Sequence record: OM386653.1
Length of the DNA stretch: 64,000 bases
Strand: one strand, 5' to 3'
From: Escherichia phage vB_EcoM_ESCO8
The position numbers and the translations under genes were made by a program. The notes under the pieces are model-generated. The model was given only the letters and a program-made list of their open reading frames with translations. It did no database searches and was not told the DNA's origin. Positions 1-64,000 of the stretch are shown here, piece after piece. How positions within the stretch are numbered: position 1 is the first letter of the stretch; each line of letters begins with the position of its first letter.

Positions 1-330
1 ATTTGATAGTTTATTCCTTTGATGTTTTGTTGTTTGATAGTTATTAGCTATCAATATATAGCGGGATCTTCCGGTGATTATCTTCCCCTGTCCCCAGGTG
101 CCGCCCGTTCCATAATAATAATCAAAAGCAGGGTAAAAGGCAAGATAAAAAGCAAATTATTTCCTATGTGCTTTAAACGCTCTAGATAGCTTTATAACGG
201 CTTTTTCATCCTGGTAAGGTGATTAATCATCACTACCTTGTTTAAGCGGTTATAATCGGTTTTAGGCTGTTTTACGCCACCTTTACGCCTATTCTTTACG
301 TGTTGTTTCCATCGTGAAAAAAGAATACAA

Positions 331-360
331 AAAAGGGCGCTTAGTGCGCCCCTTTCTTTT
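331..360 (-). terminator. Rho-independent terminator-like hairpin (bidirectional)
   Basis: GGGCGC-ttagt-GCGCCC stem-loop at 335-351 flanked by A-run and T-rich tract, immediately 3' of minus-strand ORF 369..758. Confidence 0.55.
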
Positions 361-368
361 ACCGTGTA

Positions 369-758
369 TTAATATTCGTTATAATACATCGCTAATTTTT
401 CATCAAAAGCTGATTGACGATCCGCATACTCCCAGAACATTTCCTGATCCTGTTGTTCGTCATCATCCATCATGTTGAATTGCGCAACCTCCTGGTAAGT
501 GATCGCTATATTATAACGATAGGTGATCTCTTCTGCGATGTTTTCCGGTAAAGATGATTCTACACTGTCTAACAGCATATCTAACATCATTTCAGCCGCT
601 TTTTCATCATTATCAAAGCAGTAAGCAGACCATGCCGCATGATGTTTATTTTTCATCTTTGCAATCAAGCCGTTTACTAAAAAAGGCGCTACGTTGTTAA
701 CGATACCCTGTAAAGATTGGAATTTTTCAACGTTAGAAACAGAAACCAGGTTGCGCAT
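369..758 (-). CDS. hypothetical early protein, acidic C-terminus
   Basis: ORF track 129 aa; no domain recognised. Confidence 0.55.
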   Translation of the reverse strand: MRNLVSVSNVEKFQSLQGIVNNVAPFLVNGLIAKMKNKHHAAWSAYCFDNDEKAAEMMLDMLLDSVESSLPENIAEEITYRYNIAITYQEVAQFNMMDDDEQQDQEMFWEYADRQSAFDEKLAMYYNEY

Positions 759-813
759 AGTATTTACCTTTTTTGATTACCTGGCGGGAAACCATTTCCC
801 GCCTACGTGGTAA

Positions 814-841
814 ATAATACCATATTGGGGATCGGTGTCAA
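814..841 (-). promoter_or_regulatory. sigma70-like early promoter with 5' leader hairpin
   Basis: Minus strand reads TTGACA-16nt-TATTAT; conserved hairpin GGCGGGAAACCATTTCCCGCC (783-803) lies at predicted transcript 5' end upstream of ORF starting at 758. Confidence 0.5.
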
Positions 842-847
842 TACTTT

Positions 848-1234
848 TTATTCAATATAAATCAAATTATCTTCACCAATGTAAGCATGCACCGATGGCA
901 TTAATTTAGCTGCATTTGTTAGGCGGTTGGCGGTGTTAGTAGTGTATATTTCAGGGCGATCCCAAAAGCCTACGCCGTGACCGTTACGGGTGAAATGTAA
1001 GTCATTCCCGATCTGGTTTGCTGTTGCGCCGTCGCTCATTGCCTCAGAGATAGCAGCATCATTGGCATCACAATAAGCCGCTACGTCATGAATGATCCGC
1101 TGATGGGCTTGATCTGAAAAATCATAATCGTCTAAGTTATCAATAAAATAGCCTTCATGATCCCTGGCTGATTCAGCAAAAATAAAGGCTTCTTTATAAC
1201 CGTTGATGATTTCAATAATGATTTCAGTTTTCAT
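848..1234 (-). CDS. hypothetical protein
   Basis: ORF track 128 aa; no domain recognised. Confidence 0.55.
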   Translation of the reverse strand: MKTEIIIEIINGYKEAFIFAESARDHEGYFIDNLDDYDFSDQAHQRIIHDVAAYCDANDAAISEAMSDGATANQIGNDLHFTRNGHGVGFWDRPEIYTTNTANRLTNAAKLMPSVHAYIGEDNLIYIE

Positions 1235-1464
1235 GCTGTACGCTCGACAATAATAATGGTTTGCGGGATCTCGTTTTCTACTACTAACAAGGCTTTTTTC
1301 TGTGTGATAGATATTTTAACACGTTGTAAAGTAGCGGTAAAATCTTTCATTTCATTATGCGCGGATTTAGTGCAATGCCAGATCTCAGGTTTACCTATTT
1401 GCAAGCCGCGTAAAAATTCTGTTTTACCTGTCTTATTCGTGATCATTTGATTCACCTTATCCAA
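1231..1464 (-). CDS. hypothetical protein
   Basis: ORF track 77 aa; start overlaps upstream stop (ATGA). Confidence 0.5.
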   Translation of the reverse strand: MDKVNQMITNKTGKTEFLRGLQIGKPEIWHCTKSAHNEMKDFTATLQRVKISITQKKALLVVENEIPQTIIIVERTA

Positions 1465-1561
1465 TACCGTGGGAAGATAGGATCATGTTAGCCATAGTTG
1501 CAACCAATCCAACCGATAACGCCAGGCCAACTACTACAACCGTGAAAATTTTCTCTAACAT
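1457..1561 (-). CDS. small hydrophobic peptide (34 aa, putative membrane)
   Basis: Manually read ORF MLEKIFTVVVVGLALSVGLVATMANMILSSHGIG, below ORF-track cutoff; single predicted TM helix. Confidence 0.3.
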   Translation of the reverse strand: MLEKIFTVVVVGLALSVGLVATMANMILSSHGIG

Positions 1562-1642
1562 GATTCTACCCTCATTAATGGGCGTTGCCTTATTGCCCCG
1601 CCCTATGTCGTACACTTTACCAGATAACAGCATATTGTCAAA

Positions 1643-1867
1643 CTATTTTTTATAAGGGATCAGTAAACTTCTCGCTATTGCTTCACGTAAACCTTTACTT
1701 TTTATTAGATCTATTGTTGCAGGGTGGCAAGTAAAAGCCTTTGACCATTTTTGATCACCTGGTTTACGGGCGAAAATGTAAACTTCTCCGTCGATTTCAT
1801 CCCAACGAGTATTGCTTGTTAGTTTTTTAAGCGCCATGCTGATTTCTCTTTTAGTTGTGAGCGGCAC
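1643..1867 (-). CDS. hypothetical protein
   Basis: ORF track 74 aa; preceded by conserved leader hairpin 1859-1878. Confidence 0.5.
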   Translation of the reverse strand: MPLTTKREISMALKKLTSNTRWDEIDGEVYIFARKPGDQKWSKAFTCHPATIDLIKSKGLREAIARSLLIPYKK

Positions 1868-1917
1868 TATTGCCGCCCTACGAAATACATTCTACCCGAT
1901 TTATAATTGTTGTCAAA

Positions 1918-2187
1918 CTATTTTTTCAAGCTCGACCAGTCAAAACACGGGGCGATCTCGTTAAAACTTGTACCCTGTAAAGCACATAATTTTTTAGCAA
2001 TAGCCGCCGTAACCTGGCGTTGTACGCGAGGATCTGCTACTGATTGGAGAAAGTAGGCGGCTTTATATGTGATCATGCTTTCGCCTGTTTCCTTGTTAAC
2101 GTGGTGCACGGTTTTAGCCTTATCATCTTTTACCAGGGTGTAACCGGATTCGATGGCCTTGATTGCAACGTCCAAAGATATTTTCAT
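1918..2187 (-). CDS. hypothetical protein
   Basis: ORF track 89 aa. Confidence 0.5.
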   Translation of the reverse strand: MKISLDVAIKAIESGYTLVKDDKAKTVHHVNKETGESMITYKAAYFLQSVADPRVQRQVTAAIAKKLCALQGTSFNEIAPCFDWSSLKK

Positions 2188-2234
2188 GATTTACCTCTTT
2201 ATTGACGGCGGGGAATACTCCCCCGCCTTATTAA

Positions 2235-2435
2235 TTACTCTTCATCGTCGCCGTTATAGTATTCAATGCCGTTTTCATCGGTTACAGTAATGTTAACGCC
2301 ACCGATAGCAACACGATCACGGGCAAACGTCATGGCTTCATTTAAATCTTCAGACCAAAAAATATTGTGACCTTTGCGCGATACGTAAAACATAGTTGGG
2401 ATCATGATTTGTTTCTCTTCTGTTATGAGCGGCAC
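2235..2435 (-). CDS. hypothetical protein
   Basis: ORF track 66 aa; leader hairpin 2427-2446 upstream. Confidence 0.5.
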   Translation of the reverse strand: MPLITEEKQIMIPTMFYVSRKGHNIFWSEDLNEAMTFARDRVAIGGVNITVTDENGIEYYNGDDEE

Positions 2436-2486
2436 TATTGCCGCCCTATGTGATAAACTTTACTACGTTGTTTGCCTAGTGTCAAA

Positions 2487-2771
2487 TTATTTTTTAATGT
2501 TTTGCCCTACAAAATTAATCACTTCCTTAAGCTGTTTCTCAGTCATGATCGTGCCTGGCAATTCTTCTTTGATTTCTTCCGGTAGATAGATATTACCGCG
2601 CCAGGTTAATAAACAACCGTTTTGATCTTCGCAGATAGAATAAGAGAAGATCCACTCATTATCATTCTCAAGCTCCCAAAAGCACAAAAAATCTTCTTTC
2701 CCCAGGTTTTCAACGGTTAAACATAAGCCGCGACGTGCTGCATAGTTGGAAAGTGCTTTTGTGATCTTCAT
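2487..2771 (-). CDS. hypothetical protein
   Basis: ORF track 94 aa; leader hairpin 2791-2812 upstream. Confidence 0.5.
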   Translation of the reverse strand: MKITKALSNYAARRGLCLTVENLGKEDFLCFWELENDNEWIFSYSICEDQNGCLLTWRGNIYLPEEIKEELPGTIMTEKQLKEVINFVGQNIKK

Positions 2772-2825
2772 AGCTTATCTCTTCTTTTAAGGCGGGGGAA
2801 ACCATTTCCCCGCTCTATGAGATAC

Positions 2826-2854
2826 AATATACTACCCGTTCAGTGTGCTGTCAA
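2826..2854 (-). promoter_or_regulatory. sigma70-like early promoter with leader hairpin
   Basis: Minus strand TTGACA-17nt-TATATT followed by hairpin 2791-2812. Confidence 0.5.
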
Positions 2855-3178
2855 TCAATAATCTTCAATATTTTCTACATTGACAAAAGCATGTTTATTT
2901 TCTAAGTTTTCGCCGTACCATTGCCCCATGTTGATTTCTGCGGTGCGCAACCAGGACATGCCGCGTTCTATCTTTTTGCTCGCAATGTCGATCCGGCTTT
3001 TGCATAGTGATTTAGCTTGCAATGTAAAAACACTATTGCCCTGTAATGCTTCCAGGTCATCATGTGCAAGGCGATACTCTTTAAAGCCTGATTCTATCAT
3101 TTCAATCGCATCAAGGAAACGAGCGCGATGATAGAAAAAATCAGAGTTATCCAAATAAACACCGATCACAGATTTCAT
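2855..3178 (-). CDS. hypothetical protein
   Basis: ORF track frame; start moved to internal ATG (MKSVIGV) preceded by AAAGGG RBS. Confidence 0.5.
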   Translation of the reverse strand: MKSVIGVYLDNSDFFYHRARFLDAIEMIESGFKEYRLAHDDLEALQGNSVFTLQAKSLCKSRIDIASKKIERGMSWLRTAEINMGQWYGENLENKHAFVNVENIEDY

Positions 3179-3507
3179 AATTTTACCCTTTTGTTTGCGG
3201 CCTTTGCCGTTTTCAAGATATAGTTTAAAGCATAACAAAAAATTGTCAAGCCTTTAAAGCGTACAACTATAAAACCTATTAAAACACAATGTATAATAAC
3301 ATGGCTATAGTAGCAATACAACATAAAGCCATGCTTGTTTTCCTTCCTTCCTCGTATGCTGGATTTATTACGCTATATTGTACGGGAATAATTTTCATGC
3401 TGTTTCCTTAATGTCTTAAAACGTGGTTTACAATAGAAACAAGCATACAGAAGAAAAAAGATCCTGTCAATAAGATACCGAAAAATAAATGTAAATAGGG
3501 CATGGTT

Positions 3508-3810
3508 TTACTCCTTAAAAAAATCATTGACAATTAAACTGATAACGCCCAGCACCAGATCACCAGGTAGCGCCGCGCTTTCGTTGTTGCTTGTTTGCAC
3601 TTCCTCACTAGTACCAGCATGATAAATCGCATGGTAAGCAATAGTATAATAACCTTTCGTTATTTCTTTAAGATTAATGATTAGCACGTTATTTGTTTCA
3701 TCTTGAAACAATTTAGCGGTGATAGTATTGTTTTCTTTTACACTATCGACTTTTATTGATGGATCATTTACACCAGAAAAAAGAAAAAACGTTTTAGCTA
3801 TGCCGTTCAT
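3508..3810 (-). CDS. hypothetical protein
   Basis: ORF track 100 aa. Confidence 0.5.
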   Translation of the reverse strand: MNGIAKTFFLFSGVNDPSIKVDSVKENNTITAKLFQDETNNVLIINLKEITKGYYTIAYHAIYHAGTSEEVQTSNNESAALPGDLVLGVISLIVNDFFKE

Positions 3811-3857
3811 GTAGTTCTCCTTTGTTGTGTGTATCTTATAACGTGCTTTCTATGTTG

Positions 3858-4259
3858 TCAATCTTTTATCTCGGTGCATTTTGCTAGGGTATACGTTGCA
3901 AGTGCTGACACTAGTTTTTCATTGCTACGATCTGCGGCTGTACTGTGTACTTTTTGAATACTTTTTAACCACGGCGTAAAATTTTGAGTAGTGAGCACAC
4001 TGGTAATAATTTCACATGGCACATCTTCATTTAAGCCATTAACAATAGATTTATCTATTTTTGCCGTTAGTTGTGTAACAGCACCATAAGCGATCATGTG
4101 TGAATCCTCCATGATTTCATCGGGGATCGCATTATTAATAAGCATGACGTTTTCCATTGCATCAACGGCGCTTAATTCTGCTACTGTGGAGGATATCGCC
4201 GCGCTAGATGTTCCAACCATGCCAAAAGAGATTAAACCAGCGATCAATAATTTTTTCAT
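3858..4259 (-). CDS. hypothetical secreted protein (signal peptide)
   Basis: ORF track frame; start at MKKLLIAGLISFGMVGTSSA with GAGG RBS; N-terminal Sec-type signal. Confidence 0.5.
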   Translation of the reverse strand: MKKLLIAGLISFGMVGTSSAAISSTVAELSAVDAMENVMLINNAIPDEIMEDSHMIAYGAVTQLTAKIDKSIVNGLNEDVPCEIITSVLTTQNFTPWLKSIQKVHSTAADRSNEKLVSALATYTLAKCTEIKD

Positions 4260-4267
4260 TTCTTGCC

Positions 4268-4450
4268 TCATATATGTTTTATTGAGATTATATTGTCACT
4301 ATATACAACGTTTTTCAACGTGTCAATAAAAATCTTATTGCCTTCAATCCCCAGGATCACGCCGCTAGTTATGAAGCCATATTGATCACGATATCTGGCG
4401 CATAACCTTTGCCCCTGGGCTAGTGCCTTGCTTATTTCTTCTAATCTCAT
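4268..4450 (-). CDS. hypothetical protein
   Basis: ORF track 60 aa. Confidence 0.4.
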   Translation of the reverse strand: MRLEEISKALAQGQRLCARYRDQYGFITSGVILGIEGNKIFIDTLKNVVYSDNIISIKHI

Positions 4451-4720
4451 TTTAAAGCTCCTGTAAAGCCGTCTAACGTTGATTTATAGGCTTGCCCTGG
4501 CGTTACCATTGCCTATGGGTAACAAGCCTCTATATAAGCTAAAAGGGCGCTTATTGCGCCCTTTTTGTTATTCGTTCCAGTATCTTTTTGTGCTGCGATC
4601 TCTTTTTGTTTTGTTCCGCTTATCGCCTTTTTTGGTGATCTCTTCGTTCCAATTTTTACGCGCCTTGCTGCGGTTGAATTTTTCGATCTGCTGTGATGCG
4701 TTCATGTTTTTTCCTCTTAA

Positions 4721-5080
4721 TTACGCCACGTTATGCTGTTTTGCCAGGGTTACGATCATGCTTGCAATATATAACCAATAATTTTCCCGCTCACGGGTAA
4801 CGGTTGTTTCTTTACTTGTTTCTTTTATGTACTTCCATTCAATTAACAAGTGATCGATCTCGTTATAATCAAAAGCAATATTGATTTCTGACGGTAAACC
4901 TTGTAACCAGGAGGCTATCGCCTTGATCATGTTATGATTGTAACGTTTTTGATTATCGGGATACCAGTATTCAGATTTAAAACGGCGCATCAGTTCGGTG
5001 ATCTTTTCTTTTTCTGTTGTAGTACCATTAAAAGAAATAGCCGACACAATGTAAGTTTTAATTGCTTTTACTGATTTCAT
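4721..5080 (-). CDS. hypothetical protein
   Basis: ORF track 119 aa; leader hairpin 5101-5121 upstream. Confidence 0.55.
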   Translation of the reverse strand: MKSVKAIKTYIVSAISFNGTTTEKEKITELMRRFKSEYWYPDNQKRYNHNMIKAIASWLQGLPSEINIAFDYNEIDHLLIEWKYIKETSKETTVTRERENYWLYIASMIVTLAKQHNVA

Positions 5081-5130
5081 AATCTTATCTCTTTATTGAT
5101 GGCGGGAAACCATTTCCCGCCGTTGTTGTT

Positions 5131-5159
5131 ACTTTACTTATAAATCATGCTACTGTCAA
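5131..5159 (-). promoter_or_regulatory. sigma70-like early promoter with leader hairpin
   Basis: Minus strand TTGACA-17nt-TAAAGT then hairpin GGCGGGAAATGGTTTCCCGCC (5101-5121). Confidence 0.45.
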
Positions 5160-5169
5160 GCGGATATTA

Positions 5170-5337
5170 TTTATTTTTTAACGTTAATGTTCCCAGCTTA
5201 TCAGCGTGACGCAGACCAGGGAAGATCCATTTTCCTGATTCATCTTTTACCGGGGCTTTAAGCGTAGCGCCCAAGTTGGCGGCATTAACTTTACGTGCAA
5301 CGTTGCGAGCGGCTTCACGGGTGGCGAAAGTGATCAT
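5170..5337 (-). CDS. hypothetical small protein (55 aa)
   Basis: Manually read ORF MITFATREAARNVARKVNAANLGATLKAPVKDESGKWIFPGLRHADKLGTLTLKNK with GAGG-type RBS; below ORF-track cutoff. Confidence 0.4.
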
Positions 5338-5408
5338 GGTGTTTTCCTCTTCTCTTTGTTAGGCGGTTGGCTATTCCACCGCCTTGATGAATACAGTTTA
5401 CTCTATTT

Positions 5409-5567
5409 TTATTTCTTTGCAACTACTTTTATATTTTCTTTCTTTGCCTCTTCCACCTGATCCGCCCACTGCTTACCCCACGTTTGAGCGTTATAGTGAT
5501 ATTGACAAAGAGCAACGCCACGTTTTAAACCAGAGATAGACTTTTTACCACATTGGCAAGTTTTCAT
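5409..5567 (-). CDS. hypothetical small Cys-rich protein (52 aa, zinc-ribbon-like)
   Basis: Manually read ORF MKTCQCGKKSISGLKRGVALCQYHY...; CxC...CxxH pattern; AAGGG RBS. Confidence 0.4.
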   Translation of the reverse strand: MKTCQCGKKSISGLKRGVALCQYHYNAQTWGKQWADQVEEAKKENIKVVAKK

Positions 5568-5578
5568 TTTGTGATCCC

Positions 5579-5842
5579 TTAGTTGATAATTGTCAAAGTA
5601 AAATCATAATCTTTTGACAGTTTATATTGCACCTTGTTACCGTATATGTCACCTTTACGTAAAGATCCACGGATACCGATAACATCCTTCACGTCTTTTA
5701 AATTTTTCACGCCTGTAATGTCTTTGTTGAAATACTCGTCATCTGAAAATAAAACTTGACTTGCATTTTTTAACAGTGTGCGGATATTAGCCATTTTGAT
5801 AATCTCTCTTACTATGAGCGGCACTATTGCCGCCCTATGCAT
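5579..5842 (-). CDS. hypothetical protein
   Basis: ORF track 87 aa; hairpin 5806-5825 lies inside the 5' end of this ORF as tracked, so the true start may be an internal ATG. Confidence 0.5.
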   Translation of the reverse strand: MHRAAIVPLIVREIIKMANIRTLLKNASQVLFSDDEYFNKDITGVKNLKDVKDVIGIRGSLRKGDIYGNKVQYKLSKDYDFTLTIIN

Positions 5843-5881
5843 TACATTTTACTGATTTTAGTTATCTTGTCAAGATTATTT

Positions 5882-6109
5882 TTAGTTTAATCCATCCAGG
5901 CACAACAAGCGATCAACATTCAGATCGGTTAGGCTAATCGTTGGCACCTGGTAGGATTCGATGTACTCAACGCTCGACCATTGCCCGAAGTTAGCGACCG
6001 CCCAGCTATTCAAGGAAGAGTGAAGATCATCCCCTTTCTTCTCGGTGATAACTGCTACTACCTGGGAGCTTCCAACCGTACCGGATACGCGAACAATAAC
6101 GATAGCCAT
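5882..6109 (-). CDS. hypothetical protein
   Basis: ORF track 75 aa; leader hairpin 6123-6143 upstream. Confidence 0.5.
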   Translation of the reverse strand: MAIVIVRVSGTVGSSQVVAVITEKKGDDLHSSLNSWAVANFGQWSSVEYIESYQVPTISLTDLNVDRLLCLDGLN

Positions 6110-6154
6110 AATGATAACCTTTCTTTGATTTGGCGGGAAACCATTTCCCGCCCT

Positions 6155-6182
6155 ATGTGATATATCTTACACTAATTTAAAA
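6155..6182 (-). promoter_or_regulatory. sigma70-like early promoter with leader hairpin
   Basis: Minus strand TTGACA-16nt-TAAGAT followed by hairpin 6123-6143. Confidence 0.5.
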
Positions 6183-6286
6183 CGTTGTCAAATTATTTTC
6201 TATTTCTTCCGTAATAGCCTAATTTATGATCTAAGCTAAAACGTTTTGTGAGATAGGTCGAACGATGTTTCATTTTTATATCTCCT

Positions 6287-6526
6287 TTACATTCCAACCA
6301 TCGCGGCGCGGATTGCAGTTTTACTGAACTTGTAACCGTCTGGCGTTTTATCTTGATCCATACTTTCAAGAAATAACATCATATCACGCGCTGCGTCATT
6401 CTTATTGGTGTTAGCTGCGATAAATTCACGCGCAAGATTATAAAAACCTTCATCATTGTTGATCCAAAGGCTTACATTCCAATGAGTTTTGTTTTTGTGA
6501 CCTAAGAACATTTTTGATTTAGCCAT
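6287..6526 (-). CDS. hypothetical protein
   Basis: ORF track 79 aa; leader hairpin 6551-6567. Confidence 0.5.
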   Translation of the reverse strand: MAKSKMFLGHKNKTHWNVSLWINNDEGFYNLAREFIAANTNKNDAARDMMLFLESMDQDKTPDGYKFSKTAIRAAMVGM

Positions 6527-6614
6527 GATGTTAATCTCTTTTTCAGTGAGGCGGGAACTATTCCCGCTCTCTATGTAATACAGTTTACTCTTTTTATTCG
6601 TGCTGTCAATGCTT

Positions 6615-6980
6615 TTATAAATCTTTTTTACGTTTTACATCGCTTGCATGACTGTATACAGTGATCCCATTGTCACGGCAAAAACGGGAAAGGTAGGCAT
6701 AATTTGAAAACTCTTTACCTTCCAGGTTGATAACCTTGCTAAATTCTTCCATTGCTACAGTGTCAAAGTGATCCCCGTATCCATATTGGAACGGCACGTT
6801 TACTACTTCGATCAGTTTACCGCCGATCTCAACGTCAACCATCAAAGAGAAATAAGTATTACCATAAGACTTTTGAAACCAGCGACGGGCGCTAATATGT
6901 ACCGCTTCAATGCTGGATAGTTCAATTTTAGCAGTGTTAGCCAGGGTAGCATAAGCAGAAACATTGATATTTTTAGCCAT
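6615..6980 (-). CDS. hypothetical protein
   Basis: ORF track 121 aa. Confidence 0.55.
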   Translation of the reverse strand: MAKNINVSAYATLANTAKIELSSIEAVHISARRWFQKSYGNTYFSLMVDVEIGGKLIEVVNVPFQYGYGDHFDTVAMEEFSKVINLEGKEFSNYAYLSRFCRDNGITVYSHASDVKRKKDL

Positions 6981-7075
6981 AGTCTTTAATCTCTTTTGAT
7001 TAGTTAGGAGTATTCCCGATAAAAGTTATTATGCTTGTACTATCGTTCGTTGTCAATAGCACAAGACTAAAACTT

Positions 7076-7255
7076 TTAACGATAATCATCATAGGCTTTA
7101 TTGACCTGGCGAATATAGCATTCAAAAGCTAGATCAATAGATTTATATTCACGGATATAATCACCATAGGAAACCACATACATTTCTATAGCTTCCTCAT
7201 ATGCCAAGATGATAGAATCTAAACCTACGATCTCAGTCTTTGCAATAATAGCCAT
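7076..7255 (-). CDS. hypothetical small protein (59 aa)
   Basis: Manually read ORF MAIIAKTEIVGLDSIILAYEEAIEMYVVSYGDY...; just below ORF-track cutoff. Confidence 0.35.
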   Translation of the reverse strand: MAIIAKTEIVGLDSIILAYEEAIEMYVVSYGDYIREYKSIDLAFECYIRQVNKAYDDYR

Positions 7256-7401
7256 GCTTTTATTCCTTAGTAATGTTTCAATCTATATAAGCATTATAGC
7301 TTACTGATTTCAGGTGTCAAGTGATTTTTTATTTCACCTTATGGGGCGTTGCCCCGCTTTATGTGGTACATATTACGGGGCTTGTTTGCATATGTCAAGC
7401 C

Positions 7402-7947
7402 TTACACAATACAATTTTCATAATTTTTTAGGGCTTGTCTTTTTTCCTCTTCTGTCGGCATGTATGGCTGGATCTCTTCCTCTTCCAGGGTAGGCATGAT
7501 TTCTTCCTCTTCCTCCTGGTCTTCCTCTTGCGCTACGGCAACAAGTTTATTGATCTTCTCCTGGGCTTTAATCAATTTTGCATCTAGCACCATTTTAGCG
7601 GTGTTGTATACCGTCCATGCCATGCGTTTTTCTTCGTATGCTTTATCTAGTGCGGCTAATTTAGCGGGATACTCTTCTAACACCTTAAAAGCCGGATCAA
7701 TGCTATATAAGGGATTATTTTTAGCGTCATCGCTTGGATCTGCGGCGCTTGCAATGTCAGCGTTACCATTTGCCAGCCAACCAGGGCGAACGGATCGCGT
7801 CTTTGTGTGCCCGTTGCTCTTTGCCGCTCGATTCCCTATCTGCTCCCCGCTGTACCCTTCCATGTGATCGATCATGTCATCTGGTATTATGCGCGGATCA
7901 TTAGCGTCATGCTTTACCCATGACTGGATCACATATTCACGCCCCAT
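7402..7947 (-). CDS. hypothetical protein with highly acidic E-rich segment
   Basis: ORF track 181 aa; poly-Glu stretch; antisense ORF 7460..7867 judged shadow. Confidence 0.55.
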   Translation of the reverse strand: MGREYVIQSWVKHDANDPRIIPDDMIDHMEGYSGEQIGNRAAKSNGHTKTRSVRPGWLANGNADIASAADPSDDAKNNPLYSIDPAFKVLEEYPAKLAALDKAYEEKRMAWTVYNTAKMVLDAKLIKAQEKINKLVAVAQEEDQEEEEEIMPTLEEEEIQPYMPTEEEKRQALKNYENCIV

Positions 7948-8209
7948 GTTCGTTCGCCTCTTCTGTTAGTAGTTTACACACCTTAAACATGCTTGCCGCG
8001 TCTTTTGACGGTAGCCAGCCTATGCGATACACTCCAGGATCTGGATTCGTTATATCTGTTAATTGAGCGTTACGATGATTAAAGATAGTGTAACCGCCAC
8101 CAGCACGGGGATAAACATTATCTTTAAACCTGATAGCGTATCTCGCCAGGTTGAACGTTGTAGCATGTTCAAAAGCGATCACATTATCAAAAACTTTTAG
8201 AAAAAACAA
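7937..8209 (-). CDS. hypothetical protein
   Basis: ORF track 90 aa. Confidence 0.5.
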   Translation of the reverse strand: MFFLKVFDNVIAFEHATTFNLARYAIRFKDNVYPRAGGGYTIFNHRNAQLTDITNPDPGVYRIGWLPSKDAASMFKVCKLLTEEANEHGA

Positions 8210-8436
8210 GATTATCCTCCCCAGCGTTTAAAGCCCGTTGCACGGTTATTTTTTAACTCTCGTTTTAGTCTCTTGCAACGGTTTACAAGTGCAAACCGTG
8301 CCGGAGTTGTAACAGTAGCGCCGTTTTTGGTGTGAATACTCATTACATATTGTTTCATAAAGTTTTATCCTATGTAAGCGGGAATAGTTCCCGCTTTAAG
8401 ATAGCTTATCAGGTTTTAGTGCAATGTTAACCGTTT

Positions 8437-8799
8437 TTATTCGTAAATTTTACCGCTTTCTACCCATACCATAACACGGCGCATGTTATCCCATGCATCT
8501 TGTCGCAGATTTAAGGCATGCAATTCTTCGGTTGTGCTCATACCTGGTACGGGCTTGCTATATGTTACAAAGAGATCGCCAGCATATTCATAAGCCAGGG
8601 TAAGATCACATTGAATCATCTTTTTAAGCATAGCATTAAGCATCATATTAGCGGCATGTTGATCACGTTTTAGCGGTAGCGTTGCGATCTGTGAGCGATA
8701 GCTTTCGATCCGTGCATCCACTGCATCACGTGGAAGATTTTTCACGTCGTCGCGGAAAGATACCAGGTTTAACATGATAGTATTGATTTGCTTGCTCAT
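8437..8799 (-). CDS. hypothetical protein
   Basis: ORF track 120 aa; leader hairpin 8822-8843 upstream. Confidence 0.55.
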   Translation of the reverse strand: MSKQINTIMLNLVSFRDDVKNLPRDAVDARIESYRSQIATLPLKRDQHAANMMLNAMLKKMIQCDLTLAYEYAGDLFVTYSKPVPGMSTTEELHALNLRQDAWDNMRRVMVWVESGKIYE

Positions 8800-8885
8800 T
8801 GCATTACCCTTTCTTTGATTTGGCGGGAAACCATTTCCCCGCCTTATGTGGTATATATTACAAAATTATTTTTAAGTGTCAAGCC

Positions 8886-9158
8886 TTAAAGCAAAAACGC
8901 TACATCTTGCGCTTTTAGTGTAGTGTCGATCATTTTCGGGCTTTTATAATCCACAAAGCGCGCGGTTTTTTCAATAACGAAGCCGAGATAATCTTGTTTA
9001 TTGAAATTACATTCTTTTTTAAATGTTTCCCGTGCCACGGTGATCGCTGCATCCAGGGATAAACGCCCATCAATATTGATGTTAGCGAAAGATCCGCCAC
9101 CGCGCATAGGTTTACCAGTGATGCCAGCTACGATCATTGATGCGCTATATGATGCCAT
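8886..9158 (-). CDS. hypothetical protein
   Basis: ORF track 90 aa; leader hairpin 9181-9200 upstream. Confidence 0.55.
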   Translation of the reverse strand: MASYSASMIVAGITGKPMRGGGSFANINIDGRLSLDAAITVARETFKKECNFNKQDYLGFVIEKTARFVDYKSPKMIDTTLKAQDVAFLL

Positions 9159-9210
9159 GATTATTTCTCTCTTCTGTTATGAGCGGCACTATTGCCGCCC
9201 TATGTGATAC

Positions 9211-9238
9211 ATCTTATCAGATTAAAAAACGTTGTCAA
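9211..9238 (-). promoter_or_regulatory. sigma70-like early promoter with leader hairpin
   Basis: Minus strand TTGACA-16nt-TAAGAT followed by hairpin GGGCGGCAATAGTGCCGCTC (9181-9200). Confidence 0.5.
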
Positions 9239-9246
9239 GAATATTT

Positions 9247-9342
9247 TTAAAAGATAATAACCGCTACTACAATCCAAAATGGAACGGCTAGAATGATAGC
9301 GTTAATCGTTCCAACCGTCAAGCTGTTTTCTTTCTTGATCAT
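9247..9342 (-). CDS. small hydrophobic peptide (31 aa)
   Basis: Manually read ORF MIKKENSLTVGTINAIILAVPFWIVVAVIIF; first ORF downstream of promoter 9470-9498. Confidence 0.3.
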   Translation of the reverse strand: MIKKENSLTVGTINAIILAVPFWIVVAVIIF

Positions 9343-9469
9343 CGTTATCAACCTTTTATAAGTAATGTTATTGTGACGGTGGATTGTGGAGATCCTCACC
9401 TTTGCCCGTCCTGCATTGCGCCCTCCTTTTGTTTATTGTCGTTGTGCCTCGCCCCCCTCGACAAGATGA

Positions 9470-9498
9470 ATAATACGCTACCAGGTGAGGAACGTCAA
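9470..9498 (-). promoter_or_regulatory. near-consensus sigma70 promoter (leftward, head of early gene array)
   Basis: Minus strand TTGACG-17nt-TATTAT; GC-rich ~120-nt leader follows. Confidence 0.5.
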
Positions 9499-9532
9499 CC
9501 CCTTTTTTAATCTTTTTTCATTTCTTTTTTGC

Positions 9533-9562
9533 TTGCTATCTATAAAGGAAAGGGGCTATTAT
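9533..9562 (+). promoter_or_regulatory. sigma70-like promoter (rightward)
   Basis: TTGCTA-18nt-TATTAT upstream of ORF starting 9610. Confidence 0.4.
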
Positions 9563-9609
9563 CTTTCTACCGCGCCAACCAGGGCGCACATCAAAGAAAG
9601 GGCGATACC

Positions 9610-9876
9610 ATGACAAATACTACTTTACACCTCATGCACTCATTAGGCTGGCAAGGCGGCACGGTGCACCAGGTAGCAAGCGCAACGGGCTTAAAGGTTG
9701 AAACCGTTCTCAACCTGGGCGATCATAAGGTGGAAGAAATAGATCATTTTGATACGTTCGCAAATGGTTATCTATGGGCTTGCAGTGGCGGCGGGGAAAG
9801 CAAGATCCCGCCAGGGGCGCGGGGCGACATGTATTTTTGGCTAGGTGTCCTATCCTGGCAAGAAAACAAAAAATAA
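9610..9876 (+). CDS. hypothetical protein (88 aa) in GC-rich island
   Basis: ORF track frame 9529..9876 trimmed to ATG with AAGGG-type RBS; local GC content clearly above surrounding AT-rich genes. Confidence 0.4.
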   Translation: MTNTTLHLMHSLGWQGGTVHQVASATGLKVETVLNLGDHKVEEIDHFDTFANGYLWACSGGGESKIPPGARGDMYFWLGVLSWQENKK

Positions 9877-9878
9877 TC

Positions 9879-9907
9879 TTGACAAGCCCAGGGATCGGGC
9901 TTATACT
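9879..9907 (+). promoter_or_regulatory. near-consensus sigma70 promoter (rightward)
   Basis: TTGACA-17nt-TATACT; spacer contains inverted repeat AGCCC/GGGCT; no obvious CDS downstream before repeat region. Confidence 0.5.
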
Positions 9908-10140
9908 GTTTTACATACAGAAGAGGAAGCGCCACCCCCACGGCGTAAAGGCGGGGCTAACATACCAGGGCACTACTGGTTGGAAGGTTGATCGCCGGTA
10001 GCTCGTCTAAAATAAATTTGTAAAGAAATGTAAAGATAAAAATAATCGCTTGCTTTTGTTGTTGGTTATGCTATTCTTATTGTATGGCGAGGGGACACGG
10101 GAGCGCGAGACAAACACCGCCCCTGCGCGTTATTCTCTAA

Positions 10141-10250
10141 ATGAGAAAATTCTCATTTGCTAATGATTCTCATTCTCTTACTGAGAATGATTATCACTTA
10201 CATACTTAAATGATAATGATTCTCATTTACAAATGAAAATGATTATCATA
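10141..10250. repeat. Cluster of Fur-box-like / ATGAGAA-TTCTCAT palindromic repeats
   Basis: Repeated units AATGATTCTCATT, GAGAATGATTATCA, AATGATAATGATTCTCATT, AATGAAAATGATTATCA resembling GATAATGATAATCATTATC. Confidence 0.45.
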
Positions 10251-10269
10251 CGCACACCCATAAAAACAC

Positions 10270-10480
10270 GAAATTGAACTTTTCATTTTTGATTTTTCTA
10301 CGGAAAAAGGCAAAAAACTTTAAATAAACTGGGGAATTTTTAAAAAATTGAAGTTTTCATTTTCAAAATCTGGATAGAAATACGTACAAAAACTTTAAAT
10401 AATTTTGACCAAACTTGAACTTTTCATTTTCAAAATTTGTACCCAAAAATCTGTAAAAACTTTAAATAATTTTGTCCTTT
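10270..10480. repeat. Three tandem ~70-bp direct repeats (iteron-like)
   Basis: Unit TTGAAC/G-TTTTCATTTTCAAAAT...AACTTTAAATAA recurs at 10274, 10348, 10415 with 67-74 bp period. Confidence 0.6.
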
Positions 10481-10688
10481 TTATAAAAATGATTTTACTG
10501 TTCTGTTATAAGTAGTAGTTAAGAGATAGTATGCCTTTTAAAGATCAGATACCATAGTCAAACAAACAAATTAAATACTTTATTAACAGAGTACAGAATA
10601 ATATTTACTCTGGATATATTATTCAGAGGGTGGATTTCCGTACATGAAACCCACACCCCTTTTTATAAAAATAAAAATTTTCAAAATA

Positions 10689-11240
10689 TCAGGAAATATC
10701 AGATTGTGCTTTTAGATAAACAGCAAGGTCTGTATGCCATTTTCCTAAAAGATTTTGTCCTTTCCAACAGTCCTTATTTTCCACATCACGATCCCACATT
10801 CCCATTTTGATACCATAAATAGAATCATAAGGGCTTGCCTCTACGAACTCCTTATCTGCGTAAGCGATAAGTTTATTTTTGAGATCTTCATTTTGTGTGT
10901 ATTTAAGATACAAACCACGCTTGACAATCTTCTCCCGTAAAGAAGTCCAAGTAGCTTCATCGTAATCTTTAACTAATCTACCTAGTCGCTTATAATATGC
11001 CTGTTCTTTTTCTCCTGTATATCTTAGATCTCCGGTTAAAATAGAAGATGCAATGTTGTAATCATAAAACAAACATGCTTTTCTCCACATCATATATTGT
11101 TCCACACAAGTAAATTCAACAGAACTTGTAATAGAATTATTATACTTGGGAGCTAAAGGTTCAATAAAAGATGATAGATACCAGTTGCTAAATTCATCTT
11201 TTGCCGAGAAGAAGAACACATACTTATCAGTAATCCGCAT
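10689..11240 (-). CDS. NADAR-domain protein (YbiA-like)
   Basis: 183 aa; motifs FFFS..EFSNWY, VEQY..W.KA, and C-terminal GIKMGMW...G.N.LGK.H align with E. coli YbiA-type NADAR pattern. Confidence 0.65.
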   Translation of the reverse strand: MRITDKYVFFFSAKDEFSNWYLSSFIEPLAPKYNNSITSSVEFTCVEQYMMWRKACLFYDYNIASSILTGDLRYTGEKEQAYYKRLGRLVKDYDEATWTSLREKIVKRGLYLKYTQNEDLKNKLIAYADKEFVEASPYDSIYGIKMGMWDRDVENKDCWKGQNLLGKWHTDLAVYLKAQSDIS

Positions 11241-12413
11241 TTACATCTCCTTACTGTATACTAATTTGCCACCATATTGTGTAATAATTTTTTGAAGATT
11301 TTCCAAATCAGAAACACTTACTGTTTCTGTATAACCATCTTTCAACTCTCTTGCCGTTAAAATACCAGTTTTTAATTTTTTCTTTATAGCTCTTTCAGCA
11401 GCCCTACATTGTTTCACTGTGCTAAAATCATATAAACAAATACGCCCCATAAAAAACAGATTACGGCTCTTTTGACCGTTTAATCGTCTATCGCTATCTT
11501 TAGATATACCAAACTTAAGAGCAACTATAATATCATTATCTTTAACAATATTAATATATAATTGCTGTTGATTATGACCAGCACACTGTGGACAACCTTG
11601 ACCGAGGCTTAATAAATTACGAGCACTCCCTATCTGCTCACCATGCACAAGACAAAGATATTTAAACTTACCTATAGAAGAGGGTTTGGTAATCCAATCT
11701 ACCCAGACATACCCTTTCCCTTCTACTTCCTTTTTTACCCTATAGGTGATCTGGTCTTCTGTATACTGATAGTTCCCACAACGACACGGAATATACCCTT
11801 GTTTAAGGTTATGTCCTGCAGAGTAAAATTTACCATCACAAACACCTGCTTGAACATATTCATCATGGGAGCAAACAGGACACTCAACCATCCATACTGC
11901 ATCACGCTTGTTACGTTTCCCTGTATTGGTGAAGATAGTGCCTTCCTTAAATTCCCCTGTAGAAAAGAAATCTGCAATATGTTGATCGTCGGACATTGTT
12001 TGTCTCTCCCTCTTACATTGTGGACAACCGCTACCACGTTTAAAATTGTTAATACTTGTAGTATCCCATTTATTACCACAATGACACAACAAATCAAGTT
12101 TTGTTTTATTCCCTTTCCATTCTCCCACGTACCCTAACACCTGATACCCCCTCTTCTGTGCTATCTCTTCCAAGATCGGCAATTCTGTTTCCCATGTTAA
12201 CGGCTTCTTACCAGAACAGATAGGACAACCACGTCCCTTCTTAAAATCATTAATGTTCGTGGTGTTCCACTCTCCATGTTTAGGACAAGATAGCTTAAGT
12301 TTAGTCTTGTTCCCTTTCCATTCACCAACATAACCCAGGATTTGAATATTGCGATTTTTAGCAAGGGGTGTTAATTCTTCTTTATATTGTTCCCATGATT
12401 TTGGTGCTGTCAT
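11241..12413 (-). CDS. T5orf172 (GIY-YIG-like) domain protein with tandem zinc-ribbon modules
   Basis: 390 aa; three repeats of GYVGEWKGNKTKL..C..HG.W.TT.IN.FK.G.GCP.C followed by C-terminal LYINIV..GIS...RRL segment typical of T5orf172. Confidence 0.55.
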   Translation of the reverse strand: MTAPKSWEQYKEELTPLAKNRNIQILGYVGEWKGNKTKLKLSCPKHGEWNTTNINDFKKGRGCPICSGKKPLTWETELPILEEIAQKRGYQVLGYVGEWKGNKTKLDLLCHCGNKWDTTSINNFKRGSGCPQCKRERQTMSDDQHIADFFSTGEFKEGTIFTNTGKRNKRDAVWMVECPVCSHDEYVQAGVCDGKFYSAGHNLKQGYIPCRCGNYQYTEDQITYRVKKEVEGKGYVWVDWITKPSSIGKFKYLCLVHGEQIGSARNLLSLGQGCPQCAGHNQQQLYINIVKDNDIIVALKFGISKDSDRRLNGQKSRNLFFMGRICLYDFSTVKQCRAAERAIKKKLKTGILTARELKDGYTETVSVSDLENLQKIITQYGGKLVYSKEM

Positions 12414-12450
12414 CTATTACTCCTCTTATTAAATCTGGCATCAATACAAG

Positions 12451-12476
12451 AAAACCCGCCGGAGCGGGTTTTTATT
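12451..12476 (-). terminator. Rho-independent terminator (bidirectional)
   Basis: AAAACCCGC-cgga-GCGGGTTTT stem-loop with flanking T/A runs, 3' of ATPase gene. Confidence 0.65.
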
Positions 12477-12487
12477 TGCTGGCTTAC

Positions 12488-13615
12488 TTAAAACACGCTT
12501 GCCAAAGTTGCACCATTGGTGATAGTTGGTTCCAGAACAATACGGAAAGAATCTTCTGGATCATCACTAAACACAACGATTTTACCGCCTGTAATAAGAT
12601 CTGCTTTCATTTTTGTCGCATTCAATGGAATTCGAGCATCTCCTTCATCATCAAAAACCACGTAAGAGCTATTAGCAAGGGCTTCTTTAGAGTCTGCATC
12701 ACTTGGAGATGACAAGTACACGTCTAGTGTGCACGAGCCACCTAAAAAGATTGCAGGTGTGAAGTTATGCCAACTAGATACCCAGCTAACTTTCTGAAGT
12801 TTCCCATTAATAACAACGCTGCTGATATCCCACTTATTACCACCACCCAAAGAAACGCCCATCATAGAGATGCATTCTTTAAAGGATAAATCAGGGTAGA
12901 AATTAAGTTCTTCTACTATACCTTGGATCACATCAAAGGACAACTCTAAACTTACATCCCAAAGCCTTTGGAAATTATCAAAGTGTGCTTTGTTATCCAG
13001 GTTTTTATCTAAATAGTCAATCATAGTTTCTAGTGAGATTTTATCATAATTAAAATTATAAAACACACGACTAGGACGATTTAGAAAGAATTCAGAGATA
13101 AAGCCACTGTTTTTAGTTAGAATAAACAGTTTATTACCACTGCCAGTACCATCTAACAAAGTGAGAAGTGCTTCTTGATCTTGTTTCTTCTCATACACTT
13201 TATCAAACTCGTCAAAAATAATCACTGCTTTGTCGGTGATCTTGCTAATAAGTTCAATGAAATTAGCATCGCTGTAGGCTTGAGTAACCATAATAGTTGG
13301 AATACCTTCTTCTACAAGGTCACGACTAATGAGTTTGGCTAACATAGTTTTACCACTACCCTTAGTTCCTGTCAGAAGCAATCCTGTATTTTTACCTTGT
13401 GCACTCCGGCGATGGAATGTACGGATAACGTGATTTGCTCGTTTTTCTGTTTCACCATACAGAACATCCGGTACACCTGTCAGATTACCACGGCTTAAAA
13501 AATAATTGCCAAGGGGATCACGACTAACAGTATAGAATCCAGGTGGAAGATAGTTAGATTCCACGCCCATATCTTTATTTACACTTACAATATCACCATA
13601 AATCGTGTATTTCAT
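12488..13615 (-). CDS. AAA-type ATPase (paralog A)
   Basis: 375 aa; Walker A GTKGSGKT, Walker B IIFDEFDK; paralogous to 28181..29341. Confidence 0.7.
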   Translation of the reverse strand: MKYTIYGDIVSVNKDMGVESNYLPPGFYTVSRDPLGNYFLSRGNLTGVPDVLYGETEKRANHVIRTFHRRSAQGKNTGLLLTGTKGSGKTMLAKLISRDLVEEGIPTIMVTQAYSDANFIELISKITDKAVIIFDEFDKVYEKKQDQEALLTLLDGTGSGNKLFILTKNSGFISEFFLNRPSRVFYNFNYDKISLETMIDYLDKNLDNKAHFDNFQRLWDVSLELSFDVIQGIVEELNFYPDLSFKECISMMGVSLGGGNKWDISSVVINGKLQKVSWVSSWHNFTPAIFLGGSCTLDVYLSSPSDADSKEALANSSYVVFDDEGDARIPLNATKMKADLITGGKIVVFSDDPEDSFRIVLEPTITNGATLASVF

Positions 13616-13626
13616 TTTAACCCCTT

Positions 13627-14064
13627 TTATTTTTGTTGAGATGAACGAATTAAATCAGCAGCAAATTCAATCAGATACACTTTTGGTGCAATAATGATTT
13701 TTAGCCAATCAAAATTCGAAAAGAAAATAACAAATCCTAAAAAGAAAAAGAAAGCACAGACAACAAGGCCAACAATAGGTAAAGCAGATACTTCACCATA
13801 GCGATCTCGTGACCACAGGCATTCTTTATCTTTAATTGCTTTTACGAGGTTCCGCACAGCAATAAAAGTAATAAACATAAAGCAAATACTAAAAAGTTGC
13901 CATAAACCTGCGGATACTGCTTTCCACACTAATAGTTGATGGATTACTTCTGGAATTTGTTGTTTTCCAAACTCTACAACATCACTCATTGTTTGAATAG
14001 TGACGTTAACCATGTTCAGAAGTACATCCGTTGCTTTATCTGCGATTGCGTTTGTTTTACTCAT
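13627..14064 (-). CDS. hypothetical membrane protein
   Basis: ORF track 145 aa; multiple hydrophobic helices. Confidence 0.55.
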   Translation of the reverse strand: MSKTNAIADKATDVLLNMVNVTIQTMSDVVEFGKQQIPEVIHQLLVWKAVSAGLWQLFSICFMFITFIAVRNLVKAIKDKECLWSRDRYGEVSALPIVGLVVCAFFFFLGFVIFFSNFDWLKIIIAPKVYLIEFAADLIRSSQQK

Positions 14065-14078
14065 TCTTTATTCCTCAC

Positions 14079-14252
14079 TTACCTTTTAAGGAAACCAATC
14101 ATAATGAAGAACCACATCCAGGCAGGAGAGATAATAAAGCCAAAGAAACCGCAAATAACCGCTTTCTTAATCTCTTCCAGACAACCCACCAGGAAAAGAA
14201 CGAGTGAGACTACAATCCAGATAGCCATAAATACTGTAACAAAGAAACTCAT
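14079..14252 (-). CDS. small membrane protein (57 aa)
   Basis: Manually read ORF MSFFVTVFMAIWIVVSLVLFLVGCLEEIKKAVICGFFGFIISPAWMWFFIMIGFLKR; GGAGAAAGG RBS. Confidence 0.4.
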   Translation of the reverse strand: MSFFVTVFMAIWIVVSLVLFLVGCLEEIKKAVICGFFGFIISPAWMWFFIMIGFLKR

Positions 14253-14272
14253 ACCTTTCTCCCGTCTGTATT

Positions 14273-14524
14273 TTAAAATTCAACCACCACTTTATCGAGG
14301 TGCTCTGCTTCAACTTGATCTAATGTTAACACCTCAACTAAACCCTTGTCAATACCTAATTTAATAACATCAACATATTGTCCAAACAGATCCTGGATAG
14401 ATATCTTGTGTTCGACAACAACAACCACTTCATTCCCTTTTGTGAATTCTCTCCATACACGTCCACATTTGAAAATAAAGTCTGCTTCATCTGCTGTTAT
14501 CATTTTAGGTTTGATACTTAACAT
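14273..14524 (-). CDS. hypothetical protein
   Basis: ORF track 83 aa. Confidence 0.5.
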   Translation of the reverse strand: MLSIKPKMITADEADFIFKCGRVWREFTKGNEVVVVVEHKISIQDLFGQYVDVIKLGIDKGLVEVLTLDQVEAEHLDKVVVEF

Positions 14525-14862
14525 TATAAAACTCCGTACTCTGGTTCAATATTATGCTTACGACAAATGGCATCCCAACGCTCATTACCAAAACTTCTTC
14601 CATGTAGTGCATCGTATGCGAAATGTTCTGCCAACCACATTACTACACCATCTGGTTCAGTGTCAAGCGGAATTCGAAACTCTCGATCATAACGCATACG
14701 GAGAACAAACTCATTACCGTCTTCCAGCAGGTGCATATGACTTTTAGCTCGTGATGCCAAATCGAAGAAAGGAGGTTCATCGTTCCAAACGTGACGCTCA
14801 ACTTCAACACCATGATCAACTACCAAAGTGGCAATTACTTCTCTCATTTCTTTACTAAACAT
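14524..14862 (-). CDS. hypothetical protein
   Basis: ORF track 112 aa. Confidence 0.55.
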   Translation of the reverse strand: MFSKEMREVIATLVVDHGVEVERHVWNDEPPFFDLASRAKSHMHLLEDGNEFVLRMRYDREFRIPLDTEPDGVVMWLAEHFAYDALHGRSFGNERWDAICRKHNIEPEYGVL

Positions 14863-14960
14863 ATTAAAGCCCTCCTAATTTAATAGTCCACTCAACACCT
14901 GTTAGATAACTTCTTTACACAAGTATACTAAGAACATATAAGTGATTTTACCAGATATGT

Positions 14961-15314
14961 TTAGCTCCACAAATTATGGAAATACTTAGCAAACAAAATA
15001 CGACCTTCTAAACGCTCTTGCCGTTGTTTTTCATTAACTTCTTCAGGTGGAGTTGAATCCTTAAAAGAGGACTCCATTTTTTCAAGAATTTCTAACCAGT
15101 GTTCTGCTGCTCGTTCTTCCATATAAGGTAGATAGTCACCTTTAGCGTGTGGGTACATCCGACGAAGTAACCCGCTAGGAATTTTAACATTGTTTGTGGC
15201 TATCACTTTTGCACGATATGCAGAAAGTGCGTTGTAGATCAGTTTACTTAGTGTCACATCCAGATCAAGAAGATCACTCTCTTCAAATTGAATTTCATCG
15301 TGTACAATTTTCAT
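14961..15314 (-). CDS. hypothetical protein
   Basis: ORF track 117 aa. Confidence 0.55.
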   Translation of the reverse strand: MKIVHDEIQFEESDLLDLDVTLSKLIYNALSAYRAKVIATNNVKIPSGLLRRMYPHAKGDYLPYMEERAAEHWLEILEKMESSFKDSTPPEEVNEKQRQERLEGRILFAKYFHNLWS

Positions 15315-15325
15315 ATCACTCTCCT

Positions 15326-15616
15326 TTATAGTAAAACACGTTTTGCACTGCTTGGTGCATTGTCGAACATGTTTATCACTTTGTCAAGTTTGTGTATTAA
15401 CTCGTTCGTAATGTTCCACTCTTTGTATGATCTCCATTGTTTCTTATTCTCACCTACCTGGTGTAAAACTTTGATTGGTGCATTCAAACGTACATTGCGT
15501 TCTTTGTCCTCTTCAAAAGAGGCTAACCATTTTTCGTTATGCCCATGAACAGCAATAATAATGCCAAAACCATCAAAAGTTTCTGTAATATTCTTAGTTG
15601 CTAGTGTGATGTTCAT
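15326..15616 (-). CDS. hypothetical protein
   Basis: ORF track 96 aa; first gene of leftward block 10.7-15.6 kb. Confidence 0.55.
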   Translation of the reverse strand: MNITLATKNITETFDGFGIIIAVHGHNEKWLASFEEDKERNVRLNAPIKVLHQVGENKKQWRSYKEWNITNELIHKLDKVINMFDNAPSSAKRVLL

Positions 15617-15675
15617 ATCTAACCTCTTTTGTTACGATACCCACAGAGTACCAGAAACTAATTTCAAATCAAGTA

Positions 15676-15703
15676 TTGACATACATTTTTATTTTGTTAA
15701 GAT
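15676..15703 (+). promoter_or_regulatory. sigma70-like promoter (rightward block)
   Basis: TTGACA-16nt-TAAGAT with TGT immediately upstream, ahead of ORF at 15735. Confidence 0.5.
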
Positions 15704-15734
15704 TAGCGCATACCAAATGAAAGGAGAAAAACAA

Positions 15735-15881
15735 ATGCAAAACATCGAACTAACTTCTATCGAAGCTAAAGAAGCAATGAAGGAAGATAGACGTGTTGAA
15801 CATAACCGTTTTTGCGGTGGTGAGTGGTTTGAGATGGAATTCAGATCGGAAGTTTGGCAAGGGAGTGATGGGGGGGTGTAA
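15735..15881 (+). CDS. hypothetical small protein (48 aa)
   Basis: AAAGGAG RBS then ATG; C-terminal part of ORF-track entry 15561..15881. Confidence 0.4.
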   Translation: MQNIELTSIEAKEAMKEDRRVEHNRFCGGEWFEMEFRSEVWQGSDGGV

Positions 15882-15899
15882 TCAAAAAGGAAAGAAGAA

Positions 15900-16046
15900 A
15901 TGATCTACAAAAATAAGTTCACTGGCTGTCTGCGTAAATTTATTGACAAAAAAGGGTATGTTTCTGTTGACAATGGTGTTACGTGGGTGCAAAATGGCAC
16001 TTCAGAACAACTGATCAAGGCTTTACCTTACTATGAGGAGGTTTAA
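15900..16046 (+). CDS. hypothetical small protein (48 aa)
   Basis: Manually read ORF MIYKNKFTGCLRKFIDKKGYVSVDNGVTWVQNG... with RBS. Confidence 0.35.
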   Translation: MIYKNKFTGCLRKFIDKKGYVSVDNGVTWVQNGTSEQLIKALPYYEEV

Positions 16047-16370
16047 ATGTCAAACAGTCTGTTTAGCGTGTCAATTGCACCACGTGTCAATATCCGTTGT
16101 CAGTTTGTTACTTTACCTGGTGTAACGCATATCACATTAGAATACGATCCTCGCTCACGAGACAACCCAATCACAGGGAAAATTGATTGTGCTTATGGTG
16201 ATTTTGTTATGGATCACCAAACCATCTTATGCTGTGTGCAACGCTTACAGGCAGGATCTTTATACATCTTTAAGAAAACGGTGTTCCAAGAGATTGCTCA
16301 AGCAGTTGAAAGTGGTATGGAGACTCTTAACGCTATGATTGAAGCAGCCAACAAGAAGGAGGTTTTATGA
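16047..16370 (+). CDS. hypothetical protein
   Basis: ORF track 107 aa. Confidence 0.55.
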   Translation: MSNSLFSVSIAPRVNIRCQFVTLPGVTHITLEYDPRSRDNPITGKIDCAYGDFVMDHQTILCCVQRLQAGSLYIFKKTVFQEIAQAVESGMETLNAMIEAANKKEVL

Positions 16371-16624
16371 CACTTTATCACGTAACTACAGAAGGCGACT
16401 GTGAAGGCCGCACTACAAAAGATTTGGGGTATGTTGAAGCAGATTCACCTGAACATGCAATTAAGTATCTGCACTCTATTGGTAAGTATGCTTATTATGA
16501 ATATTATATTTATGAGGTTGAGGAAAATCCTATACAAGTAGCAACACCTATGGTAGAGTTGGAACCTCTTAAAGCAAAAGTTAAAACTGGCAGTACATCT
16601 GGATTTAAGGGGGTAGTACAATGA
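16367..16624 (+). CDS. hypothetical protein
   Basis: ORF track 85 aa; ATGA overlap with upstream gene. Confidence 0.5.
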   Translation: MTLYHVTTEGDCEGRTTKDLGYVEADSPEHAIKYLHSIGKYAYYEYYIYEVEENPIQVATPMVELEPLKAKVKTGSTSGFKGVVQ

Positions 16625-16890
16625 AAATTCGTGATAATATTGCAGACTACATTGTAACTTGTGAAGATGGTACAGATGTTTTGCTCCCGCAACCAATTGT
16701 TTGGGAGGATGGTGAAATGTACCGTGTAGCTACGGAACATTGTAAAGGTATTGACATTAAAGCTCTTTGTGCTATGCTTGTCGAAGATCAAGAATCTGAT
16801 CTCTCAGTTGTAACATACCAAGATGTGTATGAAATCTGTGAAACTTTACTACAAATGCATGAAGATGGACAAGAGGTATTTCCAAAATGA
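16621..16890 (+). CDS. hypothetical protein
   Basis: ORF track 89 aa. Confidence 0.5.
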   Translation: MKIRDNIADYIVTCEDGTDVLLPQPIVWEDGEMYRVATEHCKGIDIKALCAMLVEDQESDLSVVTYQDVYEICETLLQMHEDGQEVFPK

Positions 16891-17087
16891 CAGAATGGGT
16901 AAAAGTAGAAGATCCATACGATATCCCACTAGGTGAGTATGTGGTGGTAATGGAAGATGGTGAAAAAGGGTATTGTGAAGTGCATAAAAGTATGTCTGGT
17001 AAGATTATTGTGGTGAACCATCATTTTCACTTTGATTACCCTCCTATTGTGGCATATATGCCTTTACCTAAATATGAAGGGGATTAA
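16887..17087 (+). CDS. hypothetical protein
   Basis: ORF track 66 aa. Confidence 0.5.
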   Translation: MTEWVKVEDPYDIPLGEYVVVMEDGEKGYCEVHKSMSGKIIVVNHHFHFDYPPIVAYMPLPKYEGD

Positions 17088-17234
17088 ATGTTATTCTTTA
17101 GACTTAATATTGCTTTTTGTTTGTTTGCAAACATTGCATTCTGGGTATTGGGTAGTGTAAAATTAGGCTACTTCTTTATTGTACTACAAGCTATTTGTTT
17201 AGCTGGTCAAATAATCACTAAGGGGCGAGTATGA
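17088..17234 (+). CDS. small hydrophobic peptide (48 aa)
   Basis: Manually read ORF MLFFRLNIAFCLFANIAFWVLGSVKLGYFFIVLQAICLAGQIITKGRV. Confidence 0.3.
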   Translation: MLFFRLNIAFCLFANIAFWVLGSVKLGYFFIVLQAICLAGQIITKGRV

Positions 17235-17659
17235 CACAACAAATCCAAGATAAATTTAATGAACTCTATCCAGCAAGCGAAAGCGGCACTCATAACGTGC
17301 GTAAATCGCTCTATAACGTCTTTAAAGCAGGATGGGAGGCTTGCCTTCAGGCTCAAGAAAAACCAGCGTTAGGGACGCGTAACGGCTTTTATATCCCGAT
17401 TGTTGAAAGCGAGGAAGGATGGGGTAGCAAATATGATGGCTATATGGTAGGATTCACCATAGAAGATCTTGAAGAACGCCGTAAAGTCTTTGAGGCAGCT
17501 AATACAGAAAAGTATGGCTACTATTATGAACGACCTATTCGTTACACTCCTGTTGTGCTTAGTCCTAAAGCTGTTGAAACAATGTCTGCAACAGAAAAAG
17601 AAAGGACTCGCCATTGTGTATGGTTTGATGATATTGACGATTTTCGATTTGGAGAATAA
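17231..17659 (+). CDS. hypothetical protein
   Basis: ORF track 142 aa. Confidence 0.55.
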   Translation: MTQQIQDKFNELYPASESGTHNVRKSLYNVFKAGWEACLQAQEKPALGTRNGFYIPIVESEEGWGSKYDGYMVGFTIEDLEERRKVFEAANTEKYGYYYERPIRYTPVVLSPKAVETMSATEKERTRHCVWFDDIDDFRFGE

Positions 17660-17662
17660 TTT

Positions 17663-17935
17663 ATGAAAAATAAACACCCTTACTATCAACTATTGCATGT
17701 ACTGCGCCGATTGCGCAATAAGCAGATTGAAGATTTCCGTCACTTCAAGCGTGATCGTGTGAATCGTCAATGGATGGATCATCGTTTCTTCTCTTTAACT
17801 GTACGTAAGTTCCGTGAAGAGATTAAGAAGACAGACCAGGTAATTGCAGGTGCTAAACGTGCAATCTCTATGTCAAAAATCACAGGTGTAAATCATATGT
17901 ACGACTTCAAAACAGACTCTGTTGTACCTATGTAA
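17663..17935 (+). CDS. hypothetical basic protein
   Basis: ORF track 90 aa. Confidence 0.5.
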   Translation: MKNKHPYYQLLHVLRRLRNKQIEDFRHFKRDRVNRQWMDHRFFSLTVRKFREEIKKTDQVIAGAKRAISMSKITGVNHMYDFKTDSVVPM

Positions 17936-18099
17936 AAGTATTTTGTAAAGTTTTGTGGAGAGTATTGACTTTTTCAGAAAAACATGCTACCCTAAACCTG
18001 AAAGGTGACGAGCGAAGCGAGTTAGTATTCTCTATAGATATTGTTCCTGTCACTCATGGAGGGGCAGGAACAGAGTATATTACTGTATAGGAGAATACT

Positions 18100-18366
18100 A
18101 TGGATGTTACTACACTAAGGTTTATACTTCTCTTCTTACTTATAGTTATAGGATTAATTGTTATACCCTATCTATATGTCTACATGTTATCTCGTAAGTA
18201 TGGTTATGATCGTATACCATTTTACTATTTAATACCTGTCTTAGTTATCTATCTATTTCTCTTTTGTAGATATTGTCCTGAACTAGTTCCTGAACACTGG
18301 AAGTTAGAACCTGTTGAAGTTTACCATTGTGAATGGAAGACAGAGTACAGATCTAACAGTAATTAG
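18100..18366 (+). CDS. hypothetical membrane protein
   Basis: ORF track 88 aa; two hydrophobic helices. Confidence 0.5.
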   Translation: MDVTTLRFILLFLLIVIGLIVIPYLYVYMLSRKYGYDRIPFYYLIPVLVIYLFLFCRYCPELVPEHWKLEPVEVYHCEWKTEYRSNSN

Positions 18367-18426
18367 TTATTGACTCTACCTACTAAATAATCTAGATTCT
18401 ATGTAAAATTTACTAAGGAGACTACT

Positions 18427-18591
18427 ATGCAAAACATTTCTATCACTAAAACAAAAAGATCTGTACCTAAACTTACTCACTCTACCTACCCTGTTATCAT
18501 CCGAAAAGGAAAAGAATGGATTAAAGATGATCATGGTGGTTATGTAGAAGTGTCAAAGCTGAAAGAAGCAGAAGTTAACTTTGTACGCTAA
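18427..18591 (+). CDS. hypothetical small protein (54 aa)
   Basis: Manually read ORF MQNISITKTKRSVPKLTHSTYPVIIRKGKEW... with TAAGGAG RBS. Confidence 0.35.
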   Translation: MQNISITKTKRSVPKLTHSTYPVIIRKGKEWIKDDHGGYVEVSKLKEAEVNFVR

Positions 18592-18601
18592 GGAGTAGAT
18601 T

Positions 18602-18883
18602 ATGACTGAAGAGTTTAAGCAATGGTTTGATAAAAACTTTCTACCCCATCTGTGGCCTAATGAAGAAGAACGTCAAGAGATGATGATCTACACTTGGCTT
18701 GCCTGGCGGGATGGCATCCGTAGCAAAGAAGCACAGGAAGAGGAACCTATTGCTTACATCTTTAAACATCCGGCAGGTAAGTTGTTTTGGGCTTTAACAG
18801 ACGAAAGTAATAAAGATCACCATGATGTTATTCCTGTGTATGCCAAGAACAATGTGAAGGATCAATCAGATGACAATGTATAG
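18602..18883 (+). CDS. hypothetical protein
   Basis: ORF track 93 aa. Confidence 0.5.
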   Translation: MTEEFKQWFDKNFLPHLWPNEEERQEMMIYTWLAWRDGIRSKEAQEEEPIAYIFKHPAGKLFWALTDESNKDHHDVIPVYAKNNVKDQSDDNV

Positions 18884-19352
18884 CATATGGGGTAGAATGG
18901 GTGAAGACCATGACTACTATTGCTTGAAAAGTAACGTTGAACAGGTAGATGTTGATCAAATTATAAAGCACTACCTGAAAACATGGCGTGAGGTGGAGTT
19001 TAGAGAGTTCGCTATCCTCCATAGTCAAGAAGGAGAAAAGGAGATAGACATGAGTACACTAACTAAAGCAGTACAAACGCATAAAGAATATGAGGAAGCA
19101 GTTAAAGATGAAGTAAACCCTACTTCACTGACCTTCGAAAACCTTACCCCTTTGTTTTGGTCATATGATGGTAATGAAATCCTTACACATCATACACCAG
19201 AGGCTGTTAAAAATTGGGAAGGCTGTTGTAATTCCTATGAGGTACGGTATGTTGTAGAAGAAGATGATACGTACATTATGTTCCGCATAGATAACGGTTG
19301 TGGTGATCAATGGGATATTGTTCTTTCTAAACATTTGCAATTGGGTGGTTAA
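18870..19352 (+). CDS. hypothetical protein
   Basis: ORF track 160 aa. Confidence 0.55.
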   Translation: MTMYSIWGRMGEDHDYYCLKSNVEQVDVDQIIKHYLKTWREVEFREFAILHSQEGEKEIDMSTLTKAVQTHKEYEEAVKDEVNPTSLTFENLTPLFWSYDGNEILTHHTPEAVKNWEGCCNSYEVRYVVEEDDTYIMFRIDNGCGDQWDIVLSKHLQLGG

Positions 19353-19353
19353 A

Positions 19354-19716
19354 ATGCTAAAGTACCTGATGATTACTTGGTTATGTTTACTTTCATTTGC
19401 TGGACATGCAACAGAAGGTTTTAAACTTGGTGCTGACGGTACTAAATTCTTTACATATTGGGGTGGGAAAGCCTTATACCAAGAAGAAAAGAATAGCATA
19501 GAATGTACGGTTAGTAAGAAGATTAAATCAGTAGATCAATATGGGGATGCCTATACTGGTGTAGGTTTTAACTGTGGAAAAGATTTATTTCTATTTGTTA
19601 AAAAGTATTTAGATGTTAACCTTGTATTGCTTATTGTTGTAGATCCTGCTAAGTTTGAAGAGCGTAAAGCATATCGTGCAGATATGTTCCTAGAATATGA
19701 TGATAAGGAGAAATAA
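19354..19716 (+). CDS. hypothetical secreted protein
   Basis: ORF track frame trimmed to MLKYLMITWLCLLSFAGHA signal-peptide start. Confidence 0.5.
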   Translation: MLKYLMITWLCLLSFAGHATEGFKLGADGTKFFTYWGGKALYQEEKNSIECTVSKKIKSVDQYGDAYTGVGFNCGKDLFLFVKKYLDVNLVLLIVVDPAKFEERKAYRADMFLEYDDKEK

Positions 19717-20067
19717 ATGCTTGATGTAACTATTAATGGTGTTAAATATATTCCTTACGTAGAGAAAAGCAATCCTGATGCCCTGGATGTTATGTTTGAG
19801 GATTCAGATCTTGGTACTGTCACTGTACGGGAATATTTCCGACAACTACTCTCTACGTTATGGAGAGAAGAAGAGTGTTTTAATGGTAAACGTCCATTTG
19901 GTAACTCATGCTGGCAATTTGATATGATCCGCGCCTTAATTGAGGCAGGGTATATTGAAGGTACAGTTGTGTACGATGAAGATGGATATCCAGAAGAGAC
20001 TGACTACGACAGTAAAGAAGCTAATAAATTTATACAGGGCTTGATTGCACAGATGTGTTTGGGTTAA
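19717..20067 (+). CDS. hypothetical protein
   Basis: ORF track 116 aa. Confidence 0.55.
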   Translation: MLDVTINGVKYIPYVEKSNPDALDVMFEDSDLGTVTVREYFRQLLSTLWREEECFNGKRPFGNSCWQFDMIRALIEAGYIEGTVVYDEDGYPEETDYDSKEANKFIQGLIAQMCLG

Positions 20068-20068
20068 T

Positions 20069-20455
20069 ATGAAAGTATTAAATTTTTACCACTTAGGTAA
20101 AGTAATACCTGAAGGTGCAGTTTACATTGGCAGAGCTATGCCTCATATGGGGTTAAAAGCCTCAAAGTTTGCAAATCCTTTTAAGTTAAAGGATGATGAA
20201 CCACGAGGGTCAACTATACAAAGATATAAAGAGTGGTTGTGGGAACAAATTCGTTGTGGTAAAATCACTCTTGAGGATTTGTTAGAATTAGAAGGGAAAG
20301 ACTTAGTTTGCTTCTGCGCACCTCAACCTTGTCATGGTGATGTGTTGGTAGCAGCGGTTGCTTGGGCTAGAACAGAGTGGGATAAAAGGCATCCTACTTA
20401 CACAGATGATTATTGGATTTGGGAGGATATTTATGAAGACTACACAAGAAATTAA
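20069..20455 (+). CDS. hypothetical protein (DUF4326-like, tentative)
   Basis: ORF track frame trimmed to MKVLNF; G.A.P.......S.F.NPF and CFCAP.PCHGDV motifs. Confidence 0.45.
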   Translation: MKVLNFYHLGKVIPEGAVYIGRAMPHMGLKASKFANPFKLKDDEPRGSTIQRYKEWLWEQIRCGKITLEDLLELEGKDLVCFCAPQPCHGDVLVAAVAWARTEWDKRHPTYTDDYWIWEDIYEDYTRN

Positions 20456-20798
20456 CGTATTTGATCTGTCAGGTTTAGATATGGAAAAAGCAACCCTGTA
20501 TCATCACGATAAAGATAACATTACATACATCTACATCGGAGCAGATAAATATAACATTCCTGAAGACTCCCTGGCAGTAATGAAGGAAGGGGATATGCCT
20601 TTGCAAGAGAAGATGATTGGTTTTTCCTTTCGTCAAGATGTTAAGATGGATGGTGTTATTGCTATCTTCCAGGTGGACGAGTTTTATATGGTTACTTTTG
20701 TAACACCAAATTTCACCAATATCAATGGGGAAGAGGCAGCAAACGATGTTATTGTTCTAACGTTGGGTAATGCCTTAAAAGATTTAGAAAACGTTTAA
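20433..20798 (+). CDS. hypothetical protein
   Basis: ORF track frame trimmed to ATG after GGAGG RBS. Confidence 0.5.
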   Translation: MKTTQEINVFDLSGLDMEKATLYHHDKDNITYIYIGADKYNIPEDSLAVMKEGDMPLQEKMIGFSFRQDVKMDGVIAIFQVDEFYMVTFVTPNFTNINGEEAANDVIVLTLGNALKDLENV

Positions 20799-20819
20799 CA
20801 AACCAATAAGGAAAATATA

Positions 20820-21335
20820 ATGTTTTTTGATGCTCAATCTCCACTTGTTGACTCTGTAAGCAGAGCGGTAATATATCCAGACTTTGATGAAAGAGAAATA
20901 TGGCTTAAGGAACACCACTATGATCCAGAAAATGTCAACTGGTGCAATCTGGATGTTGGTAAGTATCCGCGAGATAAGGGCATCTTGAAATATTATGCTT
21001 GCTATACGGTGGATAACATCTATGAATACTACGTGTTTCGTAGTTTGATTATCCATCTAAATAAATTGGGTGCTCTAACAGGGGATTCTCAATTTACTCT
21101 AGGCCACTATAAACCATTTAAGAAAGGTGGAGAGCACTTTCCAAGCAATTGGATTATACAAACATTAAAAGATAATTCTCGTGCTAGTGATGTTATCCCA
21201 GACAAAAAAGAAAAGTGGACATGGCATGAGCAAATGGAGTATATTATACAACATATGCCACAACGTGTATTGTATGAGGAAAAGTTGGTCAACCGTTGTG
21301 CCGAGTTAATACAGATTGTTAAAGGGTTTTACTAG
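20820..21335 (+). CDS. hypothetical protein
   Basis: ORF track 171 aa. Confidence 0.55.
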   Translation: MFFDAQSPLVDSVSRAVIYPDFDEREIWLKEHHYDPENVNWCNLDVGKYPRDKGILKYYACYTVDNIYEYYVFRSLIIHLNKLGALTGDSQFTLGHYKPFKKGGEHFPSNWIIQTLKDNSRASDVIPDKKEKWTWHEQMEYIIQHMPQRVLYEEKLVNRCAELIQIVKGFY

Positions 21336-21343
21336 GGGGAAAT

Positions 21344-21820
21344 ATGTCTAAACGTTTTGGTCGTAATCAAAAAAGAAAGTTAAGTGCTCAACTAGCAACT
21401 TTGCAAAAAGAGGTTAACACTTTACAAAAAAGTGTTTGTGAACTTAAGGAACAAAACCAACTTGAAAAAGAGTGTATCCAGCTTACACAGGAAGTTATTG
21501 GTGAGTATTTTCCTTCACTAGTTCCTAAGAAGGTGGCTCTTAGGGAAAATCTACCTTTTACTTTATCCTTAATGCAAGCAAATGATAGATTCCAAACTGA
21601 AACTGATGATTTGATGTTTGCAATGCATCAATTACATGGTTTAGAATATACAGCACAAGTGGATAAACTTCGTAACATGTTATATGTGCGGGTAGAAACA
21701 CCTAAAGGTGAGACAGTAGCTTTTAATTATAATTTCCAACAGCTACCTGATCATATTATTGAACAAATTTTAAAACGAGATTTTGTTCCTATGCTTGTTA
21801 AACAAATTAAGAGAGGTTGA
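21344..21820 (+). CDS. hypothetical protein (coiled-coil N-terminus)
   Basis: ORF track 158 aa. Confidence 0.55.
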   Translation: MSKRFGRNQKRKLSAQLATLQKEVNTLQKSVCELKEQNQLEKECIQLTQEVIGEYFPSLVPKKVALRENLPFTLSLMQANDRFQTETDDLMFAMHQLHGLEYTAQVDKLRNMLYVRVETPKGETVAFNYNFQQLPDHIIEQILKRDFVPMLVKQIKRG

Positions 21821-21821
21821 A

Positions 21822-23558
21822 ATGGCTAAGAAAGAGTTGAGCTTCACTCCAACAGAAGAGCAAACAGCTATTAAGGAGGCTTTTCCAGACCATCGCTTTT
21901 TAACTATCCAAGCTAAATCTGGATCAGGCAAAACGTCAACACTTTATTTGCTGGCTAACAGTACAGAAGATCGCATTCTTTACTTAGCTTTCAATAAAAG
22001 CATGGCAGAAGAAGCACGACGTAAGATGCCACTAAATGTAGAATGCCGTACATTGCATTCTATTTGCTATCAATTCCTGGATCATCGTTTACGTGCAAAA
22101 CTGTCACGACCAGAAGGACAGTATGTTAACGTTGCAGGTACAGGTAGCGAGATAGCAAAGAAATTTAAGATTAATAATCTTATTGATAAACGAGGGAAAA
22201 CACTTTTAACTCGTGCTATGATCGGTTTAATGATCAAGCAAACCGTAGGTAAGTTTGAATTTTCGGATGATCCTTTTATCAGCCGTAAACATTTTCCTAG
22301 TGTACATCTTGCAGATATTAAAAGAAAAGGTATTAACGAACACAAACTAATTACAGAAGTAGTTAAGTATGCAAAACAACTGTGGCGAGAGCGCATCGAT
22401 CCTAACACAGATACTTTGATGACGCATGACACCTATGTAAAATTGTTTGAATTGTCTGGTGCTGATCTTGGTTATGATATTATTTTTGGTGATGAATTCC
22501 AGGATGTTAACCCTGCATTCTTGTCTATTCTGCGAAATGCTAAATCTGCAAAACAAGTAGTAGTGGTGGGTGACGAATATCAGAGCATCTACCAGTTCCG
22601 TGGAAGCCAAAATATGATGAAGGAAACCTCTACATATGGGGCAGAGCTTCCATTAACTGCTTGCTTCCGTTTTGGCCCCAAAGTGGCAAACATTGCCAAT
22701 ATGATTTTAAGCGATAAAGAACCTTTGCGTCATCCTTTGGTTGGTAAAGGCTTTGATACTGTAGTAGGTAGCTACAAATCAGATGTTGTAGACTATACAA
22801 AACCTTACACTATCATCTTTCGCAAGAATTTAACCTTGCTTATGGAGGCAATGGATCGTATTGCAGATGGGGAAGAAATTATTATTAACGTAGATACCAG
22901 AGATTTTATCTCTATGGTAGATAGTGTTAATGCTCTTCGGAGAGGAGATATTGAGAAAGTAAAACATGAAACTGTATTACCTTACGCAGACTGGAATGAA
23001 TTTGTTGAGTGTGCAGAGGCTGATCCAGATGCTAAACGCTTGTTAAACATCGTAGTTTCTGGTAAGGCGAACACTATAGCACATACACTTAGAACGCATA
23101 GAAATTCTCCTACAGCAAAAGTCACACTGACTACAGCACACAAGTCTAAAGGTTTGGAGTGGGATCAGGTTATTGTTGCTAATGATTTTCCTTCCAACTA
23201 TGATAAAAAGACTGGTGAATGGATAGGACTGGAAGAGGCAGAGCGAAACCTACTGTATGTAGCGCATACCCGTTGTGTTAAATGCTTACAATGGAACACA
23301 ACCGTACAGGAGATTATAGATATCAACCGTGTTGCAACAGAGAAAGTACCAACAAGCACCACTTTACCGATCAATGGTATTAAACTTGGTGTATTTGGCG
23401 CTGGCACATCTCGAAAAGCTGTAGAAAAATTTGTTGCAGATTCTTTTGATGGTAACTATAATCATGCACAAGCATATGAGAGTTGGTTAGAGGAAGGTGA
23501 AGGTGATTTTTTAGGTGAAATAAATCTTTTACCAGATATAAATAAACTGGTAAACTAA
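21822..23558 (+). CDS. SF1 (UvrD/Dda-like) DNA helicase
   Basis: Walker A AKSGSGKTS, motif II GDEFQDVN, later SF1-like motifs; start at ATG after GAGAGG RBS. Confidence 0.7.
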   Translation: MAKKELSFTPTEEQTAIKEAFPDHRFLTIQAKSGSGKTSTLYLLANSTEDRILYLAFNKSMAEEARRKMPLNVECRTLHSICYQFLDHRLRAKLSRPEGQYVNVAGTGSEIAKKFKINNLIDKRGKTLLTRAMIGLMIKQTVGKFEFSDDPFISRKHFPSVHLADIKRKGINEHKLITEVVKYAKQLWRERIDPNTDTLMTHDTYVKLFELSGADLGYDIIFGDEFQDVNPAFLSILRNAKSAKQVVVVGDEYQSIYQFRGSQNMMKETSTYGAELPLTACFRFGPKVANIANMILSDKEPLRHPLVGKGFDTVVGSYKSDVVDYTKPYTIIFRKNLTLLMEAMDRIADGEEIIINVDTRDFISMVDSVNALRRGDIEKVKHETVLPYADWNEFVECAEADPDAKRLLNIVVSGKANTIAHTLRTHRNSPTAKVTLTTAHKSKGLEWDQVIVANDFPSNYDKKTGEWIGLEEAERNLLYVAHTRCVKCLQWNTTVQEIIDINRVATEKVPTSTTLPINGIKLGVFGAGTSRKAVEKFVADSFDGNYNHAQAYESWLEEGEGDFLGEINLLPDINKLVN

Positions 23559-23568
23559 GGGGGTTAAA

Positions 23569-23820
23569 GTGGCAGGGTATCATTTGAAGGAGATTAGCAA
23601 AGAGGAATATGGTTCTATTGCTAAAATTCAAGAAGAGCTTTATGAACTTCAGGATGCTATTGATCAAGATTGCAAGCTGATGCAACTTATTGAGTTATCA
23701 GATATTGTAGGCGCTGTTGAAGGTGTTCTTGAACAGCATTTTCCTGATATGACGCTTCAAGATTTGATCACTATGTCGAACATTACTAAACGTGCATTCC
23801 GCAATGGAGGTCGCTCATGA
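23569..23820 (+). CDS. MazG-like nucleotide pyrophosphohydrolase domain protein (tentative)
   Basis: 83 aa, GTG start; IQEELYELQDAI ... ELSDIVGAV resembles the EExxE/D helix pair of small MazG proteins. Confidence 0.4.
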   Translation: MAGYHLKEISKEEYGSIAKIQEELYELQDAIDQDCKLMQLIELSDIVGAVEGVLEQHFPDMTLQDLITMSNITKRAFRNGGRS

Positions 23821-24389
23821 ATGTTGAAGTAATAGCCCAAGCTATTGATTACTATGGTCGGTTTGCACAAATGTTGGAAGTTCCATATCTCGTGGATGCT
23901 GATATACTGGTGTACACACTACCAGAAAATAAAGAGGATCGCCCATTAGGGCATCCTAACGGTAAATACTATGTAGCCAGTGCAGAACAATCTTTCCTGC
24001 AAATGGAGAAGGATGGTTTTGAATTTGCAGCAGGTAATCCTTATATGGCACTAACACCATGTTACCGTACAGAAGAAAATTTAGATGATACTCATTTCAA
24101 TATTTTCTTGAAATTGGAGTTGATTGAGTTCTATCCTGATGCTACAATTGAAGAGTATGCTAACTCTATGCGCTGTTTCTTCTCTACTTACTATGGAGTT
24201 AAAACATATTTAGTACCCACTAATATTGGGGTTGACGTAGAGGATGAATATGGTTTAGAATTAGGTTCATTCGGTATGAGGGAGTCTCCAAAAGGTCATC
24301 CTTATATCTATGCAACAGGTATTGCGGAGCCTAGGGCTTCACTGGCAATAAACCGTGTTGTAAATAAGATTCAAAGCATTAGCAAATAA
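23817..24389 (+). CDS. hypothetical protein
   Basis: ORF track 190 aa; weak class II aaRS-like motif (TPCYRTEE) not considered sufficient. Confidence 0.5.
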   Translation: MNVEVIAQAIDYYGRFAQMLEVPYLVDADILVYTLPENKEDRPLGHPNGKYYVASAEQSFLQMEKDGFEFAAGNPYMALTPCYRTEENLDDTHFNIFLKLELIEFYPDATIEEYANSMRCFFSTYYGVKTYLVPTNIGVDVEDEYGLELGSFGMRESPKGHPYIYATGIAEPRASLAINRVVNKIQSISK

Positions 24390-24401
24390 GAGGAGAATAG
24401 A

Positions 24402-24836
24402 ATGTCTATTGTGACACAAATGAAAGCAGATCGTATCTTAGCACGTACAACCGATAAGGGTGCTTTTGCTTTGTTAACTAATATTATTGGTGAGTTTGAC
24501 CTTGCTCGTACTCAAAAGGCAAATCTAAATAAATCAGAAGACGATATTATGATTAACATTGTTAAGATTGGTATTGCACACGCTAAAGAGGAGCTAGACT
24601 CACTTAAGAAAGTTAATGCTTCCCTTAGCAAATGTGAGCGAGCTATGCGTGATATCACCACTCTGGAAAAATATTTACCAGAAATGCTATCTGAAGATGA
24701 CCTTCGAGCGATTGCTGAAGAATTTGCCTTGACAGGCAAGAAAATGCCAGATATGATGAAACACCTTAAAGCAGAGTATCCGAATCAATATGATGGAAAA
24801 CTTGCTTCTACCATTGCAAAAGAAATTTTAAACTAA
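24402..24836 (+). CDS. hypothetical protein
   Basis: ORF track 144 aa. Confidence 0.5.
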   Translation: MSIVTQMKADRILARTTDKGAFALLTNIIGEFDLARTQKANLNKSEDDIMINIVKIGIAHAKEELDSLKKVNASLSKCERAMRDITTLEKYLPEMLSEDDLRAIAEEFALTGKKMPDMMKHLKAEYPNQYDGKLASTIAKEILN

Positions 24837-24853
24837 TTTAGAAGGAGAACATA

Positions 24854-25804
24854 ATGATTGCATTTTACGCTAATAAACTGGAAGTTAAAAAAGCAGCAGA
24901 AGAGATGGGTATCCTGCATATTCTTAACGAAGCAATTCACAAAAGTTTTGGTTACACGTCTGAAGCAGAAATCAATGATCTGATTCACAGTGTTAATGAC
25001 TTGTTCTTCTACCCTAACTTTCTACAGCAATTAGATGGTTGTGGATTTGAATATATGGAGCTTCATCCTGAATATACATTTATGGAAGTAACACCTGAAG
25101 GTTTTCTGGAGATTATTCGTACTGAATATCTTGCTAAAGAGGATAAAGAAAAAGATATGGCTGAAAAAGTACAACTGACTGTGCATAATACGTGTTTCCT
25201 GGATACTGAGGCCACGGAAGAAAATATTAATTACTTGCTTTCCGTTTGTAATCCTCATTGTCCACAACCACATTGGAAAAATGCAGATCATTATCTAATG
25301 TATTCAACTGAAGAAAACATTACTTTCTTCGATGAAAATAGTGGTATTAATGGTGCACATAAGAATTCTCCATATAGGAAAGATCGGTTTGTAGTTGATG
25401 TAAAAACATTTACTAAACTGTTTGAGGAGTATTATTCAAAAAATGAAAGTAAGACTGAATCTTCACCAAAACCACGTTTTCGCCGACCGCGTAAACCTGT
25501 GCCTACTCGTTCTGTAAGTTATGTTCGTATCATTTACACTACGCAGCAGGTATATACTCTTAAGAACGTAAGTACCCTTTCTGTACAAGAAGATGTAATT
25601 AATATTGTGCGTAATAATGTTATTACAGAGGGTATTGAGGAAAAGATTATGTCTGTTATCGATCCTAAACTTGTTATGGCAATCATTATTAATGAACCAA
25701 AAGGTGTAACAACATTGTTCCGAAATATTCATGGCACTTGGGAAACTCAAGTTGACGGTTTGACTTCTGATGGTTGTACACGTATTACCAAAAACCTTGA
25801 CTAA
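24854..25804 (+). CDS. hypothetical protein
   Basis: ORF track 316 aa. Confidence 0.55.
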   Translation: MIAFYANKLEVKKAAEEMGILHILNEAIHKSFGYTSEAEINDLIHSVNDLFFYPNFLQQLDGCGFEYMELHPEYTFMEVTPEGFLEIIRTEYLAKEDKEKDMAEKVQLTVHNTCFLDTEATEENINYLLSVCNPHCPQPHWKNADHYLMYSTEENITFFDENSGINGAHKNSPYRKDRFVVDVKTFTKLFEEYYSKNESKTESSPKPRFRRPRKPVPTRSVSYVRIIYTTQQVYTLKNVSTLSVQEDVINIVRNNVITEGIEEKIMSVIDPKLVMAIIINEPKGVTTLFRNIHGTWETQVDGLTSDGCTRITKNLD

Positions 25805-25852
25805 GATCAAGGACAATCTTACGAAAAAGATTTAAAATAAAGATCCACCCTA

Positions 25853-25880
25853 AAGCCAGCTTAATGCTGGCTTTTATTTT
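25853..25880 (+). terminator. Rho-independent terminator
   Basis: AAGCCAGC-ttaat-GCTGGCTT followed by TTATTTT. Confidence 0.65.
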
Positions 25881-25893
25881 CCACGGAGGATTA

Positions 25894-27693
25894 ATGACCC
25901 AAAAACTATATGAGGATGTAATCGGATTCCTCGAACAAACATCCGAAGAATTTACTCGTGAAAATGCAAACAAACCTGCAATGATTGTTAATACTCACCG
26001 AGACTTACTAGCAGGTATCCTAAGCAAGCACATGGCAATGACCCATATTTTACCGGAAGATCTGGCAGAATGGCATAAAAGTGGGTATGGTCACATTCAC
26101 GATTTAGATTATTTACTCTCACCTTTAACTAATTGTTGCCTGGTAAATTACCAAGATATGCTTGAGAACGGTTTCCGTATTGGTAATGCACATATTGAAA
26201 AACCAAAATCTATCGGTGTAGCGACTACTGTCCTAACTCAAATTATTCAAGCAGTAGCTTCTAGCCAATATGGTGGACAAACTTGTGCACATGTTGATAC
26301 TGGGCTTAGTCAATACGTTAAAGCAAGTTTTAATAAAATATATGCCGATGTTGGCGATTATGATATTGCTATGCGTATGGTAGATAAACAGGTCTATGAT
26401 GCAATGCAAACTTTAATCTACCAGGTGAACACTCTAATGAGTGTAAATGGTCAGTCACCTTTTATAACAATTAGTTTAGGTTTGGATACCTCTGCTTTTG
26501 GTAGAATGATCACTAAAAACTACCTAATGGTGCACAAACAAGGATTGGGAAAAGATAGGGTAACTCCTGTGTTTCCTAAAGTTATCTTCTTCTTGGAAGA
26601 TGGTGTTAACATGAAAGCTGGCGATCCAAATTATGATTTGAAGCAACTGGCAATGGAGTGTTGTGCTGAACGCATTTATCCTGATTTTATCTCTGTACCT
26701 TTAAACAAAGAAGTTACAGGATCTTCAGATGGTCGCGTCACAAGCATGGGTTGCCGTAGCTTCTTGTCATACTATGCAACAGAGCAAGGTGAAAAATATG
26801 ATGGTCGTTTCAACTTAGGCGTAGTTTCTTTAAACTTACCTATCATTGCAGCAGAGTCCCGTGAAAAGGGCATCTTATTTACTGAACTGTTGGAACAACA
26901 TATGGAGATGGCGTATAAGGCACATATGCTACGTGTTAACCGTATTAGACATACCAAAGCATCTCAAAACCCTACATTGTTTATGGAAGGGGCTTTAGCT
27001 CGACTAGAAGCTAATGAAGAGATTGGTAAGCTATTTGAAGGTGGTTATGCCTCTATTAGTATCGGTTATGTAGGTTTAGCAGAAGCTATGGAGATTTTAT
27101 ACCCAGGTAACACCAATCCAAAAGCAATGGGTAAAAACATCCTTCAATATATGAAGGATATCTGTGGCACATTTAAAGAACGTTCTGGTTTAGCTTTTAG
27201 TTTGTATGGAACACCAGCAGAATCCTTGTGCTATAAATTTGCCAAAGCATTAAATGATCGCTATCCTGGTTCTATTGATCGTGACTACTTGACAAACTCT
27301 TTCCATCAACCTGTGTGGATGCACACTACCCCGTTCCAAAAGTGGGATTATGAGGAAGGTTTTGCACAAATCAGTAATGGTGGGAACATAGGCTATGTAG
27401 AAACACCAAACCTTAAAAATAACTTGCAAGCACTGGAAACCCTTGTAGATTATGCCTACAACAAAATTCCTTATTTTGGCGTGAACCAACCTGTAGATCA
27501 GTGTTTCAAATGTGGTTTTCATGGTGAATTTAAGGCAACAGCTAAAGGCTTCGAGTGTCCAAGTTGTGGCAATCATGAGGAAGAATCTATATCTGTAATC
27601 AGAAGAGTGTCAGGATACCTGTCTGCCCCTAACTCTCGCCCTTATAATAAAGGTAAAATGCAAGAGGTATTAGAAAGGGAGAAACATTTTTGA
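25894..27693 (+). CDS. nrdD: Anaerobic ribonucleoside-triphosphate reductase (class III RNR)
   Basis: 600 aa; C-terminal Zn site CFKCGFHGEF...CPSCGN and glycyl-radical motif RRVSGYL; followed by nrdG. Confidence 0.85.
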   Translation: MTQKLYEDVIGFLEQTSEEFTRENANKPAMIVNTHRDLLAGILSKHMAMTHILPEDLAEWHKSGYGHIHDLDYLLSPLTNCCLVNYQDMLENGFRIGNAHIEKPKSIGVATTVLTQIIQAVASSQYGGQTCAHVDTGLSQYVKASFNKIYADVGDYDIAMRMVDKQVYDAMQTLIYQVNTLMSVNGQSPFITISLGLDTSAFGRMITKNYLMVHKQGLGKDRVTPVFPKVIFFLEDGVNMKAGDPNYDLKQLAMECCAERIYPDFISVPLNKEVTGSSDGRVTSMGCRSFLSYYATEQGEKYDGRFNLGVVSLNLPIIAAESREKGILFTELLEQHMEMAYKAHMLRVNRIRHTKASQNPTLFMEGALARLEANEEIGKLFEGGYASISIGYVGLAEAMEILYPGNTNPKAMGKNILQYMKDICGTFKERSGLAFSLYGTPAESLCYKFAKALNDRYPGSIDRDYLTNSFHQPVWMHTTPFQKWDYEEGFAQISNGGNIGYVETPNLKNNLQALETLVDYAYNKIPYFGVNQPVDQCFKCGFHGEFKATAKGFECPSCGNHEEESISVIRRVSGYLSAPNSRPYNKGKMQEVLEREKHF

Positions 27694-28160
27694 ATTACGC
27701 CGGATATGAACCTGTTGACATGCTCAACGGTGATGGTGTAAGATGCTCTTTGTGGGTGAGCGGTTGTAGCCACGGTTGCCGTGGCTGCTTTAACCAGAAA
27801 GCCTGGTCGTATAACTACGGACAAGAGTTCACTACTGAAACATTAGATCTTATCTTGAAAGATTTATCTCGACCTTTCATTAAAGGATTAACAGTTTTAG
27901 GTGGTGAACCTCTTGACAAAGAGAACATTGACACTGTAGAGTATGTTCTTGAGAAGGTAAGAGATTGTTTTGGAAACAAAAAAGATATTGTCTTATATAC
28001 AGGATATCTTTTTGAAGAAATTCCAGAGAAAATTAAAAAACTGGTTGACATAGTAATAGATGGTAAGTATGATATGACTCAACCAACAACGAAACGTTAT
28101 AGAGGTTCAGATAATCAACGAATGTGGGTTAAGAAAGACAACATTTGGGAATCTGACTAA
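27690..28160 (+). CDS. nrdG: Anaerobic RNR activating protein (radical SAM)
   Basis: TTG start; N-terminus MNYAGYEPVDMLNGDGVRCSLWVSGCSHGCRGCFN closely parallels E. coli NrdG N-terminus as recalled. Confidence 0.85.
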   Translation: MNYAGYEPVDMLNGDGVRCSLWVSGCSHGCRGCFNQKAWSYNYGQEFTTETLDLILKDLSRPFIKGLTVLGGEPLDKENIDTVEYVLEKVRDCFGNKKDIVLYTGYLFEEIPEKIKKLVDIVIDGKYDMTQPTTKRYRGSDNQRMWVKKDNIWESD

Positions 28161-28180
28161 ATTAAATAGAGGAGAAAACT

Positions 28181-29341
28181 ATGTTTACAGTATTCGGCAA
28201 TCAAATCTTCCTGCGTCAGAAGTCTGGTACAGATATTGAAGAAATTCCAGCAGGAACTTTTGGTGTAGGTGTTACTCAAAGTGGCGAGTTCTTCCTGTAT
28301 CCTAAAAACGATATGGAAGTCCCTTCAGTAACATACGGTGATACTGATGATAAATCAGAACGTATTATCAAGACGTTCCTTAGCCGCAAAGGTAAAAACA
28401 CAGGTGTTCTCCTTGAGGGTACGAAGGGTAGCGGTAAAACTTTGCAAGCTAAAATGCTGTCTTCTGCTCTTCGTGAAATGGGTATTCCTACTATTTCTAT
28501 CGGTAGTGCTTTTAATGGTGAAGGCTTTATCAATTTTATGTCTAAAATCACACAACCTGTGATGATTATGATCGATGAATTTGATAAACTGTATGCTGAA
28601 AAAGATGCACAGGATGGTTTGCTTACCCTGCTGGATGGTGTTGGTGGCTATGACAAGCTGTTTGTATTGACTAAAAATGATGGTTATGTATCAGAATTTT
28701 TGCGTAATCGCCCTAGCCGTATTTTCTACAGCTTTAACTATAAGAAACTACCTAAAGCTACTATGGATGATTATCTGGCTAAAAATCTGGAGAACAAAGC
28801 CTTTTTACCAGATTTTGAAACGCTTTATAATCTGTCCGTGGACTTGAACTTTGATATTGTTCAGTCATTAGTAGAAGAACTTAACCGTTACCCTAATGAC
28901 AAATTCTCTGATGCACTTGCATTAATGGGTATCAGTATTACTGAACACCGCTATGCTGCAAAAGAAGTTAAACTTCTGAAAGTTAACGGTGTAGATCGTA
29001 CAGGAGATGTTTCGGCAGATACCGATATTGACGGTATGACAGCACAGGGTTTGTTTAGCGGTAATCGTTATGTTGTAGCTGTAGACCATAAGCTAGGAGA
29101 AGAGCATCTTCCTGAAATGGAAGGAGTCGTTACCGTAGAAGATAAAGACGAAGAAGGTGACTACTACTGGGGTGTAGACCGTATCTTGCTGACGTATGAT
29201 GAAAAACACATCCGTACAATGGGCGGTGACGGTTATCACTTTATGTTCACCGATGATAAAGGTAACAACATTGAAGTTGTTATTAAAAACAAAGAACGTA
29301 AAAACTACACAGAGTATGTGTTTGGTGGTCGTTCTTACTAA
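28181..29341 (+). CDS. AAA-type ATPase (paralog B)
   Basis: 386 aa; GTKGSGKT, IMIDEFDK, RPSRIFYSFNY; N-terminal ~250 aa similar to 12488..13615. Confidence 0.7.
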   Translation: MFTVFGNQIFLRQKSGTDIEEIPAGTFGVGVTQSGEFFLYPKNDMEVPSVTYGDTDDKSERIIKTFLSRKGKNTGVLLEGTKGSGKTLQAKMLSSALREMGIPTISIGSAFNGEGFINFMSKITQPVMIMIDEFDKLYAEKDAQDGLLTLLDGVGGYDKLFVLTKNDGYVSEFLRNRPSRIFYSFNYKKLPKATMDDYLAKNLENKAFLPDFETLYNLSVDLNFDIVQSLVEELNRYPNDKFSDALALMGISITEHRYAAKEVKLLKVNGVDRTGDVSADTDIDGMTAQGLFSGNRYVVAVDHKLGEEHLPEMEGVVTVEDKDEEGDYYWGVDRILLTYDEKHIRTMGGDGYHFMFTDDKGNNIEVVIKNKERKNYTEYVFGGRSY

Positions 29342-29348
29342 GTGATAA

Positions 29349-29375
29349 AAGGAGGCGAAAGCCTCCTTTATTTGT
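29349..29375 (+). terminator. Rho-independent terminator
   Basis: AAGGAGGC-gaaa-GCCTCCTT followed by TATTTG. Confidence 0.6.
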
Positions 29376-29387
29376 ATGGAGGGTATT

Positions 29388-29579
29388 ATGGATCATTATT
29401 TTGTTTTTAAAGATAAAGTTGATACCGCAGGTGGTCACGTTGCTAAAAATGATCGTGACATTAAAGAAGTATTAGGAGATCTGATTAACATTTTAGAACA
29501 AAAAGAGTTGCTTTTAGATAAGGATATTGCTAGACTTCTTGGTGTGGGGATAAGTGACATACAAAGATTACCATTCTAA
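29388..29579 (+). CDS. hypothetical protein
   Basis: GGAGGG RBS then ATG; 63 aa. Confidence 0.4.
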   Translation: MDHYFVFKDKVDTAGGHVAKNDRDIKEVLGDLINILEQKELLLDKDIARLLGVGISDIQRLPF

Positions 29580-29590
29580 AGGGGAAGAAA

Positions 29591-29746
29591 ATGCTTACAG
29601 ATGATGAATATAAAGCTATCCAAGAAAAACTAACGGAACTTGAAATTCTTGCTGTCAATATTAAAGATCAATCACATGCTGGAAAGTTACTACATCAAGA
29701 GATCAATAAAATTAAGCAGATGATATTCTTTTGGACGGAGGATTAA
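29591..29746 (+). CDS. hypothetical small protein (51 aa)
   Basis: Manually read ORF MLTDDEYKAIQEKLTELEILAVNIKDQSHAGKLL...; RBS AAAGGGGAAG. Confidence 0.35.
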   Translation: MLTDDEYKAIQEKLTELEILAVNIKDQSHAGKLLHQEINKIKQMIFFWTED

Positions 29747-29748
29747 AA

Positions 29749-30405
29749 ATGACTGTTAAGCATATTTCTTTTGATGTATGGAATACTCTTATTACTGCTA
29801 ATCCTTTGTATGCAGAAGAACGCAACAAGGTTATTGCCGAGTATGCCTCTTGTTCTGAGGTAGAAGCAGCTACCGTATATAAAGAGGTAAAAACTCTCCT
29901 GGATTTAAAAGCAGAAAAAGGCATTTGTGGAACATCTAGAAATGCTTGGGAAACACTTTCTGCTCGTTTGAACATTGATCTTGATAAAGTAGATGGGTTA
30001 AAAAGAGACTGTTTAGCAATGTTTATAAAACATCCTCCAACATTAAACCCTGAACTTTGCAAGAAGTTGGAAGAGCTAAGTTCAACCTATTCTTTGAGTA
30101 TTAAAAGCAATACTAATTTTGTACCTGGTAGTTTTTTAGCTGTATATTCTGGCTTGACAAAATTACCATTCGACTTTATGCATTTTTCTGACGAGTTTTG
30201 CTTGTGTAAACCAGATCCTAGGTTTTTTAAACTCTCTTTTGATGAAATGGTAACGTTTGATCTCGCACCAGAGGAGATCTTACACGTTGGAGATAGTTTG
30301 ATCTATGATGGAAAAGCTGTTGACATAGGGATGAAGTTCTGTCATATTATTAATCCAGAAGACTTGTTGGCTAAACTTAAAAAAGAGGAACTTATTAATG
30401 CGTAA
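29749..30405 (+). CDS. HAD-superfamily hydrolase (phosphatase-like)
   Basis: Motif I FDVWNTL near N-terminus, motif IV VGDSLIYDGK near C-terminus; 8-nt overlap with next gene. Confidence 0.55.
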   Translation: MTVKHISFDVWNTLITANPLYAEERNKVIAEYASCSEVEAATVYKEVKTLLDLKAEKGICGTSRNAWETLSARLNIDLDKVDGLKRDCLAMFIKHPPTLNPELCKKLEELSSTYSLSIKSNTNFVPGSFLAVYSGLTKLPFDFMHFSDEFCLCKPDPRFFKLSFDEMVTFDLAPEEILHVGDSLIYDGKAVDIGMKFCHIINPEDLLAKLKKEELINA

Positions 30406-31255
30406 TCAAATTCAACATTTTGCTAATACTTTTACTAACCTGAAGGAAGCAAAATTTAACATTGCAGATTATTCCAAGCTAAAGTTTGGTAGTAACCAGG
30501 CAGCAAAAAGAATGGGGCGCATTCTGGCTGAAAGTTTCTTTTCCAAGTATGAAGAACGACTGGTAAATGAAAGTTTTGTTGTTATTCCATCTCCATATAA
30601 CTATGTGAAAAATGCAGCTACAGTGTTATCTGAACATTTTGTAGATCACCTCAACTACCTAATCTCTATCAAAGGAGGTAAAGCAGTGGAGTGGGATATC
30701 GTTCATCGTAAAGTGAGCTATATCAATGATTATGGATTTCTTAGCAAAGAAGATCGTAAGGCTTTGATCGATGGTGACACTTTCTCTATCAATCGTGATT
30801 TCTGGGGTAATAAAACTCTGATTTTCATTGATGATGTTAATATTACAGGAACGCACGAAGAAAAACTTATTGAAATTTTAGACAAAGAAGGTGTTGAAAA
30901 CGATACGTTTTTCCTGTACTTTGCAAAGTATGAAGGTACAGAAGCCAATACCGAAGCTGCACTTAACTTCAACTATATCAATAACCTGGCAGCTTTTATT
31001 AAAATGATTAAACAAGAAACTGATGCTAAATGTTTGGTTCGTCCTATTAAGTATCTAATGAGTCAAAGCGAAGTTGATTTTAAAATTGCACTTTCACAGC
31101 TTCCTTTGTATTATGTAGAACAACTGTTCTTTGGTTGCCTTGCAGAAGGCTACAATAACATTGAAAAATATAAAGAGAACTTTGATTTCCTACGTCAATT
31201 TTTTGAAAGCAACATTATCAACAAATCTAATGTTAAAGGGGATTATTATGTCTAA
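30398..31255 (+). CDS. Phosphoribosyltransferase-like protein (divergent type I PRTase)
   Basis: 285 aa; LIFIDDVNITGTHEE resembles PRPP-binding loop of type I PRTases; translationally coupled to HAD and macro genes. Confidence 0.45.
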   Translation: MRNQIQHFANTFTNLKEAKFNIADYSKLKFGSNQAAKRMGRILAESFFSKYEERLVNESFVVIPSPYNYVKNAATVLSEHFVDHLNYLISIKGGKAVEWDIVHRKVSYINDYGFLSKEDRKALIDGDTFSINRDFWGNKTLIFIDDVNITGTHEEKLIEILDKEGVENDTFFLYFAKYEGTEANTEAALNFNYINNLAAFIKMIKQETDAKCLVRPIKYLMSQSEVDFKIALSQLPLYYVEQLFFGCLAEGYNNIEKYKENFDFLRQFFESNIINKSNVKGDYYV

Positions 31256-31964
31256 TAAAGTAATGACTTTCGGAGATCCTATCACCAATATTACAGAAAA
31301 AGATTTTGGGCGTGTAGCAACAGATAAAGATGGTGTCTTAAGAATTCGTGTACAAGGTATTACAGCACAGGATGAATATGCTGTGTATGTTTCAGGTCTT
31401 AACTATATTGATGATCGCATTACACAAAACTTTGCACTGATCGGTGGTGTAGAGAAAATGTATTGGGAAGATGAAATTGTAACAAGTTATCCGGCAGGTA
31501 TCATTGAGGTATACGGTGATCTTTTAGCAGCAGCCGAGAGAGGCGATATAGACGCTATAGCACACTGCTGTAACTGTTTTTGCACTATGGGTAGTGGTAT
31601 TGCACCAAAAATTAAAAGCAAGTGGCCTGGTGCGTTTAAAGCAGATTGTGCCACTAAACATGGTGATTATAAAAAATTAGGTACGTTTACCAAATATATA
31701 GAAAACAATTTGACAATTTATAATTTATATGGACAATATGGTTATAGTCGTCGTGAGGAAGGTAAGCGTGACCTGAATTATGAAGCTATCTACAATGCGT
31801 TAGATAGTATGGGAGACGATGTTGTATCTTCAGGCGGTAAAATTGTAGGTTTACCAATGCTTGGTTGTGGTTTGGCTGGAGGTTCTTGGAGTATTGTAAA
31901 ACTTATGATCGAAGAAACTCTAGTAAACAAAGGTTTAAATGTAATTGTTTACAAACTGAAATAA
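31248..31964 (+). CDS. Macro-domain protein with unknown N-terminal domain
   Basis: ATG preceded by AAAGGGG; C-terminal half has macro-like IDAIAHCCNCFCTMGSGIA and LPMLGCGLAGGS motifs; ORF-track start 31131 rejected. Confidence 0.55.
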   Translation: MSNKVMTFGDPITNITEKDFGRVATDKDGVLRIRVQGITAQDEYAVYVSGLNYIDDRITQNFALIGGVEKMYWEDEIVTSYPAGIIEVYGDLLAAAERGDIDAIAHCCNCFCTMGSGIAPKIKSKWPGAFKADCATKHGDYKKLGTFTKYIENNLTIYNLYGQYGYSRREEGKRDLNYEAIYNALDSMGDDVVSSGGKIVGLPMLGCGLAGGSWSIVKLMIEETLVNKGLNVIVYKLK

Positions 31965-31973
31965 GGAGAAAGT

Positions 31974-32180
31974 ATGGCAGGTGTTTTAGCAGTATTAGGT
32001 TGTTTTATTGTTGTGTTTTTGATTGTGTTAATCCCTAGTTGGCTACTGCTTTTAGCATACAACTATATGATTGACATTATCGGCTTAGACTGGCATCATG
32101 TTCCTGTAACGTTTTGGAGTGTAGTCTGTGTGACGTTCATTCTTGCGGTACTTCGTGGTATCTTTCAATCTAACAAATAA
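31974..32180 (+). CDS. hypothetical small membrane protein
   Basis: ORF track 68 aa; two TM helices. Confidence 0.45.
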   Translation: MAGVLAVLGCFIVVFLIVLIPSWLLLLAYNYMIDIIGLDWHHVPVTFWSVVCVTFILAVLRGIFQSNK

Positions 32181-32194
32181 GAGAGGATTTTTAT

Positions 32195-32443
32195 ATGCGT
32201 AAAGTAAATGTTGAAGTGCTTGAAAAATTTAGAAACACTCGTGATTGTACTATCGGCAAGGTTTACGAGGCTATTCTCCTTGAAGATGGAGATCAAGTTC
32301 CTGCCCCGTATCACGCCTTTAATGGTCAAATCAGCAAAGTGGAAGGTGGTCTTGCTATTTGCTTTATTGATGACGTAGGTGATGCTGTAGCTTTCCCTGT
32401 CATTAACAAAGAAGATAAACTTAAAATTACAGAACTGAACTAG
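32195..32443 (+). CDS. hypothetical protein
   Basis: ORF track 82 aa. Confidence 0.5.
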   Translation: MRKVNVEVLEKFRNTRDCTIGKVYEAILLEDGDQVPAPYHAFNGQISKVEGGLAICFIDDVGDAVAFPVINKEDKLKITELN

Positions 32444-32471
32444 TTGACTTTCTTTAAAAACAGTTTATAGT
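32444..32471 (+). promoter_or_regulatory. sigma70-like promoter with leader hairpin ahead of TerC gene
   Basis: TTGACT-16nt-TATAGT followed by CATAGAG and hairpin GCGGAGGA-ttgt-CCTCCGC (32484-32502), same architecture as early-array promoters. Confidence 0.5.
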
Positions 32472-32520
32472 ATAAGACATAGAGCGGAGGATTGTCCTCC
32501 GCATTAAAGAGGAGAAAAGA

Positions 32521-33498
32521 ATGCAACTGGGTTTCCCAATTATTGATGTGGTTGTTTTAGTGGGTATTTTAGTCTTGTCGATTTGTATTGACTTCTTTGG
32601 ACACAGAGAAAACAAAGAAATTTCATTTAAATCTGCAATTGGCTGGTCAATTTTCTGGATTGGGGTATCATTAGCCTACTATGGTTTTGTATACTTCCAA
32701 CACGGTGCTGATTTTGCGAGCTTGTTCTTGAGTGGGTATGTGTTGGAGAAATCTCTTTCTGTAGATAACTTAGTAGTATTTGTAGCAGTATTCGCAAGTT
32801 TTGGTATTAAAAGCACACACTTGCAGCACAAGATTCTACTTTGGGGTATTGCAGGTGCGATTGTCTTCCGAGGTGTGTTTGTAGCAGTAGGTACTTACTT
32901 GTTGAGTTTGGGCTGGTATGTTAATATCTTCTTCGGTGCTGTCATCCTTTTCTGTGCGGCTAAAATGGTATTCGCTGGAGATAATGATGCAGAAGTTGAT
33001 TACTCTAAACACTGGGCTACTCGCATTGTTCGTAAGCTGTTCCCTGTATCTGATCAGATGGATGGTGAGAAGTTCTTCACAATCAAAAATGGTGTTCGTG
33101 TAGCAACTCCGGCTCTGGTTTGTGTGTTTGTAATGGAAATGGTTGACGTAATCTTTGCAGTAGACTCTGTTCCAGCAGTAATTGCAGTGACACAAGAACC
33201 TCTGCTGGTGTTCTCTTCGATGCTCTGTGCAATCTTAGGTTTACGTGCTCTGTTCTTTGTTCTTAGTGTTGCACTGAAGTATTTGGTTCATCTGGAGAAA
33301 GCAGTTATCGTAGTCCTGGTGTTTGTGGGTGTAAAACTGATGTATCACCCGTTTGCAGAAACTCTGCACGCAAAAGTGAGTTTCCTGCCAGCACACATTG
33401 ACCCGACGATCAGTATGTATATTGTGTTAGGTACTCTTGGGCTGGGTGTTCTTGCAAGTTTAATCTTCCCTGAAAAAGAAGACCAGGCTGTTGCTTAA
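32521..33498 (+). CDS. TerC-family integral membrane protein
   Basis: 325 aa, multi-TM; conserved EKSLSVDNLVVF and DVIFAVDSVPAV motifs. Confidence 0.75.
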   Translation: MQLGFPIIDVVVLVGILVLSICIDFFGHRENKEISFKSAIGWSIFWIGVSLAYYGFVYFQHGADFASLFLSGYVLEKSLSVDNLVVFVAVFASFGIKSTHLQHKILLWGIAGAIVFRGVFVAVGTYLLSLGWYVNIFFGAVILFCAAKMVFAGDNDAEVDYSKHWATRIVRKLFPVSDQMDGEKFFTIKNGVRVATPALVCVFVMEMVDVIFAVDSVPAVIAVTQEPLLVFSSMLCAILGLRALFFVLSVALKYLVHLEKAVIVVLVFVGVKLMYHPFAETLHAKVSFLPAHIDPTISMYIVLGTLGLGVLASLIFPEKEDQAVA

Positions 33499-33504
33499 TT
33501 CATT

Positions 33505-33528
33505 AAGCCCCTTCGGGGGCTTTATTGA
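33505..33528 (+). terminator. Rho-independent terminator
   Basis: AAGCCCC-ttcg-GGGGCTT followed by TATTGA. Confidence 0.55.
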
Positions 33529-33537
33529 GGTGATCTG

Positions 33538-33744
33538 ATGGTGGTTTTACGTGTTCTTTGGATTCTGTTTGAAAATATTTGTTTTGCTCTAGGTTTGTTT
33601 TGTTTGATTTTTATCTTGACAACATATATTGATAACCATACAATTACTATCAACAGGAACGGAGAACAGATGTATTGTTTCTCTAGGGATTTTAAAAATT
33701 GTGTTGAGATTTTAAATGAGAGGGTTACAAATGAAAAACATTAA
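33538..33744 (+). CDS. hypothetical small membrane protein
   Basis: ORF track 68 aa. Confidence 0.35.
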   Translation: MVVLRVLWILFENICFALGLFCLIFILTTYIDNHTITINRNGEQMYCFSRDFKNCVEILNERVTNEKH

Positions 33745-34321
33745 ATCTTTTATTGTTGCAGTTGTTTTAGGTAGTGCATTGCTGGTAGGTTGTGATGATT
33801 CTGAAAATGTACAAAATCAACGTTACCAACAAACACCAAATCAGATGGTAGATGAACAATATGTAAATCAGCCTGCACCTCAAGTTGTTCAAGCAGCACC
33901 TGCACAACCTTCAACAGTTGTTGTGCAAGGAGGCGGCAGTGGTTCTTCTGGCGTAGGTGAGTTTGCTACAGGTATGCTTCTTGGTCATATGTTGAGTGGT
34001 AATAGTGGCGGTGGTGGTTATAGAGATGGCGGTAGCAATACAACAATTATCAATAACAACGCTGCTCCTACAACTAATAGTAAAGCATATACAACACAAA
34101 AGCATAGGTTTTATGATAAACAAGGGAATACATATACAACCACTAAACAAAACACAATTAAGCAGCAAAGTGTACAAACGTATTCACGCCCATCAACAAC
34201 AAAAGTGAATAGTGATTACTCTGCTCGTAAGTCTTACTCAAGTCCTATTAGCTCTTATAGTAAGTCTTCGAAAAGTTATTCTTCGTCGAAACGTAGTTTT
34301 AGTAGCTCACGTCGTCGTTAA
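33731..34321 (+). CDS. Putative lipoprotein with Ser/Tyr-rich low-complexity tail
   Basis: Start MKNIKSFIVAVVLGSALLVGC (lipobox LVGC) after GAGAGGG RBS; G-rich and S/Y/K-rich C-terminus. Confidence 0.5.
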   Translation: MKNIKSFIVAVVLGSALLVGCDDSENVQNQRYQQTPNQMVDEQYVNQPAPQVVQAAPAQPSTVVVQGGGSGSSGVGEFATGMLLGHMLSGNSGGGGYRDGGSNTTIINNNAAPTTNSKAYTTQKHRFYDKQGNTYTTTKQNTIKQQSVQTYSRPSTTKVNSDYSARKSYSSPISSYSKSSKSYSSSKRSFSSSRRR

Positions 34322-34356
34322 TAATTTAATACAGATTAAATAAGAAGGAGAAACAG

Positions 34357-35208
34357 ATGAAACTAGAAGTTGGTAAAGTGTATCGCCTGGAAGGTTGGAT
34401 CTTTAATCAAGAAATTCTTGAGAAGAATAAAGATGGTTTTGAGTTTGTTGGTACTACCAAGGAAAGTATGCACAATGACGAATACTGTAAATTCGTTGGT
34501 AAAAATACAGGTCAAGAACAATTTTGCTTTAAGAGCGCAATCGGTGATTATGCTTCTGTAATGCCAACACCAGAAAAGACTTCGAAGCAATATACTGTCT
34601 TTGGTGTAAAACTTGAAGAACTTGTAGAACACCCACGTTTTGAAGAGTTCAAGGTTGCTGCAATGCGCAAGCATTCTGAAATTAAAATACATAATTTGTT
34701 TGATTTAGAAGATCGGTTTGATATCTTTATGTATGATCGCAGGGAAAAGCATTTTGATGCAACGACTTCAAAATTTGCTGCAACAGAGGATATTAAAATC
34801 CTTGATGTTGATACCTTTCTTGAGAGTGTATCGTTTGTATTCATTCCTAAATACAAAAAACGTAGTGATCATAAACGTGTGAAAGGAACTCCTCGTAAAA
34901 AACGTACTGTAAACAAAGCAACTTTGCACTTCACTTCTGGTGATAAATATACTCTCAAAGGGTTTGAAAGTGTTTTGTATGATGCTGGAACGGGTAATAT
35001 CAAGTTTATCATTAAGGCAACCTACAAAGGTACGGTATTGCACGAAGAGGCTGTTACACTACCTGTATTCGATATCTCTCGTGTTGAGGTACGGGGTGTT
35101 AAAGAGTCCTTCGATCTGGATTTCTTAACTGCTAATACCACGGGTTATGTTAATCTGGAAGCAGATGGAGCATTTATTACTACAAATTATTTAGATATGT
35201 TTGTTTAA
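34357..35208 (+). CDS. hypothetical protein
   Basis: ORF track 283 aa. Confidence 0.55.
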   Translation: MKLEVGKVYRLEGWIFNQEILEKNKDGFEFVGTTKESMHNDEYCKFVGKNTGQEQFCFKSAIGDYASVMPTPEKTSKQYTVFGVKLEELVEHPRFEEFKVAAMRKHSEIKIHNLFDLEDRFDIFMYDRREKHFDATTSKFAATEDIKILDVDTFLESVSFVFIPKYKKRSDHKRVKGTPRKKRTVNKATLHFTSGDKYTLKGFESVLYDAGTGNIKFIIKATYKGTVLHEEAVTLPVFDISRVEVRGVKESFDLDFLTANTTGYVNLEADGAFITTNYLDMFV

Positions 35209-35276
35209 TACTTAACTTGTGTTATGATGGTGGTATAGAAGTATCACCATCTACTAAAGAATATGGAGGAAATTGA

Positions 35277-36380
35277 ATGTCCAGTCCTTTTATCAGTGCC
35301 GTAAAAAGCAAACCGTCTGAAATGAGTGTATTCACGGCAACAACAGAAAAAAGTAAGTCTTTGTTTGCTCCAACTGCTATGGATGCAAGTCCTGTATATG
35401 CCCCTGCTGTTGCACGACCTGTACAAATGCTGCCTCCAATGTCTCGTGAAGAGATTGAACAGGTTGGTGCTGATGCAGGACTTACTCTTCGTAACCTTAA
35501 TGCTGAAGTGCTTAAACACCAGCGTTCATCTCAGGGAGATGAAATGAGTGAACGTTTAACTGCGCTTATTAAGCAAGCAAAGCAACTTGATCCTAACTCT
35601 ATTAAACAATCTAAAGGTTTAGGTAAACTAGTTAAGAAAGTTTTAGGTATGAAAGAAGATTTGTTTGGAGAATTTGACACCATCAATAACCGTATTGAAG
35701 GTTTGGTAAAGACACTCCAAACAGACTTGAAAAAAGAAGAAGATTCTTTACGATATCTGCAACGTTTAGAAGAGGCTATTGCAAAATATGCCCTTAGTTT
35801 AAACAGGGATATAGAGCTTCTAACAGCTACTTATGAAAAAGAAGAAATTCGCCTTAATACACTGCCTGAAAATGAGGTAGAAGAGCGTCAACGTACTCGT
35901 GATACTATGGATCTGCTTGAAATTCGTATTGCAGACCTGAAAGCCTTACGCTTACTATGTGTTCAGATGGGGCCACGTGTACAAAGTATGCAGAAAGTAT
36001 CTGCAAGTTTGATGCGATCAGCCCGTAATATTGTGAATAATGTTATCCCTGCTTACTCTGCAAACTTTTCTATGCATATTGAAAGTCTACGCCAGAAGAA
36101 AGCAGCCGATACACAGAACAATGTACTAAATGAATTTAATGCTGCTATTGCAATGGGTAGTGATTTGGCTGCACAAAACCAAATTGAAGCTACACAACTT
36201 GCTAATCGTCAAGTATTGGATATTGAAACATTACGTCGTGATCAAGAAAACTTGGTTAAAATGTTGGAAGAAACTAACCGAATCAACACTGAAGCCCGTG
36301 CTGCTCGTATTGATTACATTCAAGAAGTGCAATCTCTTGAAGATGGTATGATTCAAACTGTTAAACGTGGTCTACTTTAA
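35277..36380 (+). CDS. TelA-like (toxic anion resistance family) protein, tentative
   Basis: 367 aa, predominantly coiled-coil, size and context (between TerC and TerD/vWA) fit TelA/KlaA family; not confirmed by motif. Confidence 0.4.
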   Translation: MSSPFISAVKSKPSEMSVFTATTEKSKSLFAPTAMDASPVYAPAVARPVQMLPPMSREEIEQVGADAGLTLRNLNAEVLKHQRSSQGDEMSERLTALIKQAKQLDPNSIKQSKGLGKLVKKVLGMKEDLFGEFDTINNRIEGLVKTLQTDLKKEEDSLRYLQRLEEAIAKYALSLNRDIELLTATYEKEEIRLNTLPENEVEERQRTRDTMDLLEIRIADLKALRLLCVQMGPRVQSMQKVSASLMRSARNIVNNVIPAYSANFSMHIESLRQKKAADTQNNVLNEFNAAIAMGSDLAAQNQIEATQLANRQVLDIETLRRDQENLVKMLEETNRINTEARAARIDYIQEVQSLEDGMIQTVKRGLL

Positions 36381-36393
36381 GGAGAAATATATT

Positions 36394-36600
36394 ATGAATA
36401 TTAAAATTTACAAACTGTCTGGTTCTATGATTGCTGTTCAGTATGATAATGAAGATCGTTATGTTCTCCTCCAGGATGCTTGGTTAGATGATCCTAATGT
36501 ATTCACTGTCCTGCGAGAACTACGTTCTGTCTATACCTATTCTTCTAAAGATGGTTTTGACAATTCAACGATGGAATTGGTAAAAGAGGAGAATGTGTAA
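36394..36600 (+). CDS. hypothetical protein
   Basis: ORF track frame trimmed to ATG after GGAG RBS. Confidence 0.45.
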   Translation: MNIKIYKLSGSMIAVQYDNEDRYVLLQDAWLDDPNVFTVLRELRSVYTYSSKDGFDNSTMELVKEENV

Positions 36601-36800
36601 TGAGTAAAGATATTCACTTAACTCGTGAAGAATTGCAAACCATTATGGAAGATGCTTTCATTGATGGTTGGAAACAAGGTCAAGAATCAGATTGGTATGA
36701 TGCCGAAGATTTTTTGTATTATCATATGACTGCACCTGTAGACGAGCAAACACACTCTGAAACAACTTTGGCTTTAATTGATCTTAAGGCTGGTGTATAA
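36600..36800 (+). CDS. hypothetical protein sharing motif with C-terminus of next gene
   Basis: 66 aa; LTREELQTIMEDAFIDGWKQG matches ISLNELQKITREAFYLGWKVG in 36800..37363. Confidence 0.45.
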   Translation: MSKDIHLTREELQTIMEDAFIDGWKQGQESDWYDAEDFLYYHMTAPVDEQTHSETTLALIDLKAGV

Positions 36801-37363
36801 TGGGGTGTTTTAGTTTCTTGTGCAAAGAGTCTGGTAATGCTGCTCTTTCTACCTCTTTTGATGGCTCTCCTTGCTACCTATTTCTTTTGAAAGGTGGTAA
36901 GGTTGTCGAAGAGATGTATGGGAATTATGATAGCTATGGTAGTGTTTTCTCTAACGAAGAAGATAAACATGGCAATCGTAAAAGATTTAAGTGGTCTATG
37001 CCTTGGGAAGAAGTTTGTAATTTGATGTTCTCTTCCGATCTTGGAGATGGGATTGCTCTGGTATTAGAAGAGCACTTTACAGGTGAGATCCCAACAGAAA
37101 GATCTGAAGAAGATCCTAACCAGGGTTGGGGTGATGGAGAAGAAGATCCAGATTGCTTCTTCAACACTGAAAATAATAAATTTAAACGTGTTGACAATCC
37201 TTACCACAAAGTGCATAATACTTGCATTGAGACAGAAGAAGACTCAAAGCTAGAAATTGAAGATGATTTAGTTGTAACTATCTCTTTAAACGAGTTGCAA
37301 AAAATCACTAGAGAGGCTTTCTATTTAGGTTGGAAAGTAGGTAAAGGAGGAGATAGTGCTTAA
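36800..37363 (+). CDS. hypothetical protein
   Basis: ORF track 187 aa. Confidence 0.5.
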   Translation: MGCFSFLCKESGNAALSTSFDGSPCYLFLLKGGKVVEEMYGNYDSYGSVFSNEEDKHGNRKRFKWSMPWEEVCNLMFSSDLGDGIALVLEEHFTGEIPTERSEEDPNQGWGDGEEDPDCFFNTENNKFKRVDNPYHKVHNTCIETEEDSKLEIEDDLVVTISLNELQKITREAFYLGWKVGKGGDSA

Positions 37364-37625
37364 ATTTAATATCAAAGACGACAAATCAGATGAACCTAAA
37401 TGTTTTGGAGAACTTGACGTAGGTGATACATTTGTATATTATGTTGCCTATCAAGATTCTGGTTTAGATACGTTCAGAAACTTAGTGTTTATTAAAGTTA
37501 ATACAAACCAAGCAATGTGTCTGAACGGTTCGCAAAGAGGTCAACTTAGCTGTATTTCGTATGATACAGAAATGGTAGAAGTGGATTTAGAAGTTACTAA
37601 CATTACACTCAGAAAGGAGAAATAA
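37356..37625 (+). CDS. hypothetical protein
   Basis: ORF track 89 aa; GTG start. Confidence 0.4.
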   Translation: MLKFNIKDDKSDEPKCFGELDVGDTFVYYVAYQDSGLDTFRNLVFIKVNTNQAMCLNGSQRGQLSCISYDTEMVEVDLEVTNITLRKEK

Positions 37626-37626
37626 T

Positions 37627-38421
37627 ATGTCCAATAAAATCAGTCTTAAAAAACGTCAAGAAACTCTTACCGTATCTCTGCGTAAGAAAAAGATTAACGA
37701 TGTTGTTCTTCGTGTCGGTAGCGCCTTAGATATTTCGGGTAGTATGTGTGAGCTGTATCGTGATGGCACTGTTAGTGATTTTGTAGGTAAGCTACTGCCG
37801 TTTGGTATGAAGTTTGATGATAATGCACAGATTGACATGTGGGCTTTCAATAGTTCTTCTTTTGAACTGCCTCCTGCAACGGCTGATGTATATGATGATT
37901 ATGTCGGCTCTTGTATGTCTAATGTTTGCATCAATGGTGGTACAGCTTATGCTCCAGTAATGCAAGAGATCTATGATACATACTTCGGTAGTGTACCTAT
38001 GAAAAATATTACACGCGAAGTCGTTGAGTATGAAGAAGTTCCGGCTAAGGGTTTCCTTGCTAAACTAACTGGTAAAAAAGAACGTGTAGAAGTTACACGT
38101 ACTGTTGTAGAACAGGTTGTAGATACTGATGCACAAGTTGATCGTACTCCTGCAATGATTTTCTTCCAAACTGACGGGGAGAACATGGATACTTCAGCAG
38201 TACGTAGTTTGCTGAACAAACACCGCAACACTCCTGTTTACTGGTTTATGGTTGGTGTAGGTAATGCAAACTTTAAATTCCTGAAAGACTTGGCAAAAGA
38301 ATACGATAACGTTGATTTTATCGGTATTGCAGATTTGTCCTTGTCTGACGAAGAACTTTACGATAAACTGCTATCCGAAGAGTTTGGCGAGTGGGTTAAA
38401 AAATTTGGAGCAAAAGCGTAA
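37627..38421 (+). CDS. von Willebrand factor A (vWA) domain protein (TerY-like)
   Basis: 264 aa; MIDAS motif LDISGSM near N-terminus, later FFQTDGEN; adjacent to TerD. Confidence 0.6.
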   Translation: MSNKISLKKRQETLTVSLRKKKINDVVLRVGSALDISGSMCELYRDGTVSDFVGKLLPFGMKFDDNAQIDMWAFNSSSFELPPATADVYDDYVGSCMSNVCINGGTAYAPVMQEIYDTYFGSVPMKNITREVVEYEEVPAKGFLAKLTGKKERVEVTRTVVEQVVDTDAQVDRTPAMIFFQTDGENMDTSAVRSLLNKHRNTPVYWFMVGVGNANFKFLKDLAKEYDNVDFIGIADLSLSDEELYDKLLSEEFGEWVKKFGAKA

Positions 38422-38493
38422 AAAACGCTTGACTTTGTAGAAAAGATTAGTAAAATAGACAACGTAAATTAACAACAAAGGAGATAATAAATT

Positions 38494-39090
38494 ATGACTC
38501 AGAAAATTTCCCTGAAAAAAGGTTCTAGCGAAAAAGTTTCTCTGAAAAAGATTGCACCAGCACTGAAACGCATTCGTCTGGAATTCTCTTGGAAATCTAA
38601 CGAAAAACTGGATCTGGATGTTAGTGCTCTGATTTGCCGACACAATGCATCTGGTCTGCCGGAACTGTTGTCTCCTCGCCACCTGGTATGCTACGCACAG
38701 AAATTTGATCCTGAACGTTCTACTTTTGCAGGTGAAGATGTTCGTGACGGTGTAGGACAAATGGAGCAGATTGATGTTACACTGGATAATATCTCTGCTG
38801 AAGCACAGGAAATTGCATTCGTAATCACTATTGATGACGAAACGGGTAAGAAACGCCTTGGTCACGCTACCGAAGGTTTCCTTAAAATCTTCGATGATGA
38901 ACGTAACGTTGAACTGCTGGATTTTGACTTCTTGGCTCCAGAACTTGCAGGTAATACCATTTGCCACGTTGCCTCCCTGGTGCGGGAAGATAGCGAATGG
39001 AAACTGAAAGCATATGGTGTAGGTAAAGCTGGACTTGACATTTATGATGTAGTTAAAGCGTTTGGCGCTGGCGACGATTGGTTCGAGTAA
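38494..39090 (+). CDS. TerD-family protein
   Basis: 198 aa; ISLKKGSSEKVSLKK, DLDVSAL, ITIDD, EWKLKAYGVG pattern matches TerD/TerE/TerZ family as recalled. Confidence 0.75.
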   Translation: MTQKISLKKGSSEKVSLKKIAPALKRIRLEFSWKSNEKLDLDVSALICRHNASGLPELLSPRHLVCYAQKFDPERSTFAGEDVRDGVGQMEQIDVTLDNISAEAQEIAFVITIDDETGKKRLGHATEGFLKIFDDERNVELLDFDFLAPELAGNTICHVASLVREDSEWKLKAYGVGKAGLDIYDVVKAFGAGDDWFE

Positions 39091-39099
39091 TAAATCATA

Positions 39100-39124
39100 G
39101 CGCCCTTCGGGGCGCATATTTTAA
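39100..39124 (+). terminator. Rho-independent terminator
   Basis: GCGCCC-ttcg-GGGCGC followed by ATATTTT. Confidence 0.6.
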
Positions 39125-39142
39125 ATAGAAGAGGAGAAAACA

Positions 39143-39745
39143 ATGGGTATTACTTTAGAAGGTCAAAAACTTATTCGCAGCGGTAATTTTCTTGTGGATA
39201 TTGACAACAATGAAGATTATGCTTTAGAAGTTAGTGATGTACTGTTTAATGCTTTGCAGTCTGGTTTCAATTTTGAAGTTTATGAAGTAATCCGTGGAAC
39301 TAAACTCAGAGAAACCCTTGGATCAACTAGTGATGTTTATTCTGCGATCTGGCAATATTTCGGGTTAATGGATGGTAAGACATACCTTACTGATAGTTAT
39401 TCTGAAGATGTTGTTTATCTTGATATGGAAGAGTTTCGTCGTCTGTTCAAAAGTGAAGAAAATGAAGAAGAGGGTGAACTTTTTGAAGGAATTACTCTCG
39501 AAGGTAATGTTGAAATTGTGTATAAAGCAGGAAAAACATTCCACTTGCGTGAAAACGGTAAAGCAAAAGTTGATTTTGTAAACAAGACAGTAACAACTGA
39601 ACATAATTATCTTAAAGATGGTCAACCAGCTTTTGAACGTGTAACAATTAAATTTAAAGTATTGTCTGCACTAGTTACGGATCAAGAACGTATTGATTTT
39701 GTAGAAGATGGTGTAGTAACTCATACAAAGGTTTACAACATCTAA
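39143..39745 (+). CDS. hypothetical protein
   Basis: ORF track 200 aa. Confidence 0.55.
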   Translation: MGITLEGQKLIRSGNFLVDIDNNEDYALEVSDVLFNALQSGFNFEVYEVIRGTKLRETLGSTSDVYSAIWQYFGLMDGKTYLTDSYSEDVVYLDMEEFRRLFKSEENEEEGELFEGITLEGNVEIVYKAGKTFHLRENGKAKVDFVNKTVTTEHNYLKDGQPAFERVTIKFKVLSALVTDQERIDFVEDGVVTHTKVYNI

Positions 39746-39777
39746 CAGGGTGTAAGAGGGGGATAATCCCCCTCCAC

Positions 39778-39806
39778 TTGCAAAACAGCCTCTTCTGTGT
39801 TACAAT
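39778..39806 (+). promoter_or_regulatory. sigma70-like promoter
   Basis: TTGCAA-17nt-TACAAT; preceded by hairpin GAGGGGG-ataat-CCCCCTC (39759-39777). Confidence 0.45.
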
Positions 39807-39837
39807 AAAAGTTCGTTTAACAAAATAGGAGGCAAGT

Positions 39838-40347
39838 TTGTCAATAAAAACCTTTGTCGCAATTGCGTTACTATCCTTAACTGCTTTTACATTTACACCT
39901 GTTGTGGCGCAAGCCGAAGCTGCAAACGTAAAAACTGCTAAAGTAGTTCACAAGTGTACAAAGCGTGATAGTAAAGAAAATCTATTAGCTTGTGCAATCT
40001 ATGCAGAAAGTCGTAATCAAGGAAAGCGAGGTATGTCTGCTGTTGGTAATGTAGTATTGAATAGGGCTAGAGATTCATATTTCCCTGATACTATAAAAGA
40101 AGTTTTGTTTCAAAAAGGACAATTCTCTTACACAAAGACATTCAACGTTATGGAACGTGATAAGTGGAAGGAAGCTAAGACTATAGCAGAACGTCTACGT
40201 TATCTCGATACGCATTTTCCAGAATTACGAATTGCATTAGATATTACAAAAGGAGCATTATACTTTAAAAAATCTACAATAAGAGCACACTGGGAAAAAG
40301 ATATGGTTCTAGTGTACCGCTACAAAGAACATCAATTCTATCGCTAA
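39838..40347 (+). CDS. Cell-wall hydrolase (SleB/Hydrolase_2-like) with signal peptide
   Basis: TTG start after AGGAGG RBS; signal peptide ending AQA; LACAIYAESRNQG...GNVVLNRAR motif. Confidence 0.55.
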   Translation: MSIKTFVAIALLSLTAFTFTPVVAQAEAANVKTAKVVHKCTKRDSKENLLACAIYAESRNQGKRGMSAVGNVVLNRARDSYFPDTIKEVLFQKGQFSYTKTFNVMERDKWKEAKTIAERLRYLDTHFPELRIALDITKGALYFKKSTIRAHWEKDMVLVYRYKEHQFYR

Positions 40348-40357
40348 GGAGATATAG

Positions 40358-40636
40358 ATGAAAGATGGCGTTATCGTTGCAAGTTATCTTGTTATTGGTC
40401 TTACAGAAGAGGATGTACATTACATTAGGAAACATTTAGAACAGTTTGCAATGATGTTCATCGAAGACGAAGACAATATGGATGTTTATTCAATTGAAAT
40501 GATCAATGATAACGTCTATCCTTGTATAGCTTTACGAGTCGATGAAGATGTTTGGGAACGTTTTTCACGTAGTCACGATAATGTTGAATGTTCTATGGTT
40601 ATGTCACAAAGCAACATACTGGGAGTGTTACACTGA
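40358..40636 (+). CDS. hypothetical protein
   Basis: ORF track 92 aa. Confidence 0.5.
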   Translation: MKDGVIVASYLVIGLTEEDVHYIRKHLEQFAMMFIEDEDNMDVYSIEMINDNVYPCIALRVDEDVWERFSRSHDNVECSMVMSQSNILGVLH

Positions 40637-40866
40637 TGGCTGATGTTATTGAAGTTAACTTTAAAACAAAAAAGAAAGTTGATAAGTATACAATCTTAAA
40701 AAATATTTGCGTTGTGTGCTTCAATTCTGTAATATATGACTCACGTAAGGGCGAAAATGAAAATGAACCTTACATCCAGATTTCTAAAGGTAAAGGGCAG
40801 TGTATCTGCAAAAACTGTGCTGTAGCAATTAAGGAGGTTGTAGATGAAAACCATTGGGATCAATGA
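40636..40866 (+). CDS. hypothetical small Cys-rich protein
   Basis: ORF track frame trimmed to MADVIEV; CVVCF...CICKNC. Confidence 0.4.
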   Translation: MADVIEVNFKTKKKVDKYTILKNICVVCFNSVIYDSRKGENENEPYIQISKGKGQCICKNCAVAIKEVVDENHWDQ

Positions 40867-41038
40867 TACTGGCGAAGTTGTAAAATCTTGGGATGATCTT
40901 AGTGGTATCCCTACAGATAAATTGATTAAACTGCGTGATGTTTGTCGTGATCATCTTAATGAAACGTATAAAGAGTATATGGAAGCACGAGATCACAGTT
41001 TAGCTATCCAAATGGAACTCGCAAAACGTAATCAATAG
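40844..41038 (+). CDS. hypothetical protein
   Basis: ORF track 64 aa. Confidence 0.4.
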   Translation: MKTIGINDTGEVVKSWDDLSGIPTDKLIKLRDVCRDHLNETYKEYMEARDHSLAIQMELAKRNQ

Positions 41039-41095
41039 GTAAAACCATTTAGACTTTTTAGTCTAAAAATGCTAAAGTAATAATACGGAGGGAGT

Positions 41096-41659
41096 ATGAT
41101 ATTTCACATAACTCCCTATCTTTCTGGAGATATTGGAAAAGGTATCAATGACACAATAAGTGTCTTACCAGAAGATAGTTGGATTTGCCTAAGAGACATT
41201 GATACAATGTTTCTTCTTCCAGAACAACCTGCTTGGCTGGAATCAATAGTCCGTTCAAATCCTGATTTTGATGTTCTTGGTGCATCTTGTAATAGATTGG
41301 GATCAACATATCAATTATTTAATAATGAAAGAAGTGAAGATCCGAATATACTACACCACATTGAGATTGCAAAAAGAGCACATCTAGAATGGGGAAACTC
41401 AATAGAGGAAGTACCTACAGATGCTATCTTAGCAGGATTCTTTCTTCTCTTTCGTAAGAGTCTGTGGAATGAAATCCCTTTTGAGGAAAGATCAATACAG
41501 TTTGATATAATTTTCTCTAAAGCATTGCACGCTAACAATAAAAGGCTAGGTTTACTACGTGGGTTATATTTATTTCACACATACCGTTTAGGTAATGATG
41601 ATCCTAGAAAAGCTATTTCACACCTTTTACATTGTCAAGACATGAATAAAATTATTTAA
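41096..41659 (+). CDS. hypothetical protein (possible nucleotide-sugar transferase fold)
   Basis: ORF track 187 aa; DxD-like LRDIDTMF; assignment weak. Confidence 0.45.
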   Translation: MIFHITPYLSGDIGKGINDTISVLPEDSWICLRDIDTMFLLPEQPAWLESIVRSNPDFDVLGASCNRLGSTYQLFNNERSEDPNILHHIEIAKRAHLEWGNSIEEVPTDAILAGFFLLFRKSLWNEIPFEERSIQFDIIFSKALHANNKRLGLLRGLYLFHTYRLGNDDPRKAISHLLHCQDMNKII

Positions 41660-41668
41660 GGAGTTATT

Positions 41669-42355
41669 TTGGAAAATACAAAAATTGGTGTTGGTGTTAT
41701 TACTGTAGGTAAGCGTCCTCTTAAAGATTATCTTGTGACTGATCCTAATGCTACTTTTGTTGTACAGTATGATCGGGAGCGAAAAGGTGTTGCATATGCT
41801 CGTAATGAACTGATGAAAAAGTTTTATGATGAAGGGTATGATTACTGGTTTATTTTTGATGATGATTGCTATCCTGTTGTTCAAGGTTGGGAAACATATT
41901 TTGTAAAACAGGCGAAGGAAAATGGTTGGGATTTCTTTGGTATGCCTGAATACTTTAAAGATAAAGTAAAAGGTATTGAAGGGGAAGTGGTTATTTGGGA
42001 ACTAGGTATGTGCCAGTTTGGTATGTATTCCCGTGCAGTTATTGAGAAAGCTGGCTATTTCCGCTCATACACCCACGGTTATGGATATGAAGATGCAGAG
42101 TGGATTCATCGCGTTCCACTGGCAGGTTTGAACCGAGGTATTCAAGGCGTGCCATGTCCTATTCGAATTATGGCGTTTATCCATCCTGATGATGTATTTG
42201 GAGACAATCCTTTACCTTTTGCGAATCTGTCAAAAGAAGAGAAAGAACAGGGGATTGGTGTAAACTGGGAACAATATAAACAATCCTTGGAGGATCTTCG
42301 CAATGGTAAAACTTTTATCTCTTATGAGGAGGCTCAAAAATATGGTAAATCCTAA
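41669..42355 (+). CDS. Putative glycosyltransferase (GT-A-like)
   Basis: 228 aa, TTG start; Rossmann-like N-terminus and FIFDDDCYP DxD-type motif. Confidence 0.45.
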   Translation: MENTKIGVGVITVGKRPLKDYLVTDPNATFVVQYDRERKGVAYARNELMKKFYDEGYDYWFIFDDDCYPVVQGWETYFVKQAKENGWDFFGMPEYFKDKVKGIEGEVVIWELGMCQFGMYSRAVIEKAGYFRSYTHGYGYEDAEWIHRVPLAGLNRGIQGVPCPIRIMAFIHPDDVFGDNPLPFANLSKEEKEQGIGVNWEQYKQSLEDLRNGKTFISYEEAQKYGKS

Positions 42356-43316
42356 TACTCCTGTACTTAAGTGTGATAATAAGTTAGGCAGTGGTTGTGA
42401 TTACCATCGTATTGTAATGCCATTTGCTGGAAATACGTTTAAACCTAAGAAAGACGTTTTAGTTTTTAATAGAGTGTATTCTCGTGGAGCAGACGAGGTT
42501 AAACGCCTGAAGGCACAAGGTGTTAAGATTATTGTTGATTTAGATGACTTTTATTCACTTAATCCTGAACATTATATGGCTGGCGTATTTACTAATCATT
42601 CAAAGACTATTGTAGAGATGGTTAAGTTAGCAGATGTTGTTACTGTAACAACAGAATACCTAGCTTACAAAATTCGTCATTTAAATCGTAATGTTGTCGT
42701 AATTAGAAACGCACTACCTTACGACGAAGGTCAATTTACTTTGACAAAAGACCGTAATTCTGACACGCCTATTATCTGGGCTGGAGGAGCAAGCCACGAG
42801 CCTGATTTATCTCTTGTAGCTAATACATTTGATGATACACTATTGACAATTGCAGGGTATGAAGTGTATCCTTCTGCACCTGTTGGAAATAACAGTCAGT
42901 ATCTAACTACTGCGGAGTGGGTTAAAATAAAACGTAAAATTCCAAATGCACAGTATAAACCAGCTATTAAAAATTTAGGTGAGTATATGTCTGTGTATGA
43001 CGGTCACAGCATTGCAATTGCTCCCCTGGTAGATAATGACTTCAACAACTGTAAAAGCAATTTGAAGATTTTGGAAGCAGGTGCAAAGGGTCTTCCTATT
43101 ATCTGTTCTCCTGTGCTGCCGTACTTCAATCCGGTAGATGCAAAGGCTGTTATCTATGCAGACTCTAAAGCATCTTGGCATTATGAAGTTGTCAAGCTAA
43201 TGAGGAACCCTAGATACACAGAAGATCGTGGTATGATGCTTGCAGAACACGTTCGTCTTAATTATAATCTTGCAGATGCCAATGAACTGCGTCGTCAAGT
43301 TATTGAAAGTCTTTAA
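42342..43316 (+). CDS. Putative glycosyltransferase (GT-B-like), paralog 1
   Basis: Start ATG after AGGAGG; LKILEAGAKGLPIICSP motif; paralog of 43328..44272. Confidence 0.5.
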   Translation: MVNPNTPVLKCDNKLGSGCDYHRIVMPFAGNTFKPKKDVLVFNRVYSRGADEVKRLKAQGVKIIVDLDDFYSLNPEHYMAGVFTNHSKTIVEMVKLADVVTVTTEYLAYKIRHLNRNVVVIRNALPYDEGQFTLTKDRNSDTPIIWAGGASHEPDLSLVANTFDDTLLTIAGYEVYPSAPVGNNSQYLTTAEWVKIKRKIPNAQYKPAIKNLGEYMSVYDGHSIAIAPLVDNDFNNCKSNLKILEAGAKGLPIICSPVLPYFNPVDAKAVIYADSKASWHYEVVKLMRNPRYTEDRGMMLAEHVRLNYNLADANELRRQVIESL

Positions 43317-43327
43317 CAAGGAGTTAT

Positions 43328-44272
43328 ATGCCTAATATTATTCTTGACACACGCGGAAATGAAAAGTATAGTGTATGTGATTTTCATAGAATCATTTTGC
43401 CATATAAACGCAAACTGACCATTAATCCTAAGCATAATATTTTTGTGTTCAATGGTGTACCAACACGTGGAAAGCCAGGTTTCCTGGCTCTTAAACAACT
43501 TGGGTTTAAATTGGTAATGGATCTGGATGATTCTTTAATTATTCCTGAAGGACATATGCTTGAAGGACTATTTGAAAATCAAATCCGAGATGACCTAAAA
43601 TGGTTTCTTGAAAGAAGCGATCTTGTAACTACAACAACTCCGGCATTAAAGGTTGAATTAAGCCAATACAATGATAATGTACATATTGTGCCTAACGGAC
43701 TACCTTTTGATGAAGGACAGTTTGTTCTTACTAAAGATCGTTATTCTAAAAGTCCACTGGTTTGGGCGGGAAGTGAAACCCATAAACATGATTTAGCAAT
43801 TCTTCCTGATTTTGGTAAAGATTTAACTTTATGTGGATTTCGTAGAGATCACGAAGAGTTAAGTAGTGCTCAATGGTTGCAAATTAAAGAAGATATTCAA
43901 CCAGATTGTGTTTATGAAGGTATTCGTCCTTATGAGTGTTATATGGAAGCATACGATGGTCATCAAATCTCCATAGCTCCATTAGTAAATAATCATTTTA
44001 ATAATGCCAAAAGTAATTTAAAAATTCTTGAAGCTGGTGCTAAAGGTTTGCCACTCGTTTGTTCGCCACGAGAGAACTATTATACTGAAGAATTTAAAGA
44101 TCTAATCTTCTTTGCTGATTCAGTTAAAGAGTGGAAAGATATTGTAGAATACTTAATCGAATCTCCTGATGTTTGTATTGAGAAAGGATTGGCTCTTGCT
44201 AAGTATGTAAGAGATAACTACAATATTGATGATTTAAATGAAACCCGCAGACTGCTTATCGAGGATTTATAA
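43328..44272 (+). CDS. Putative glycosyltransferase (GT-B-like), paralog 2
   Basis: 314 aa; shares GQF.LTKDR, ISIAPLV.N.FNN.KSNLKILEAGAKGLP blocks with 42342..43316. Confidence 0.5.
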   Translation: MPNIILDTRGNEKYSVCDFHRIILPYKRKLTINPKHNIFVFNGVPTRGKPGFLALKQLGFKLVMDLDDSLIIPEGHMLEGLFENQIRDDLKWFLERSDLVTTTTPALKVELSQYNDNVHIVPNGLPFDEGQFVLTKDRYSKSPLVWAGSETHKHDLAILPDFGKDLTLCGFRRDHEELSSAQWLQIKEDIQPDCVYEGIRPYECYMEAYDGHQISIAPLVNNHFNNAKSNLKILEAGAKGLPLVCSPRENYYTEEFKDLIFFADSVKEWKDIVEYLIESPDVCIEKGLALAKYVRDNYNIDDLNETRRLLIEDL

Positions 44273-44541
44273 TGAACACTTTTGATTTTGAGTATAAACA
44301 AGATAATAAAGAACCTATTATTGTTGAAGTAGATTACTATTATGAAGAACCTAACCCTTTCTCACGAGAAAGTGATTGGGATTATTATGGTGGTCTTATT
44401 GTTGATGGTATTAGGTTTTATTCTGGTACAAAAGAACTTTTTGATATAGATATTTCCCCATCGGAAATTGTTTACCAATTTAAGAAACATATGGAAGATT
44501 TGGAAATGCAATATATTATGGAGACAAACGAATCATTTTAG
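44272..44541 (+). CDS. hypothetical protein
   Basis: ORF track 89 aa. Confidence 0.5.
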   Translation: MNTFDFEYKQDNKEPIIVEVDYYYEEPNPFSRESDWDYYGGLIVDGIRFYSGTKELFDIDISPSEIVYQFKKHMEDLEMQYIMETNESF

Positions 44542-44553
44542 TAGGAGAATCCT

Positions 44554-46326
44554 GTGTCTTATGTTGTAAATAAATATGGGTATAACATTGATCTAAGTCA
44601 AGAAGGACATACTGGGTGTCCTCGTTGTATGAAAGGAGGGCGTGATCGATCACAAAACAATTTGATGGTATATGGCTTAGATGCCGATGAAGACCATCGA
44701 GGCGCACATTGTTTTTCTTGTGGCTTTACTATCCCTGATCAAAAATGGTTAAATGCACACGGCGAAGAAATTGAAGAGGAGGATATCTTGGGTAGTGAGT
44801 TTAATCCAGAAGTACATGATAAACTAAAAGCCAGCACTGGAACTAATCCAAAAGGTTATCGCGGTATTCGTGAAGATATCTCTAAGCCTTTCGGTGTACG
44901 TTATATGTACGATGAAGCTACTGGCGAAGTAATTTCAACACTATACCCTACAACTAAAGATTACAATATTGCTGGGTATAAACAACGTATCGATCCAAAA
45001 GATTTCTCGCATCCTATCGGTGAAACAGGAAAGGATTGTGATCTTTTTGGGGAGTTTAAATATCGTAACCACAGCGGTACTATTCTAATCGTTGGTGGTG
45101 AACACGATATGCTGGCTGCAACACAGATGCTAAAAGATTATAACAAGGGTGGTAAATATCCTGTTCCTGCTGTAGTATCTGGTACTTGTGGCGAAACATC
45201 TCTGCATAAGCAGCTTCAACATCGTTATAAATTCTTAGATCAATTTAAAAAGATTGTTCTATGTATGGATAATGATGAAGCTGGACGTGCAGCAGTTGAG
45301 AAATGTGTTAAAATCTTACCACGTAATAAAGTTTACGTGATGGAACTAACGGATGTTAAAGATCCTAACCAGGCACTAGTAGAAGGAAAAATTGATCATT
45401 TTATTGATCGCTTTTTCAAAGCTAAATTGTACACACCTGCTGGTGTTTACGCTTCTAACGTACTGTATGAAGCAGCCTTGGAATGCCTGGAAGCTAAAAT
45501 GATCACCCTTCCTCCATTCATGCGTGTTGCTTCTAATATGTTAGGTGGAGGCTTGGTAGAAGAAGAAATTACTGTTATACTTGCAAAAACAAGTATCGGT
45601 AAGACACTGTTGGTTAACGAGATTACAAAGCACATTATTCTTGCACATCCAGAACATACTCTTGGTATTTTATCTTTGGAGGCAACGTATAAGAAGTATT
45701 CTCGTAACTTACTGTCTTCATTCTTGCATATCCCTCTTCACCGTAAAACGAAAGAAGAGAAGGAAAAGATTTTAAAAGATAATGAAGAAAAGATTCGTGA
45801 TTTTTACGAACGAGAAGATGGAACACCACGTTTCTATGTTTGTGATGATCGTGGAGCTAACGTAGATGTGATTAAAGAGAAGGTTCTGGAAATGATTATT
45901 TATTTCGGAGTAACCATTCTTGTTATCGACCCTTATTCTGATTTGCTTTCTGGTATGGACGTGTCACAACAAGAGGAACTTGCGACGTGGCTGAAACGCA
46001 TTATGAAAGAGTATGCAATAACCATTGTTGTAATTTCACACGTTAAAAAGTCTTCTAACAATAGTAATGAACATATTGTAGAAGATGATGCAATGGGTAG
46101 TAGCTTCCTTGCTAAAGGTGCTGGTATCACAATTGCGCTGGAGCGTGATAAACAAGCTGAAGATCCTATGGAACGTAACCGCACATATTGCTACATTCTA
46201 AAGAACCGTGAGTTCTCAGAGACTGGTGCAGCAGGTAGTTTCTTCTATGAGATTAAAACAGCTACACTTCACGATTACGATCAATACACAAGTAACCCAG
46301 AGAACATCTCTGCTGGTTCTTATTAA
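44554..46326 (+). CDS. Bifunctional DNA primase-helicase (T7 gp4-like)
   Basis: GTG start; N-terminal Zn ribbon CPRC...CFSCGF, TOPRIM-like GGEHDM and CMDNDEAGR, C-terminal helicase Walker A KTSIGKT and Walker B VIDPY. Confidence 0.8.
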   Translation: MSYVVNKYGYNIDLSQEGHTGCPRCMKGGRDRSQNNLMVYGLDADEDHRGAHCFSCGFTIPDQKWLNAHGEEIEEEDILGSEFNPEVHDKLKASTGTNPKGYRGIREDISKPFGVRYMYDEATGEVISTLYPTTKDYNIAGYKQRIDPKDFSHPIGETGKDCDLFGEFKYRNHSGTILIVGGEHDMLAATQMLKDYNKGGKYPVPAVVSGTCGETSLHKQLQHRYKFLDQFKKIVLCMDNDEAGRAAVEKCVKILPRNKVYVMELTDVKDPNQALVEGKIDHFIDRFFKAKLYTPAGVYASNVLYEAALECLEAKMITLPPFMRVASNMLGGGLVEEEITVILAKTSIGKTLLVNEITKHIILAHPEHTLGILSLEATYKKYSRNLLSSFLHIPLHRKTKEEKEKILKDNEEKIRDFYEREDGTPRFYVCDDRGANVDVIKEKVLEMIIYFGVTILVIDPYSDLLSGMDVSQQEELATWLKRIMKEYAITIVVISHVKKSSNNSNEHIVEDDAMGSSFLAKGAGITIALERDKQAEDPMERNRTYCYILKNREFSETGAAGSFFYEIKTATLHDYDQYTSNPENISAGSY

Positions 46327-46336
46327 GGAGAAAAAT

Positions 46337-46732
46337 ATGAAAGACAACGAAAACATCCTCTATGGGGTATGCCCTTCTGCTTTAGCGTATGATTATACGA
46401 AAACTATTGCTAAGTTTAAATTTCAAGACGGATCAGAATTAGAACCATACGGTTATGCTTATGGTGAACATTTGTGGTTTGAGGATGGTTGTCTATACCT
46501 TCTCATTCAAACTACCAGTGGTTTTGTGGGAGAGCTTGTAGATCGTATGTTGAAAAATGTCAGTGATAAAGTTATTCTTGATATCACTAGTAAGGATGAA
46601 AACATTAATAACATTGTTTCCACTTTTAATGGTTTGACAGGCACTGTTAAAATTGAACGTGTAGGCTTGAGAAATACCAATGGTGTCCCTAATTGCCTTA
46701 TTAAAGTACAACTAAGTGCTGACAATAAATAA
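46337..46732 (+). CDS. hypothetical protein
   Basis: ORF track frame trimmed to ATG after AAGGAG RBS. Confidence 0.5.
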   Translation: MKDNENILYGVCPSALAYDYTKTIAKFKFQDGSELEPYGYAYGEHLWFEDGCLYLLIQTTSGFVGELVDRMLKNVSDKVILDITSKDENINNIVSTFNGLTGTVKIERVGLRNTNGVPNCLIKVQLSADNK

Positions 46733-46736
46733 CAAG

Positions 46737-46754
46737 AAGGGGCGAAAGCCCCTT
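46737..46754 (+). terminator. Hairpin, weak terminator
   Basis: AAGGGGC-gaaa-GCCCCTT; weak T tract. Confidence 0.35.
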
Positions 46755-46781
46755 TACAAAACAATTAATTTGTGGTACAGT
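46753..46781 (+). promoter_or_regulatory. sigma70-like promoter ahead of DNA polymerase gene
   Basis: TTTACA-17nt-TACAGT. Confidence 0.4.
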
Positions 46782-46822
46782 ATTAACAAATTAAGACTTT
46801 AGAAATATTTTAAGGAGGGAGA

Positions 46823-49402
46823 ATGGGAGCTTTTACTTTCGACATTGAAAGTAACAACTTGCTTAATGACGAAAGTGTAGATTACTTGGCAAGTCCATAT
46901 CGTTTAAAAGATAGTTTTGCAATGCACTGTATTGTGTGCGAAAGTCATGATACTGGAGAGATTATTGCTTTCCATGATGGTGATAAATATCTTTTCGATG
47001 GTCGTCCGTATGTTGAGACTGACGGAAAGTATGAATACCGACTGGAGGAATATGAGCATTTAGAATATACCCATTTCCCTCTTAAAGATTTTCCTGATTT
47101 TGTAAATGGAACAGGTAAATTTAAAGGTAATTCAAACTATAAAATTACCAAAGTAGTTGGACATAACATCATTAACTTTGACTTACTGGCAATTAAATTA
47201 TTTTTTAAACTCAACTACAGTATTAAGTACAATACTTGGGGTAATAGTAACATTGAAATTTGTGATACTATGATCTTAAGTAAGACACTAAACCCTGATC
47301 GCTTCGGTGGTCATAGTCTGGCAGAGTTATCTAAGAAAGCTGGAGGGGATGTTAAAATTGATTTTAGAAAAAACATTCCTGAAACTGAAAGATTTAAAAC
47401 ATTTGCAGCAGATATGCTGTATTACTGTATTTACGATAACAAAGCTAACACCGCAGTGTTCCGTTATTTGATGGAAGAGTGGGGTGATTATAACAAGTGG
47501 TCTGAACCATTTAACTTAGAACAACGTGTAGCTGATATTATTACACGTCAAGAGCACCGTGGCTTTGCTTTCAATATGAAACAAGCAGAAGATAATATTC
47601 GTGATCTGGATGCTCGAATGGAAGCATGTCGTTTAGAGGCAGAACCTGTGCTACCTCCTAAACCTGCTACTAAAGGTTATTTGAAATCATTCATTCCACC
47701 TAAACTACAGTTTAAAAAGAATGGTGAACCTTCAAGTAACATGATAAAGTTTGCAGAGAAACATTCTGGTGAACTTGTACAAAAAGAAGATGGTTGGTGG
47801 CTATTTGCATTAGGTAAAGAGTTTAAACTACCTATTCCAGCAGAAGAACCTATTTGTGATCCTACAGTACCTGCTACTTTAGACGACACTACACATATTA
47901 AAAACTGGTTAGTTGGTTTAGGTTGGAGTCCATCTGAATATAAAGATAAAGATATCACTCTTAAATCTGGCACTAAGATTAAGAAAGATGAAGCACAAAT
48001 GGAGAAAGCTATTCGTGACTATGTTGATCAAACATTAGCATCTAACTTCTGCCAGGACAGATGTGATCATCTGGAGTGCACACCAGAAACTTTGGAATGG
48101 AAACTAAGAGATCGTATTGCTAAAGCTAAAGGTCGTGGTGTTAAAGTGCTTACGAACCCTTCCTTTACAAAAGGGCAAGAGAAAGATATTTGTCCTAACT
48201 TGGAAGCACTAGGTGAAAAGTTTCCTTATGCTACGCAGATTGTGCAGTATCTTACGTATAAACACCGTAGGAACTCTATTCTAGGGGGTGGTGCTGATTG
48301 GGAAGAAGATGAAGAGGATTACGATAAAGGTTATCTGGCAGCAGTAAGGGCTGATGGTCGTATACCAACTCCTGCTGCAACGTGTGATGCAGCTACGTCT
48401 CGTATGAAACATAGGCTAGTAGCAAATATCCCACGTGTAACATCTCTGTACGGATATGAAATGCGTAACTTATTTGGTGTAGAAGTTCCAAAATACTTCC
48501 AAATTGGTTATGACTTTGATTCTCTTGAGGCAAAAATAGAATCACACTACTGTTGGCGGTACGAGCAGGAACCACACGAATATTGTAATGCTCTGTTATT
48601 GGAAAAACCTAATGACGTTCATACAATGATGGCTCGACGTATTTCTGACACTATTGGTCGTAAGTTTGAACGAAGCCCTGCTAAATCTGTTAAGTATGGT
48701 ATTACTTATGGTGCTCAAGCTGCAAAAGTAGCAAAAACTATAGGTAGTGATATGTATACAGGACAGCTTGTATACGATGCTTTCTGGGAAGCTGCAAAAC
48801 CTCTTGCGCTTCTTAAAGAACGTCTGCATGACTTTTGGGTTAAAACAGGTAAGAAATACATTCTGGGTATTGATGGTAGGAAAGTACCTACACGATCTGC
48901 ACACGCAATACTTAACTCTCTGTTCCAGAGTGGTGGTGTTATTTGTGCAAAAAGAGCAATGGTTATCTACGACGATCTTATCGAAGAAGAAGGATTAGCT
49001 GTTGACTTTTTTGTTGATGACTGGAAAAATAAGTCATTCGTTCAACAAATGATTGCATATCACGATGAAGCACAGCTTGAAGTAACTCGTGATCTGGTGC
49101 ATTTTAAATGGTTCTCTAAAGAATCTTTAGGTTGGACTCAAGTTGATGATCCAGAAGAACAAAAGAAAATTGATAAAGAATGTTTGGATAAAGTTAATGC
49201 CTGGAAAGAAGAGGAAGAGAAACGTACTGGCAAGATTTGGGCTAACGTACATGAATCTCCGAAAGGTGGTTGGTTTACAGCCTACAGTCGTGCTGGAGAA
49301 TTAGCATCTATCGCTGTTAATAAAGCTGGTGAGTATTACAATCTTAATGTACCTCTCACTGCTGGTTACGATGTTGGTAACTCATGGGCGTCTTGTCACT
49401 GA
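46823..49402 (+). CDS. DNA polymerase, family A, with 3'-5' exonuclease domain
   Basis: 859 aa; exo I FDIESNNL; pol motif A GYDFDSLEAKI, motif B RSPAKSVKYGITYG, motif C AYHDEAQLEV. Confidence 0.85.
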   Translation: MGAFTFDIESNNLLNDESVDYLASPYRLKDSFAMHCIVCESHDTGEIIAFHDGDKYLFDGRPYVETDGKYEYRLEEYEHLEYTHFPLKDFPDFVNGTGKFKGNSNYKITKVVGHNIINFDLLAIKLFFKLNYSIKYNTWGNSNIEICDTMILSKTLNPDRFGGHSLAELSKKAGGDVKIDFRKNIPETERFKTFAADMLYYCIYDNKANTAVFRYLMEEWGDYNKWSEPFNLEQRVADIITRQEHRGFAFNMKQAEDNIRDLDARMEACRLEAEPVLPPKPATKGYLKSFIPPKLQFKKNGEPSSNMIKFAEKHSGELVQKEDGWWLFALGKEFKLPIPAEEPICDPTVPATLDDTTHIKNWLVGLGWSPSEYKDKDITLKSGTKIKKDEAQMEKAIRDYVDQTLASNFCQDRCDHLECTPETLEWKLRDRIAKAKGRGVKVLTNPSFTKGQEKDICPNLEALGEKFPYATQIVQYLTYKHRRNSILGGGADWEEDEEDYDKGYLAAVRADGRIPTPAATCDAATSRMKHRLVANIPRVTSLYGYEMRNLFGVEVPKYFQIGYDFDSLEAKIESHYCWRYEQEPHEYCNALLLEKPNDVHTMMARRISDTIGRKFERSPAKSVKYGITYGAQAAKVAKTIGSDMYTGQLVYDAFWEAAKPLALLKERLHDFWVKTGKKYILGIDGRKVPTRSAHAILNSLFQSGGVICAKRAMVIYDDLIEEEGLAVDFFVDDWKNKSFVQQMIAYHDEAQLEVTRDLVHFKWFSKESLGWTQVDDPEEQKKIDKECLDKVNAWKEEEEKRTGKIWANVHESPKGGWFTAYSRAGELASIAVNKAGEYYNLNVPLTAGYDVGNSWASCH

Positions 49403-49429
49403 CATCTCTTTGATTTTAAAGGAGTTTTT

Positions 49430-50026
49430 ATGCTTACCGTATATGGTGAAGGTATTAATGATTTGGAAGGCGAGAGTACGCTACCTGGTAGTAAGAAACT
49501 AACGCCGCATTATATGAAATGGATGGCTATGTTGGGGAGGTGTTACTCCCCTTGTCAACAAGAACGTGATCCTTGTTATAATGGGGTGACGGTTTGTGAA
49601 GAATGGAAACTGTTCTCCAATTTCTACTCCTGGTTGCAAACTTGGGATAACTGGGAAAACTTAGAACTTGATAAAGATATTATAGGAGGGAGAGTTTACT
49701 CTCCCGATACCTGTCTTTTAGTAACAGGAGATCTTAACAAGTTCTTAGCTTATAGAGTAAGTAAAAGATCTCATGGGACTATGGTAGGATGTAGTTACGA
49801 AAAAGATCGTAAAAAGTATAAAGCCCATATTCAACGTGATGGACGTATTATAACGCTGGGACGTTTTAATACTGAAATTGAAGCGCATCTTTGCTGGTTG
49901 AAAGCTAAGGCAGAGCAGCTTACAAAATTCTTTGAAACTGAAGATGAAAGAGTTGTTCCACATCTTAAAGCACTATATAATGAAATGCTTGAGTATGTAG
50001 AACAACACAAAGAGTGGACACGATAG
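49430..50026 (+). CDS. AP2-domain DNA-binding protein (homing-endonuclease-associated type)
   Basis: 198 aa; GCSYEKDRKKYKAHIQRDGRIITLGRFNTEIEAH matches AP2/HNH-associated DNA-binding module; catalytic HNH motif not identified. Confidence 0.45.
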   Translation: MLTVYGEGINDLEGESTLPGSKKLTPHYMKWMAMLGRCYSPCQQERDPCYNGVTVCEEWKLFSNFYSWLQTWDNWENLELDKDIIGGRVYSPDTCLLVTGDLNKFLAYRVSKRSHGTMVGCSYEKDRKKYKAHIQRDGRIITLGRFNTEIEAHLCWLKAKAEQLTKFFETEDERVVPHLKALYNEMLEYVEQHKEWTR

Positions 50027-50034
50027 GAGAAAAT

Positions 50035-50628
50035 ATGAATATTGAAGATCAAAAAGTACGAGCTTTAGAAGTATTACGTATGTGCCAACTGGTAGATCCG
50101 TTTGCAATTGTAGCTGGCGGCGCTGTACGTGATTGGCGATTAGAGAAACCTGCGCAAGATATTGACATTTACTTGCGTATGCCTAACCACAATACACTCG
50201 TACTAGTAGAGAAATTTTTGATGTTGGGTGTTGGTGCACGTAATGTTAAACAACTTACTAAGCAAACAGAACACACTTATGCCGAACTACCACATTTGAA
50301 ATGGGTATTTGAAGCATACTATAAAGATCTTAAGTTTAACTTTATGATCATGGAAGAGGGTGTACGCAGTGAAATCGTATGGAACTTTGATGTGGCTATT
50401 TGCCTGTGTTACTGGGATGGTCAAAATTATGTATATCATCCAGACTTTGAATTTGCACTGAAAACTAATATTTGTACTATTAATCACCGATACACAGGTA
50501 AGGAAGCACACGTCCGTAAAATGGCAGAACGTTTCCCTATGTTCCGCTTTGTAAAAGACGTTTTCATTCCCAAAGAACCAGAAGTACGTACACTGGATTC
50601 ATTTAACAACGAAGAATTTAAGATTTAA
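50035..50628 (+). CDS. Nucleotidyltransferase, CCA-adding-enzyme head-domain-like
   Basis: Start ATG after AGGAG; AIVAGGAVRDWRL...DIDIY parallels GGAVRD...D.D motif of tRNA nucleotidyltransferases; only ~197 aa. Confidence 0.5.
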   Translation: MNIEDQKVRALEVLRMCQLVDPFAIVAGGAVRDWRLEKPAQDIDIYLRMPNHNTLVLVEKFLMLGVGARNVKQLTKQTEHTYAELPHLKWVFEAYYKDLKFNFMIMEEGVRSEIVWNFDVAICLCYWDGQNYVYHPDFEFALKTNICTINHRYTGKEAHVRKMAERFPMFRFVKDVFIPKEPEVRTLDSFNNEEFKI

Positions 50629-50671
50629 GTGTTGACAAACATTATAATTATGTGTTATTATGAGGACTTGA

Positions 50672-51070
50672 ATGACAGATAATCGTTCTAAAATCTTAGT
50701 CGAGACGTTCTACAGTAGAGAAACTAACCGTCTTGAGCTAACTAAAAAAGATGTTGAACCTCAAGATAATACCTTTTTTATTCAAATACTATGTCTCTTT
50801 GGTGGATACAACCGTTTAACAGTGCGGGTAGAAAACAAAGAGATATCTGAAACCACTATCACAAAACGTGAGCTTATGTTACTACAGGATACAATACGAG
50901 ATGTTTTGGATAATCCTGGAAAAGCAAAAGTAATTAACCTTGGTGGAGAAAAGATACAAATCCTCCATTTCGAAAGTGGTGAAATAGGATTTGGTATTGG
51001 TCTTGGTAAATACCTGTTGGAAGAAACTGACGCTACTCTTTTACGAGAGTTTTGTGTTAAAGTAATGTAA
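50672..51070 (+). CDS. hypothetical protein
   Basis: ORF track 132 aa. Confidence 0.5.
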   Translation: MTDNRSKILVETFYSRETNRLELTKKDVEPQDNTFFIQILCLFGGYNRLTVRVENKEISETTITKRELMLLQDTIRDVLDNPGKAKVINLGGEKIQILHFESGEIGFGIGLGKYLLEETDATLLREFCVKVM

Positions 51071-51086
51071 TTATAGAGGAGAATTT

Positions 51087-52034
51087 ATGCCAGTAATTAA
51101 TTCTGAAATCGACCGTCGTACTAAAAAAGAAGCATTCTGGGCTGAAGGTATCGTTGAATATGTCAAACTGGATAAGTTTGATGAAATGAAAGTCTCTTAT
51201 ATTAAGGTTGCAGGTCAGCCAGATAAGAAAATTGAATCAACTCACAAAGCATCTCTGCTTATTAAAGAGAAAGGTGCTAGTGCTGATGATAAAGGTGTTT
51301 GGGTTAGCCTAGGTGAAGTTAAACTGCATCCAGAACATGAAAACCTGCAAGTTAAAGATGGTGACAAGTGGGTTACTATCGAAAAAGGTGTAGAACTAAC
51401 TATGGATGTTAAACCTTCTGAATGGAATGGCAAAACATACTACAATTCCTCTAAAGGTAAAATCACTATTCTTTCAACAGAAGGTGTTCAGCAAGCACAA
51501 TCTTCTTCAAAAGGTGGAAATAAGCCATCTAATAACGAAGGTAGCAAGCCTAACTACAAAAAACGTGATACCGTAGGGATTGAAACAGGACACGCTGTAA
51601 ACGGCGCTCTGGAGCTTCTACGTGCTGGTGTGAAAGGTGATGCTTTCGACTTGGCTGGTGTGGTACAATCTGCAACTGTTACTCTGAAAGCAGAAATTGC
51701 TAAAGATCGTGGCGTTGATGTGACTGACTATGATCTTGGTGCTTCAGTTGGACACGCAATTCTTAACGCTTGTCGTGATCATACAGGTAAAACTGTAACG
51801 GCAGAAGAGATTATTGAAGCTGCTCGTGAAGTTCTTGCTTTGTCTGATAAAGTAGCTGCTGCTATCCGTGGAATGTCTACCCCAGTACAAGAAGTTAAGA
51901 AAGAAACTAAAAAAGTAGAGAAGAAAGAGCCAGCACCGAAAGAACCAGAACCTGTTGTTCAAGATTTCGATGATGATATCCCATTTGCTCCTATTGGTTT
52001 GCAGTATGGTCGAAACTTCCTGCACTGTTTCTAA
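51087..52034 (+). CDS. SSB-like protein with internal DFDDDIPF motif
   Basis: 315 aa; DFDDDIPF (E. coli SSB C-terminal tip) located 15 residues before C-terminus; context among replication genes. Confidence 0.45.
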   Translation: MPVINSEIDRRTKKEAFWAEGIVEYVKLDKFDEMKVSYIKVAGQPDKKIESTHKASLLIKEKGASADDKGVWVSLGEVKLHPEHENLQVKDGDKWVTIEKGVELTMDVKPSEWNGKTYYNSSKGKITILSTEGVQQAQSSSKGGNKPSNNEGSKPNYKKRDTVGIETGHAVNGALELLRAGVKGDAFDLAGVVQSATVTLKAEIAKDRGVDVTDYDLGASVGHAILNACRDHTGKTVTAEEIIEAAREVLALSDKVAAAIRGMSTPVQEVKKETKKVEKKEPAPKEPEPVVQDFDDDIPFAPIGLQYGRNFLHCF

Positions 52035-52056
52035 TAGTTAAATATTGTGTAAATAT

Positions 52057-52083
52057 AAGGAGCCTAACGGCTCCTTTTCTTTG
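52057..52083 (+). terminator. Rho-independent terminator
   Basis: AAGGAGCC-taac-GGCTCCTT followed by TTCTTTG. Confidence 0.6.
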
Positions 52084-52094
52084 AAGGAGATATA

Positions 52095-52826
52095 ATGAGC
52101 GAATTTGTAAACAACACCGCGTTAAACTACCTGCAAACCCTCGAAAGCAATAGTGTAGATTTGATTCTTACTGACCCACCATATGCTATTTCTCGTGACA
52201 CAAATTTTCAATCTGGAGAGCCTACTGGAAAAGATACAGATAGATTCCGTGTATCTTACAACTTTGGGGATTGGGATGTTGTAGATATTCCTTACTTTAA
52301 AGAAGTATTCAAAGAAGCCTATAGGGTGCTTAGAAAAGGTGGTACTTGCATAGTTTGGTATGATATCTGGAAGATCCAGGAGCTACGTGAAATCCTTGAA
52401 CCGCTTGGTTTTCGTATGTTCCGTACTATTGAATGGATTAAAACAAACCCTGTACCCATCAACAGTGGTGTTAACTACCTTAGTAACGCTAAAGAGATGG
52501 CTATTGTTTGTGTTAAAGGTTCTAAGCCAACCTTCAATGCCTCCTACCACAAGGGTGTGTTTGAGTATCCTATCTATCAAGGAGCAGATCGTTTTCATCC
52601 GACACAAAAACACTTGACTTTGTTTTGTGACCTTATTAATATACATACCAACGAAGGAGATGTAGTCTTAGACTTCTTCTCTGGAAGTGCAACAACACAA
52701 GTTGCGGCACTTTTAACAGGTAGAGAATACTTAGGCTGTGAAGCCGATGTAAATATTTTTAAGCAAGCGGAGGAACGACTAAATGAGTACACTGAACAGC
52801 AAAATCACCCTGAAAGCACTGATTAA
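52095..52826 (+). CDS. DNA methyltransferase, beta-class amino-MTase (N6A or N4C)
   Basis: 243 aa; motif IV LILTDPPYAI near N-terminus, motif I DFFSGSATT near C-terminus (beta-class order). Confidence 0.7.
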   Translation: MSEFVNNTALNYLQTLESNSVDLILTDPPYAISRDTNFQSGEPTGKDTDRFRVSYNFGDWDVVDIPYFKEVFKEAYRVLRKGGTCIVWYDIWKIQELREILEPLGFRMFRTIEWIKTNPVPINSGVNYLSNAKEMAIVCVKGSKPTFNASYHKGVFEYPIYQGADRFHPTQKHLTLFCDLINIHTNEGDVVLDFFSGSATTQVAALLTGREYLGCEADVNIFKQAEERLNEYTEQQNHPESTD

Positions 52827-53214
52827 CAACGGTATGAACCTGGACTCTGGTCTGTCTCCAAAGATTTCTATGGCACGACTAGAACAAGTTACTGGTCTTC
52901 GTCAAGTAAGTAATGGCGGTAAGATTATTCGTGATGACGCTGTACCTTTTAATAAATTTCAGATTGAACGTCATTACGATCCTGTAACTGCAAGTCTCAC
53001 TGGTGTAACTTTCTCAGGTTATCGTACTGCCGGATACCAACGTAAGGTTGTAGCTGAACGTATTAAAAATCGCAAACAGAAAATTGCAACATTGAAGAAA
53101 CTAGTAGAGAAAGATGTTTCAGAACTTCTTAACCTGTATGAAACTCTTGAGACAAAAGGTGAAGATCATAAACTCTTCTCTAAAGAAGATGTGAGCGTAA
53201 TTTTCACTGATTAA
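52783..53214 (+). CDS. hypothetical protein (start uncertain)
   Basis: ORF track 143 aa; overlaps MTase 3' end by 44 nt, later ATG possible. Confidence 0.4.
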   Translation: MSTLNSKITLKALINNGMNLDSGLSPKISMARLEQVTGLRQVSNGGKIIRDDAVPFNKFQIERHYDPVTASLTGVTFSGYRTAGYQRKVVAERIKNRKQKIATLKKLVEKDVSELLNLYETLETKGEDHKLFSKEDVSVIFTD

Positions 53215-53223
53215 GATAAAAGA

Positions 53224-53248
53224 AAAGGAGCCTATTGGCTCCTTTTTG
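53224..53248. terminator. Bidirectional terminator between convergent genes
   Basis: AAAAGGAGCC-tatt-GGCTCCTTTT with T/A runs both sides. Confidence 0.65.
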
Positions 53249-53249
53249 T

Positions 53250-55136
53250 TTATGTAACATTGACTGTAAATCTGACAAGAGGTGATAACACGTCATTATC
53301 AGCATCATAGTGTGCAACATCAAACACTGCTGTACCTGCTGCAAACCCGTATTGTTCAACCTGATCTGCATAAGTAAATGTGTAAGTGTTAGTATCAAGA
53401 GTTTGTTCTGTAAGAATTGCTGCTGTGAGGACGTTTACATTTCGGAAGTAATGTTTGGTATATCCTGCTGGTTCCCAAGAAATAATTGCATCTTGGTTAG
53501 CTTGTCTTACAGCGGCTCCTCCTGTTGGAACAGACATATCAACCCAAACAGGTGGTGTTGATGTTAAATCTGTACCGTCTGCTGCTGATTTAGCAAGTTT
53601 TGTAGCTGCTGTTTGATATACAGAAGAAATATAATGGATACGACCATCAATACCTTCTTCATAAACATAACCACTGTAACGTTCAGCACCATCTACCCAA
53701 GAACCAATGATAACATCATCACGTGCTGTAGAGATGGTTCTTTGTACATTTCTGTACTTCTGCCAATCCACACCATTAACTTCTACACCATATAAATAAG
53801 AACGTCCTAGGATCTGCCAAACAATTTTTGCTTGAGAAGCAGGAACTATTGTACGCATCTTATCAAAGATAGCTATCGTAGCATCATGGTAACGTGTAGT
53901 GTTACTGTACCTACCTGCAACAGTCGAAGATGCTGATACAGCATCATTTTCACCTTGTCCCCAAATAATTGCTTTAACCTTACTTGCATAAGGTGTGACT
54001 TTAGTGATAAAGTTAGTTAAGCATGGCCCATCTGCTGTGTTATCCAGATCATACCAGTAGTTGTCTGGTGTACCTGTTCCAGCTTTATCGTCAGCATATT
54101 TATCTGCTGCTGATGATCCAGAAGCTGTATTTAACGGAAGAACTTCAGCATTTGCTAAACCACGTTGCGTAGCATATGCATTACGGGTTGTTGTGCTACT
54201 CATTACTGCTTTATTTGCACCAGATAATTCTGTAAAGTGTGCATTTACGTTATCTTGTCCAGCAAAGACAATAACTTCTTTAATGAACGAATCATCTGTA
54301 GCTATTGAGTTATTAAAGATAACGGCTGCTGCTTTGGTGCTCTTAACGCTAATTTTAAGGTATGTTGGAGCAAACCCATAAAGAGGAATAGAGTCAGAGA
54401 TATCAAAGTAAGCGTAAGTATTCGTGGTTGTTGTAGTCCACTGAACACTATTATCACTTAAATCTAATACTTCTACAGTATAAGTATCACCGTCTAGTGG
54501 ATCAGTTACATCCCAAGCAACACGAACGTCTCCATAACTGTTTGCCACGGCTGTTACATTAGAAATAACAGGAATAGCATTAACACCTAAATAAGAACTA
54601 TCAGAGGCCACAACTGTTCCTTGATACGTTGCAGTACAACCTATACGGCAATTGCCATCTTTAAGAGCAGTTATTAATCCTGTAGGGCTTACAGTAGCTA
54701 CTTCTGGATCTGTTGTGGTGTATGTAATTACCATATCTGGAAGGTCTTTAGCACCTTCTGGACTGATTGTAGCAACCAACTGTTGAGTAGTGCCTACATC
54801 CATAGCCGATAGACTTTCAGTGTACACACTTAATTCTGAAGCATAACCACCAGATTGATCAGTTAAGACAGCACCTAAATTATTTTTAGCTGTCATTATT
54901 GCATCAAAACCACCTTCAGCAACAAACTCCATCATACCATTATTATCTATAACCATTTTGGTATTATCTGAAGATGAAAAAGCTATATCAAATAACGCAC
55001 CATCTTCGGGTGTAACTGTATATGTCAGTTGTTTTTTACTACCAACTATTGCAATGCCAATAGAGGAAGTGGTTATAGATGTAGCTGTTACTACTGAAGC
55101 TGATGTTGTTGACATAAATAAAGGAATAGGATACAT
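53250..55136 (-). CDS. Tail fiber / receptor-binding protein with Ig-like (Big_2) domains and SASA-type carbohydrate esterase domain
   Basis: 628 aa; Big_2-like ATVSPTGLITALKDGNCRIGCTA; esterase-like motifs IVFAGQDNVNAH and IIWGQGENDA. Confidence 0.55.
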   Translation of the reverse strand: MYPIPLFMSTTSASVVTATSITTSSIGIAIVGSKKQLTYTVTPEDGALFDIAFSSSDNTKMVIDNNGMMEFVAEGGFDAIMTAKNNLGAVLTDQSGGYASELSVYTESLSAMDVGTTQQLVATISPEGAKDLPDMVITYTTTDPEVATVSPTGLITALKDGNCRIGCTATYQGTVVASDSSYLGVNAIPVISNVTAVANSYGDVRVAWDVTDPLDGDTYTVEVLDLSDNSVQWTTTTTNTYAYFDISDSIPLYGFAPTYLKISVKSTKAAAVIFNNSIATDDSFIKEVIVFAGQDNVNAHFTELSGANKAVMSSTTTRNAYATQRGLANAEVLPLNTASGSSAADKYADDKAGTGTPDNYWYDLDNTADGPCLTNFITKVTPYASKVKAIIWGQGENDAVSASSTVAGRYSNTTRYHDATIAIFDKMRTIVPASQAKIVWQILGRSYLYGVEVNGVDWQKYRNVQRTISTARDDVIIGSWVDGAERYSGYVYEEGIDGRIHYISSVYQTAATKLAKSAADGTDLTSTPPVWVDMSVPTGGAAVRQANQDAIISWEPAGYTKHYFRNVNVLTAAILTEQTLDTNTYTFTYADQVEQYGFAAGTAVFDVAHYDADNDVLSPLVRFTVNVT

Positions 55137-55154
55137 TTAATCTCCTTAAACAAT

Positions 55155-55172
55155 AAGCCCCCGAAGGGGCTT
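55155..55172 (-). terminator. Hairpin terminator
   Basis: AAGCCCC-cgaa-GGGGCTT 3' of minus gene 55176..57137. Confidence 0.5.
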
Positions 55173-55175
55173 TGA

Positions 55176-57137
55176 TTATGTGCGTTTAGCAACAATAGCA
55201 TCCACGTAATCACCAACACCACAATATGTTAGTTGTAGTATTGTTACTCCGTTAGGATCTGTATTAATATCACTAGAACCAATTACTTTATAAGATGGAT
55301 CTAAAGTAACAGTACGACCTCCAGTGGCATCTTGGATAAGATAAACTATTGCAGAGAATGGTTTAGGTTTTGTGCTATCTTCGACACCAGGCCATGCTTT
55401 TATAGTAGAGTTACCAGTAAGATTCAACACATTCATGTTATGTGTTCCTGGAGGTGTCCAGTCACCTGTAACAGAGTTGTTGGTATATGCTGTAACCTCT
55501 ATAAAATTAGTTGTTACTTTTGTTGGAACTATATCTTGACCATCTACAGAACTGGTGAGTTCTTCCCATGCTCCATCTTTACGAGCATAGATCTTACCGT
55601 CACTAGGTGCATCTGTAATGCTAGGTAGTGTACCTTGAGAAGTCCAGACAGTTGCAGATGTTTTTAAGAACACCTCGCCAGTGGAGATATTAAAGGCATA
55701 ATCCCCTTGTTTACCATCACTAGAGATTGGATCTGTTGTTTTAACAATCCAAGTTGCACCGTCTGTACCGTTAGTACCAGCGTCACCTTTCTCACCCTTA
55801 TCACCTTTCAAACTGCCCATATCTACATATTCAGCAGTTTGAGTTTGTTCATCATAGGTGTAAATGTAAAGATGACCTGTGTCTTCCGTTAGATAAGCAT
55901 CACCGTAATTGGATGTAGGAGGAAGTGCACTTGCAGACGCAACGTGTCCTTTTGCAGTGATTGGAGTACCAGCTAAACGACCAACATTTGTCCACTGTGT
56001 GGCTCCTTGCAACCAAACCCAAAGTTCATTATTGATCAGATAACCATCACCATCTTCTCCAGTTTGTGGTAGTTCAGAAGTGTCAGTCAGAATATCAATA
56101 ATGGTCAACCCTGCACCAGTTGGCCCCGTCAAGCCTTGTATACCCTGCTCACCTTGATCACCCTTGTCTCCCTTATCACCTTTTTCTCCTTTCAGAGAGG
56201 CAATATATTCGTCAATAGTACCAACGTTACCAGCGTTTAACCAGACTTGATAAGCTGAATCACCAGTGTTACCCTTATCTCCTTTGTCGCCTTTATCTCC
56301 TTTTGGCCCCACTATAGCACCCATATTGATCCATTCTACACCGTTTGACACGTATAGATATGTACCAATACTCCATGCTTGAGATGTGTTTCCAGGAGAT
56401 GCAGAAGGAAGATCTGAAACGGAATTAGCTGCACCTTGGTAATCAAAACCATTAGCATTGTTACCTGGTACACCTTGTGGCCCCTCTGGGCCAGGCTCCC
56501 CTTTATCACCTTTAATTGAAGCAAGATAATCTAGTTCTGTACCTTGGTTTCCTGCTGCAAGCCAAACTTGATAAGCTGATTTACCTTCTGGCCCCTGTGA
56601 GTTTACTTTTCTCCAAGCAGTACCATCCCAAGCATACATATTCTCGCCTACAATCCATGCATCTCCTGCATTGTTTCCAGTTGTAGGTAATTGGTTGGTA
56701 TTAGATAGCGTCCCTAGCAGCTTTAATGGAGCACCTGGATCACCTTTTAAAGAAGCCAACCACTCTGTCTCAGTACCTTGGAAACCATTGTCTACGGCAA
56801 TCTGGTAAGCTGATTTACCAGCTTCTGGAATGGATTCTCTAAGATCTTCAATTTCAGCTTCAATAGCATCTAATTCTGATTCTATTTGAGCAATGTCATC
56901 TGCATTACCCACATTTTTCCAAGCTGTATCTGAAATACCTCCAGTAGATGTAGGAGTAGAGTTAGCAGGTACAACTTTAGGTAGAGAACCTTTCCACTGA
57001 TAGTAGTTACCGTCAGTTTCAAAGAGCAATGCTTCACGAGCATCTCTTAAGGTAAAACCACTTGCAAAACTTCTACGCTTTCTATAGCGAGACTCTACCA
57101 TGTCTGCAATGGCACTATTTGGACGTGTTAAAATCAC
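55176..57137 (-). CDS. Tail fiber protein with collagen-like Gly-X-Y repeats
   Basis: 653 aa; runs GDKGDKGDKGNTG and GEKGDKGDKGDQGEQGIQGLTGPTG. Confidence 0.65.
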   Translation of the reverse strand: MILTRPNSAIADMVESRYRKRRSFASGFTLRDAREALLFETDGNYYQWKGSLPKVVPANSTPTSTGGISDTAWKNVGNADDIAQIESELDAIEAEIEDLRESIPEAGKSAYQIAVDNGFQGTETEWLASLKGDPGAPLKLLGTLSNTNQLPTTGNNAGDAWIVGENMYAWDGTAWRKVNSQGPEGKSAYQVWLAAGNQGTELDYLASIKGDKGEPGPEGPQGVPGNNANGFDYQGAANSVSDLPSASPGNTSQAWSIGTYLYVSNGVEWINMGAIVGPKGDKGDKGDKGNTGDSAYQVWLNAGNVGTIDEYIASLKGEKGDKGDKGDQGEQGIQGLTGPTGAGLTIIDILTDTSELPQTGEDGDGYLINNELWVWLQGATQWTNVGRLAGTPITAKGHVASASALPPTSNYGDAYLTEDTGHLYIYTYDEQTQTAEYVDMGSLKGDKGEKGDAGTNGTDGATWIVKTTDPISSDGKQGDYAFNISTGEVFLKTSATVWTSQGTLPSITDAPSDGKIYARKDGAWEELTSSVDGQDIVPTKVTTNFIEVTAYTNNSVTGDWTPPGTHNMNVLNLTGNSTIKAWPGVEDSTKPKPFSAIVYLIQDATGGRTVTLDPSYKVIGSSDINTDPNGVTILQLTYCGVGDYVDAIVAKRT

Positions 57138-57154
57138 TTTACTACTCCTTTTAT

Positions 57155-57176
57155 AAAGGGGCTTTCGCCCCTTTTT
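57155..57176 (-). terminator. Rho-independent terminator
   Basis: AAAGGGGC-tttc-GCCCCTTT with flanking T run, 3' of tailspike gene. Confidence 0.6.
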
Positions 57177-57178
57177 AA

Positions 57179-59593
57179 TTAAGCATTATTGACAGTAACA
57201 AAAGTAACAGGATTCAGAGCTTTAATTTGTGTATTCTCTGCTGTAGGTGTTACAATTGGATCTGCAATATCTATTGTGTACAAACTATTTGTCACGTATG
57301 TAGCACGTGCTATAGTTGTCACAAGATCGCCGCCATTTGCACCTGCACCTGGAATAACAATCTTAGTACCTGCTGCTTTAGCGTAGCCATTACTAGCCCA
57401 GTTTAAAGCATTAGACTGTAGATAGGTTTGACCTGTAACAGTTGCTTTTATTTTCTCGTTGGCACTAAAGAAAGCACCACCTACTGTAACAACATGTTTT
57501 TTACCGCTTGCACAATGAATAACTGTTCCAGTAGGGAATTCACGCCCACCTGGGAATTCATCATAAGCTGTAAAATATTGTTCAGAAATAGTAGTTAAAA
57601 CTGGCCCACGATGACCTGTACCATCAACAGCAGTTGGAACACCAAAGTTATTTCCAACCTGATCGCAACGATCAGTGTAGATTTTAGCAAAAGAAACTGT
57701 TGTTTCATCTCCGCTAAGTGCTGTACATCCTACCCACTTCATATACGTGAATTGGCTGCGAGTATAGAAACCGCCACCACTTCCTTCTCCGCTTCCGTGT
57801 TGACCAATAAAGTCAATACTACGGCAACGAATATTATTAAAGGTAGAGCTAGATGGTAGCCCACGCCATTTAAAAACATTACAATTGATGTTACTAACAA
57901 TTGTAGAGTTTTCCCAGGCATCTGATCCAGCCGTTGCAATCTCAATTGAAGATTCTGGAATATCCAAATTCTTAATTGTAAAGTTAATTGGTGGCCCCGC
58001 ATATCTTCCACTGTTAACACCCCAGTCAATAAAGACCATGCGTGTTGAAACAGACGGATCATTAAGCAGATAACCAGTTAAACCATCAACTTCAAAATCT
58101 TGGCATCCGTATAATGCAACACCACAAGTAGTTAAACCTGTACCTGTTGAAACTGCTGTGTTAGGATAAACTTCGTTATCACGTATTGTGAAGTTTTTAC
58201 CCATTTCAACGTGTAGACATTGACGGCAATTGTAAACCCTATTCCCAACGATACTGAAATTACGTACATATTGTGAGTCAGGAACATCAACACCATATGG
58301 GCCACTACCTGCTACACCAATACCAATACCCCAGTTTGCCCCTTGTCCAGAAGCATCTACGTTAGCAATGTGGTTATTCTCGATAATCAAACCTTCAGTG
58401 TAGTGTTTTTGAACTACGTTAAGTTCAATAGCATCACCTTTAATATCGTGAATATAGTTGTTAGAGTAACGCCCGTAGGTCATTACTTCTCCAGTACCTT
58501 GTTGCAGGATCGCATATTTACAACCATACATTTCGTTGTAACTGAAGTCCAACGTACCTTCACTTGTCATTGCTTGCATTAAGAATGCTGCTGTAGATGT
58601 TGCGTTGGAGAAGATATTACGATAGAATCGGCAATCACCACCTAACATCTTAACATAACATTTTTCAAAGCGAACGTTTTCCATCCAACAGGACACAGTA
58701 GAAATCATTGTTCCACCGTTACCAGTGAATGTACCACCATACCAACGAATACCAGACATAGCAATTGAGCTTGTGAATCTATAATTCTTATCTGCACGTA
58801 CTTGAATGTTATTCGTGTTAGCGAAAGTAATAGTTTTTAAAATTGCTTGAGTATCATCGGTAACTCCATCACCAATTGCACCAAACTGCTCAGGCGTTAC
58901 AAAGTATTGAGCTTGTAACAGGTTGCCTCCAGATGGAAGACCAACCATTGCTGCACCAGTGGTAGATGACAAAAGGTTTTTCTCTACGTAAGAAGTAGAG
59001 GCTGTTGTTTTACCAATAAAAGCAAACAATTTGTTAGGTAGACCAGTAGACGGATCTAAACCTAATGGTTCTGCCAGAATAATTTTACTATCTCTGATAG
59101 TAAATGCTTCACCTTGAATCTGAATTACACCGTTAATGGTGACAATAGCATTATCAAAGATATAAGGAGGACTGATTTCTGTTTCATATCCTGTAGCACC
59201 TTTAAAATACCAAGGATACACATCTGAAGCTAACTGTTCAGTTTTAAGAGCGTATAGAGTCCAGTTACTGTCTCCTACAGGTGTACCCTGCATAGGTACA
59301 GGGTTCGCAGTAGTGGCAGATGGGGCATAATAGTACCCACTCAAGATACCGTTTTCAAAATAACGTAACTGGTTAAATACAGTTTCAGTTGATCCTGCTG
59401 ACCAAGCAACAGGACTCTTAAAGAAGAAGTTATCAACAAGTGCTTTACGCAGTGTAGGTATTAAACCTGTTTCGGTTTCTACAGTTGCTGTAGCATCTCC
59501 ATTAATAACATCATGCATCTGGTTAGACGAGAATATAACAAGATCAACACCTTGTTCTAGTGTCGTAGCAGGATATGTTGGAAAATTCGCCAT
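57179..59593 (-). CDS. Tailspike protein (pectate-lyase-like beta-helix)
   Basis: 804 aa; GAIGDGVTDDTQAIL motif typical of beta-helix depolymerases; G/N/S-rich repeats. Confidence 0.65.
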   Translation of the reverse strand: MANFPTYPATTLEQGVDLVIFSSNQMHDVINGDATATVETETGLIPTLRKALVDNFFFKSPVAWSAGSTETVFNQLRYFENGILSGYYYAPSATTANPVPMQGTPVGDSNWTLYALKTEQLASDVYPWYFKGATGYETEISPPYIFDNAIVTINGVIQIQGEAFTIRDSKIILAEPLGLDPSTGLPNKLFAFIGKTTASTSYVEKNLLSSTTGAAMVGLPSGGNLLQAQYFVTPEQFGAIGDGVTDDTQAILKTITFANTNNIQVRADKNYRFTSSIAMSGIRWYGGTFTGNGGTMISTVSCWMENVRFEKCYVKMLGGDCRFYRNIFSNATSTAAFLMQAMTSEGTLDFSYNEMYGCKYAILQQGTGEVMTYGRYSNNYIHDIKGDAIELNVVQKHYTEGLIIENNHIANVDASGQGANWGIGIGVAGSGPYGVDVPDSQYVRNFSIVGNRVYNCRQCLHVEMGKNFTIRDNEVYPNTAVSTGTGLTTCGVALYGCQDFEVDGLTGYLLNDPSVSTRMVFIDWGVNSGRYAGPPINFTIKNLDIPESSIEIATAGSDAWENSTIVSNINCNVFKWRGLPSSSTFNNIRCRSIDFIGQHGSGEGSGGGFYTRSQFTYMKWVGCTALSGDETTVSFAKIYTDRCDQVGNNFGVPTAVDGTGHRGPVLTTISEQYFTAYDEFPGGREFPTGTVIHCASGKKHVVTVGGAFFSANEKIKATVTGQTYLQSNALNWASNGYAKAAGTKIVIPGAGANGGDLVTTIARATYVTNSLYTIDIADPIVTPTAENTQIKALNPVTFVTVNNA

Positions 59594-59934
59594 TAATTTT
59601 TGTCCTTACTTTGTGTGCGCTTTGTAATCTCCTCTAGCATTAATTGAACAGGAGCATTTTTTAAATCCATTATTTTTTCAATCTTCTGTTCTAAGGCAGT
59701 ATTATTTGCCATTAATGTAGAGTTGATCTGGTTAAGCATTTGAGCAAGTTCTGCTTTGGTAGCATAAGTGGATTCAACAAACACCAACTTCTTTTCTAGT
59801 TCGCGGTATTTGTCTTCCATTTTATCCAAATCACTTGCCATATCATCTATCTTCTGTTTGAAGACCACCCAGATTACGCCAATAAGAGGGATAATCGCCT
59901 CTTTAGCGATATCCCATACTTCTGTTAGCTCCAT
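59593..59934 (-). CDS. hypothetical membrane/coiled-coil protein
   Basis: ORF track 113 aa; one TM helix then coiled coil. Confidence 0.5.
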   Translation of the reverse strand: MELTEVWDIAKEAIIPLIGVIWVVFKQKIDDMASDLDKMEDKYRELEKKLVFVESTYATKAELAQMLNQINSTLMANNTALEQKIEKIMDLKNAPVQLMLEEITKRTQSKDKN

Positions 59935-59943
59935 ACATTGCCC

Positions 59944-60495
59944 CTATTTCTTAGGTCTTGTAGGCCAAGTTATATTAGGTGCATCTTCAACGTTAATTTG
60001 AATTAATGTTGCACGATAGAGTTTAACTTTTCCTAACCAATCTTTTTGTTCTTCAGATAAACCTTGTAATTCCTCTAAATCTTGAATCGCAGACACTTGA
60101 TTCGTAGCCCAAGTTAGCTCCTTTTCTAACTTAAGAGTAGCATCTTCAATAGCAAGATTATTGTGAGGAACAAACTTACCTTCAACATATTGCCAAGAGC
60201 CAATGTTACTTTCATCTTCTATTTTATCTGGTACATTATATGTAACTAAAATAGATTGTCCGGCAGGGAAATAGGTAGTAACATCTTTAGTAGCACCACG
60301 TACAATATTATTATCATCTAAGGTAATAAAATAAGCGTCGGGATATTCTACCATCAAAGTTTTTTGAAGCTGATACCAGTCGTTACCATCTTTGTCTTGC
60401 AAAAAACCACCACCAACAGAAAGATAAAGAATATTTTCTTCTGTTAACTCTGGTTCATACAATTCAAAACCTGTAAAAATAACGTCTTTTTTCAT
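59944..60495 (-). CDS. hypothetical tail-associated protein
   Basis: ORF track 183 aa; in tail gene block. Confidence 0.5.
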   Translation of the reverse strand: MKKDVIFTGFELYEPELTEENILYLSVGGGFLQDKDGNDWYQLQKTLMVEYPDAYFITLDDNNIVRGATKDVTTYFPAGQSILVTYNVPDKIEDESNIGSWQYVEGKFVPHNNLAIEDATLKLEKELTWATNQVSAIQDLEELQGLSEEQKDWLGKVKLYRATLIQINVEDAPNITWPTRPKK

Positions 60496-60504
60496 AGACT
60501 CTCC

Positions 60505-61488
60505 TTACGAAACGTTGGTTACTGTTATCCAGCTACCATTAATATAATATTGTAGCGGGGCTGACCAATACCAAGCACCACGAAGTTCTTTCTTGTCACC
60601 AAAACCCCAACCTGTGATCACGTGACCAGCATAGAAACGAGACTCAGATACACCAGCTTGGATACGTGTTCCAAGACGGATAGCAGACACAACAGAAGAA
60701 ACTCTATTGTTAATGCTATTAATTTGGCCTTGCAAGTTACTATTAACGTTGTTAATATTATTTTGCAGTGTGCTTTGCAATGAGTTTAGTCTGGAGTTAA
60801 GATAATCTAATCTTACAAGAGCATTACCATTGCCAGTATCTTGACCAGAATTAGAACGAGGATTGTCTATTAAAACATAACCTGCATCATACAAACGGAC
60901 TCCACAAGATGTTCCTCCAGTAGATGGATTTATTCTATAAATATAGAGTTGACCACCTGCACCTGGTTCAGAAGACATATTGCCTACTGTTTGTCCATTA
61001 TAGTTTCTAAAAAATAATGTTGCAGGATCTGTAGCACCTGTACCACAAGTGTAAATATCACCTGCATAGATAGCACCACCATTATCACGCTTAACAAGGA
61101 CATTCCCTACAACTTGGTTTGATGTTGCGTCTGTAATGTTAGCTGATAAGTGATTATGGCTGTTATCTACTACTTGAATAGATAATGTTACAGCAGCATT
61201 ACCATTCCATGTGACTTCACCTGTAGCATCACCTGCCATTGTAATTTTAGTACCGACTATAGGAAGATATGTAGTAGGCAATGTTGGGAAGAATTCATCT
61301 TGCATATAGCGAATCCAAGACCCAATATTGTTTAAGATCCAGTTCATTTCTTCACAAGTCATAATCTGACCAAAGTCCATACCAACATTACGGATGGTTT
61401 CTTTTGGTCTAATCTTGTTTGTGTTTCCCGTTCCTGGGAGGGTTACTGTTTGTGTCGCCCAGTCAGGGTAGTATTGTGGCTTTGCCAT
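60505..61488 (-). CDS. Putative tail fiber protein
   Basis: 327 aa; G/N/T-rich repeats and C-terminal coiled coil. Confidence 0.45.
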   Translation of the reverse strand: MAKPQYYPDWATQTVTLPGTGNTNKIRPKETIRNVGMDFGQIMTCEEMNWILNNIGSWIRYMQDEFFPTLPTTYLPIVGTKITMAGDATGEVTWNGNAAVTLSIQVVDNSHNHLSANITDATSNQVVGNVLVKRDNGGAIYAGDIYTCGTGATDPATLFFRNYNGQTVGNMSSEPGAGGQLYIYRINPSTGGTSCGVRLYDAGYVLIDNPRSNSGQDTGNGNALVRLDYLNSRLNSLQSTLQNNINNVNSNLQGQINSINNRVSSVVSAIRLGTRIQAGVSESRFYAGHVITGWGFGDKKELRGAWYWSAPLQYYINGSWITVTNVS

Positions 61489-61501
61489 TAAGAGTAACTC
61501 C

Positions 61502-62131
61502 TTATTCTATTTGAGCTATCAGCATAGTCATTCGCCCTGTATCATCTCCTTCAGCCTCGGTGTAAAGAGAACCTAAACCACCTATACCATGAGGTGGAGT
61601 TGTGGCATAATAGGAAGTGAAACCAAAGGCTGCACCCGCTTTCGCACCTAAGCGATAACTACTTAGGATCGGGAAAACGTTAAGTAACTGTGCTACTGCC
61701 TGATCGGATTGTAGACACAAATTATAAAAGAATACGTCGAATGTTTTATTTAATCCAACGTATGTATTGATCGTTTCTTTTTCTGTTCCTGTAAAACGAG
61801 CGAACATATCAATGATATCATCTCGCGTACCAGAAGACGCAACACGATAAGCCCTGATTTTTAATATTGTACGATACTCTTCATCTGTAGCACCATTTCT
61901 TTCCATTCCCATCTCTTCACCAATAAGATCTAAATACTTACCAGTTGCAGTAGAGATTAAGCGGTGTTTGGCAAGATAGATCATTGCCTGATCTATCTTT
62001 TGTTTTTCGCTAGAAATGATATAGAGTAGTTTGACAATGTTCGGAGAAGATTTAAAATCTTCAATCAGTAGGTCTTTAACATCTTCATTGATACTATCCC
62101 ACGTTGTCACATGGTCAACACTCACTGCCAT
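61502..62131 (-). CDS. hypothetical baseplate/tail protein
   Basis: ORF track 209 aa; adjacent to baseplate J-like gene. Confidence 0.45.
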   Translation of the reverse strand: MAVSVDHVTTWDSINEDVKDLLIEDFKSSPNIVKLLYIISSEKQKIDQAMIYLAKHRLISTATGKYLDLIGEEMGMERNGATDEEYRTILKIRAYRVASSGTRDDIIDMFARFTGTEKETINTYVGLNKTFDVFFYNLCLQSDQAVAQLLNVFPILSSYRLGAKAGAAFGFTSYYATTPPHGIGGLGSLYTEAEGDDTGRMTMLIAQIE

Positions 62132-62133
62132 TT

Positions 62134-63621
62134 TTAGACTCCGTACTCGTAGGAAATATTATCAAGGTCAAAGGATGGTACAACATTGTACGCTGGAGTG
62201 ATATCTCCCTCATTATATTTACTGTCATCCTCAGTATTAAGTTTAACATAAACACGGAGAGAAGTCAAGCGTCCGAACGCAAGTGCAGAATAAATTACAC
62301 CTTTTATCTGATCGTTAGTTACTGTTGACCCTAGCTCAAAATAAGCCTGTAAGTTTGCAAGAGCAGAAACAATATTTTCCCTTTCTGTTGTACTTAGCAC
62401 ACTACCATTGCCAGTTTGATACACCAGTTTAAGTGAATATTCAGCATTGTCACCAGGAGAAAAACGAATTACTTCTTGACCGCCATCTTCTGTTACGATA
62501 GTAATTGCTGTTGTACCATAGGTTAAGGTGTTAATAGGCTTAGTATTATAAATAACCTGTGCAACTTCTTCTGCTGTACCACCATACACAATAGTCTGGA
62601 ATGTCATAGCTGGAGCATGTTCCTGATCATGTAATGTAGGGTTATCATAAATCTTAACCTTTGTCACACCATCTGTCAGTAGCAGAGCTTTAACAATAGC
62701 AGCACGAGTAGCAGCATTAGCTTCATCCATATTATCATTGAAACGAGAACGGAATTCTGCATCTGTTTCAACATCTGTACCTGGAGAGAATGGATAGAAG
62801 TTACCTGTATCTAAAAAGCCTGTAAACGTTGAAGAAATACCTGTGATACTTTCTGTACCTACTGGATTATAACCAACGTCTGAACACGTAACTGGAATTT
62901 CACTCCATTTTGTACCAATTGCAATAGATGCGTAAAATTTCACTGGTGTTACTAGACCTATTGGGTTAACATTATCTTCTGGATTATAACCCATATAAAC
63001 ATTACTAGCATCATTCCATACTAAAGCACGATCTGTTGTTGATACGTTAGCTTTAATGAAATTCGTGAGATCTAAAATAAAGTTTGTATTGCTAGGACTT
63101 AATGTTTTACTGTTAAGACCACCATCAATAGCACTTTGAATGTAGAAAGTAATAGAAGTTTCACCAGAAGCTGTTGCGTTTGCTTTAGAAATGGTGTATG
63201 CTCCAATCTTAGCATTCAACATTGTTGGTGCACTGATATAATATGTCAAATCGTTATCGGCATTAAAATAAACATCTGTGCTTAGTTCATAAGTCCAAGC
63301 TGCCTTATTGTTAGATTTAACATAAGCATAACCACTACCAGCAGAAGCAGCTTTACGATAAAAACCTCTTTTAGAGAAGATTTCATCAAGGTAAATACCT
63401 TCTGCACCATCTAAGGTTTGGGTATTGTAAACACCTTGCATACCTTCCCAAAGGGTGTAATCTGTATATGCAATAATACGAAACAGTTGACCAAAGACAG
63501 TATCTTCAGATGTAGCTGTATCTGCACCGAAAGTGTTTTTCAATGCTGTCATATAATTATTTAAAATATCATCAAACGTTGGAATTACAAAACCAGCATC
63601 TGTTAAACCATAATCTGCCAT
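62134..63621 (-). CDS. Baseplate J-like protein (tentative)
   Basis: 495 aa; size, position and N-terminal pattern consistent with baseplate J family; not motif-verified. Confidence 0.4.
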   Translation of the reverse strand: MADYGLTDAGFVIPTFDDILNNYMTALKNTFGADTATSEDTVFGQLFRIIAYTDYTLWEGMQGVYNTQTLDGAEGIYLDEIFSKRGFYRKAASAGSGYAYVKSNNKAAWTYELSTDVYFNADNDLTYYISAPTMLNAKIGAYTISKANATASGETSITFYIQSAIDGGLNSKTLSPSNTNFILDLTNFIKANVSTTDRALVWNDASNVYMGYNPEDNVNPIGLVTPVKFYASIAIGTKWSEIPVTCSDVGYNPVGTESITGISSTFTGFLDTGNFYPFSPGTDVETDAEFRSRFNDNMDEANAATRAAIVKALLLTDGVTKVKIYDNPTLHDQEHAPAMTFQTIVYGGTAEEVAQVIYNTKPINTLTYGTTAITIVTEDGGQEVIRFSPGDNAEYSLKLVYQTGNGSVLSTTERENIVSALANLQAYFELGSTVTNDQIKGVIYSALAFGRLTSLRVYVKLNTEDDSKYNEGDITPAYNVVPSFDLDNISYEYGV

Positions 63622-63866
63622 TAATTATCCTCCTTATCAGGGGCAGGTGATCTGCCCCAACGTAAATCTATTAAATTCTTCATTAGTCTGGATGGTGTGA
63701 TCATAAAAACAAAAGCCCAGCCCATCCATTCAGGAATTTCTTTATCAATTCCCAAATAAATAAACATACTGGACATAACAATCATACCAATAGCATTCCA
63801 AACTTTAGTAGAACTGACTTTATTATCAGGATATGTACAGAACATACCTATTAAAAATTTTCTCAT
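63621..63866 (-). CDS. hypothetical small membrane protein
   Basis: ORF track 81 aa; two hydrophobic helices. Confidence 0.4.
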   Translation of the reverse strand: MRKFLIGMFCTYPDNKVSSTKVWNAIGMIVMSSMFIYLGIDKEIPEWMGWAFVFMITPSRLMKNLIDLRWGRSPAPDKEDN

Positions 63867-64000
63867 GGTGCGTTCTCATTACTTTTTAAATCACGATATA
63901 CAGCTAATTCCCCAAGGTCTACAGAACCCGCTGAATGCACAAGTACAGCAGCACTAAGACTAAAAGCAGTTCACCTGATTCATTCATAATATTACCGTAA

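Follow-up and report, generated by a model that had tools for sequence, protein, structure and literature searches.

Old paralogues of an uncharacterised, widespread phage AAA+ ATPase family in Escherichia phage vB_EcoM_ESCO8

Relation to described AAA proteins

With a profile of the phage family studied here, the best sequence relatives are the AAA proteins p97, VAT, Afg2 and NVL, and the D2 domain of p97/Cdc48 is matched at E=1e-12. No characterisation of the family itself (PHROG 2376) was found in the literature, and the GenBank labels carried by its members disagree with each other (clamp loader, FtsH-like protease, 'DNA polymerase III beta'). Two members, here called A and B, are encoded in a stretch of 64,000 nucleotides of Escherichia phage vB_EcoM_ESCO8 (OM386653.1), the whole of which is referred to as the window. 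The window is ~99.9% identical to Escherichia phage outra (MN850645), a Justusliebigvirus, and this also holds for both ORF regions, whose identity to many further Justusliebigvirus genomes (Stephanstirmvirinae, phi92-like) is 98-99%. ORF A is the orthologue of Phi92_gp221. Its orthologues are labelled in GenBank 'putative ATPase', 'putative ATPase or Zn metalloprotease', 'FtsH-like protease' or 'hypothetical protein', and those of B 'ATPase' or 'hypothetical protein'. The original prediction of two ORFs on opposite strands was exact in its coordinates, and the proteins can be divided as follows.

12488..13615, minus strand: paralogue A, AAA+ ATPase of 375 aa, PHROG 2376 (ORF, PF00004, phrog_2376, AF2 model with pLDDT 91.3)
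13451..13615, minus strand: A, N-terminal small beta-barrel, aa 1-55, with five strands (AF2) and near-invariant G7, P24, L40, Y53 and G54
13046..13450, minus strand: A, AAA alpha/beta module, aa 56-190, with Walker A G82-T90 (K89), Walker B D135 and E136, pore-loop-like Y114, sensor-1 N169 and arginine fingers R180/R183
12851..13045, minus strand: A, helical lid, aa 191-255 (AF2 helices 195-252; invariant F227, D228 and N238)
12491..12850, minus strand: A, beta-rich C-terminal domain and aromatic tail, aa 256-375 (AF2, hhalign, alignment of C-terminal domains)
28181..29341, plus strand: paralogue B, AAA+ ATPase of 386 aa, PHROG 2376 (ORF, phrog_2376, AF2 model with pLDDT 86.1)
28181..28342, plus strand: B, N-terminal beta-barrel, aa 1-54 (AF2), 29% identical to that of A
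28343..28741, plus strand: B, AAA alpha/beta module, aa 55-187 (invariant columns), 56% identical to that of A, with motor residues K86, D132 and E133, F111, N166 and R177/R180
28742..28936, plus strand: B, helical lid, aa 188-252 (AF2), 46% identical to that of A
28937..29338, plus strand: B, beta-rich C-terminal domain and tail, aa 253-386, ~22% identical to that of A and with a longer acidic loop

The Pfam AAA family PF00004 matches A with 38.9 bits (E=1.5e-9) and B with 29.5 bits, above the gathering cut-off of 21.2 in both cases. The Walker A lysine, the Walker B Asp-Glu pair and the sensor-1 asparagine are invariant among 124 homologues aligned in A numbering and among 98 aligned in B numbering. 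In the set of 124 the Walker A glycines, the lysine three residues past Walker B and the D-G of the LLTLLDG block are also invariant, as are R180 and R183 in the second region of homology (SRH), N-R-P-(G/S)-R, which is aligned with the RPGR of p97. No conserved arginine (sensor-2) was found in lid residues 191-255 of the same alignment. The two invariant arginines, along with the lack of a conserved lid arginine, argue for a classic AAA protein rather than a clamp loader. Judged by these residues, PHROG 2376 is a family of SRH-containing, classic-type AAA+ ATPases with complete catalytic motifs, and the motor is probably active.

Position 114 of A is aromatic in 106 of the 124 homologues, is followed by x-Gly in 86 of them, and stands opposite the pore-loop MWFG of p97 D2 in the profile alignment. 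The loop has a polar middle residue, and A carries Asp at the place of the Gly. Threading of a partner past this loop is plausible but not secure, since the pore loops of the family are both much shorter than those of p97 and FtsH and since Asp replaces Gly in A. Compared with p97/Cdc48 D2, VAT, Afg2 and NVL/Rix7, the two phage proteins have a single compact AAA module; apart from the shorter pore loops, they differ from the p97/Cdc48 type in their terminal beta domains, which are unique to them, and in belonging to a phage-restricted family. The PADLOC defence models returned sub-threshold matches only (best E 8.5e-4), limited to the P-loop region, the NCBIfam matches were likewise sub-threshold and restricted to the P-loop, and single-sequence searches of the PDB yielded only weak P-loop matches to p97. 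The Trip13/Pch2-like ATPase of CBASS (6p8v) differs from A and B in its N-terminal domain and gave no family match at the sequence level, and there are no HORMA or CD-NTase genes near the A and B loci.

Some annotators have labelled homologues as accessory ATPases of replication, either clamp loaders or helicase loaders of the DnaC kind. Clamp-loader profiles do give weak matches (1e-8 and 3e-5), but the best relatives of the family are the p97-like proteins named above rather than RFC. T4 gp44 and RFC have a single-arginine SRC and a sensor-2 arginine, whereas A and B have the two-arginine R-P-G/S-R, no conserved sensor-2 arginine, and extra N- and C-terminal beta domains. Moreover, most genomic contexts of the family are not replication modules, and one homologue sits inside tRNA arrays. 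It is therefore unlikely that these proteins are replication loaders.

A membrane-proximal role in virion assembly has been proposed for the 'BCS1 orthologues' of jumbo phages (Iyer et al. 2021, PMC7824862), and the family could consist of such BCS1-like translocases or chaperones working at the membrane. However, these 'BCS1' proteins are not necessarily members of PHROG 2376, and the match to BCS1 exceeds those to other AAA proteins by a small margin (14.5 vs 14.0 and 13.7). Pfam reported neither BCS1_N nor any transmembrane-domain family, and in the AF2 models the N-terminus is a soluble five-strand barrel and not a transmembrane anchor. The AAA domain of mitochondrial BCS1 (6u1y) shows 18% identity, and A and B differ from that protein in having no transmembrane helix. 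The genes also lie in early or metabolic regions, outside the morphogenesis modules, and a BCS1-like function appears improbable.

The FtsH-like protease labels of GenBank can be explained by similarity in the AAA module only. No peptidase M41 or other protease family matched the whole proteins or their C-terminal domains, no membrane-anchor family was reported, and what follows the lid is a beta-rich domain of 120-130 aa. An FtsH-like protease is contradicted by this domain content and was rejected, its probability being close to nil.

The paralogues and their terminal domains

When A was compared with B by BLASTP, 254 positions were aligned with 2 gaps (E=2e-82), 47% of them identical and 70% positive. 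The alignment begins at residue 2-3 in each protein and spans the N-terminal region, which has no nucleotide-binding motifs, as well as the AAA module and the lid. A likeness limited to generic P-loop motifs is clearly contradicted by this result, and the similarity predicted for roughly the first 250 residues was borne out. The common blocks GTKGSGKT, DEFDK, LLTLLDG, RPSR(V/I)FY(N/S)FNY and VEELN(F/R)YP were all found in both proteins. The Walker B block had been quoted as (I/M)IDEFDK; its DEFDK core is present in each and B reads IMIDEFDK, whereas the preceding residues differ in A (IIFDEFDK). As far as sequence comparison can tell, A and B are true paralogues of one AAA+ family.

The original prediction also held that the C-terminal domains of A and B are unrelated and that the duplication was accompanied by C-terminal swapping, so that one motor would have been joined to two unrelated specificity domains. 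Pairwise BLASTP of A against B indeed finds no similarity past residue ~255, i.e. in the last 120-130 residues, and the identity of the two domains is low. Profiles made from the C-terminal parts alone were compared with hhalign, using 22 A-type, 39 B-type and 6 intermediate 368-aa 'C-type' sequences recovered from databases, with 30 column shuffles and reversed profiles as controls. The A and B profiles are collinear over 101 columns (probability 82%, E=1e-5), with a score of 36.6 against 20.6 for the best of the 30 shuffles and ~12 for the reversed profiles. The C-type profile is related to both, to A with a probability of 92% (E=6e-7) and to B with one of 95.6% (E=1e-8).

Single sequences also bridge the two proteins. 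BLASTP aligns the whole of B with P0011, an A-type protein (38% over 384 columns), and A is aligned with the C-type protein P0025 across 362 columns. The joint alignment of the C-terminal domains has an invariant Asn-Gly, a common acidic loop, a G-x-(K/H)-x-V-F strand and a common tail. Structure prediction of both proteins as monomers places the strands and helices of this domain in the same succession, the difference being a helix at 307-314 in A and the longer acidic loop in B.

The profile of PHROG 2376 covers both proteins almost completely, residues 1-367 of A falling on profile positions 1-357 of 363 (E=6.6e-108) and residues 1-376 of B on positions 2-359 (E=3.6e-104). A and B are full-length members, and they have their three-domain architecture in common with the other PHROG 2376 'ATPases'. 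With Foldseek the B model matched ATPases of Erwinia, Salmonella, Proteus, Agrobacterium and Lactobacillus phages over 380-430 columns, and this match with distant phage homologues indicates that the three-part architecture is ancestral to the family. Another common trait is an aromatic last residue: 115 of 198 family members end in F, Y or W, against a background of 11%.

The terminal domains are also the variable part of each protein. Between B and its Klebsiella-phage orthologue the identity is 81% in the N-terminal domain, 92% in the AAA module, 89% in the lid and 48% in the C-terminal domain; between A and its orthologues it is 75%, 84%, 80% and 51-60%, respectively. In both lines the motor is thus conserved and the terminal domains change fast, the C-terminal one most of all. 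As this domain is the fastest-evolving one between orthologues too, divergence alone explains the pattern seen between A and B. A swap of C-terminal domains is very improbable and was rejected, being largely refuted by the homology of the domains and by the divergence of the orthologues. A and B are homologous over their whole length, and the difference between their C-terminal parts comes from an ancestral domain that has diverged. Given that pairwise BLASTP is blank beyond residue ~255, it is understandable that the C-termini looked dissimilar at first.

Outside the family, the C-terminal profile found nothing below E=0.3 among PDB sequences and nothing below E=0.016 in Pfam, and the N-terminal profile found nothing below E=0.3 among PDB sequences. 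Against 1.84 billion representatives the N-terminal profile gave 2,219 matches at E<=0.001, 512 of them at E<=1e-10. Almost all of these are proteins of the family's architecture or truncated fragments, and no new architecture was found; the remaining matches are long repeat proteins with a motif of ~20 residues and were read as noise. Since the terminal domains have no known relatives, they give no clue to function.

Loci, distribution and genomic neighbours

The surroundings of the two genes in the window contain the following features.

10689..11240, minus strand: NADAR-domain gene (PF08719, E=2.3e-36), 1.2 kb downstream of A
12451..12472, minus strand: terminator-like hairpin directly after the A stop; phage Paula has annotated terminators in this position
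13627..14064, minus strand: gene for a predicted membrane protein of 145 aa (phrog_3054), 11 nt upstream of A
28045..28073, plus strand: promoter-like site with 11/12 consensus matches (consensus match only), inside the 3' end of nrdG and ~110 nt upstream of B
29348..29369, plus strand: terminator-like hairpin directly after B
29731..30405: HAD gene (Pfam)
30398..31255: PRTase_3 gene (Pfam)
31248..31964, plus strand: macro-domain gene (PF01661; phrog_335, E=6e-64), 1.8 kb downstream of B

A comes last in a leftward unit and is probably co-transcribed with the phrog_3054 gene, a homologue of which is also found near the A-type gene of another locus (L014). On the same strand A is followed by the gene of a 390-aa protein, which has three CapR repeats (Pfam) and matches to PHROG 'endonuclease' families, and by the NADAR gene. 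A had been predicted to sit with NADAR and T5orf172 genes; NADAR was confirmed, and is also present at the A locus of L013, whereas T5orf172 was not reported by Pfam for the 390-aa protein at E<=0.001. The position predicted for B, between nrdG and a HAD-PRTase-macro triad, agrees with the Pfam matches to HAD, PRTase_3 and Macro and with nrdG lying directly upstream, B beginning 20 nt after it. Past B there are two small ORFs and then the HAD, PRTase_3 (ComF-like), macro, TerC and TelA genes. At two distant B-type loci (L019 and L021) the ATPase gene also lies upstream of HAD-PRTase-macro, without nrdD and nrdG. A and B lie in separate transcription units, each with its own terminator-like hairpin. 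Such a hairpin and intervening genes part A from the NADAR gene, and likewise B from the macro gene.

A tblastn search located the family in 381 phage records, among them Justusliebigvirus, Phapecoctavirus, GAP32-like jumbo phages, Grimontviridae, Aeromonas Lahexavirus and Agrobacterium phage Atu_ph07, some Herelleviridae (of Bacillus, Enterococcus, Lactobacillus and Brochothrix) and Lactococcus 949-like phages, and also Staphylococcus Sextaecvirus, Schitoviridae and a Microcystis phage. Named homologues in PHROG 2376 come from phAPEC8, phi92 (gp221), GAP32 (gp367) and Salmonella phage 7-11. IMG/VR contributes at least 473 further loci. Among 185,579 species genomes only 41 family loci were found, almost all of them on MAG contigs, so that the family is effectively restricted to phages.

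Both A and B are conserved in ~54 related phage genomes, and A is 100% identical in many Justusliebigvirus genomes. B, and with it the presence of two copies per genome, is confined to Justusliebigvirus and related Klebsiella phages, the other lineages examined carrying one. Phapecoctavirus has the A type only (64.5% identical), and in phAPEC8 the slot of B between nrdG and the HAD gene is filled by genes for 63 aa and 201 aa. A neighbour-joining tree with bootstrap was built on the first 252 aligned columns. Its A clade (98%) includes the Phapecoctavirus sequences, and the B clade (100%) lies outside it and groups weakly (45%) with the C-type. This position of B indicates that the split of A and B predates the divergence of Justusliebigvirus and Phapecoctavirus. 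The two genes are thus ancient paralogues or possibly xenologues; they could come from an ancient duplication with later loss in Phapecoctavirus, or B may have been acquired horizontally.

The genomic context was scanned for 4-5 kb on each side of family members at 87 loci, which were grouped into 35 lineages (60% identity, single linkage); neighbours were counted by seed-based phmmer. Clustering of the neighbours showed none that is universally conserved among the 35 lineages. The most frequent company is that of tRNA genes, present within 4-5 kb in 13 lineages and, in 7 of these, separated from the ATPase gene by less than 100 nt. The GAP32-like phages are among these cases, tRNA arrays enclose the ATPase gene in Enterococcus phage Porthos and at locus L073, and Lactococcus phage AM4 has a tRNA gene 29 nt past the ATPase gene. 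Direct adjacency to a tRNA gene thus occurs in 20% of the lineages against a rough expectation of ~5% per lineage for a random gene, an estimate and not the outcome of a controlled, genome-wide comparison.

RNA ligases of three non-homologous families were found within 1.2 kb in 4 of the 35 lineages and directly adjoin the ATPase gene in 3 (Pfam). RtcB is encoded 5 nt upstream of it in Proteus phage 3H10_20. A T4 Rnl1-type ligase lies downstream of it in Microcystis phage Mel-JY01 (by 16 nt) and in L035 (by 54 nt), and L024 has a ligase of the PHA02142-OB/RNA_ligase type two genes away. A PNK-like (AAA_33) kinase is also present in 4 lineages, in two of them within 125 nt (L035, L067 and L073). 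In the window itself no tRNA genes were found, no RNA ligase was seen, and an Rfam search gave no match.

The third group of neighbours is related to NAD and ADP-ribose. Macro genes, 31-41% identical where they stand beside distant family members, occur in 3 lineages and NAMPT/NAPRT genes in 3; in one environmental T4-like clade NAMPT stands immediately upstream of the ATPase gene. NADAR occurs in 2, namely at the A locus of the window and in Atu_ph07, which also has a macro gene ~4.5 kb away. Taken together, macro, NADAR or NAMPT/NAPRT genes accompany the family in 7 lineages. NARP3 was considered in addition and set aside as unrelated to the family; Iyer et al. do not mention this ATPase. 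SPFH genes were found in 3 lineages, directly adjacent in Grimontviridae, and the linkage with rIIA/rIIB (8 loci) was not counted as independent because it is confined to one clade. An independent set of 28 loci from genome contigs replicated these observations in part, with RtcB nearby in 2 and tRNAs in 5. The association with tRNA, RNA-ligase and ADP-ribose genes was noticed post hoc in a minority of lineages and should be taken as a lead, not as proof.

Proposed mechanism and meaning

The best overall explanation, to which we give a probability of about 0.6, is that A and B belong to a single phage-restricted family, homologous over the full length, whose members would form a ring-shaped motor with terminal domains that choose the partner. 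Each protein consists of an N-terminal beta-barrel, the AAA alpha/beta module, the helical lid and a beta-rich C-terminal domain with a flexible aromatic tail. With moderate confidence, A and B would each assemble into a ring in which ATP is hydrolysed between subunits. The ring would grip a macromolecular partner, most likely a protein, by its central aromatic loop and perform mechanical work on it, and the fast-evolving terminal domains would select this partner, both of these steps having a similar confidence. The most likely mechanism is therefore an ATP-driven ring that remodels a partner. The original prediction spoke of two specificity variants of one machine. Both proteins keep the catalytic residues. 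Two non-redundant versions are plausible because both are conserved in the ~54 related genomes, and they may act as different specificity versions produced from the separate transcription units.

The neighbours that recur in many lineages suggest, at low confidence, that the family could serve a set of genes for translation maintenance, RNA repair and NAD/ADP-ribose counter-defence. A more specific and rather doubtful proposal is that PHROG 2376 may be an unrecognised motor of a phage toolkit for maintaining translation while under attack, the toolkit being composed of genes for tRNA supply, tRNA and RNA repair, and NAD/ADP-ribose clean-up. Such a motor could free cleaved tRNAs or stalled complexes for repair, or it could dismantle host anticodon nucleases or NADases. 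In the present phage the family would then have split, with A kept near the NADAR gene and B near the macro gene.

The results point to a real and old gene duplication within an uncharacterised and widespread phage AAA+ family, the two copies being possibly xenologues. The protease and clamp-loader labels should be removed from the annotation of these genes. The family is common in large virulent phages of Gram-negative and Gram-positive hosts, and its size by the N-terminal-domain profile is ~500-2,200 clusters at 50% identity, some unrelated repeat proteins included. Its interest lies more in the family and in its recurrent genomic company than in the duplication itself. The intact motor, the two private and fast-evolving domains and the repeated company of tRNA, RNA-ligase and ADP-ribose genes make it a target for experiments, and the phages with two copies form a natural test case for what is specified by the variable domains.

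Genes downstream of paralogue A

Two genes were found downstream of the gene for paralogue A, the 375-aa AAA+ ATPase:

11241..12413, minus strand: gene for a 390-aa protein, between A and the NADAR gene
10689..11240, minus strand: gene for a stand-alone NADAR-domain protein (PF08719, E=2e-36)

The 390-aa protein presents three CapR-homology zinc-ribbon repeats and an endonuclease-like C-terminal part (phrog_681), and its gene has the look of an inserted mobile endonuclease. As for the NADAR protein, work cited in PMC13464706 has reported that such proteins of phages act as anti-DarT factors.

Surroundings and distribution of paralogue B

The following features surround paralogue B (386 aa):

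23817..24836, plus strand: two small genes upstream of nrdD
25864..27693: nrdD
29731..36380: Ter-like block 3' of B, encoding a HAD hydrolase, a ComF-like PRTase_3, a macro domain, a TerC membrane protein and TelA

The nrdD gene is uninterrupted here, whereas in the related Justusliebigvirus vB_vPM_PD06 (locus L018, IMG/VR copy) a group I intron divides it into two ORFs (L018:2233-2518; match to Rfam RF00028 at 70.4 bits, E=7e-18). One of the two small genes encodes a 190-aa protein which belongs to a PHROG labelled 'histidyl tRNA synthetase' and for which no Pfam match was obtained, and the other encodes a 144-aa protein with a YqeY/GatB-like domain (PF09424, E=5e-7). It is possible that both are translation-related accessory genes.

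The same HAD/PRTase_3/macro/TerC/TelA block is present in phAPEC8, a Phapecoctavirus phage which has the A type only, although there it occurs without B. Escherichia phage 92CQ (PV682554.1, 129.8 kb) gave only one match to the ATPase query, of the A type, instead of two, in a record that is otherwise Justusliebigvirus-like. This single match may indicate that B is absent from 92CQ or that the record is incomplete.

Neighbours of the ATPase family in other phages

In several unrelated phage lineages tRNA gene arrays enclose or immediately adjoin homologues of the ATPase, namely in Enterococcus phage Porthos (L007), L073, Lactococcus phage AM4 (L094) and the GAP32-like loci L006, L016, L017 and L023. 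In Porthos the homologue is the sole large CDS among approximately 20 tRNA genes.

Three non-homologous types of RNA ligase (RtcB, T4 Rnl1-like and PHA02142-OB/RNA_ligase) were also observed near family members of different lineages, mostly directly adjoining them (L092:3740-4867, L097:6168-7292, L035:5032-6273, L109 and, two genes away, L024:4434-5516). At L035 a gene encoding a PNK-like kinase is placed on the opposite side of the ATPase gene from the ligase.

In the Grimontviridae phages Salmonella pSal-SNUABM-01 (L008) and Proteus 3H10_20 (L092), a gene encoding an SPFH/stomatin-like membrane protein lies directly 3' of the ATPase homologue. Moreover, PRPP-synthetase-like and NAPRTase-like genes, which are candidate NAD reconstitution genes, are located 3-4 kb away.

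What the first reader, a model, noticed from the sequence alone, without database searches (positions are those of the whole stretch)
29749..31964. Translationally coupled HAD hydrolase - PRTase-like - macro-domain triad upstream of the Ter module
Three genes overlap by 8 nt each (ATG..TAA overlaps at 30398-30405 and 31248-31255), which implies co-translation and a shared pathway. PRTase plus HAD phosphatase is the enzymatic core that Ter-associated operons are proposed to use to make a nucleoside-like metabolite, and here a macro domain is fused into the same unit. The triad could synthesise or degrade a ribosylated nucleotide signal, and interference with ADP-ribose-derived immune signalling is one possibility. 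The PRTase motif is divergent (GTHEE instead of TTGGT), suggesting an unusual substrate.
Basis: partly seen in the sequence, partly recalled or inferred. Interest (0 to 1): 0.8.

Follow-up and report, generated by a model that had tools for sequence, protein, structure and literature searches.

The report
Ter-linked HAD–PRTase pair plus anti-DarT-like macrodomain
Three tightly packed genes in a known E. coli phage are correctly identified, but they are most likely two separate things: a widespread two-gene enzyme cassette of unknown chemistry, and beside it a DNA ADP-ribose eraser of a kind recently shown to protect phages from the bacterial DarTG2 defence.

Summary
The genes at 29749-30405, 30398-31255 and 31248-31964 overlap by 8 nt each. 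They encode a HAD-fold hydrolase, a PF15610 (PRTase_3) type I phosphoribosyltransferase, and a macrodomain protein. The window is Escherichia phage outra (Justusliebigvirus), and some public records already give these three labels.

The "triad = one pathway" reading is not supported.
- Across 47 PRTase_3 loci, a HAD gene lies directly upstream in 45.
- A macro gene follows within 1 kb in only 9, all from this one phage subfamily, and in 0 of the other 38.
- The sister subfamily Vequintavirinae keeps the macro gene in the same slot without HAD, PRTase or Ter genes.
- Overlaps are routine here: 18 of 52 adjacent gene pairs overlap.

The macrodomain belongs to the TARG1/DarG/SCO6735 class and has the SCO6735/T4 Tk.4-type active site (Gln163). 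Stand-alone phage macrodomains of this class (AdfM) were recently shown to neutralise DarTG2.

The "divergent" GTHEE motif is the invariant signature of the whole PRTase_3 family.

Residual novelties:
- The HAD has Trp where phosphatases have the Asp+2 catalytic acid, family-wide.
- The macro protein's N-terminal module is fused to a possibly MazG-like domain in a sister clade.

The chemistry of the HAD-PRTase pair remains unknown.

The parts
29348..29369 (+). Terminator-like hairpin (AAAGGAGGC-GAAA-GCCTCCTTT followed by ATTTGT) after the AAA-ATPase gene. It is a possible upstream boundary of the block that contains the triad.
   Evidence: pattern match only
29749..30405 (+). HAD-fold hydrolase, 218 aa. 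The nucleophile Asp9, Ser120/Asn121, Lys154 and Asp182/Asp187 are conserved, but motif I is SFDxWxT, with Trp11 at the Asp+2 position.
   Evidence: PF00702 E 6.5e-6; phrog_14393 E 2.5e-119; motif analysis over 38 distinct homologues; nearest PDB entry 2OM6 has the same FDVWNTL motif
30398..31255 (+). PRTase_3 (PF15610) type I phosphoribosyltransferase, 285 aa. The PRTase core spans roughly aa 1-180, with the PRPP loop IDDVNITGTHEE (aa 144-155), followed by a C-terminal helical domain (~aa 185-280). It overlaps the HAD gene by 8 nt.
   Evidence: Pfam E 1.1e-41; AF2 model pLDDT 92.4; the Foldseek top 50 are all type I PRTases such as HGPRT, PyrR, ComF and APRT; invariant residues
31248..31511 (+). 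N-terminal module (aa 1-88) of the macro protein, fold unknown (low pLDDT). It is homologous to the N-terminal half of a separate 188-aa protein in the sister clade, whose C-terminal half is weakly MazG-like.
   Evidence: hhalign probability 96.9%, E 2e-10; phmmer hits; MazG PF03819 E 0.036 and 0.073, both below the Pfam cut-off; pLDDT 30-59
31512..31964 (+). Macrodomain (aa ~89-238) of the TARG1/DarG/SCO6735 (ALC1-like) class. His106, Asn109, Gln163 (equivalent to SCO6735 Gln85) and the GCGLAGG loop are conserved. It is a probable AdfM-type DNA ADP-ribosyl glycohydrolase.
   Evidence: PMC9411070 for the roles of these residues
31974..32180 (+). 68-aa hydrophobic (by-eye transmembrane) protein, conserved immediately downstream of the macro gene in all three clades of the subfamily.
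   Evidence: 60% identity to phAPEC8, 43% to L014
32444..32502 (+). Promoter-like TTGACT-16-TATAGT (32444-32471) followed by the hairpin GCGGAGGA-TTG-TCCTCCGC (32484-32502) with no T-run. This is a likely separate promoter and 5'-UTR structure for terC.
   Evidence: the phAPEC8 record annotates a promoter at the equivalent position
32521..33498 (+). TerC-family membrane protein
   Evidence: PF03741 E 1.2e-38
35277..36380 (+). TelA-family protein
   Evidence: PF05816 E 5.7e-34
37627..38421 (+). vWA domain of the TerF-C-terminal type
   Evidence: PF10138 E 7.2e-39
38494..39090 (+). TerD-domain protein
   Evidence: PF02342 E 5.1e-28
39838..40347 (+). SleB-like cell-wall hydrolase. This is a backbone anchor gene that lies 0.5-3 kb downstream of the macro gene in Vequintavirinae.

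Best explanation
The three genes are two functional units that happen to be neighbours.

Unit 1 is a two-gene cassette, HAD-fold hydrolase followed by a PRTase_3 type I phosphoribosyltransferase. It is conserved as a stop/start-overlapping pair across many unrelated phages and on rhizobial plasmids, and is often but not always next to TerC, TerD, TelA and vWA genes. By inference, the PRTase joins PRPP to an unidentified base-like acceptor to give a ribonucleoside 5'-phosphate derivative, and the HAD enzyme then processes that product. This matches the nucleoside-like metabolite proposed for Ter systems. The second step is uncertain because the HAD lacks the Asp+2 general acid.

Unit 2 is a stand-alone TARG1/DarG/SCO6735-class macrodomain carrying an added N-terminal module. 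It most likely acts as an AdfM-type orphan antitoxin: it removes ADP-ribose that host DarT2-type toxins attach to thymidine in phage ssDNA, which restores replication. It sits there because it is a backbone gene of the Stephanstirmvirinae/Vequintavirinae lineage, and the HAD-PRTase pair and the Ter genes lie on either side of it.

Shown here: gene structure, folds, residue conservation and gene-neighbourhood statistics. Inferred: all enzymatic activities and the DarT2 target.
For: Unit 1:
- HAD lies directly upstream of PRTase_3 on the same strand in 45 of 47 sources.
- The annotated stop/start overlaps are 8 nt in phAPEC8, 1 nt in XaC1, 32 nt in RHph_Y65, 17 nt in CcrColossus and 14 nt on pRL10.
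- Ter genes lie within the fetched flanks in 17 of 47 sources (examples).
- The PRTase fold and an intact acidic-pair/TG PRPP loop are present.
- Iyer et al. [quoted passage not shown]

Unit 2, independence:
- A macro gene lies within 1 kb of PRTase_3 in only 9 of 47 sources, all with a PRTase at least 65% identical to the window's, and in 0 of the other 38.
- In L014/L015 one or two genes are inserted between PRTase and macro.
- About 2,975 phage records carry a homologous macro gene, against 156 that carry PRTase_3.
- Two Vequintavirinae genera have macro followed by the SleB hydrolase, with no HAD, PRTase or Ter gene.

Unit 2, function:
- The nearest solved relatives are SCO6735 (E 7e-16), BT1257, TARG1 (TM 0.91) and DarG. 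PADLOC and NCBIfam match only DarG models.
- His106, Asn109, Gln163 and the Gly-rich loop match the residues shown by mutagenesis to matter in SCO6735, which cleaves thymidine-linked ADPr-DNA (PMC9411070; alignment).
- The protein is 31% identical (E 3e-17) to a T4-type Tk.4. T4 Tk.4 is AdfM, required against DarTG2 (bioRxiv 10.1101/2025.11.20.689424). PhiKZ AdfM removes DarT2 marks from DNA (PMC13309987).
- Bas60-62 carry a validated anti-DarTG1 NADAR (PMC11825919). Bas62 is 99% identical to the window across the triad.
Against: - Within the subfamily the macro gene has kept its position directly after the HAD-PRTase pair in three clades. In this genus it is stop/start-overlapped with the PRTase, so co-expression is likely and a lineage-specific functional link cannot be excluded.
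- In the sister clade, the gene between PRTase and macro carries the same N-terminal module fused to a possibly MazG-like nucleotide hydrolase. This hints at a local nucleotide-centred gene set.
- No activity was measured for any of the three proteins.
- The protein is only 28-31% identical to T4-type Tk.4, and SCO6735-like enzymes also de-modify proteins.
- The synteny argument with Vequintavirinae rests on two anchor genes only.
- The product of the HAD-PRTase pair is unknown. About half of the pairs have no Ter gene nearby, so even the link to Ter is statistical.
Confidence: 0.6

Rival explanations
1. One reading: HAD, PRTase_3 and macro form one co-translated three-step pathway that makes or degrades a ribosylated nucleotide, for example a ligand for the Ter proteins.
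For: - The three genes are adjacent, on the same strand and overlapped stop-to-start.
- The order HAD-PRTase-(x)-macro is kept in three clades of Stephanstirmvirinae.
- No strong terminator lies within the block.
- The neighbouring N-module/MazG-like gene in the sister clade also suggests nucleotide chemistry.
Against: - Macro is absent from 38 of 38 HAD-PRTase_3 loci outside this subfamily.
- Macro is retained in Vequintavirinae without the pair.
- Overlaps are routine in this genome.
- The macro class is one whose characterised members act on ADP-ribosylated DNA or protein, not on PRTase products.
Confidence: 0.12
2. The macrodomain is a housekeeping-type ADP-ribose-1''-phosphate phosphatase, O-acetyl-ADP-ribose deacetylase or protein de-MARylase. 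It would serve RNA repair or reversal of protein ADP-ribosylation rather than acting against DarT.
For: - phrog_335 and many records annotate the homologues as 'phosphatase' or 'O-acetyl-ADP-ribose deacetylase'.
- Poa1p is a structural match (TM 0.72-0.75).
- SCO6735 and TARG1 also act on proteins (PMC9411070).
- Iyer et al. propose roles for phage macro domains in RNA repair.
Against: - The best structural and sequence matches are TARG1, BT1257, DarG and SCO6735, well ahead of Poa1p.
- The only two phage macrodomains tested genetically or biochemically are anti-DarTG2 factors.
- The 'phosphatase' labels are inherited annotations, not tested functions.
Confidence: 0.15
3. The macrodomain destroys soluble ADP-ribose-derived immune signals (cyclic ADPR isomers, His-ADPR) from Thoeris-type systems.
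For: Iyer et al. speculate that phage macro domains may degrade such signals (PMC7824862).
Against: - No macrodomain with this activity surfaced in the literature searched.
- The known counter-measures found there are sponges and other folds.
- The active site matches DNA/protein ADPr glycohydrolases.
Confidence: 0.04
4. The HAD-PRTase_3 cassette is unrelated to Ter function. It would be a self-contained nucleotide or NAD-salvage module, or a modified-nucleotide module, that merely tends to sit in the same accessory-gene region.
For: - 30 of 47 loci have no Ter gene within 7-8 kb.
- On pRL10 and other rhizobial plasmids the pair stands alone.
- NMNAT/Nudix or Nudix genes lie nearby in RHph_Y65, L008 and XaC1.
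- terC here has its own promoter-like element.
Against: - Ter genes are within a few kb of the pair in at least nine lineages outside this subfamily, including Bacteroidota MAGs.
- By my recollection, the Pfam family was defined from Ter-linked contexts.
- The flanks fetched were short, so Ter genes elsewhere in those genomes were not excluded.
Confidence: 0.25

Closest known systems
AdfM (anti-DarT factor, macrodomain): T4 Tk.4 and PhiKZ gp104
   Same: It is a stand-alone phage macrodomain of the TARG1/DarG class that lacks the DarT-binding C-terminal domain of DarG. The NCBIfam DarG model is matched only over positions 4-147 of 338. It shares the His-x-x-Asn and Gln active-site pattern with T4-type Tk.4 and is 31% identical to it (E 3e-17).
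   Different: It carries an extra ~88-aa N-terminal module that is absent from Tk.4 and from most relatives. It has Gln163 where PhiKZ AdfM and DarG have the catalytic Lys. Its activity against DarTG2 has not been tested.
SCO6735 (Streptomyces coelicolor) and BT1257 macrodomains
   Same: These are the best sequence matches in the PDB (E 7e-16 and 2.5e-15). They share the Gln-type active site (SCO6735 His24, Asn27, Gln85, Gly126, Gly128), and SCO6735 cleaves thymidine-linked ADPr-DNA (PMC9411070).
   Different: Those are bacterial chromosomal proteins. Identity is about 30%, and they have no N-terminal module.
Ter-associated nucleoside-like-metabolite module (Anantharaman, Iyer and Aravind 2012; phage examples in Iyer et al. 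2021)
   Same: A PRTase and a HAD-fold enzyme are encoded beside TerC, TelA, vWA-TerF and TerD genes. The same arrangement in phages was described for Acinetobacter phage ME3 'and certain other related smaller tailed phages'.
   Different: Only two enzymes are present. No ATP-grasp or other biosynthetic gene was found among the neighbours scanned. tblastn of this PRTase finds no relative on enterobacterial ter plasmids, only on rhizobial plasmids and one Hymenobacter plasmid. The HAD lacks the phosphatase Asp+2. The 2012 paper itself could not be read.
DarG antitoxin of DarTG2 toxin-antitoxin systems
   Same: The macro fold and the ADP-ribose-binding loops match.
   Different: There is no adjacent DarT, no C-terminal DarT-binding domain, and no catalytic Lys. 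It is not a toxin-antitoxin module.

Membership tests
Type I phosphoribosyltransferase, Pfam PF15610 (PRTase_3) | Significant match to the family profile over its full length | tested here: met
   E 1.1e-41, 143.5 bits against a cut-off of 28.7, profile positions 14-264 of 264
Type I phosphoribosyltransferase, Pfam PF15610 (PRTase_3) | Type I PRTase alpha/beta fold | tested here: met
   AF2 model pLDDT 92.4. The Foldseek PDB top 50 are all type I PRTases at probability 0.98-1.00, with TM to target 0.34-0.53 because of the extra C-terminal helical domain.
Type I phosphoribosyltransferase, Pfam PF15610 (PRTase_3) | PRPP-binding loop: hydrophobic strand, acidic pair, then a T-G-containing phosphate loop | tested here: met
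   LIFIDDVNITGTHEE. D145, D146, T150, G151, H153 and E154 are invariant in 65 homologues. The final Thr of the canonical TGxT is replaced by His throughout the family.
Type I phosphoribosyltransferase, Pfam PF15610 (PRTase_3) | Phosphoribosyl transfer from PRPP to a defined acceptor | not testable with these tools
   No biochemical data found
HAD-superfamily phosphatase | Motif I nucleophile Asp, motif II Ser/Thr, motif III Lys, motif IV acidic residues | tested here: met
   D9, S120, K154 and D182/D187 are conserved in at least 97% of 38 distinct homologues
HAD-superfamily phosphatase | Asp at nucleophile+2 (DxDxT), the general acid/base of phosphatases and mutases | tested here: not met
   Motif I is SFDxWxT, with Trp11 in 94% of homologues. 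The same motif is present in PDB 2OM6. Membership of the HAD fold is therefore supported, but 'phosphatase' is not established.
Ter-associated biosynthetic module | PRTase and HAD genes adjacent to each other | tested here: met
   45 of 47 loci
Ter-associated biosynthetic module | Genomic linkage to TerD, TerC, TelA or vWA-TerF genes | tested here: met
   All four lie within 8 kb downstream here. Overall 17 of 47 loci have Ter genes within the fetched flanks.
Ter-associated biosynthetic module | Further enzymes of the classical cluster (ATP-grasp, C-C lyase and others; this list is recalled from memory of the 2012 paper) | tested here: not met
   No such Pfam family among the 18 neighbouring proteins scanned. 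No tblastn relative of this PRTase on enterobacterial ter plasmids.
AdfM / orphan DarG2-like macrodomain | Macro fold of the TARG1/DarG (ALC1-like) class | tested here: met
   TARG1 TM 0.91 with rmsd 2.1; DarG 0.79-0.81; SCO6735 0.77. Sequence hits.
AdfM / orphan DarG2-like macrodomain | Catalytic residues: Asn of the HxxN motif plus Lys (DarG/PhiKZ type) or Gln (SCO6735/Tk.4 type) | tested here: met
   N109 and Q163 are invariant, with Gln as in SCO6735 Gln85 and T4-type Tk.4. The Lys type is not present.
AdfM / orphan DarG2-like macrodomain | Stand-alone: no cognate DarT and no DarT-binding domain | tested here: met
   The DarG profiles are matched only over their macro part (4-147 of 338; 6-144 of 329). 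None of the 8 proteins scanned against PADLOC (the triad, four Ter proteins and the AAA ATPase) matched a DarT model.
AdfM / orphan DarG2-like macrodomain | Removes DarT2-made ADP-ribose from DNA and rescues the phage on DarTG2 hosts | not testable with these tools
   Shown only for T4 Tk.4 and PhiKZ gp104

The most novel reading that the evidence does not exclude
In Stephanstirmvirinae the macrodomain has been recruited to the HAD-PRTase_3 cassette. The shared ~85-aa N-terminal module is fused to a MazG-like domain in one clade and to the macrodomain in this one. It could dock these nucleotide-processing enzymes onto the same complex or substrate. The three (or four) enzymes would then jointly make, edit or destroy a ribosyl-nucleotide ligand that controls the adjacent Ter membrane module. 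This would give the first tractable E. coli K-12 phage system (BASEL Bas60-62) for identifying the long-sought Ter 'nucleoside-like metabolite'.
Probability: 0.1. Interest if true: 0.7.

Novelty: new member of a known kind. Interest (0 to 1): 0.3.

Why it matters
If the main reading is right, this adds a Gln-type AdfM with an N-terminal extension to the phage anti-DarTG2 repertoire. These therapeutic-candidate E. coli phages would then carry erasers for both guanine-linked ADP-ribosylation of DNA (NADAR) and thymine-linked ADP-ribosylation (macro). That is useful for predicting host range, but it is incremental.

The more open question is the chemistry of the HAD-PRTase_3 cassette, which has been unknown since 2012. 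This work does not solve it but sharpens it:
- The conserved unit is exactly two genes.
- The cassette also exists alone on rhizobial plasmids.
- Its HAD partner lacks the phosphatase general acid, so 'PRTase makes a nucleotide, HAD dephosphorylates it' should not be taken for granted.

Closely related phages (BASEL Bas60-62) grow on E. coli K-12 and are publicly available, so the cassette is experimentally accessible.

Tried and rejected
- Reading the original Ter paper (PMC4104200): not held. Its claims are taken second-hand from PMC7824862 and from memory.
- Literature search for PF15610, PRTase_3 or ComF-like PRTase: the only hit was an unrelated defence-island gene table.
- PDB sequence search with the PRTase profile: only a marginal HGPRT hit (E 0.29). 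The fold search was needed instead.
- Structure of the macro N-terminal module: pLDDT 30-59, so no fold search was attempted on it. Pfam gives nothing for it.
- PDB profile search with the sister-clade 188-aa protein: no hits. The MazG assignment rests on sub-threshold Pfam matches and the EExxE/ExxD-like motif seen by eye.
- Rfam scan of 28000-34000: nothing.
- PADLOC: only the DarG match for the macro protein. The Ter proteins, HAD, PRTase and AAA ATPase match no defence model.
- Sigma-70 promoter scan: 25 sites against 16.9 +/- 4 expected. The internal sites at the gene junctions are not distinguishable from chance, so separate promoters for the three genes can be neither shown nor excluded.
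- Composition profile: uniform GC of 0.34-0.43, with no sign of recent transfer.
- Rejected idea: that 'GTHEE' marks an unusual substrate specific to this phage. It is invariant across the family.
- Rejected idea: that the 8-nt overlaps are evidence of pathway coupling.
Full report
**What is there.** The window is Escherichia phage outra (MN850645.1), a Justusliebigvirus of the subfamily Stephanstirmvirinae. The 2,216-bp interval is 100% identical to that record and 95-99.7% identical to about 66 others. Three plus-strand ORFs lie at 29749-30405, 30398-31255 and 31248-31964. Each has a Shine-Dalgarno-like sequence, and they overlap as ATGCGTAA and ATGTCTAA. Gene 3 has an in-frame alternative ATG at 31230, which some public annotations use. 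The start at 31248 has the better ribosome-binding site and aligns with the start of homologue P0124.

**Domain identities.**
- Gene 1 matches the HAD profile PF00702 (E 6.5e-6).
- Gene 2 matches PF15610 PRTase_3 over its full length (E 1.1e-41).
- Gene 3 matches PF01661 Macro (aa 106-217) and, more strongly, the DarG models of NCBIfam and PADLOC (E 9.5e-13 and 4.3e-13).
- An AlphaFold model of gene 2 (pLDDT 92.4) finds only type I PRTases in the PDB, including HGPRT, PyrR, ComF and APRT (probability ~1.0). It has an additional C-terminal helical domain.
- The macro core of gene 3 (pLDDT above 90 from residue ~85) superposes on TARG1 (TM 0.91), BT1257, DarG and SCO6735.
- TerC, TelA, vWA-TerF and TerD genes follow downstream.
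- Several GenBank records, for example BASEL Bas62, already label the three genes HAD-like, phosphoribosyltransferase and macrodomain.

**Are the overlaps meaningful?** Not on their own. In 30 kb of the 99%-identical Bas62 record, 18 of 52 adjacent gene pairs overlap, three of them by exactly 8 nt, and 37 of 52 are separated by 15 nt or less. Tight packing is the norm in this genome.

**What is conserved with what.** I collected 47 sources that encode a PRTase_3 homologue: the window, annotated phages, IMG/VR contigs, metagenome contigs and bacterial genomes. Some are duplicates of the same lineage. I scanned all ORFs with profiles for HAD, macro and the Ter proteins.
- A HAD gene lies directly upstream on the same strand in 45 of 47 sources. 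In the annotated records it overlaps or abuts the PRTase start by 8, 1, 32, 17 and 14 nt.
- A macro gene lies within 1 kb downstream in only 9 of 47. All nine are Stephanstirmvirinae-like, with a PRTase at least 65% identical to the window's. None of the other 38 has one, although two have a macro gene 6-7.5 kb away.
- Ter genes lie within the fetched flanks in 17 of 47.
- On Rhizobium plasmid pRL10 and other rhizobial replicons the HAD-PRTase pair stands alone.
- Macro homologues occur in about 2,975 phage records, including T4-like, FelixO1-like and rV5-like phages. PRTase_3 occurs in 156.
- In two genera of the sister subfamily Vequintavirinae, the macro gene and a SleB-like hydrolase sit 0.5-3 kb apart in the same order as in the window, with no HAD, PRTase_3, TerC, TelA, vWA or TerD. 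In the window the Ter genes lie between these two anchors and the HAD-PRTase pair lies just upstream of the macro gene.
- The conserved functional unit is therefore the HAD-PRTase_3 pair. The macro gene behaves as an independent backbone gene.

**The macrodomain.**
- By sequence its nearest solved relatives are SCO6735 (E 7e-16), BT1257, TARG1 and DarG.
- Alignment with these, with T4-type Tk.4 and with sister-clade proteins shows invariant His106, Asn109, Gln163 and the Gly-rich phosphate loop.
- In SCO6735 the equivalent His24, Asn27, Gln85 and Gly128 were shown by mutagenesis to matter, and the enzyme efficiently removes thymidine-linked ADP-ribose from DNA (PMC9411070).
- T4 Tk.4 was identified as AdfM, the factor T4 needs to grow on DarTG2 hosts (bioRxiv 10.1101/2025.11.20.689424).
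- An independent study showed that PhiKZ-type AdfM removes DarT2 marks from DNA (PMC13309987).
- The window protein is 31% identical to a T4-type Tk.4 (E 3e-17) and 42% identical to the Vequintavirinae 'Tk.4' homologue.
- Bas60-62 also encode a NADAR protein validated against DarTG1 (PMC11825919). Bas62 is 99% identical to the window across the triad.
- The most likely role of gene 3 is therefore an orphan DarG2-like antitoxin. This is inferred, not shown.

**The N-terminal extension.** Residues 1-88 are present only in this genus and one related lineage (P0124). The closest other relatives are bare ~153-aa macrodomains. In the sister clade (L014, L015), a separate 188-aa gene lies between PRTase and macro. 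Its N-terminal half is homologous to this extension (hhalign probability 96.9%, E 2e-10). Its C-terminal half gives sub-threshold MazG matches (E 0.036 and 0.073). The simplest history is a deletion that fused the N-module to the macrodomain. The module's fold and role are unknown (pLDDT 30-59).

**The PRTase motif.** 'GTHEE' is part of IDDVxITG[T/A]HE. D145, D146, T150, G151, H153 and E154 are invariant in 65 homologues down to 44% identity. It is the signature of the family and says nothing specific about this phage.

**The HAD enzyme.** The nucleophile Asp9, Ser120, Lys154 and Asp182/187 are conserved. Motif I, however, is SFDxWxT in nearly all 38 distinct homologues. The Asp+2 general acid/base of HAD phosphatases is replaced by Trp. 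The nearest solved structure is 2OM6, deposited only as a 'probable phosphoserine phosphatase' (E 2.8e-21); it has the same FDVWNTL motif. 'Phosphatase' is therefore an assumption.

**Transcription signals.**
- A terminator-like hairpin follows the upstream AAA-ATPase gene (29348-29369).
- terC is preceded by a near-consensus TTGACT-16-TATAGT and a 5'-UTR hairpin (32444-32502). The phAPEC8 record annotates a promoter at the equivalent position.
- Promoter-like matches inside the triad are at chance level.
- Composition is uniform, and there is no Rfam match.

**Verdict.** The finding is real and correctly annotated, but it is largely already known. The phage HAD+PRTase Ter-type module was described in 2021. 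The macrodomain fits the newly defined AdfM class. Comparative genomics argues against a three-enzyme pathway. The residual points of interest are the non-canonical HAD, the N-module swap, and the availability of an E. coli K-12 phage model for the unsolved chemistry of the cassette.

Noticed in passing
window 29749-30405 (motif at aa 7-13): The PRTase_3-linked HAD family has SFDxWxT instead of DxDxT, with Trp at the Asp+2 catalytic position in ~94% of 38 distinct homologues. PDB 2OM6 (an uncharacterised archaeal protein) shares the motif.
   Followed up: partly
L015:4024-4590 and L014:8227-8793 versus window 31248-31511: The sister clade has a separate 188-aa gene between PRTase and macro. 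It combines the same N-terminal module with a weakly MazG-like C-terminal half. In this genus the module is instead fused to the macrodomain, probably through a deletion.
   Followed up: partly
window 31974-32180: A 68-aa hydrophobic (by-eye transmembrane) protein is conserved immediately after the macro gene in all three Stephanstirmvirinae clades (43-60% identity). It has no family match.
   Followed up: no
window 32444-32502: A near-consensus sigma-70 promoter (TTGACT-16-TATAGT) is followed by an 8-bp GC-rich hairpin in the terC 5' UTR. phAPEC8 has an annotated promoter at the same place. It could be a regulatory element for terC.
   Followed up: partly
L048 (pRL10, record 107669-109142) and L033-L044: Rhizobium, Sinorhizobium and Ensifer plasmids and chromosomes carry the HAD-PRTase_3 pair as an isolated two-gene cassette without Ter genes nearby. 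On pRL10 it sits next to repA.
   Followed up: partly
window 28181-29341: A 386-aa AAA-ATPase gene lies upstream of the triad. It is present in this genus and the L014/L015 clade but absent from phAPEC8. Its function is unknown.
   Followed up: no
and one search hit lists (MG065645.1, MG065650.1): Records named 'Campylobacter phage A145' and 'Campylobacter phage B15' are 97-100% identical to these E. coli phages across the triad. The host labels look doubtful.
   Followed up: no
L032 (JAEZZU010000022.1): A contig binned as 'MAG: Proteobacteria bacterium' carries a Phapecoctavirus-like HAD-PRTase-macro block (65% identity). It is probably phage sequence binned into a bacterial MAG.
   Followed up: no
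window ~20785-23559 (by offset from L001:5037-7811) and 23817-24836: The 99%-identical Bas62 record annotates an intein-containing UvrD/Rep helicase and two tRNA-synthetase or amidotransferase-like fragments just upstream of nrdD/nrdG. This was not checked in the window itself.
   Followed up: no
L004:5834-6406, L008:14953-15531, L003:15309-15740: NMN-adenylyltransferase/Nudix or Nudix genes lie within a few kb of the HAD-PRTase_3 pair in three unrelated phages. This could hint at NAD/ADP-ribose metabolism, or it could be coincidence.
   Followed up: no

Follow-up and report, generated by a model that had tools for sequence, protein, structure and literature searches.

A Predicted Two-Domain Macrodomain Enzyme in the Ter Cluster of an Escherichia Phage

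Results

The window analysed here, a stretch of 64,000 nt of Escherichia phage vB_EcoM_ESCO8 (OM386653.1), encodes a protein in which a macrodomain follows a small orphan N-terminal domain (N-dom), and this product would be a two-domain counter-defence enzyme (Table 1). Very probably, given its conserved residues and its relatives, the macrodomain is an active hydrolase used against NAD+- or ADP-ribose (ADPr)-based immunity. It would bind ADP-ribose and hydrolyse the group on C1'' of the distal ribose. ADP-ribose-1''-phosphate (ADPR-1''-P), the product of the RES-domain NAD+ phosphorylases of aRES defence, is judged to be its main substrate, a tentative assignment that falls somewhat short of an even chance. 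Removal of the phosphate would yield ADP-ribose, from which the phage's own Adps/Namat pair (outra_30/31 in phage outra) may rebuild NAD+. The overall scheme would be a "split" NARP1-AP pathway, with the macrodomain gene at a distance from the NARP1 pair; as a whole, and with N-dom as an added module, this explanation is nearly as probable as not. Thymidine-linked ADPr on DNA, made by DarT2, is a likely additional or alternative substrate, as for T4 AdfM and SCO6735, and its removal would complement the phage NADAR, which handles guanine-linked ADPr (DarT1).

Table 1. Coordinates of the features in the window
Feature	Coordinates	Strand	Evidence or remark
NADAR glycohydrolase	10689..11240	-	PF08719, 126 bits
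AAA+ ATPase	28181..29341	+	Also lies ahead of the cassette in relatives (conserved)
Terminator-like hairpin following the AAA ATPase gene	29348..29369	+	Matching terminator annotated in phage Paula
HAD-superfamily hydrolase	29731..30405	+	PF00702, phrog_14393; overlaps the PRTase start by 8 nt
ComF-like phosphoribosyltransferase (PRTase_3)	30398..31255	+	PF15610, 143 bits; intact IFIDDVNITG PRPP loop
N-dom-Macro gene	31248..31964	+	ORF, start site, identity to Justusliebigvirus records, annotations in relatives
N-dom, residues 1-82	31248..31493	+	Orphan, acidic (pI 4.4), β-rich small domain
Macrodomain, residues 83-238	31494..31961	+	Gln-type, ALC1-like/TARG1 class, phage Adpp/AdfM clade
Two small conserved ORFs	31974..32443	+	68 aa (hydrophobic by sequence) and 82 aa; phrog_16065, phrog_17459
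Promoter-like site	32444-32471		After the small ORFs, ahead of terC
Hairpin	32484-32502		After the small ORFs, ahead of terC
TerC/Alx membrane protein	32521..33498	+	PF03741, 133 bits; TIGR03718, 323 bits
TelA	35277-36380	+	Ter cluster 35277..39090; also downstream in relatives
vWA-TerF-like	37627-38421	+	Ter cluster 35277..39090; also downstream in relatives
TerD	38494-39090	+	Ter cluster 35277..39090; also downstream in relatives

Gene and Orthologs

The macrodomain gene is a real gene of 238 codons plus stop, with exactly the limits given to it in an earlier reading of this DNA (the sequence-only reading). It lies in an open reading frame spanning 31131..31964 (+), its ATG at 31248 is preceded 7 nt upstream by AAAGGGG, and it shares 8 nt with the end of the PRTase gene, stop codon included (ATGTCTAA). 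Some GenBank records use an alternative start 18 nt upstream, which gives 244 residues. The product is 100% identical to that of phage outra, a phi92-like Justusliebigvirus, and 98-99% identical to those of other Justusliebigvirus records. The gene is an ortholog of Phi92_gp185 and bas62_0068, and it was already known: Phi92_gp185 is annotated as a "putative phosphatase" and the BASEL records carry the name "putative macrodomain protein."

Fold and Catalytic Residues of the Macrodomain

Residues ~83-238 can be assigned with confidence to the TARG1/SCO6735 class of macrodomains. The Pfam model Macro (PF01661) matches residues 106-217 of the 238-residue protein with 29 bits (cut-off 22), PHROG 335 ("phosphatase") matches the protein with E = 6e-64, and a phmmer search of the PDB finds SCO6735 (7e-16), BT1257 (2.5e-15), and TARG1 (4e-10), all aligned to residues 83-237. 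The AF2 model has a pLDDT of 78 at residues 81-90 and mostly of 80-97 over residues 91-238, where two 10-residue blocks are lower (71-73). In Foldseek this model matches TARG1 with E = 7e-12 and a TM score of 0.88, the scores to the DarG antitoxin and human TARG1 together covering 0.73-0.88. The protein has both glycine-rich loops, MGSGIA (114-119) and GCGLAGG (206-212), which do not vary among homologues. The sequence-only reading had proposed a macrodomain in the C-terminal half, a claim open to contradiction by profile searches; profile score, fold, and both loops place this part of the protein in the PF01661 superfamily.

The window macrodomain has the class and fold of DarG and TARG1, but the catalytic Lys of these proteins (DarG K80, TARG1 K84) corresponds to Gln163. 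In the alignment the Lys/Asp dyad of TARG1 is absent, with Gln163 at the place of Lys84 and Ala210 at that of Asp125, and SCO6735 lacks the dyad too. The numbering of K84 and D125 in the TARG1 sequence used for the alignments agrees with PMC9411070. Residues H106, N109, Q163, and G211/212 align with H24, N27, Q85, and G128 of SCO6735, in columns that are invariant or nearly so among 16 aligned sequences, and mutation of these SCO6735 residues abolishes or substantially reduces activity (PMC9411070). The long mobile loop of SCO6735 also aligns almost without gaps, and the window protein has R168, R169, K173, and R174 there. The protein has in this way the Gln, Asn, His, Gly, and extended mobile loop of the Gln-type, ALC1-like macrodomains SCO6735 and BT1257, and, at the level of sequence, both the loops that bind ADP-ribose and the residues on which SCO6735 catalysis depends are intact in it.

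Relatives of the Macrodomain

Only recently have phage macrodomains been linked to particular counter-defence roles: that of Adpp is directed at NAD+ phosphorolysis of the RES type, that of AdfM at DarT2. In blastp comparisons the window macrodomain is most similar to a NARP1-adjacent Pakpunavirus macrodomain (46%, 120 bits) and to Adpp of Vibrio phage Gary (KNV71_gp137; 40%, 110 bits, 3e-35), followed by SCO6735 (33%, 74 bits), T4 Tk.4, i.e., AdfM (30%, 63 bits; pairwise E = 5e-17), and TARG1 (29%, 58 bits). Its 40% identity with Adpp (Gary) and 46% with the JG004/EPA1 proteins place it among the NARP1-associated macrodomains, and the motifs AHxCNCF, MGxGIA, NxYGQY, and GCGLAGG are common to Adpp (Gary) and the window protein. 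In a rough neighbor-joining tree it is nearest to JG004/PN09; Adpp (Gary) and AdfM (Tk.4) lie close together in one phage clade, outside of which SCO6735 branches, and this tree does not separate Adpp from AdfM activities.

Adpp converts ADPR-1''-P to ADP-ribose and is required for NARP1 to beat aRES (Osterman et al., bioRxiv 10.64898/2026.01.28.702374). The same preprint, which counted only macrodomains within two genes of NARP1, found one in the operon of 15% of NARP1 phages, and the Pakpunavirus proteins of JG004/EPA1 appear in its Table S1. The activity of Adpp has been described for one protein in this one preprint. In Pseudomonas phage EPA1 the homologue is the next gene after Adps and Namat, and large phage contigs carry more distant homologues that adjoin NAMPT, NUDIX, or SIR2 genes. 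The window macrodomain differs from Adpp in lying outside the NARP1 operon, in the HAD-PRTase_3/Ter cluster, and in its additional 82-residue N-terminal domain. About 3000 of 50,697 phage records carry its family, whereas only NARP1-near macrodomains had been counted; if the split arrangement works, protection of this type is commoner than operon-based counts imply.

The macrodomain might instead be an anti-DarTG2 enzyme of the AdfM type, stripping ADPr from thymidine in phage single-stranded DNA that host DarT2 has modified and perhaps also binding and inhibiting DarT2, with a division of labour as in T4 between NADAR (DarT1, guanine) and macrodomain (DarT2, thymidine). We regard this as rather unlikely. 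The T4 homologue, Tk.4/AdfM, is a macrodomain that stands alone, also with Gln at the catalytic-Lys position, to whose genes tblastn links the window protein (E = 3e-10), and its knockout renders T4 sensitive to DarTG2, but the biochemical activity of AdfM is itself inferred. SCO6735, the best match among solved structures, hydrolyses dT-ADPr in DNA and rescues cells from DarT through Gln85, Asn27, and Gly128 (PMC9411070), all conserved here with the mobile loop; it is, however, a bacterial, single-domain, strongly basic, and DNA-damage-regulated protein. Similarity to both AdfM and SCO6735 is clearly below that to Adpp and the NARP1-associated macrodomains, and in Tk.4, furthermore, the loop that follows the Gln is shorter and the N-terminal domain is lacking. 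DarG is the best NCBIfam match of the window macrodomain, yet its score with this model (NF048014) is 48 bits, far below the cut-off of 250, and covers profile positions 4-147 of 338; Gln replaces Lys80, the C-terminal DarT-binding domain is absent, and the gene has no darT-like neighbour. With a pI of 7.75 the macrodomain is near-neutral, and N-dom is acidic, in contrast with the DNA-acting SCO6735 (pI 9.7), a difference in charge that is weakly suggestive as a discriminator between DNA and metabolite substrates. AdfB of ICP1, considered as a comparator, was dropped, as it is a 77-residue DarT binder and not a macrodomain.

A housekeeping role, the clean-up of phage-made ADPr derivatives rather than counter-defence, would have as substrate, for example, ADPR-1''-P arising in RNA repair or in reactions like those of tRNA splicing (a Poa1p-like role), or the O-acetyl-ADP-ribose of a sirtuin. 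Foldseek does match the model to yeast Poa1p (TM 0.72-0.74), but similarity in sequence is marginal (E = 0.013). Several homologues are named "O-acetyl-ADP-ribose deacetylase" by JGI, an RNA ligase and a phosphoesterase occur in relatives (muut) and Sir2 in phAPEC8, and PMC7824862 discusses macro domains in phage RNA repair. However, the macrodomain gene is not near RNA ligase or Sir2 genes, and the only direct tests on members of the phage clade, Adpp and AdfM, both gave counter-defence phenotypes; the housekeeping role is most improbable.

Companion Genes

The NADAR protein is identical in 182 of 183 positions (99%) to bas62_0106 of Bas62. Bas60, Bas61, and Bas62 encode NADARs of the AdfN^Bas60 type; the Bas60 allele, the one tested, neutralises DarT1, so that phages are rescued when they infect DarTG1 hosts, and this type is inactive against DarTG2 (PMC11825919). 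A genome with a validated anti-DarTG1 type that leaves DarTG2 unopposed speaks for the AdfM-type reading above. The pairing of NADAR and macrodomain is not new, as T4 has both an anti-DarTG1 NADAR (AdfN) and the anti-DarTG2 AdfM/Tk.4, although the NADAR of the window belongs to a clade other than that of T4 AdfN.

The preferred reading, the split NARP1-AP pathway, depends on a second pair of companions. In outra, a Prs-like and a NAMPT-like gene lie side by side at 16172-18870 of the record (outra_30/31), 39% and 44% identical to Adps and Namat of EPA1 and 98-99% identical to the pair of muut, and this NARP1-type pair is kept in 55 Justusliebigvirus records. The macrodomain gene is at ~79.1-79.8 kb of the outra record, about 60 kb away; it shares a genome with Adps and Namat, as expected for NARP1-AP, but is not within two genes of them, as it would be in an Adpp operon. 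tblastn finds no NARP1 pair inside the 64,000-nt window. The sister genus Phapecoctavirus retains the macrodomain gene beside the PRTase gene, and in phAPEC8 neither the syntenic site nor any other part of the first 78 kb has a NARP1 pair. Hence, the macrodomain gene either predates NARP1 here or is independent of it, and its persistence in phAPEC8-type phages is also a point for the AdfM-type role. The distance of about 60 kb, the lack of a NARP1 pair in these 78 kb of phAPEC8, the neighbor-joining tree, and the single preprint on Adpp were all counted against the split pathway. NARP3 (PnuC/NadR) was dropped, being unrelated to the macrodomain locus.

The sequence-only reading had taken the NADAR gene as a second ADP-ribose hydrolase fold, which its PF08719 match supports, and had seen in the two folds a sign of pressure from ADP-ribosylation-based host defences. 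The notion of two folds set against ADP-ribose immunity is largely right, because the macrodomain has Adpp- and AdfM-type relatives, the phage has the NARP1 pair, and the NADAR is of the anti-DarTG1 type. Selection by NAD+/ADP-ribose-based defence is well supported by the near-identity to the AdfN^Bas60-type NADAR, but ADP-ribosylation may be the wrong sub-type for the macrodomain gene, since its nearest characterised relative Adpp dephosphorylates free ADPR-1''-P and does not strip ADP-ribose from a macromolecule. Combining NADAR, macrodomain, and NARP1 in a single genome, this phage and its BASEL relatives Bas60-62 would be a tractable E. coli system in which the two candidate macrodomain substrates could be separated genetically.

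The N-Terminal Domain

N-dom is a real, conserved, acidic, β-rich domain and not junk, with the motifs D19-x-G21-R22-x-A24 and F62-x-L-I-G-G67...M-Y-W73-E-D-E. It has no significant match among Pfam, NCBIfam, or PDB sequence profiles or among PDB structures, and Foldseek finds none in BFVD at E ≤ 0.001, in agreement with the sequence-only reading, for which the N-terminal ~90 residues matched nothing and called for a structure search. When 1.8 billion representatives were scanned exhaustively with HMMER, no more than 6 matches emerged; two of these, repeat proteins alike only in the "FxLxGG..W" stretch, are probably spurious. In a word-indexed search the N-dom profile found only 3 proteins. 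The domain is found in one other N-dom-Macro protein (P0004, 53% identity), in 25 N-dom-MazG proteins, in a 264-residue protein with a different C-terminus, and as a stand-alone form of 71 residues, in some cases away from the PRTase gene.

In sister phages, N-dom is the N-terminus of a MazG-like protein, a putative NTP pyrophosphatase, encoded between the PRTase gene and a stand-alone macrodomain gene. Three gene orders occur, PRTase|N-dom-MazG|Macro, PRTase|N-dom-Macro (the window), and PRTase|Macro, and the junction of N-dom and macrodomain in the window retains the "YP" that closes N-dom in the MazG proteins. The fusion would have arisen most simply if the MazG module was lost in frame. 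The label MazG-like follows mainly from tblastn matches to annotated phage MazG-like genes (E = 2e-12) and from an E-x-x-E...E-x-x-D motif; the Pfam MazG model gives 17.6 bits, below its cut-off, and the domain has no PDB match. Judged from these sequences, N-dom is a separate mobile domain common to the window protein and the neighbouring MazG-like gene of sister phages; the sequence-only reading was right to call it uncharacterised, but it is more than an extension.

Because it is fused to a macrodomain, a MazG-like domain, or an unrelated C-terminus, or stands alone, N-dom can be put forward as a specific candidate for a domain with a targeting or regulatory role in nucleotide-based counter-defence by phages. 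It would be a separate acidic small β-barrel module that is not catalytic for the macrodomain reaction and that acts as an adaptor or regulator tying interchangeable nucleotide hydrolases to a common partner; we consider the chances for and against an adaptor to be even. The aRES inhibitor aRad1, likewise small and with conserved Gly and Trp, was considered as an identity for N-dom and rejected, as the sequence of aRad1a is unlike it.

The HAD-PRTase Pair and the Ter Cluster

The macrodomain gene is co-oriented with the HAD-PRTase pair inside the phage Ter cluster, a setting absent from the sequence-only reading. The order HAD-PRTase-(N-dom-MazG)-Macro-...-TerC-...-TelA-TerF is kept in relatives down to ~50% identity, including the adjacency of PRTase and macrodomain genes, and the HAD-PRTase_3 pair is kept in distant phages. 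Such tight and conserved linkage, with 8-nt overlaps at macro/PRTase and PRTase/HAD, suggests a pathway context other than the split NARP1-AP scheme. The cassette of HAD, PRTase_3, and N-dom-hydrolase might be a new phage pathway that makes or recycles a metabolite related to NAD+/ADP-ribose or resembling a nucleoside, with N-dom docking the hydrolases, which we think distinctly unlikely. That N-dom plugs a macrodomain, a MazG-like domain, or a 190-residue domain into one complex or onto one host target merits equally little credence, and so does a macrodomain substrate in such a pathway that is neither the ADPR-1''-P of aRES nor DarT2-modified DNA.

A Ter-type function is a related possibility. 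In 2012 Anantharaman and colleagues reportedly described phage Ter systems whose biosynthetic genes encode PRTase and HAD enzymes. We know of no product identified to date for the Ter biosynthetic module, which weakens the case, and the link of the macrodomain gene to HAD-PRTase_3 and Ter genes is a possible handle on that product. In this Ter-type version the PRTase would make from PRPP a nucleotide-like metabolite linked to ribose-5-phosphate, the HAD, MazG-like, and macrodomain enzymes would trim phosphates or ribose-linked groups, and N-dom would tether the hydrolase to the PRTase or HAD; the compound so formed would feed into the phage Ter system, for superinfection exclusion or signalling, or into a new route of NAD-related salvage. 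All of this appears very unlikely. In the passages of Iyer et al. (2021, PMC7824862) on phage Ter systems, PRTase and HAD enzymes make a signal, and the window has HAD, PRTase_3, TerC, TelA, vWA-TerF, and TerD in one block; macrodomain and MazG-like enzymes, however, are not named among the Ter components in the passages of PMC7824862 and PMC5512222 consulted. The slot after PRTase_3 holds varied nucleotide hydrolases, MazG-like or macrodomain here and NUDIX in Rhizobium phage RHph_TM61. Against a fixed role in the cassette, the HAD-PRTase_3 pair has no macrodomain gene nearby in the Xanthomonas phage XaC1, RHph_TM61, and the Caulobacter phage CcrColossus, PRTase_3 is in only 156 phage records against ~3000 for the macrodomain family, and N-dom, as noted, also occurs apart from the PRTase. 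The hairpin after the AAA ATPase gene probably marks, from its sequence, the upstream limit of the transcription unit of the macrodomain gene.

The Gene and Its Phage

Over window positions 29700–33500, the DNA shares 100% identity with Escherichia phage outra (MN850645) and 98–99.8% with dozens of relatives, among them phages of the phi92 type and, from the BASEL set, JohannJBalmer (Bas62), EmilieFrey, and PaulScherrer. Outra, a myovirus resembling phi92, belongs to Justusliebigvirus, a genus of the Stephanstirmvirinae. N-dom-Macro, the gene coding for an N-terminal module (N-dom) and a macrodomain, is the ortholog of Phi92_gp185, and in several records its orthologs are labelled "putative phosphatase," "phosphatase," or "putative macrodomain protein." Its open frame spans 31131..31964. 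Because the ATG at 31248 lies 7 nt downstream of a Shine-Dalgarno-like AAAGGGG and a start there gives an 8-nt overlap with the end of the gene before it, the 238-aa product is the most likely one.

Some GenBank records of "Campylobacter phages" (MG065656, MG065639, and related ones; host C. jejuni, ~146 kb) code for macro and PRTase proteins 98–100% identical to those of the E. coli phage, and seem to have been mislabelled or to stem from coliphage contamination. The UvrD/Rep-type helicase of the window (~590 aa) is free of inteins, as in phage Paula; its Bas62 ortholog (3085–5859 of the compared locus, L001) contains a 347-aa intein.

Features of the window discussed in the text
Feature	Position	Strand	Remark
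NADAR	10689–11240	-	
390-aa gene	11241–12413	-	directly 5′ of NADAR
UvrD/Rep-type helicase	21783–23558	+	
Ter cluster	28181–40347		
Terminator-like hairpin	29348–29369		5′ limit of the run
HAD hydrolase	29731–30405	+	run member 5′ of PRTase_3
ComF-like PRTase_3	30398–31255	+	run member 5′ of N-dom-Macro
N-dom-Macro	31248–31964	+	N-dom, residues 1–82; macrodomain, 83–238
200-aa ORF	39143–39745		directly after TerD
Cell-wall hydrolase (Hydrolase_2)	39838–40347		last gene of the Ter cluster

A Macrodomain of the SCO6735 Type

The sequence-only reading placed a macrodomain with glycine-rich loops in the C-terminal half, and profiles, structures, and model agree. For the macrodomain, residues ~83–238, Pfam PF01661 scores above cut-off, PHROG 335 is matched with E = 6e-64, and the PDB sequences found are SCO6735 (7e-16), BT1257, and TARG1 (4e-10), with DarG weaker. 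The AlphaFold2 model superposes on TARG1 with a TM of 0.88, and its pLDDT for residues 91–238 is mostly 80–97 (71–73 in two 10-residue blocks). The glycine-rich loops MGSGIA and GCGLAGG are invariant among homologs. The protein thus has a macro fold with intact ligand loops, and its active-site residues are of the SCO6735 type. The TARG1 Lys84/Asp125 dyad and DarG Lys80 correspond to Gln163 and Ala210, which is the SCO6735 pattern. In SCO6735, hydrolysis of ADP-ribose linked to thymidine depends on Gln85, Asn27, and Gly128, and the fold on His24 (PMC9411070); the counterparts are Q163, N109, G211/212, and H106, and the long "mobile loop" of SCO6735 aligns nearly without gaps.

The protein probably cuts a C1″-linked group off ADP-ribose as a counter-defence. 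By tblastn, the macro family occurs in ~2986 phage records out of 50,697, the T4-type tk.4 genes among them. T4 Tk.4 was named AdfM, as its loss makes T4 sensitive to DarTG2 (bioRxiv 2025.11.20.689424). [quoted passage not shown] When these proteins were ranked by blastp, with sequences from Table S1 of the latter work among the comparators, NARP1-adjacent macro proteins came first.

Comparators ranked by blastp against the macrodomain of the window
Protein	Identity	Score (bits)
NARP1-adjacent Pakpunavirus macro	46%	120
Adpp (Gary)	40%	110
SCO6735	33%	74
Tk.4	30%	63
TARG1	29%	58

A rough neighbor-joining tree groups all phage macro proteins in one clade, with SCO6735 and BT1257 outside and the Pakpunavirus NARP1-linked macros nearest to the window protein, a member of the phage Adpp/AdfM clade. 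Since Adpp and AdfM lie near one another, the tree gives no split between the two activities. Removal of the thymidine-linked ADP-ribose left by DarT2, the DNA-modifying toxin of DarTG2, is the main rival, or a possible additional activity, of rather low probability. A housekeeping clean-up role is very improbable. These candidate activities are not mutually exclusive in macrodomains.

NAD+ Pathway Genes and the Companion NADAR

In Pseudomonas phage EPA1, the homolog lies 3′ of the genes for Adps (Prs-like) and Namat (NAMPT-like), which form NARP1; remoter homologs on large phage contigs have NAMPT, NUDIX, a second macro gene, and SIR2 as neighbors. A Prs-like and NAMPT-like pair of the NARP1 type, outra_30/31 (MN850645 16172–18870; 3173–5871 of locus L022), adjoins the tRNA cluster, shares 39% and 44% identity with EPA1 Adps and Namat, and is kept in 55 Justusliebigvirus records. 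It lies outside the window, ~60 kb from the macro gene. In the sister genus Phapecoctavirus the macro gene still adjoins PRTase; the pair was not found in phAPEC8 (syntenic site by the tRNA cluster, first 78 of ~148 kb). The main substrate is tentatively predicted to be ADPR-1″-phosphate, at somewhat under even chances; the macrodomain would then supply the phosphatase step feeding the unlinked NARP1. This split NARP1-AP arrangement is, as a prediction, new.

The genome thus carries, with the macro gene, both NARP1-type genes and an AdfN-type NADAR. The NADAR noted from sequence is borne out (126 bits) and is identical to bas62_0106 at 182 of 183 positions. AdfN^Bas60, a NADAR common to Bas60, Bas61, and Bas62, neutralises DarT1 and allows three phages sensitive to DarTG1 to plate again; it is inactive against DarTG2 (PMC11825919). 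Hence, the NADAR of the window is nearly identical to a protein from a group whose Bas60 allele is experimentally validated as counter-defence. T4 also pairs a NADAR with a macrodomain (bioRxiv 2025.11.20.689424); the gene, its macrodomain nature, and this pairing are already known or directly foreshadowed by recent work. The 390-aa gene is probably co-transcribed with NADAR, as it abuts the NADAR start. It contains four CapR-homology/treble-clef zinc-finger repeats, matches T5orf172 (GIY-YIG-like) weakly, and is "hypothetical" in the annotation of relatives.

An Orphan N-Terminal Module

The N-terminal ~82 residues, already described as unlike anything recognised, find no counterpart in Pfam, NCBIfam, BFVD, or the PDB (sequences and structures). 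Most close homologs (60–68% identity, on ~150-kb phage contigs) have ~153 aa and lack the extension, which among macro homologs is found only in the Justusliebigvirus cluster and in P0004, a metagenomic protein 53% identical. Macro-only relatives often have a 180–190-aa gene between PRTase and macro, overlapping the macro start. The first ~75 residues of its product show homology to the N-terminus of the window protein, and the C-terminal ~100 are MazG-like, with tblastn hits to phage pyrophosphatases annotated as MazG-like (E = 2e-12), a Pfam MazG score of 17.6 bits, below cut-off, and an E-x-x-E...E-x-x-D motif. In an alignment of 27 sequences, D19, G21, R22, A24, F62, G67, and W73 are invariant, and the "YP" closing N-dom in the MazG proteins is kept at the macrodomain junction. 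N-dom was also seen in two settings away from PRTase: joined to an unrelated C-terminal part of 190 aa, and alone as a protein of 71 aa.

N-dom is therefore modular, and we take it to be a mobile module, not part of the macro fold; its recognition as an orphan module swapped between a MazG-like enzyme and a macrodomain is new. In-frame loss of the MazG module would be the simplest origin of the fusion. The reverse order of events, with MazG inserted into an ancestral N-dom-Macro fusion, is possible and compatible with the neighbor-joining tree. The promiscuity of its fusions suggests an adaptor or regulatory domain.

P0122 (60 aa) and P0127 (62 aa), truncated forms from two metagenomic contigs, match N-dom exactly over its first ~37 residues (window 31248..~31360) and then diverge; they are frameshifts, from faulty assembly or from natural decay of the fusion gene into pseudogenes. 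The long repeat proteins P0125 (766 aa) and P0121 (4335 aa) match N-dom in one stretch only, "NFxLxGG..xYxWE", repeated 6 and 20 times, probably by chance likeness to a beta-strand repeat.

Embedding beside HAD–PRTase_3

N-dom-Macro belongs to a co-oriented run of two small ORFs, HAD, PRTase_3, N-dom-Macro, and two further small ORFs, closed by a hairpin and a promoter-like site before terC. TerC, TelA, a vWA-TerF-like protein, and TerD follow, and together with the run they make up a phage Ter cluster such as Iyer et al. discuss (PMC7824862). This gene order is kept in relatives down to ~50% identity, and the conserved embedding beside HAD–PRTase_3 is new. The overlapping HAD–PRTase_3 pair is found as a conserved two-gene cassette lacking the macro gene in very different phages, those of Xanthomonas (XaC1), Rhizobium (RHph_TM61, with a NUDIX gene 3′ of it), and Caulobacter (CcrColossus), and phages carry the macro family ~20 times as often as PRTase_3. 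The linkage is therefore genuine within Stephanstirmvirinae but not general. A role of the macrodomain inside the HAD–PRTase_3/Ter pathway is unlikely.

The Ter cluster is fairly complete (AAA ATPase, HAD, PRTase_3, TerC, TelA, vWA-TerF-like, TerD); the 200-aa ORF has no Pfam match. Motif I of the HAD protein reads FDVWNTL, with Trp two positions after the nucleophile Asp, where HAD phosphatases typically have Asp; given this replacement, "phosphatase" may be the wrong activity label.
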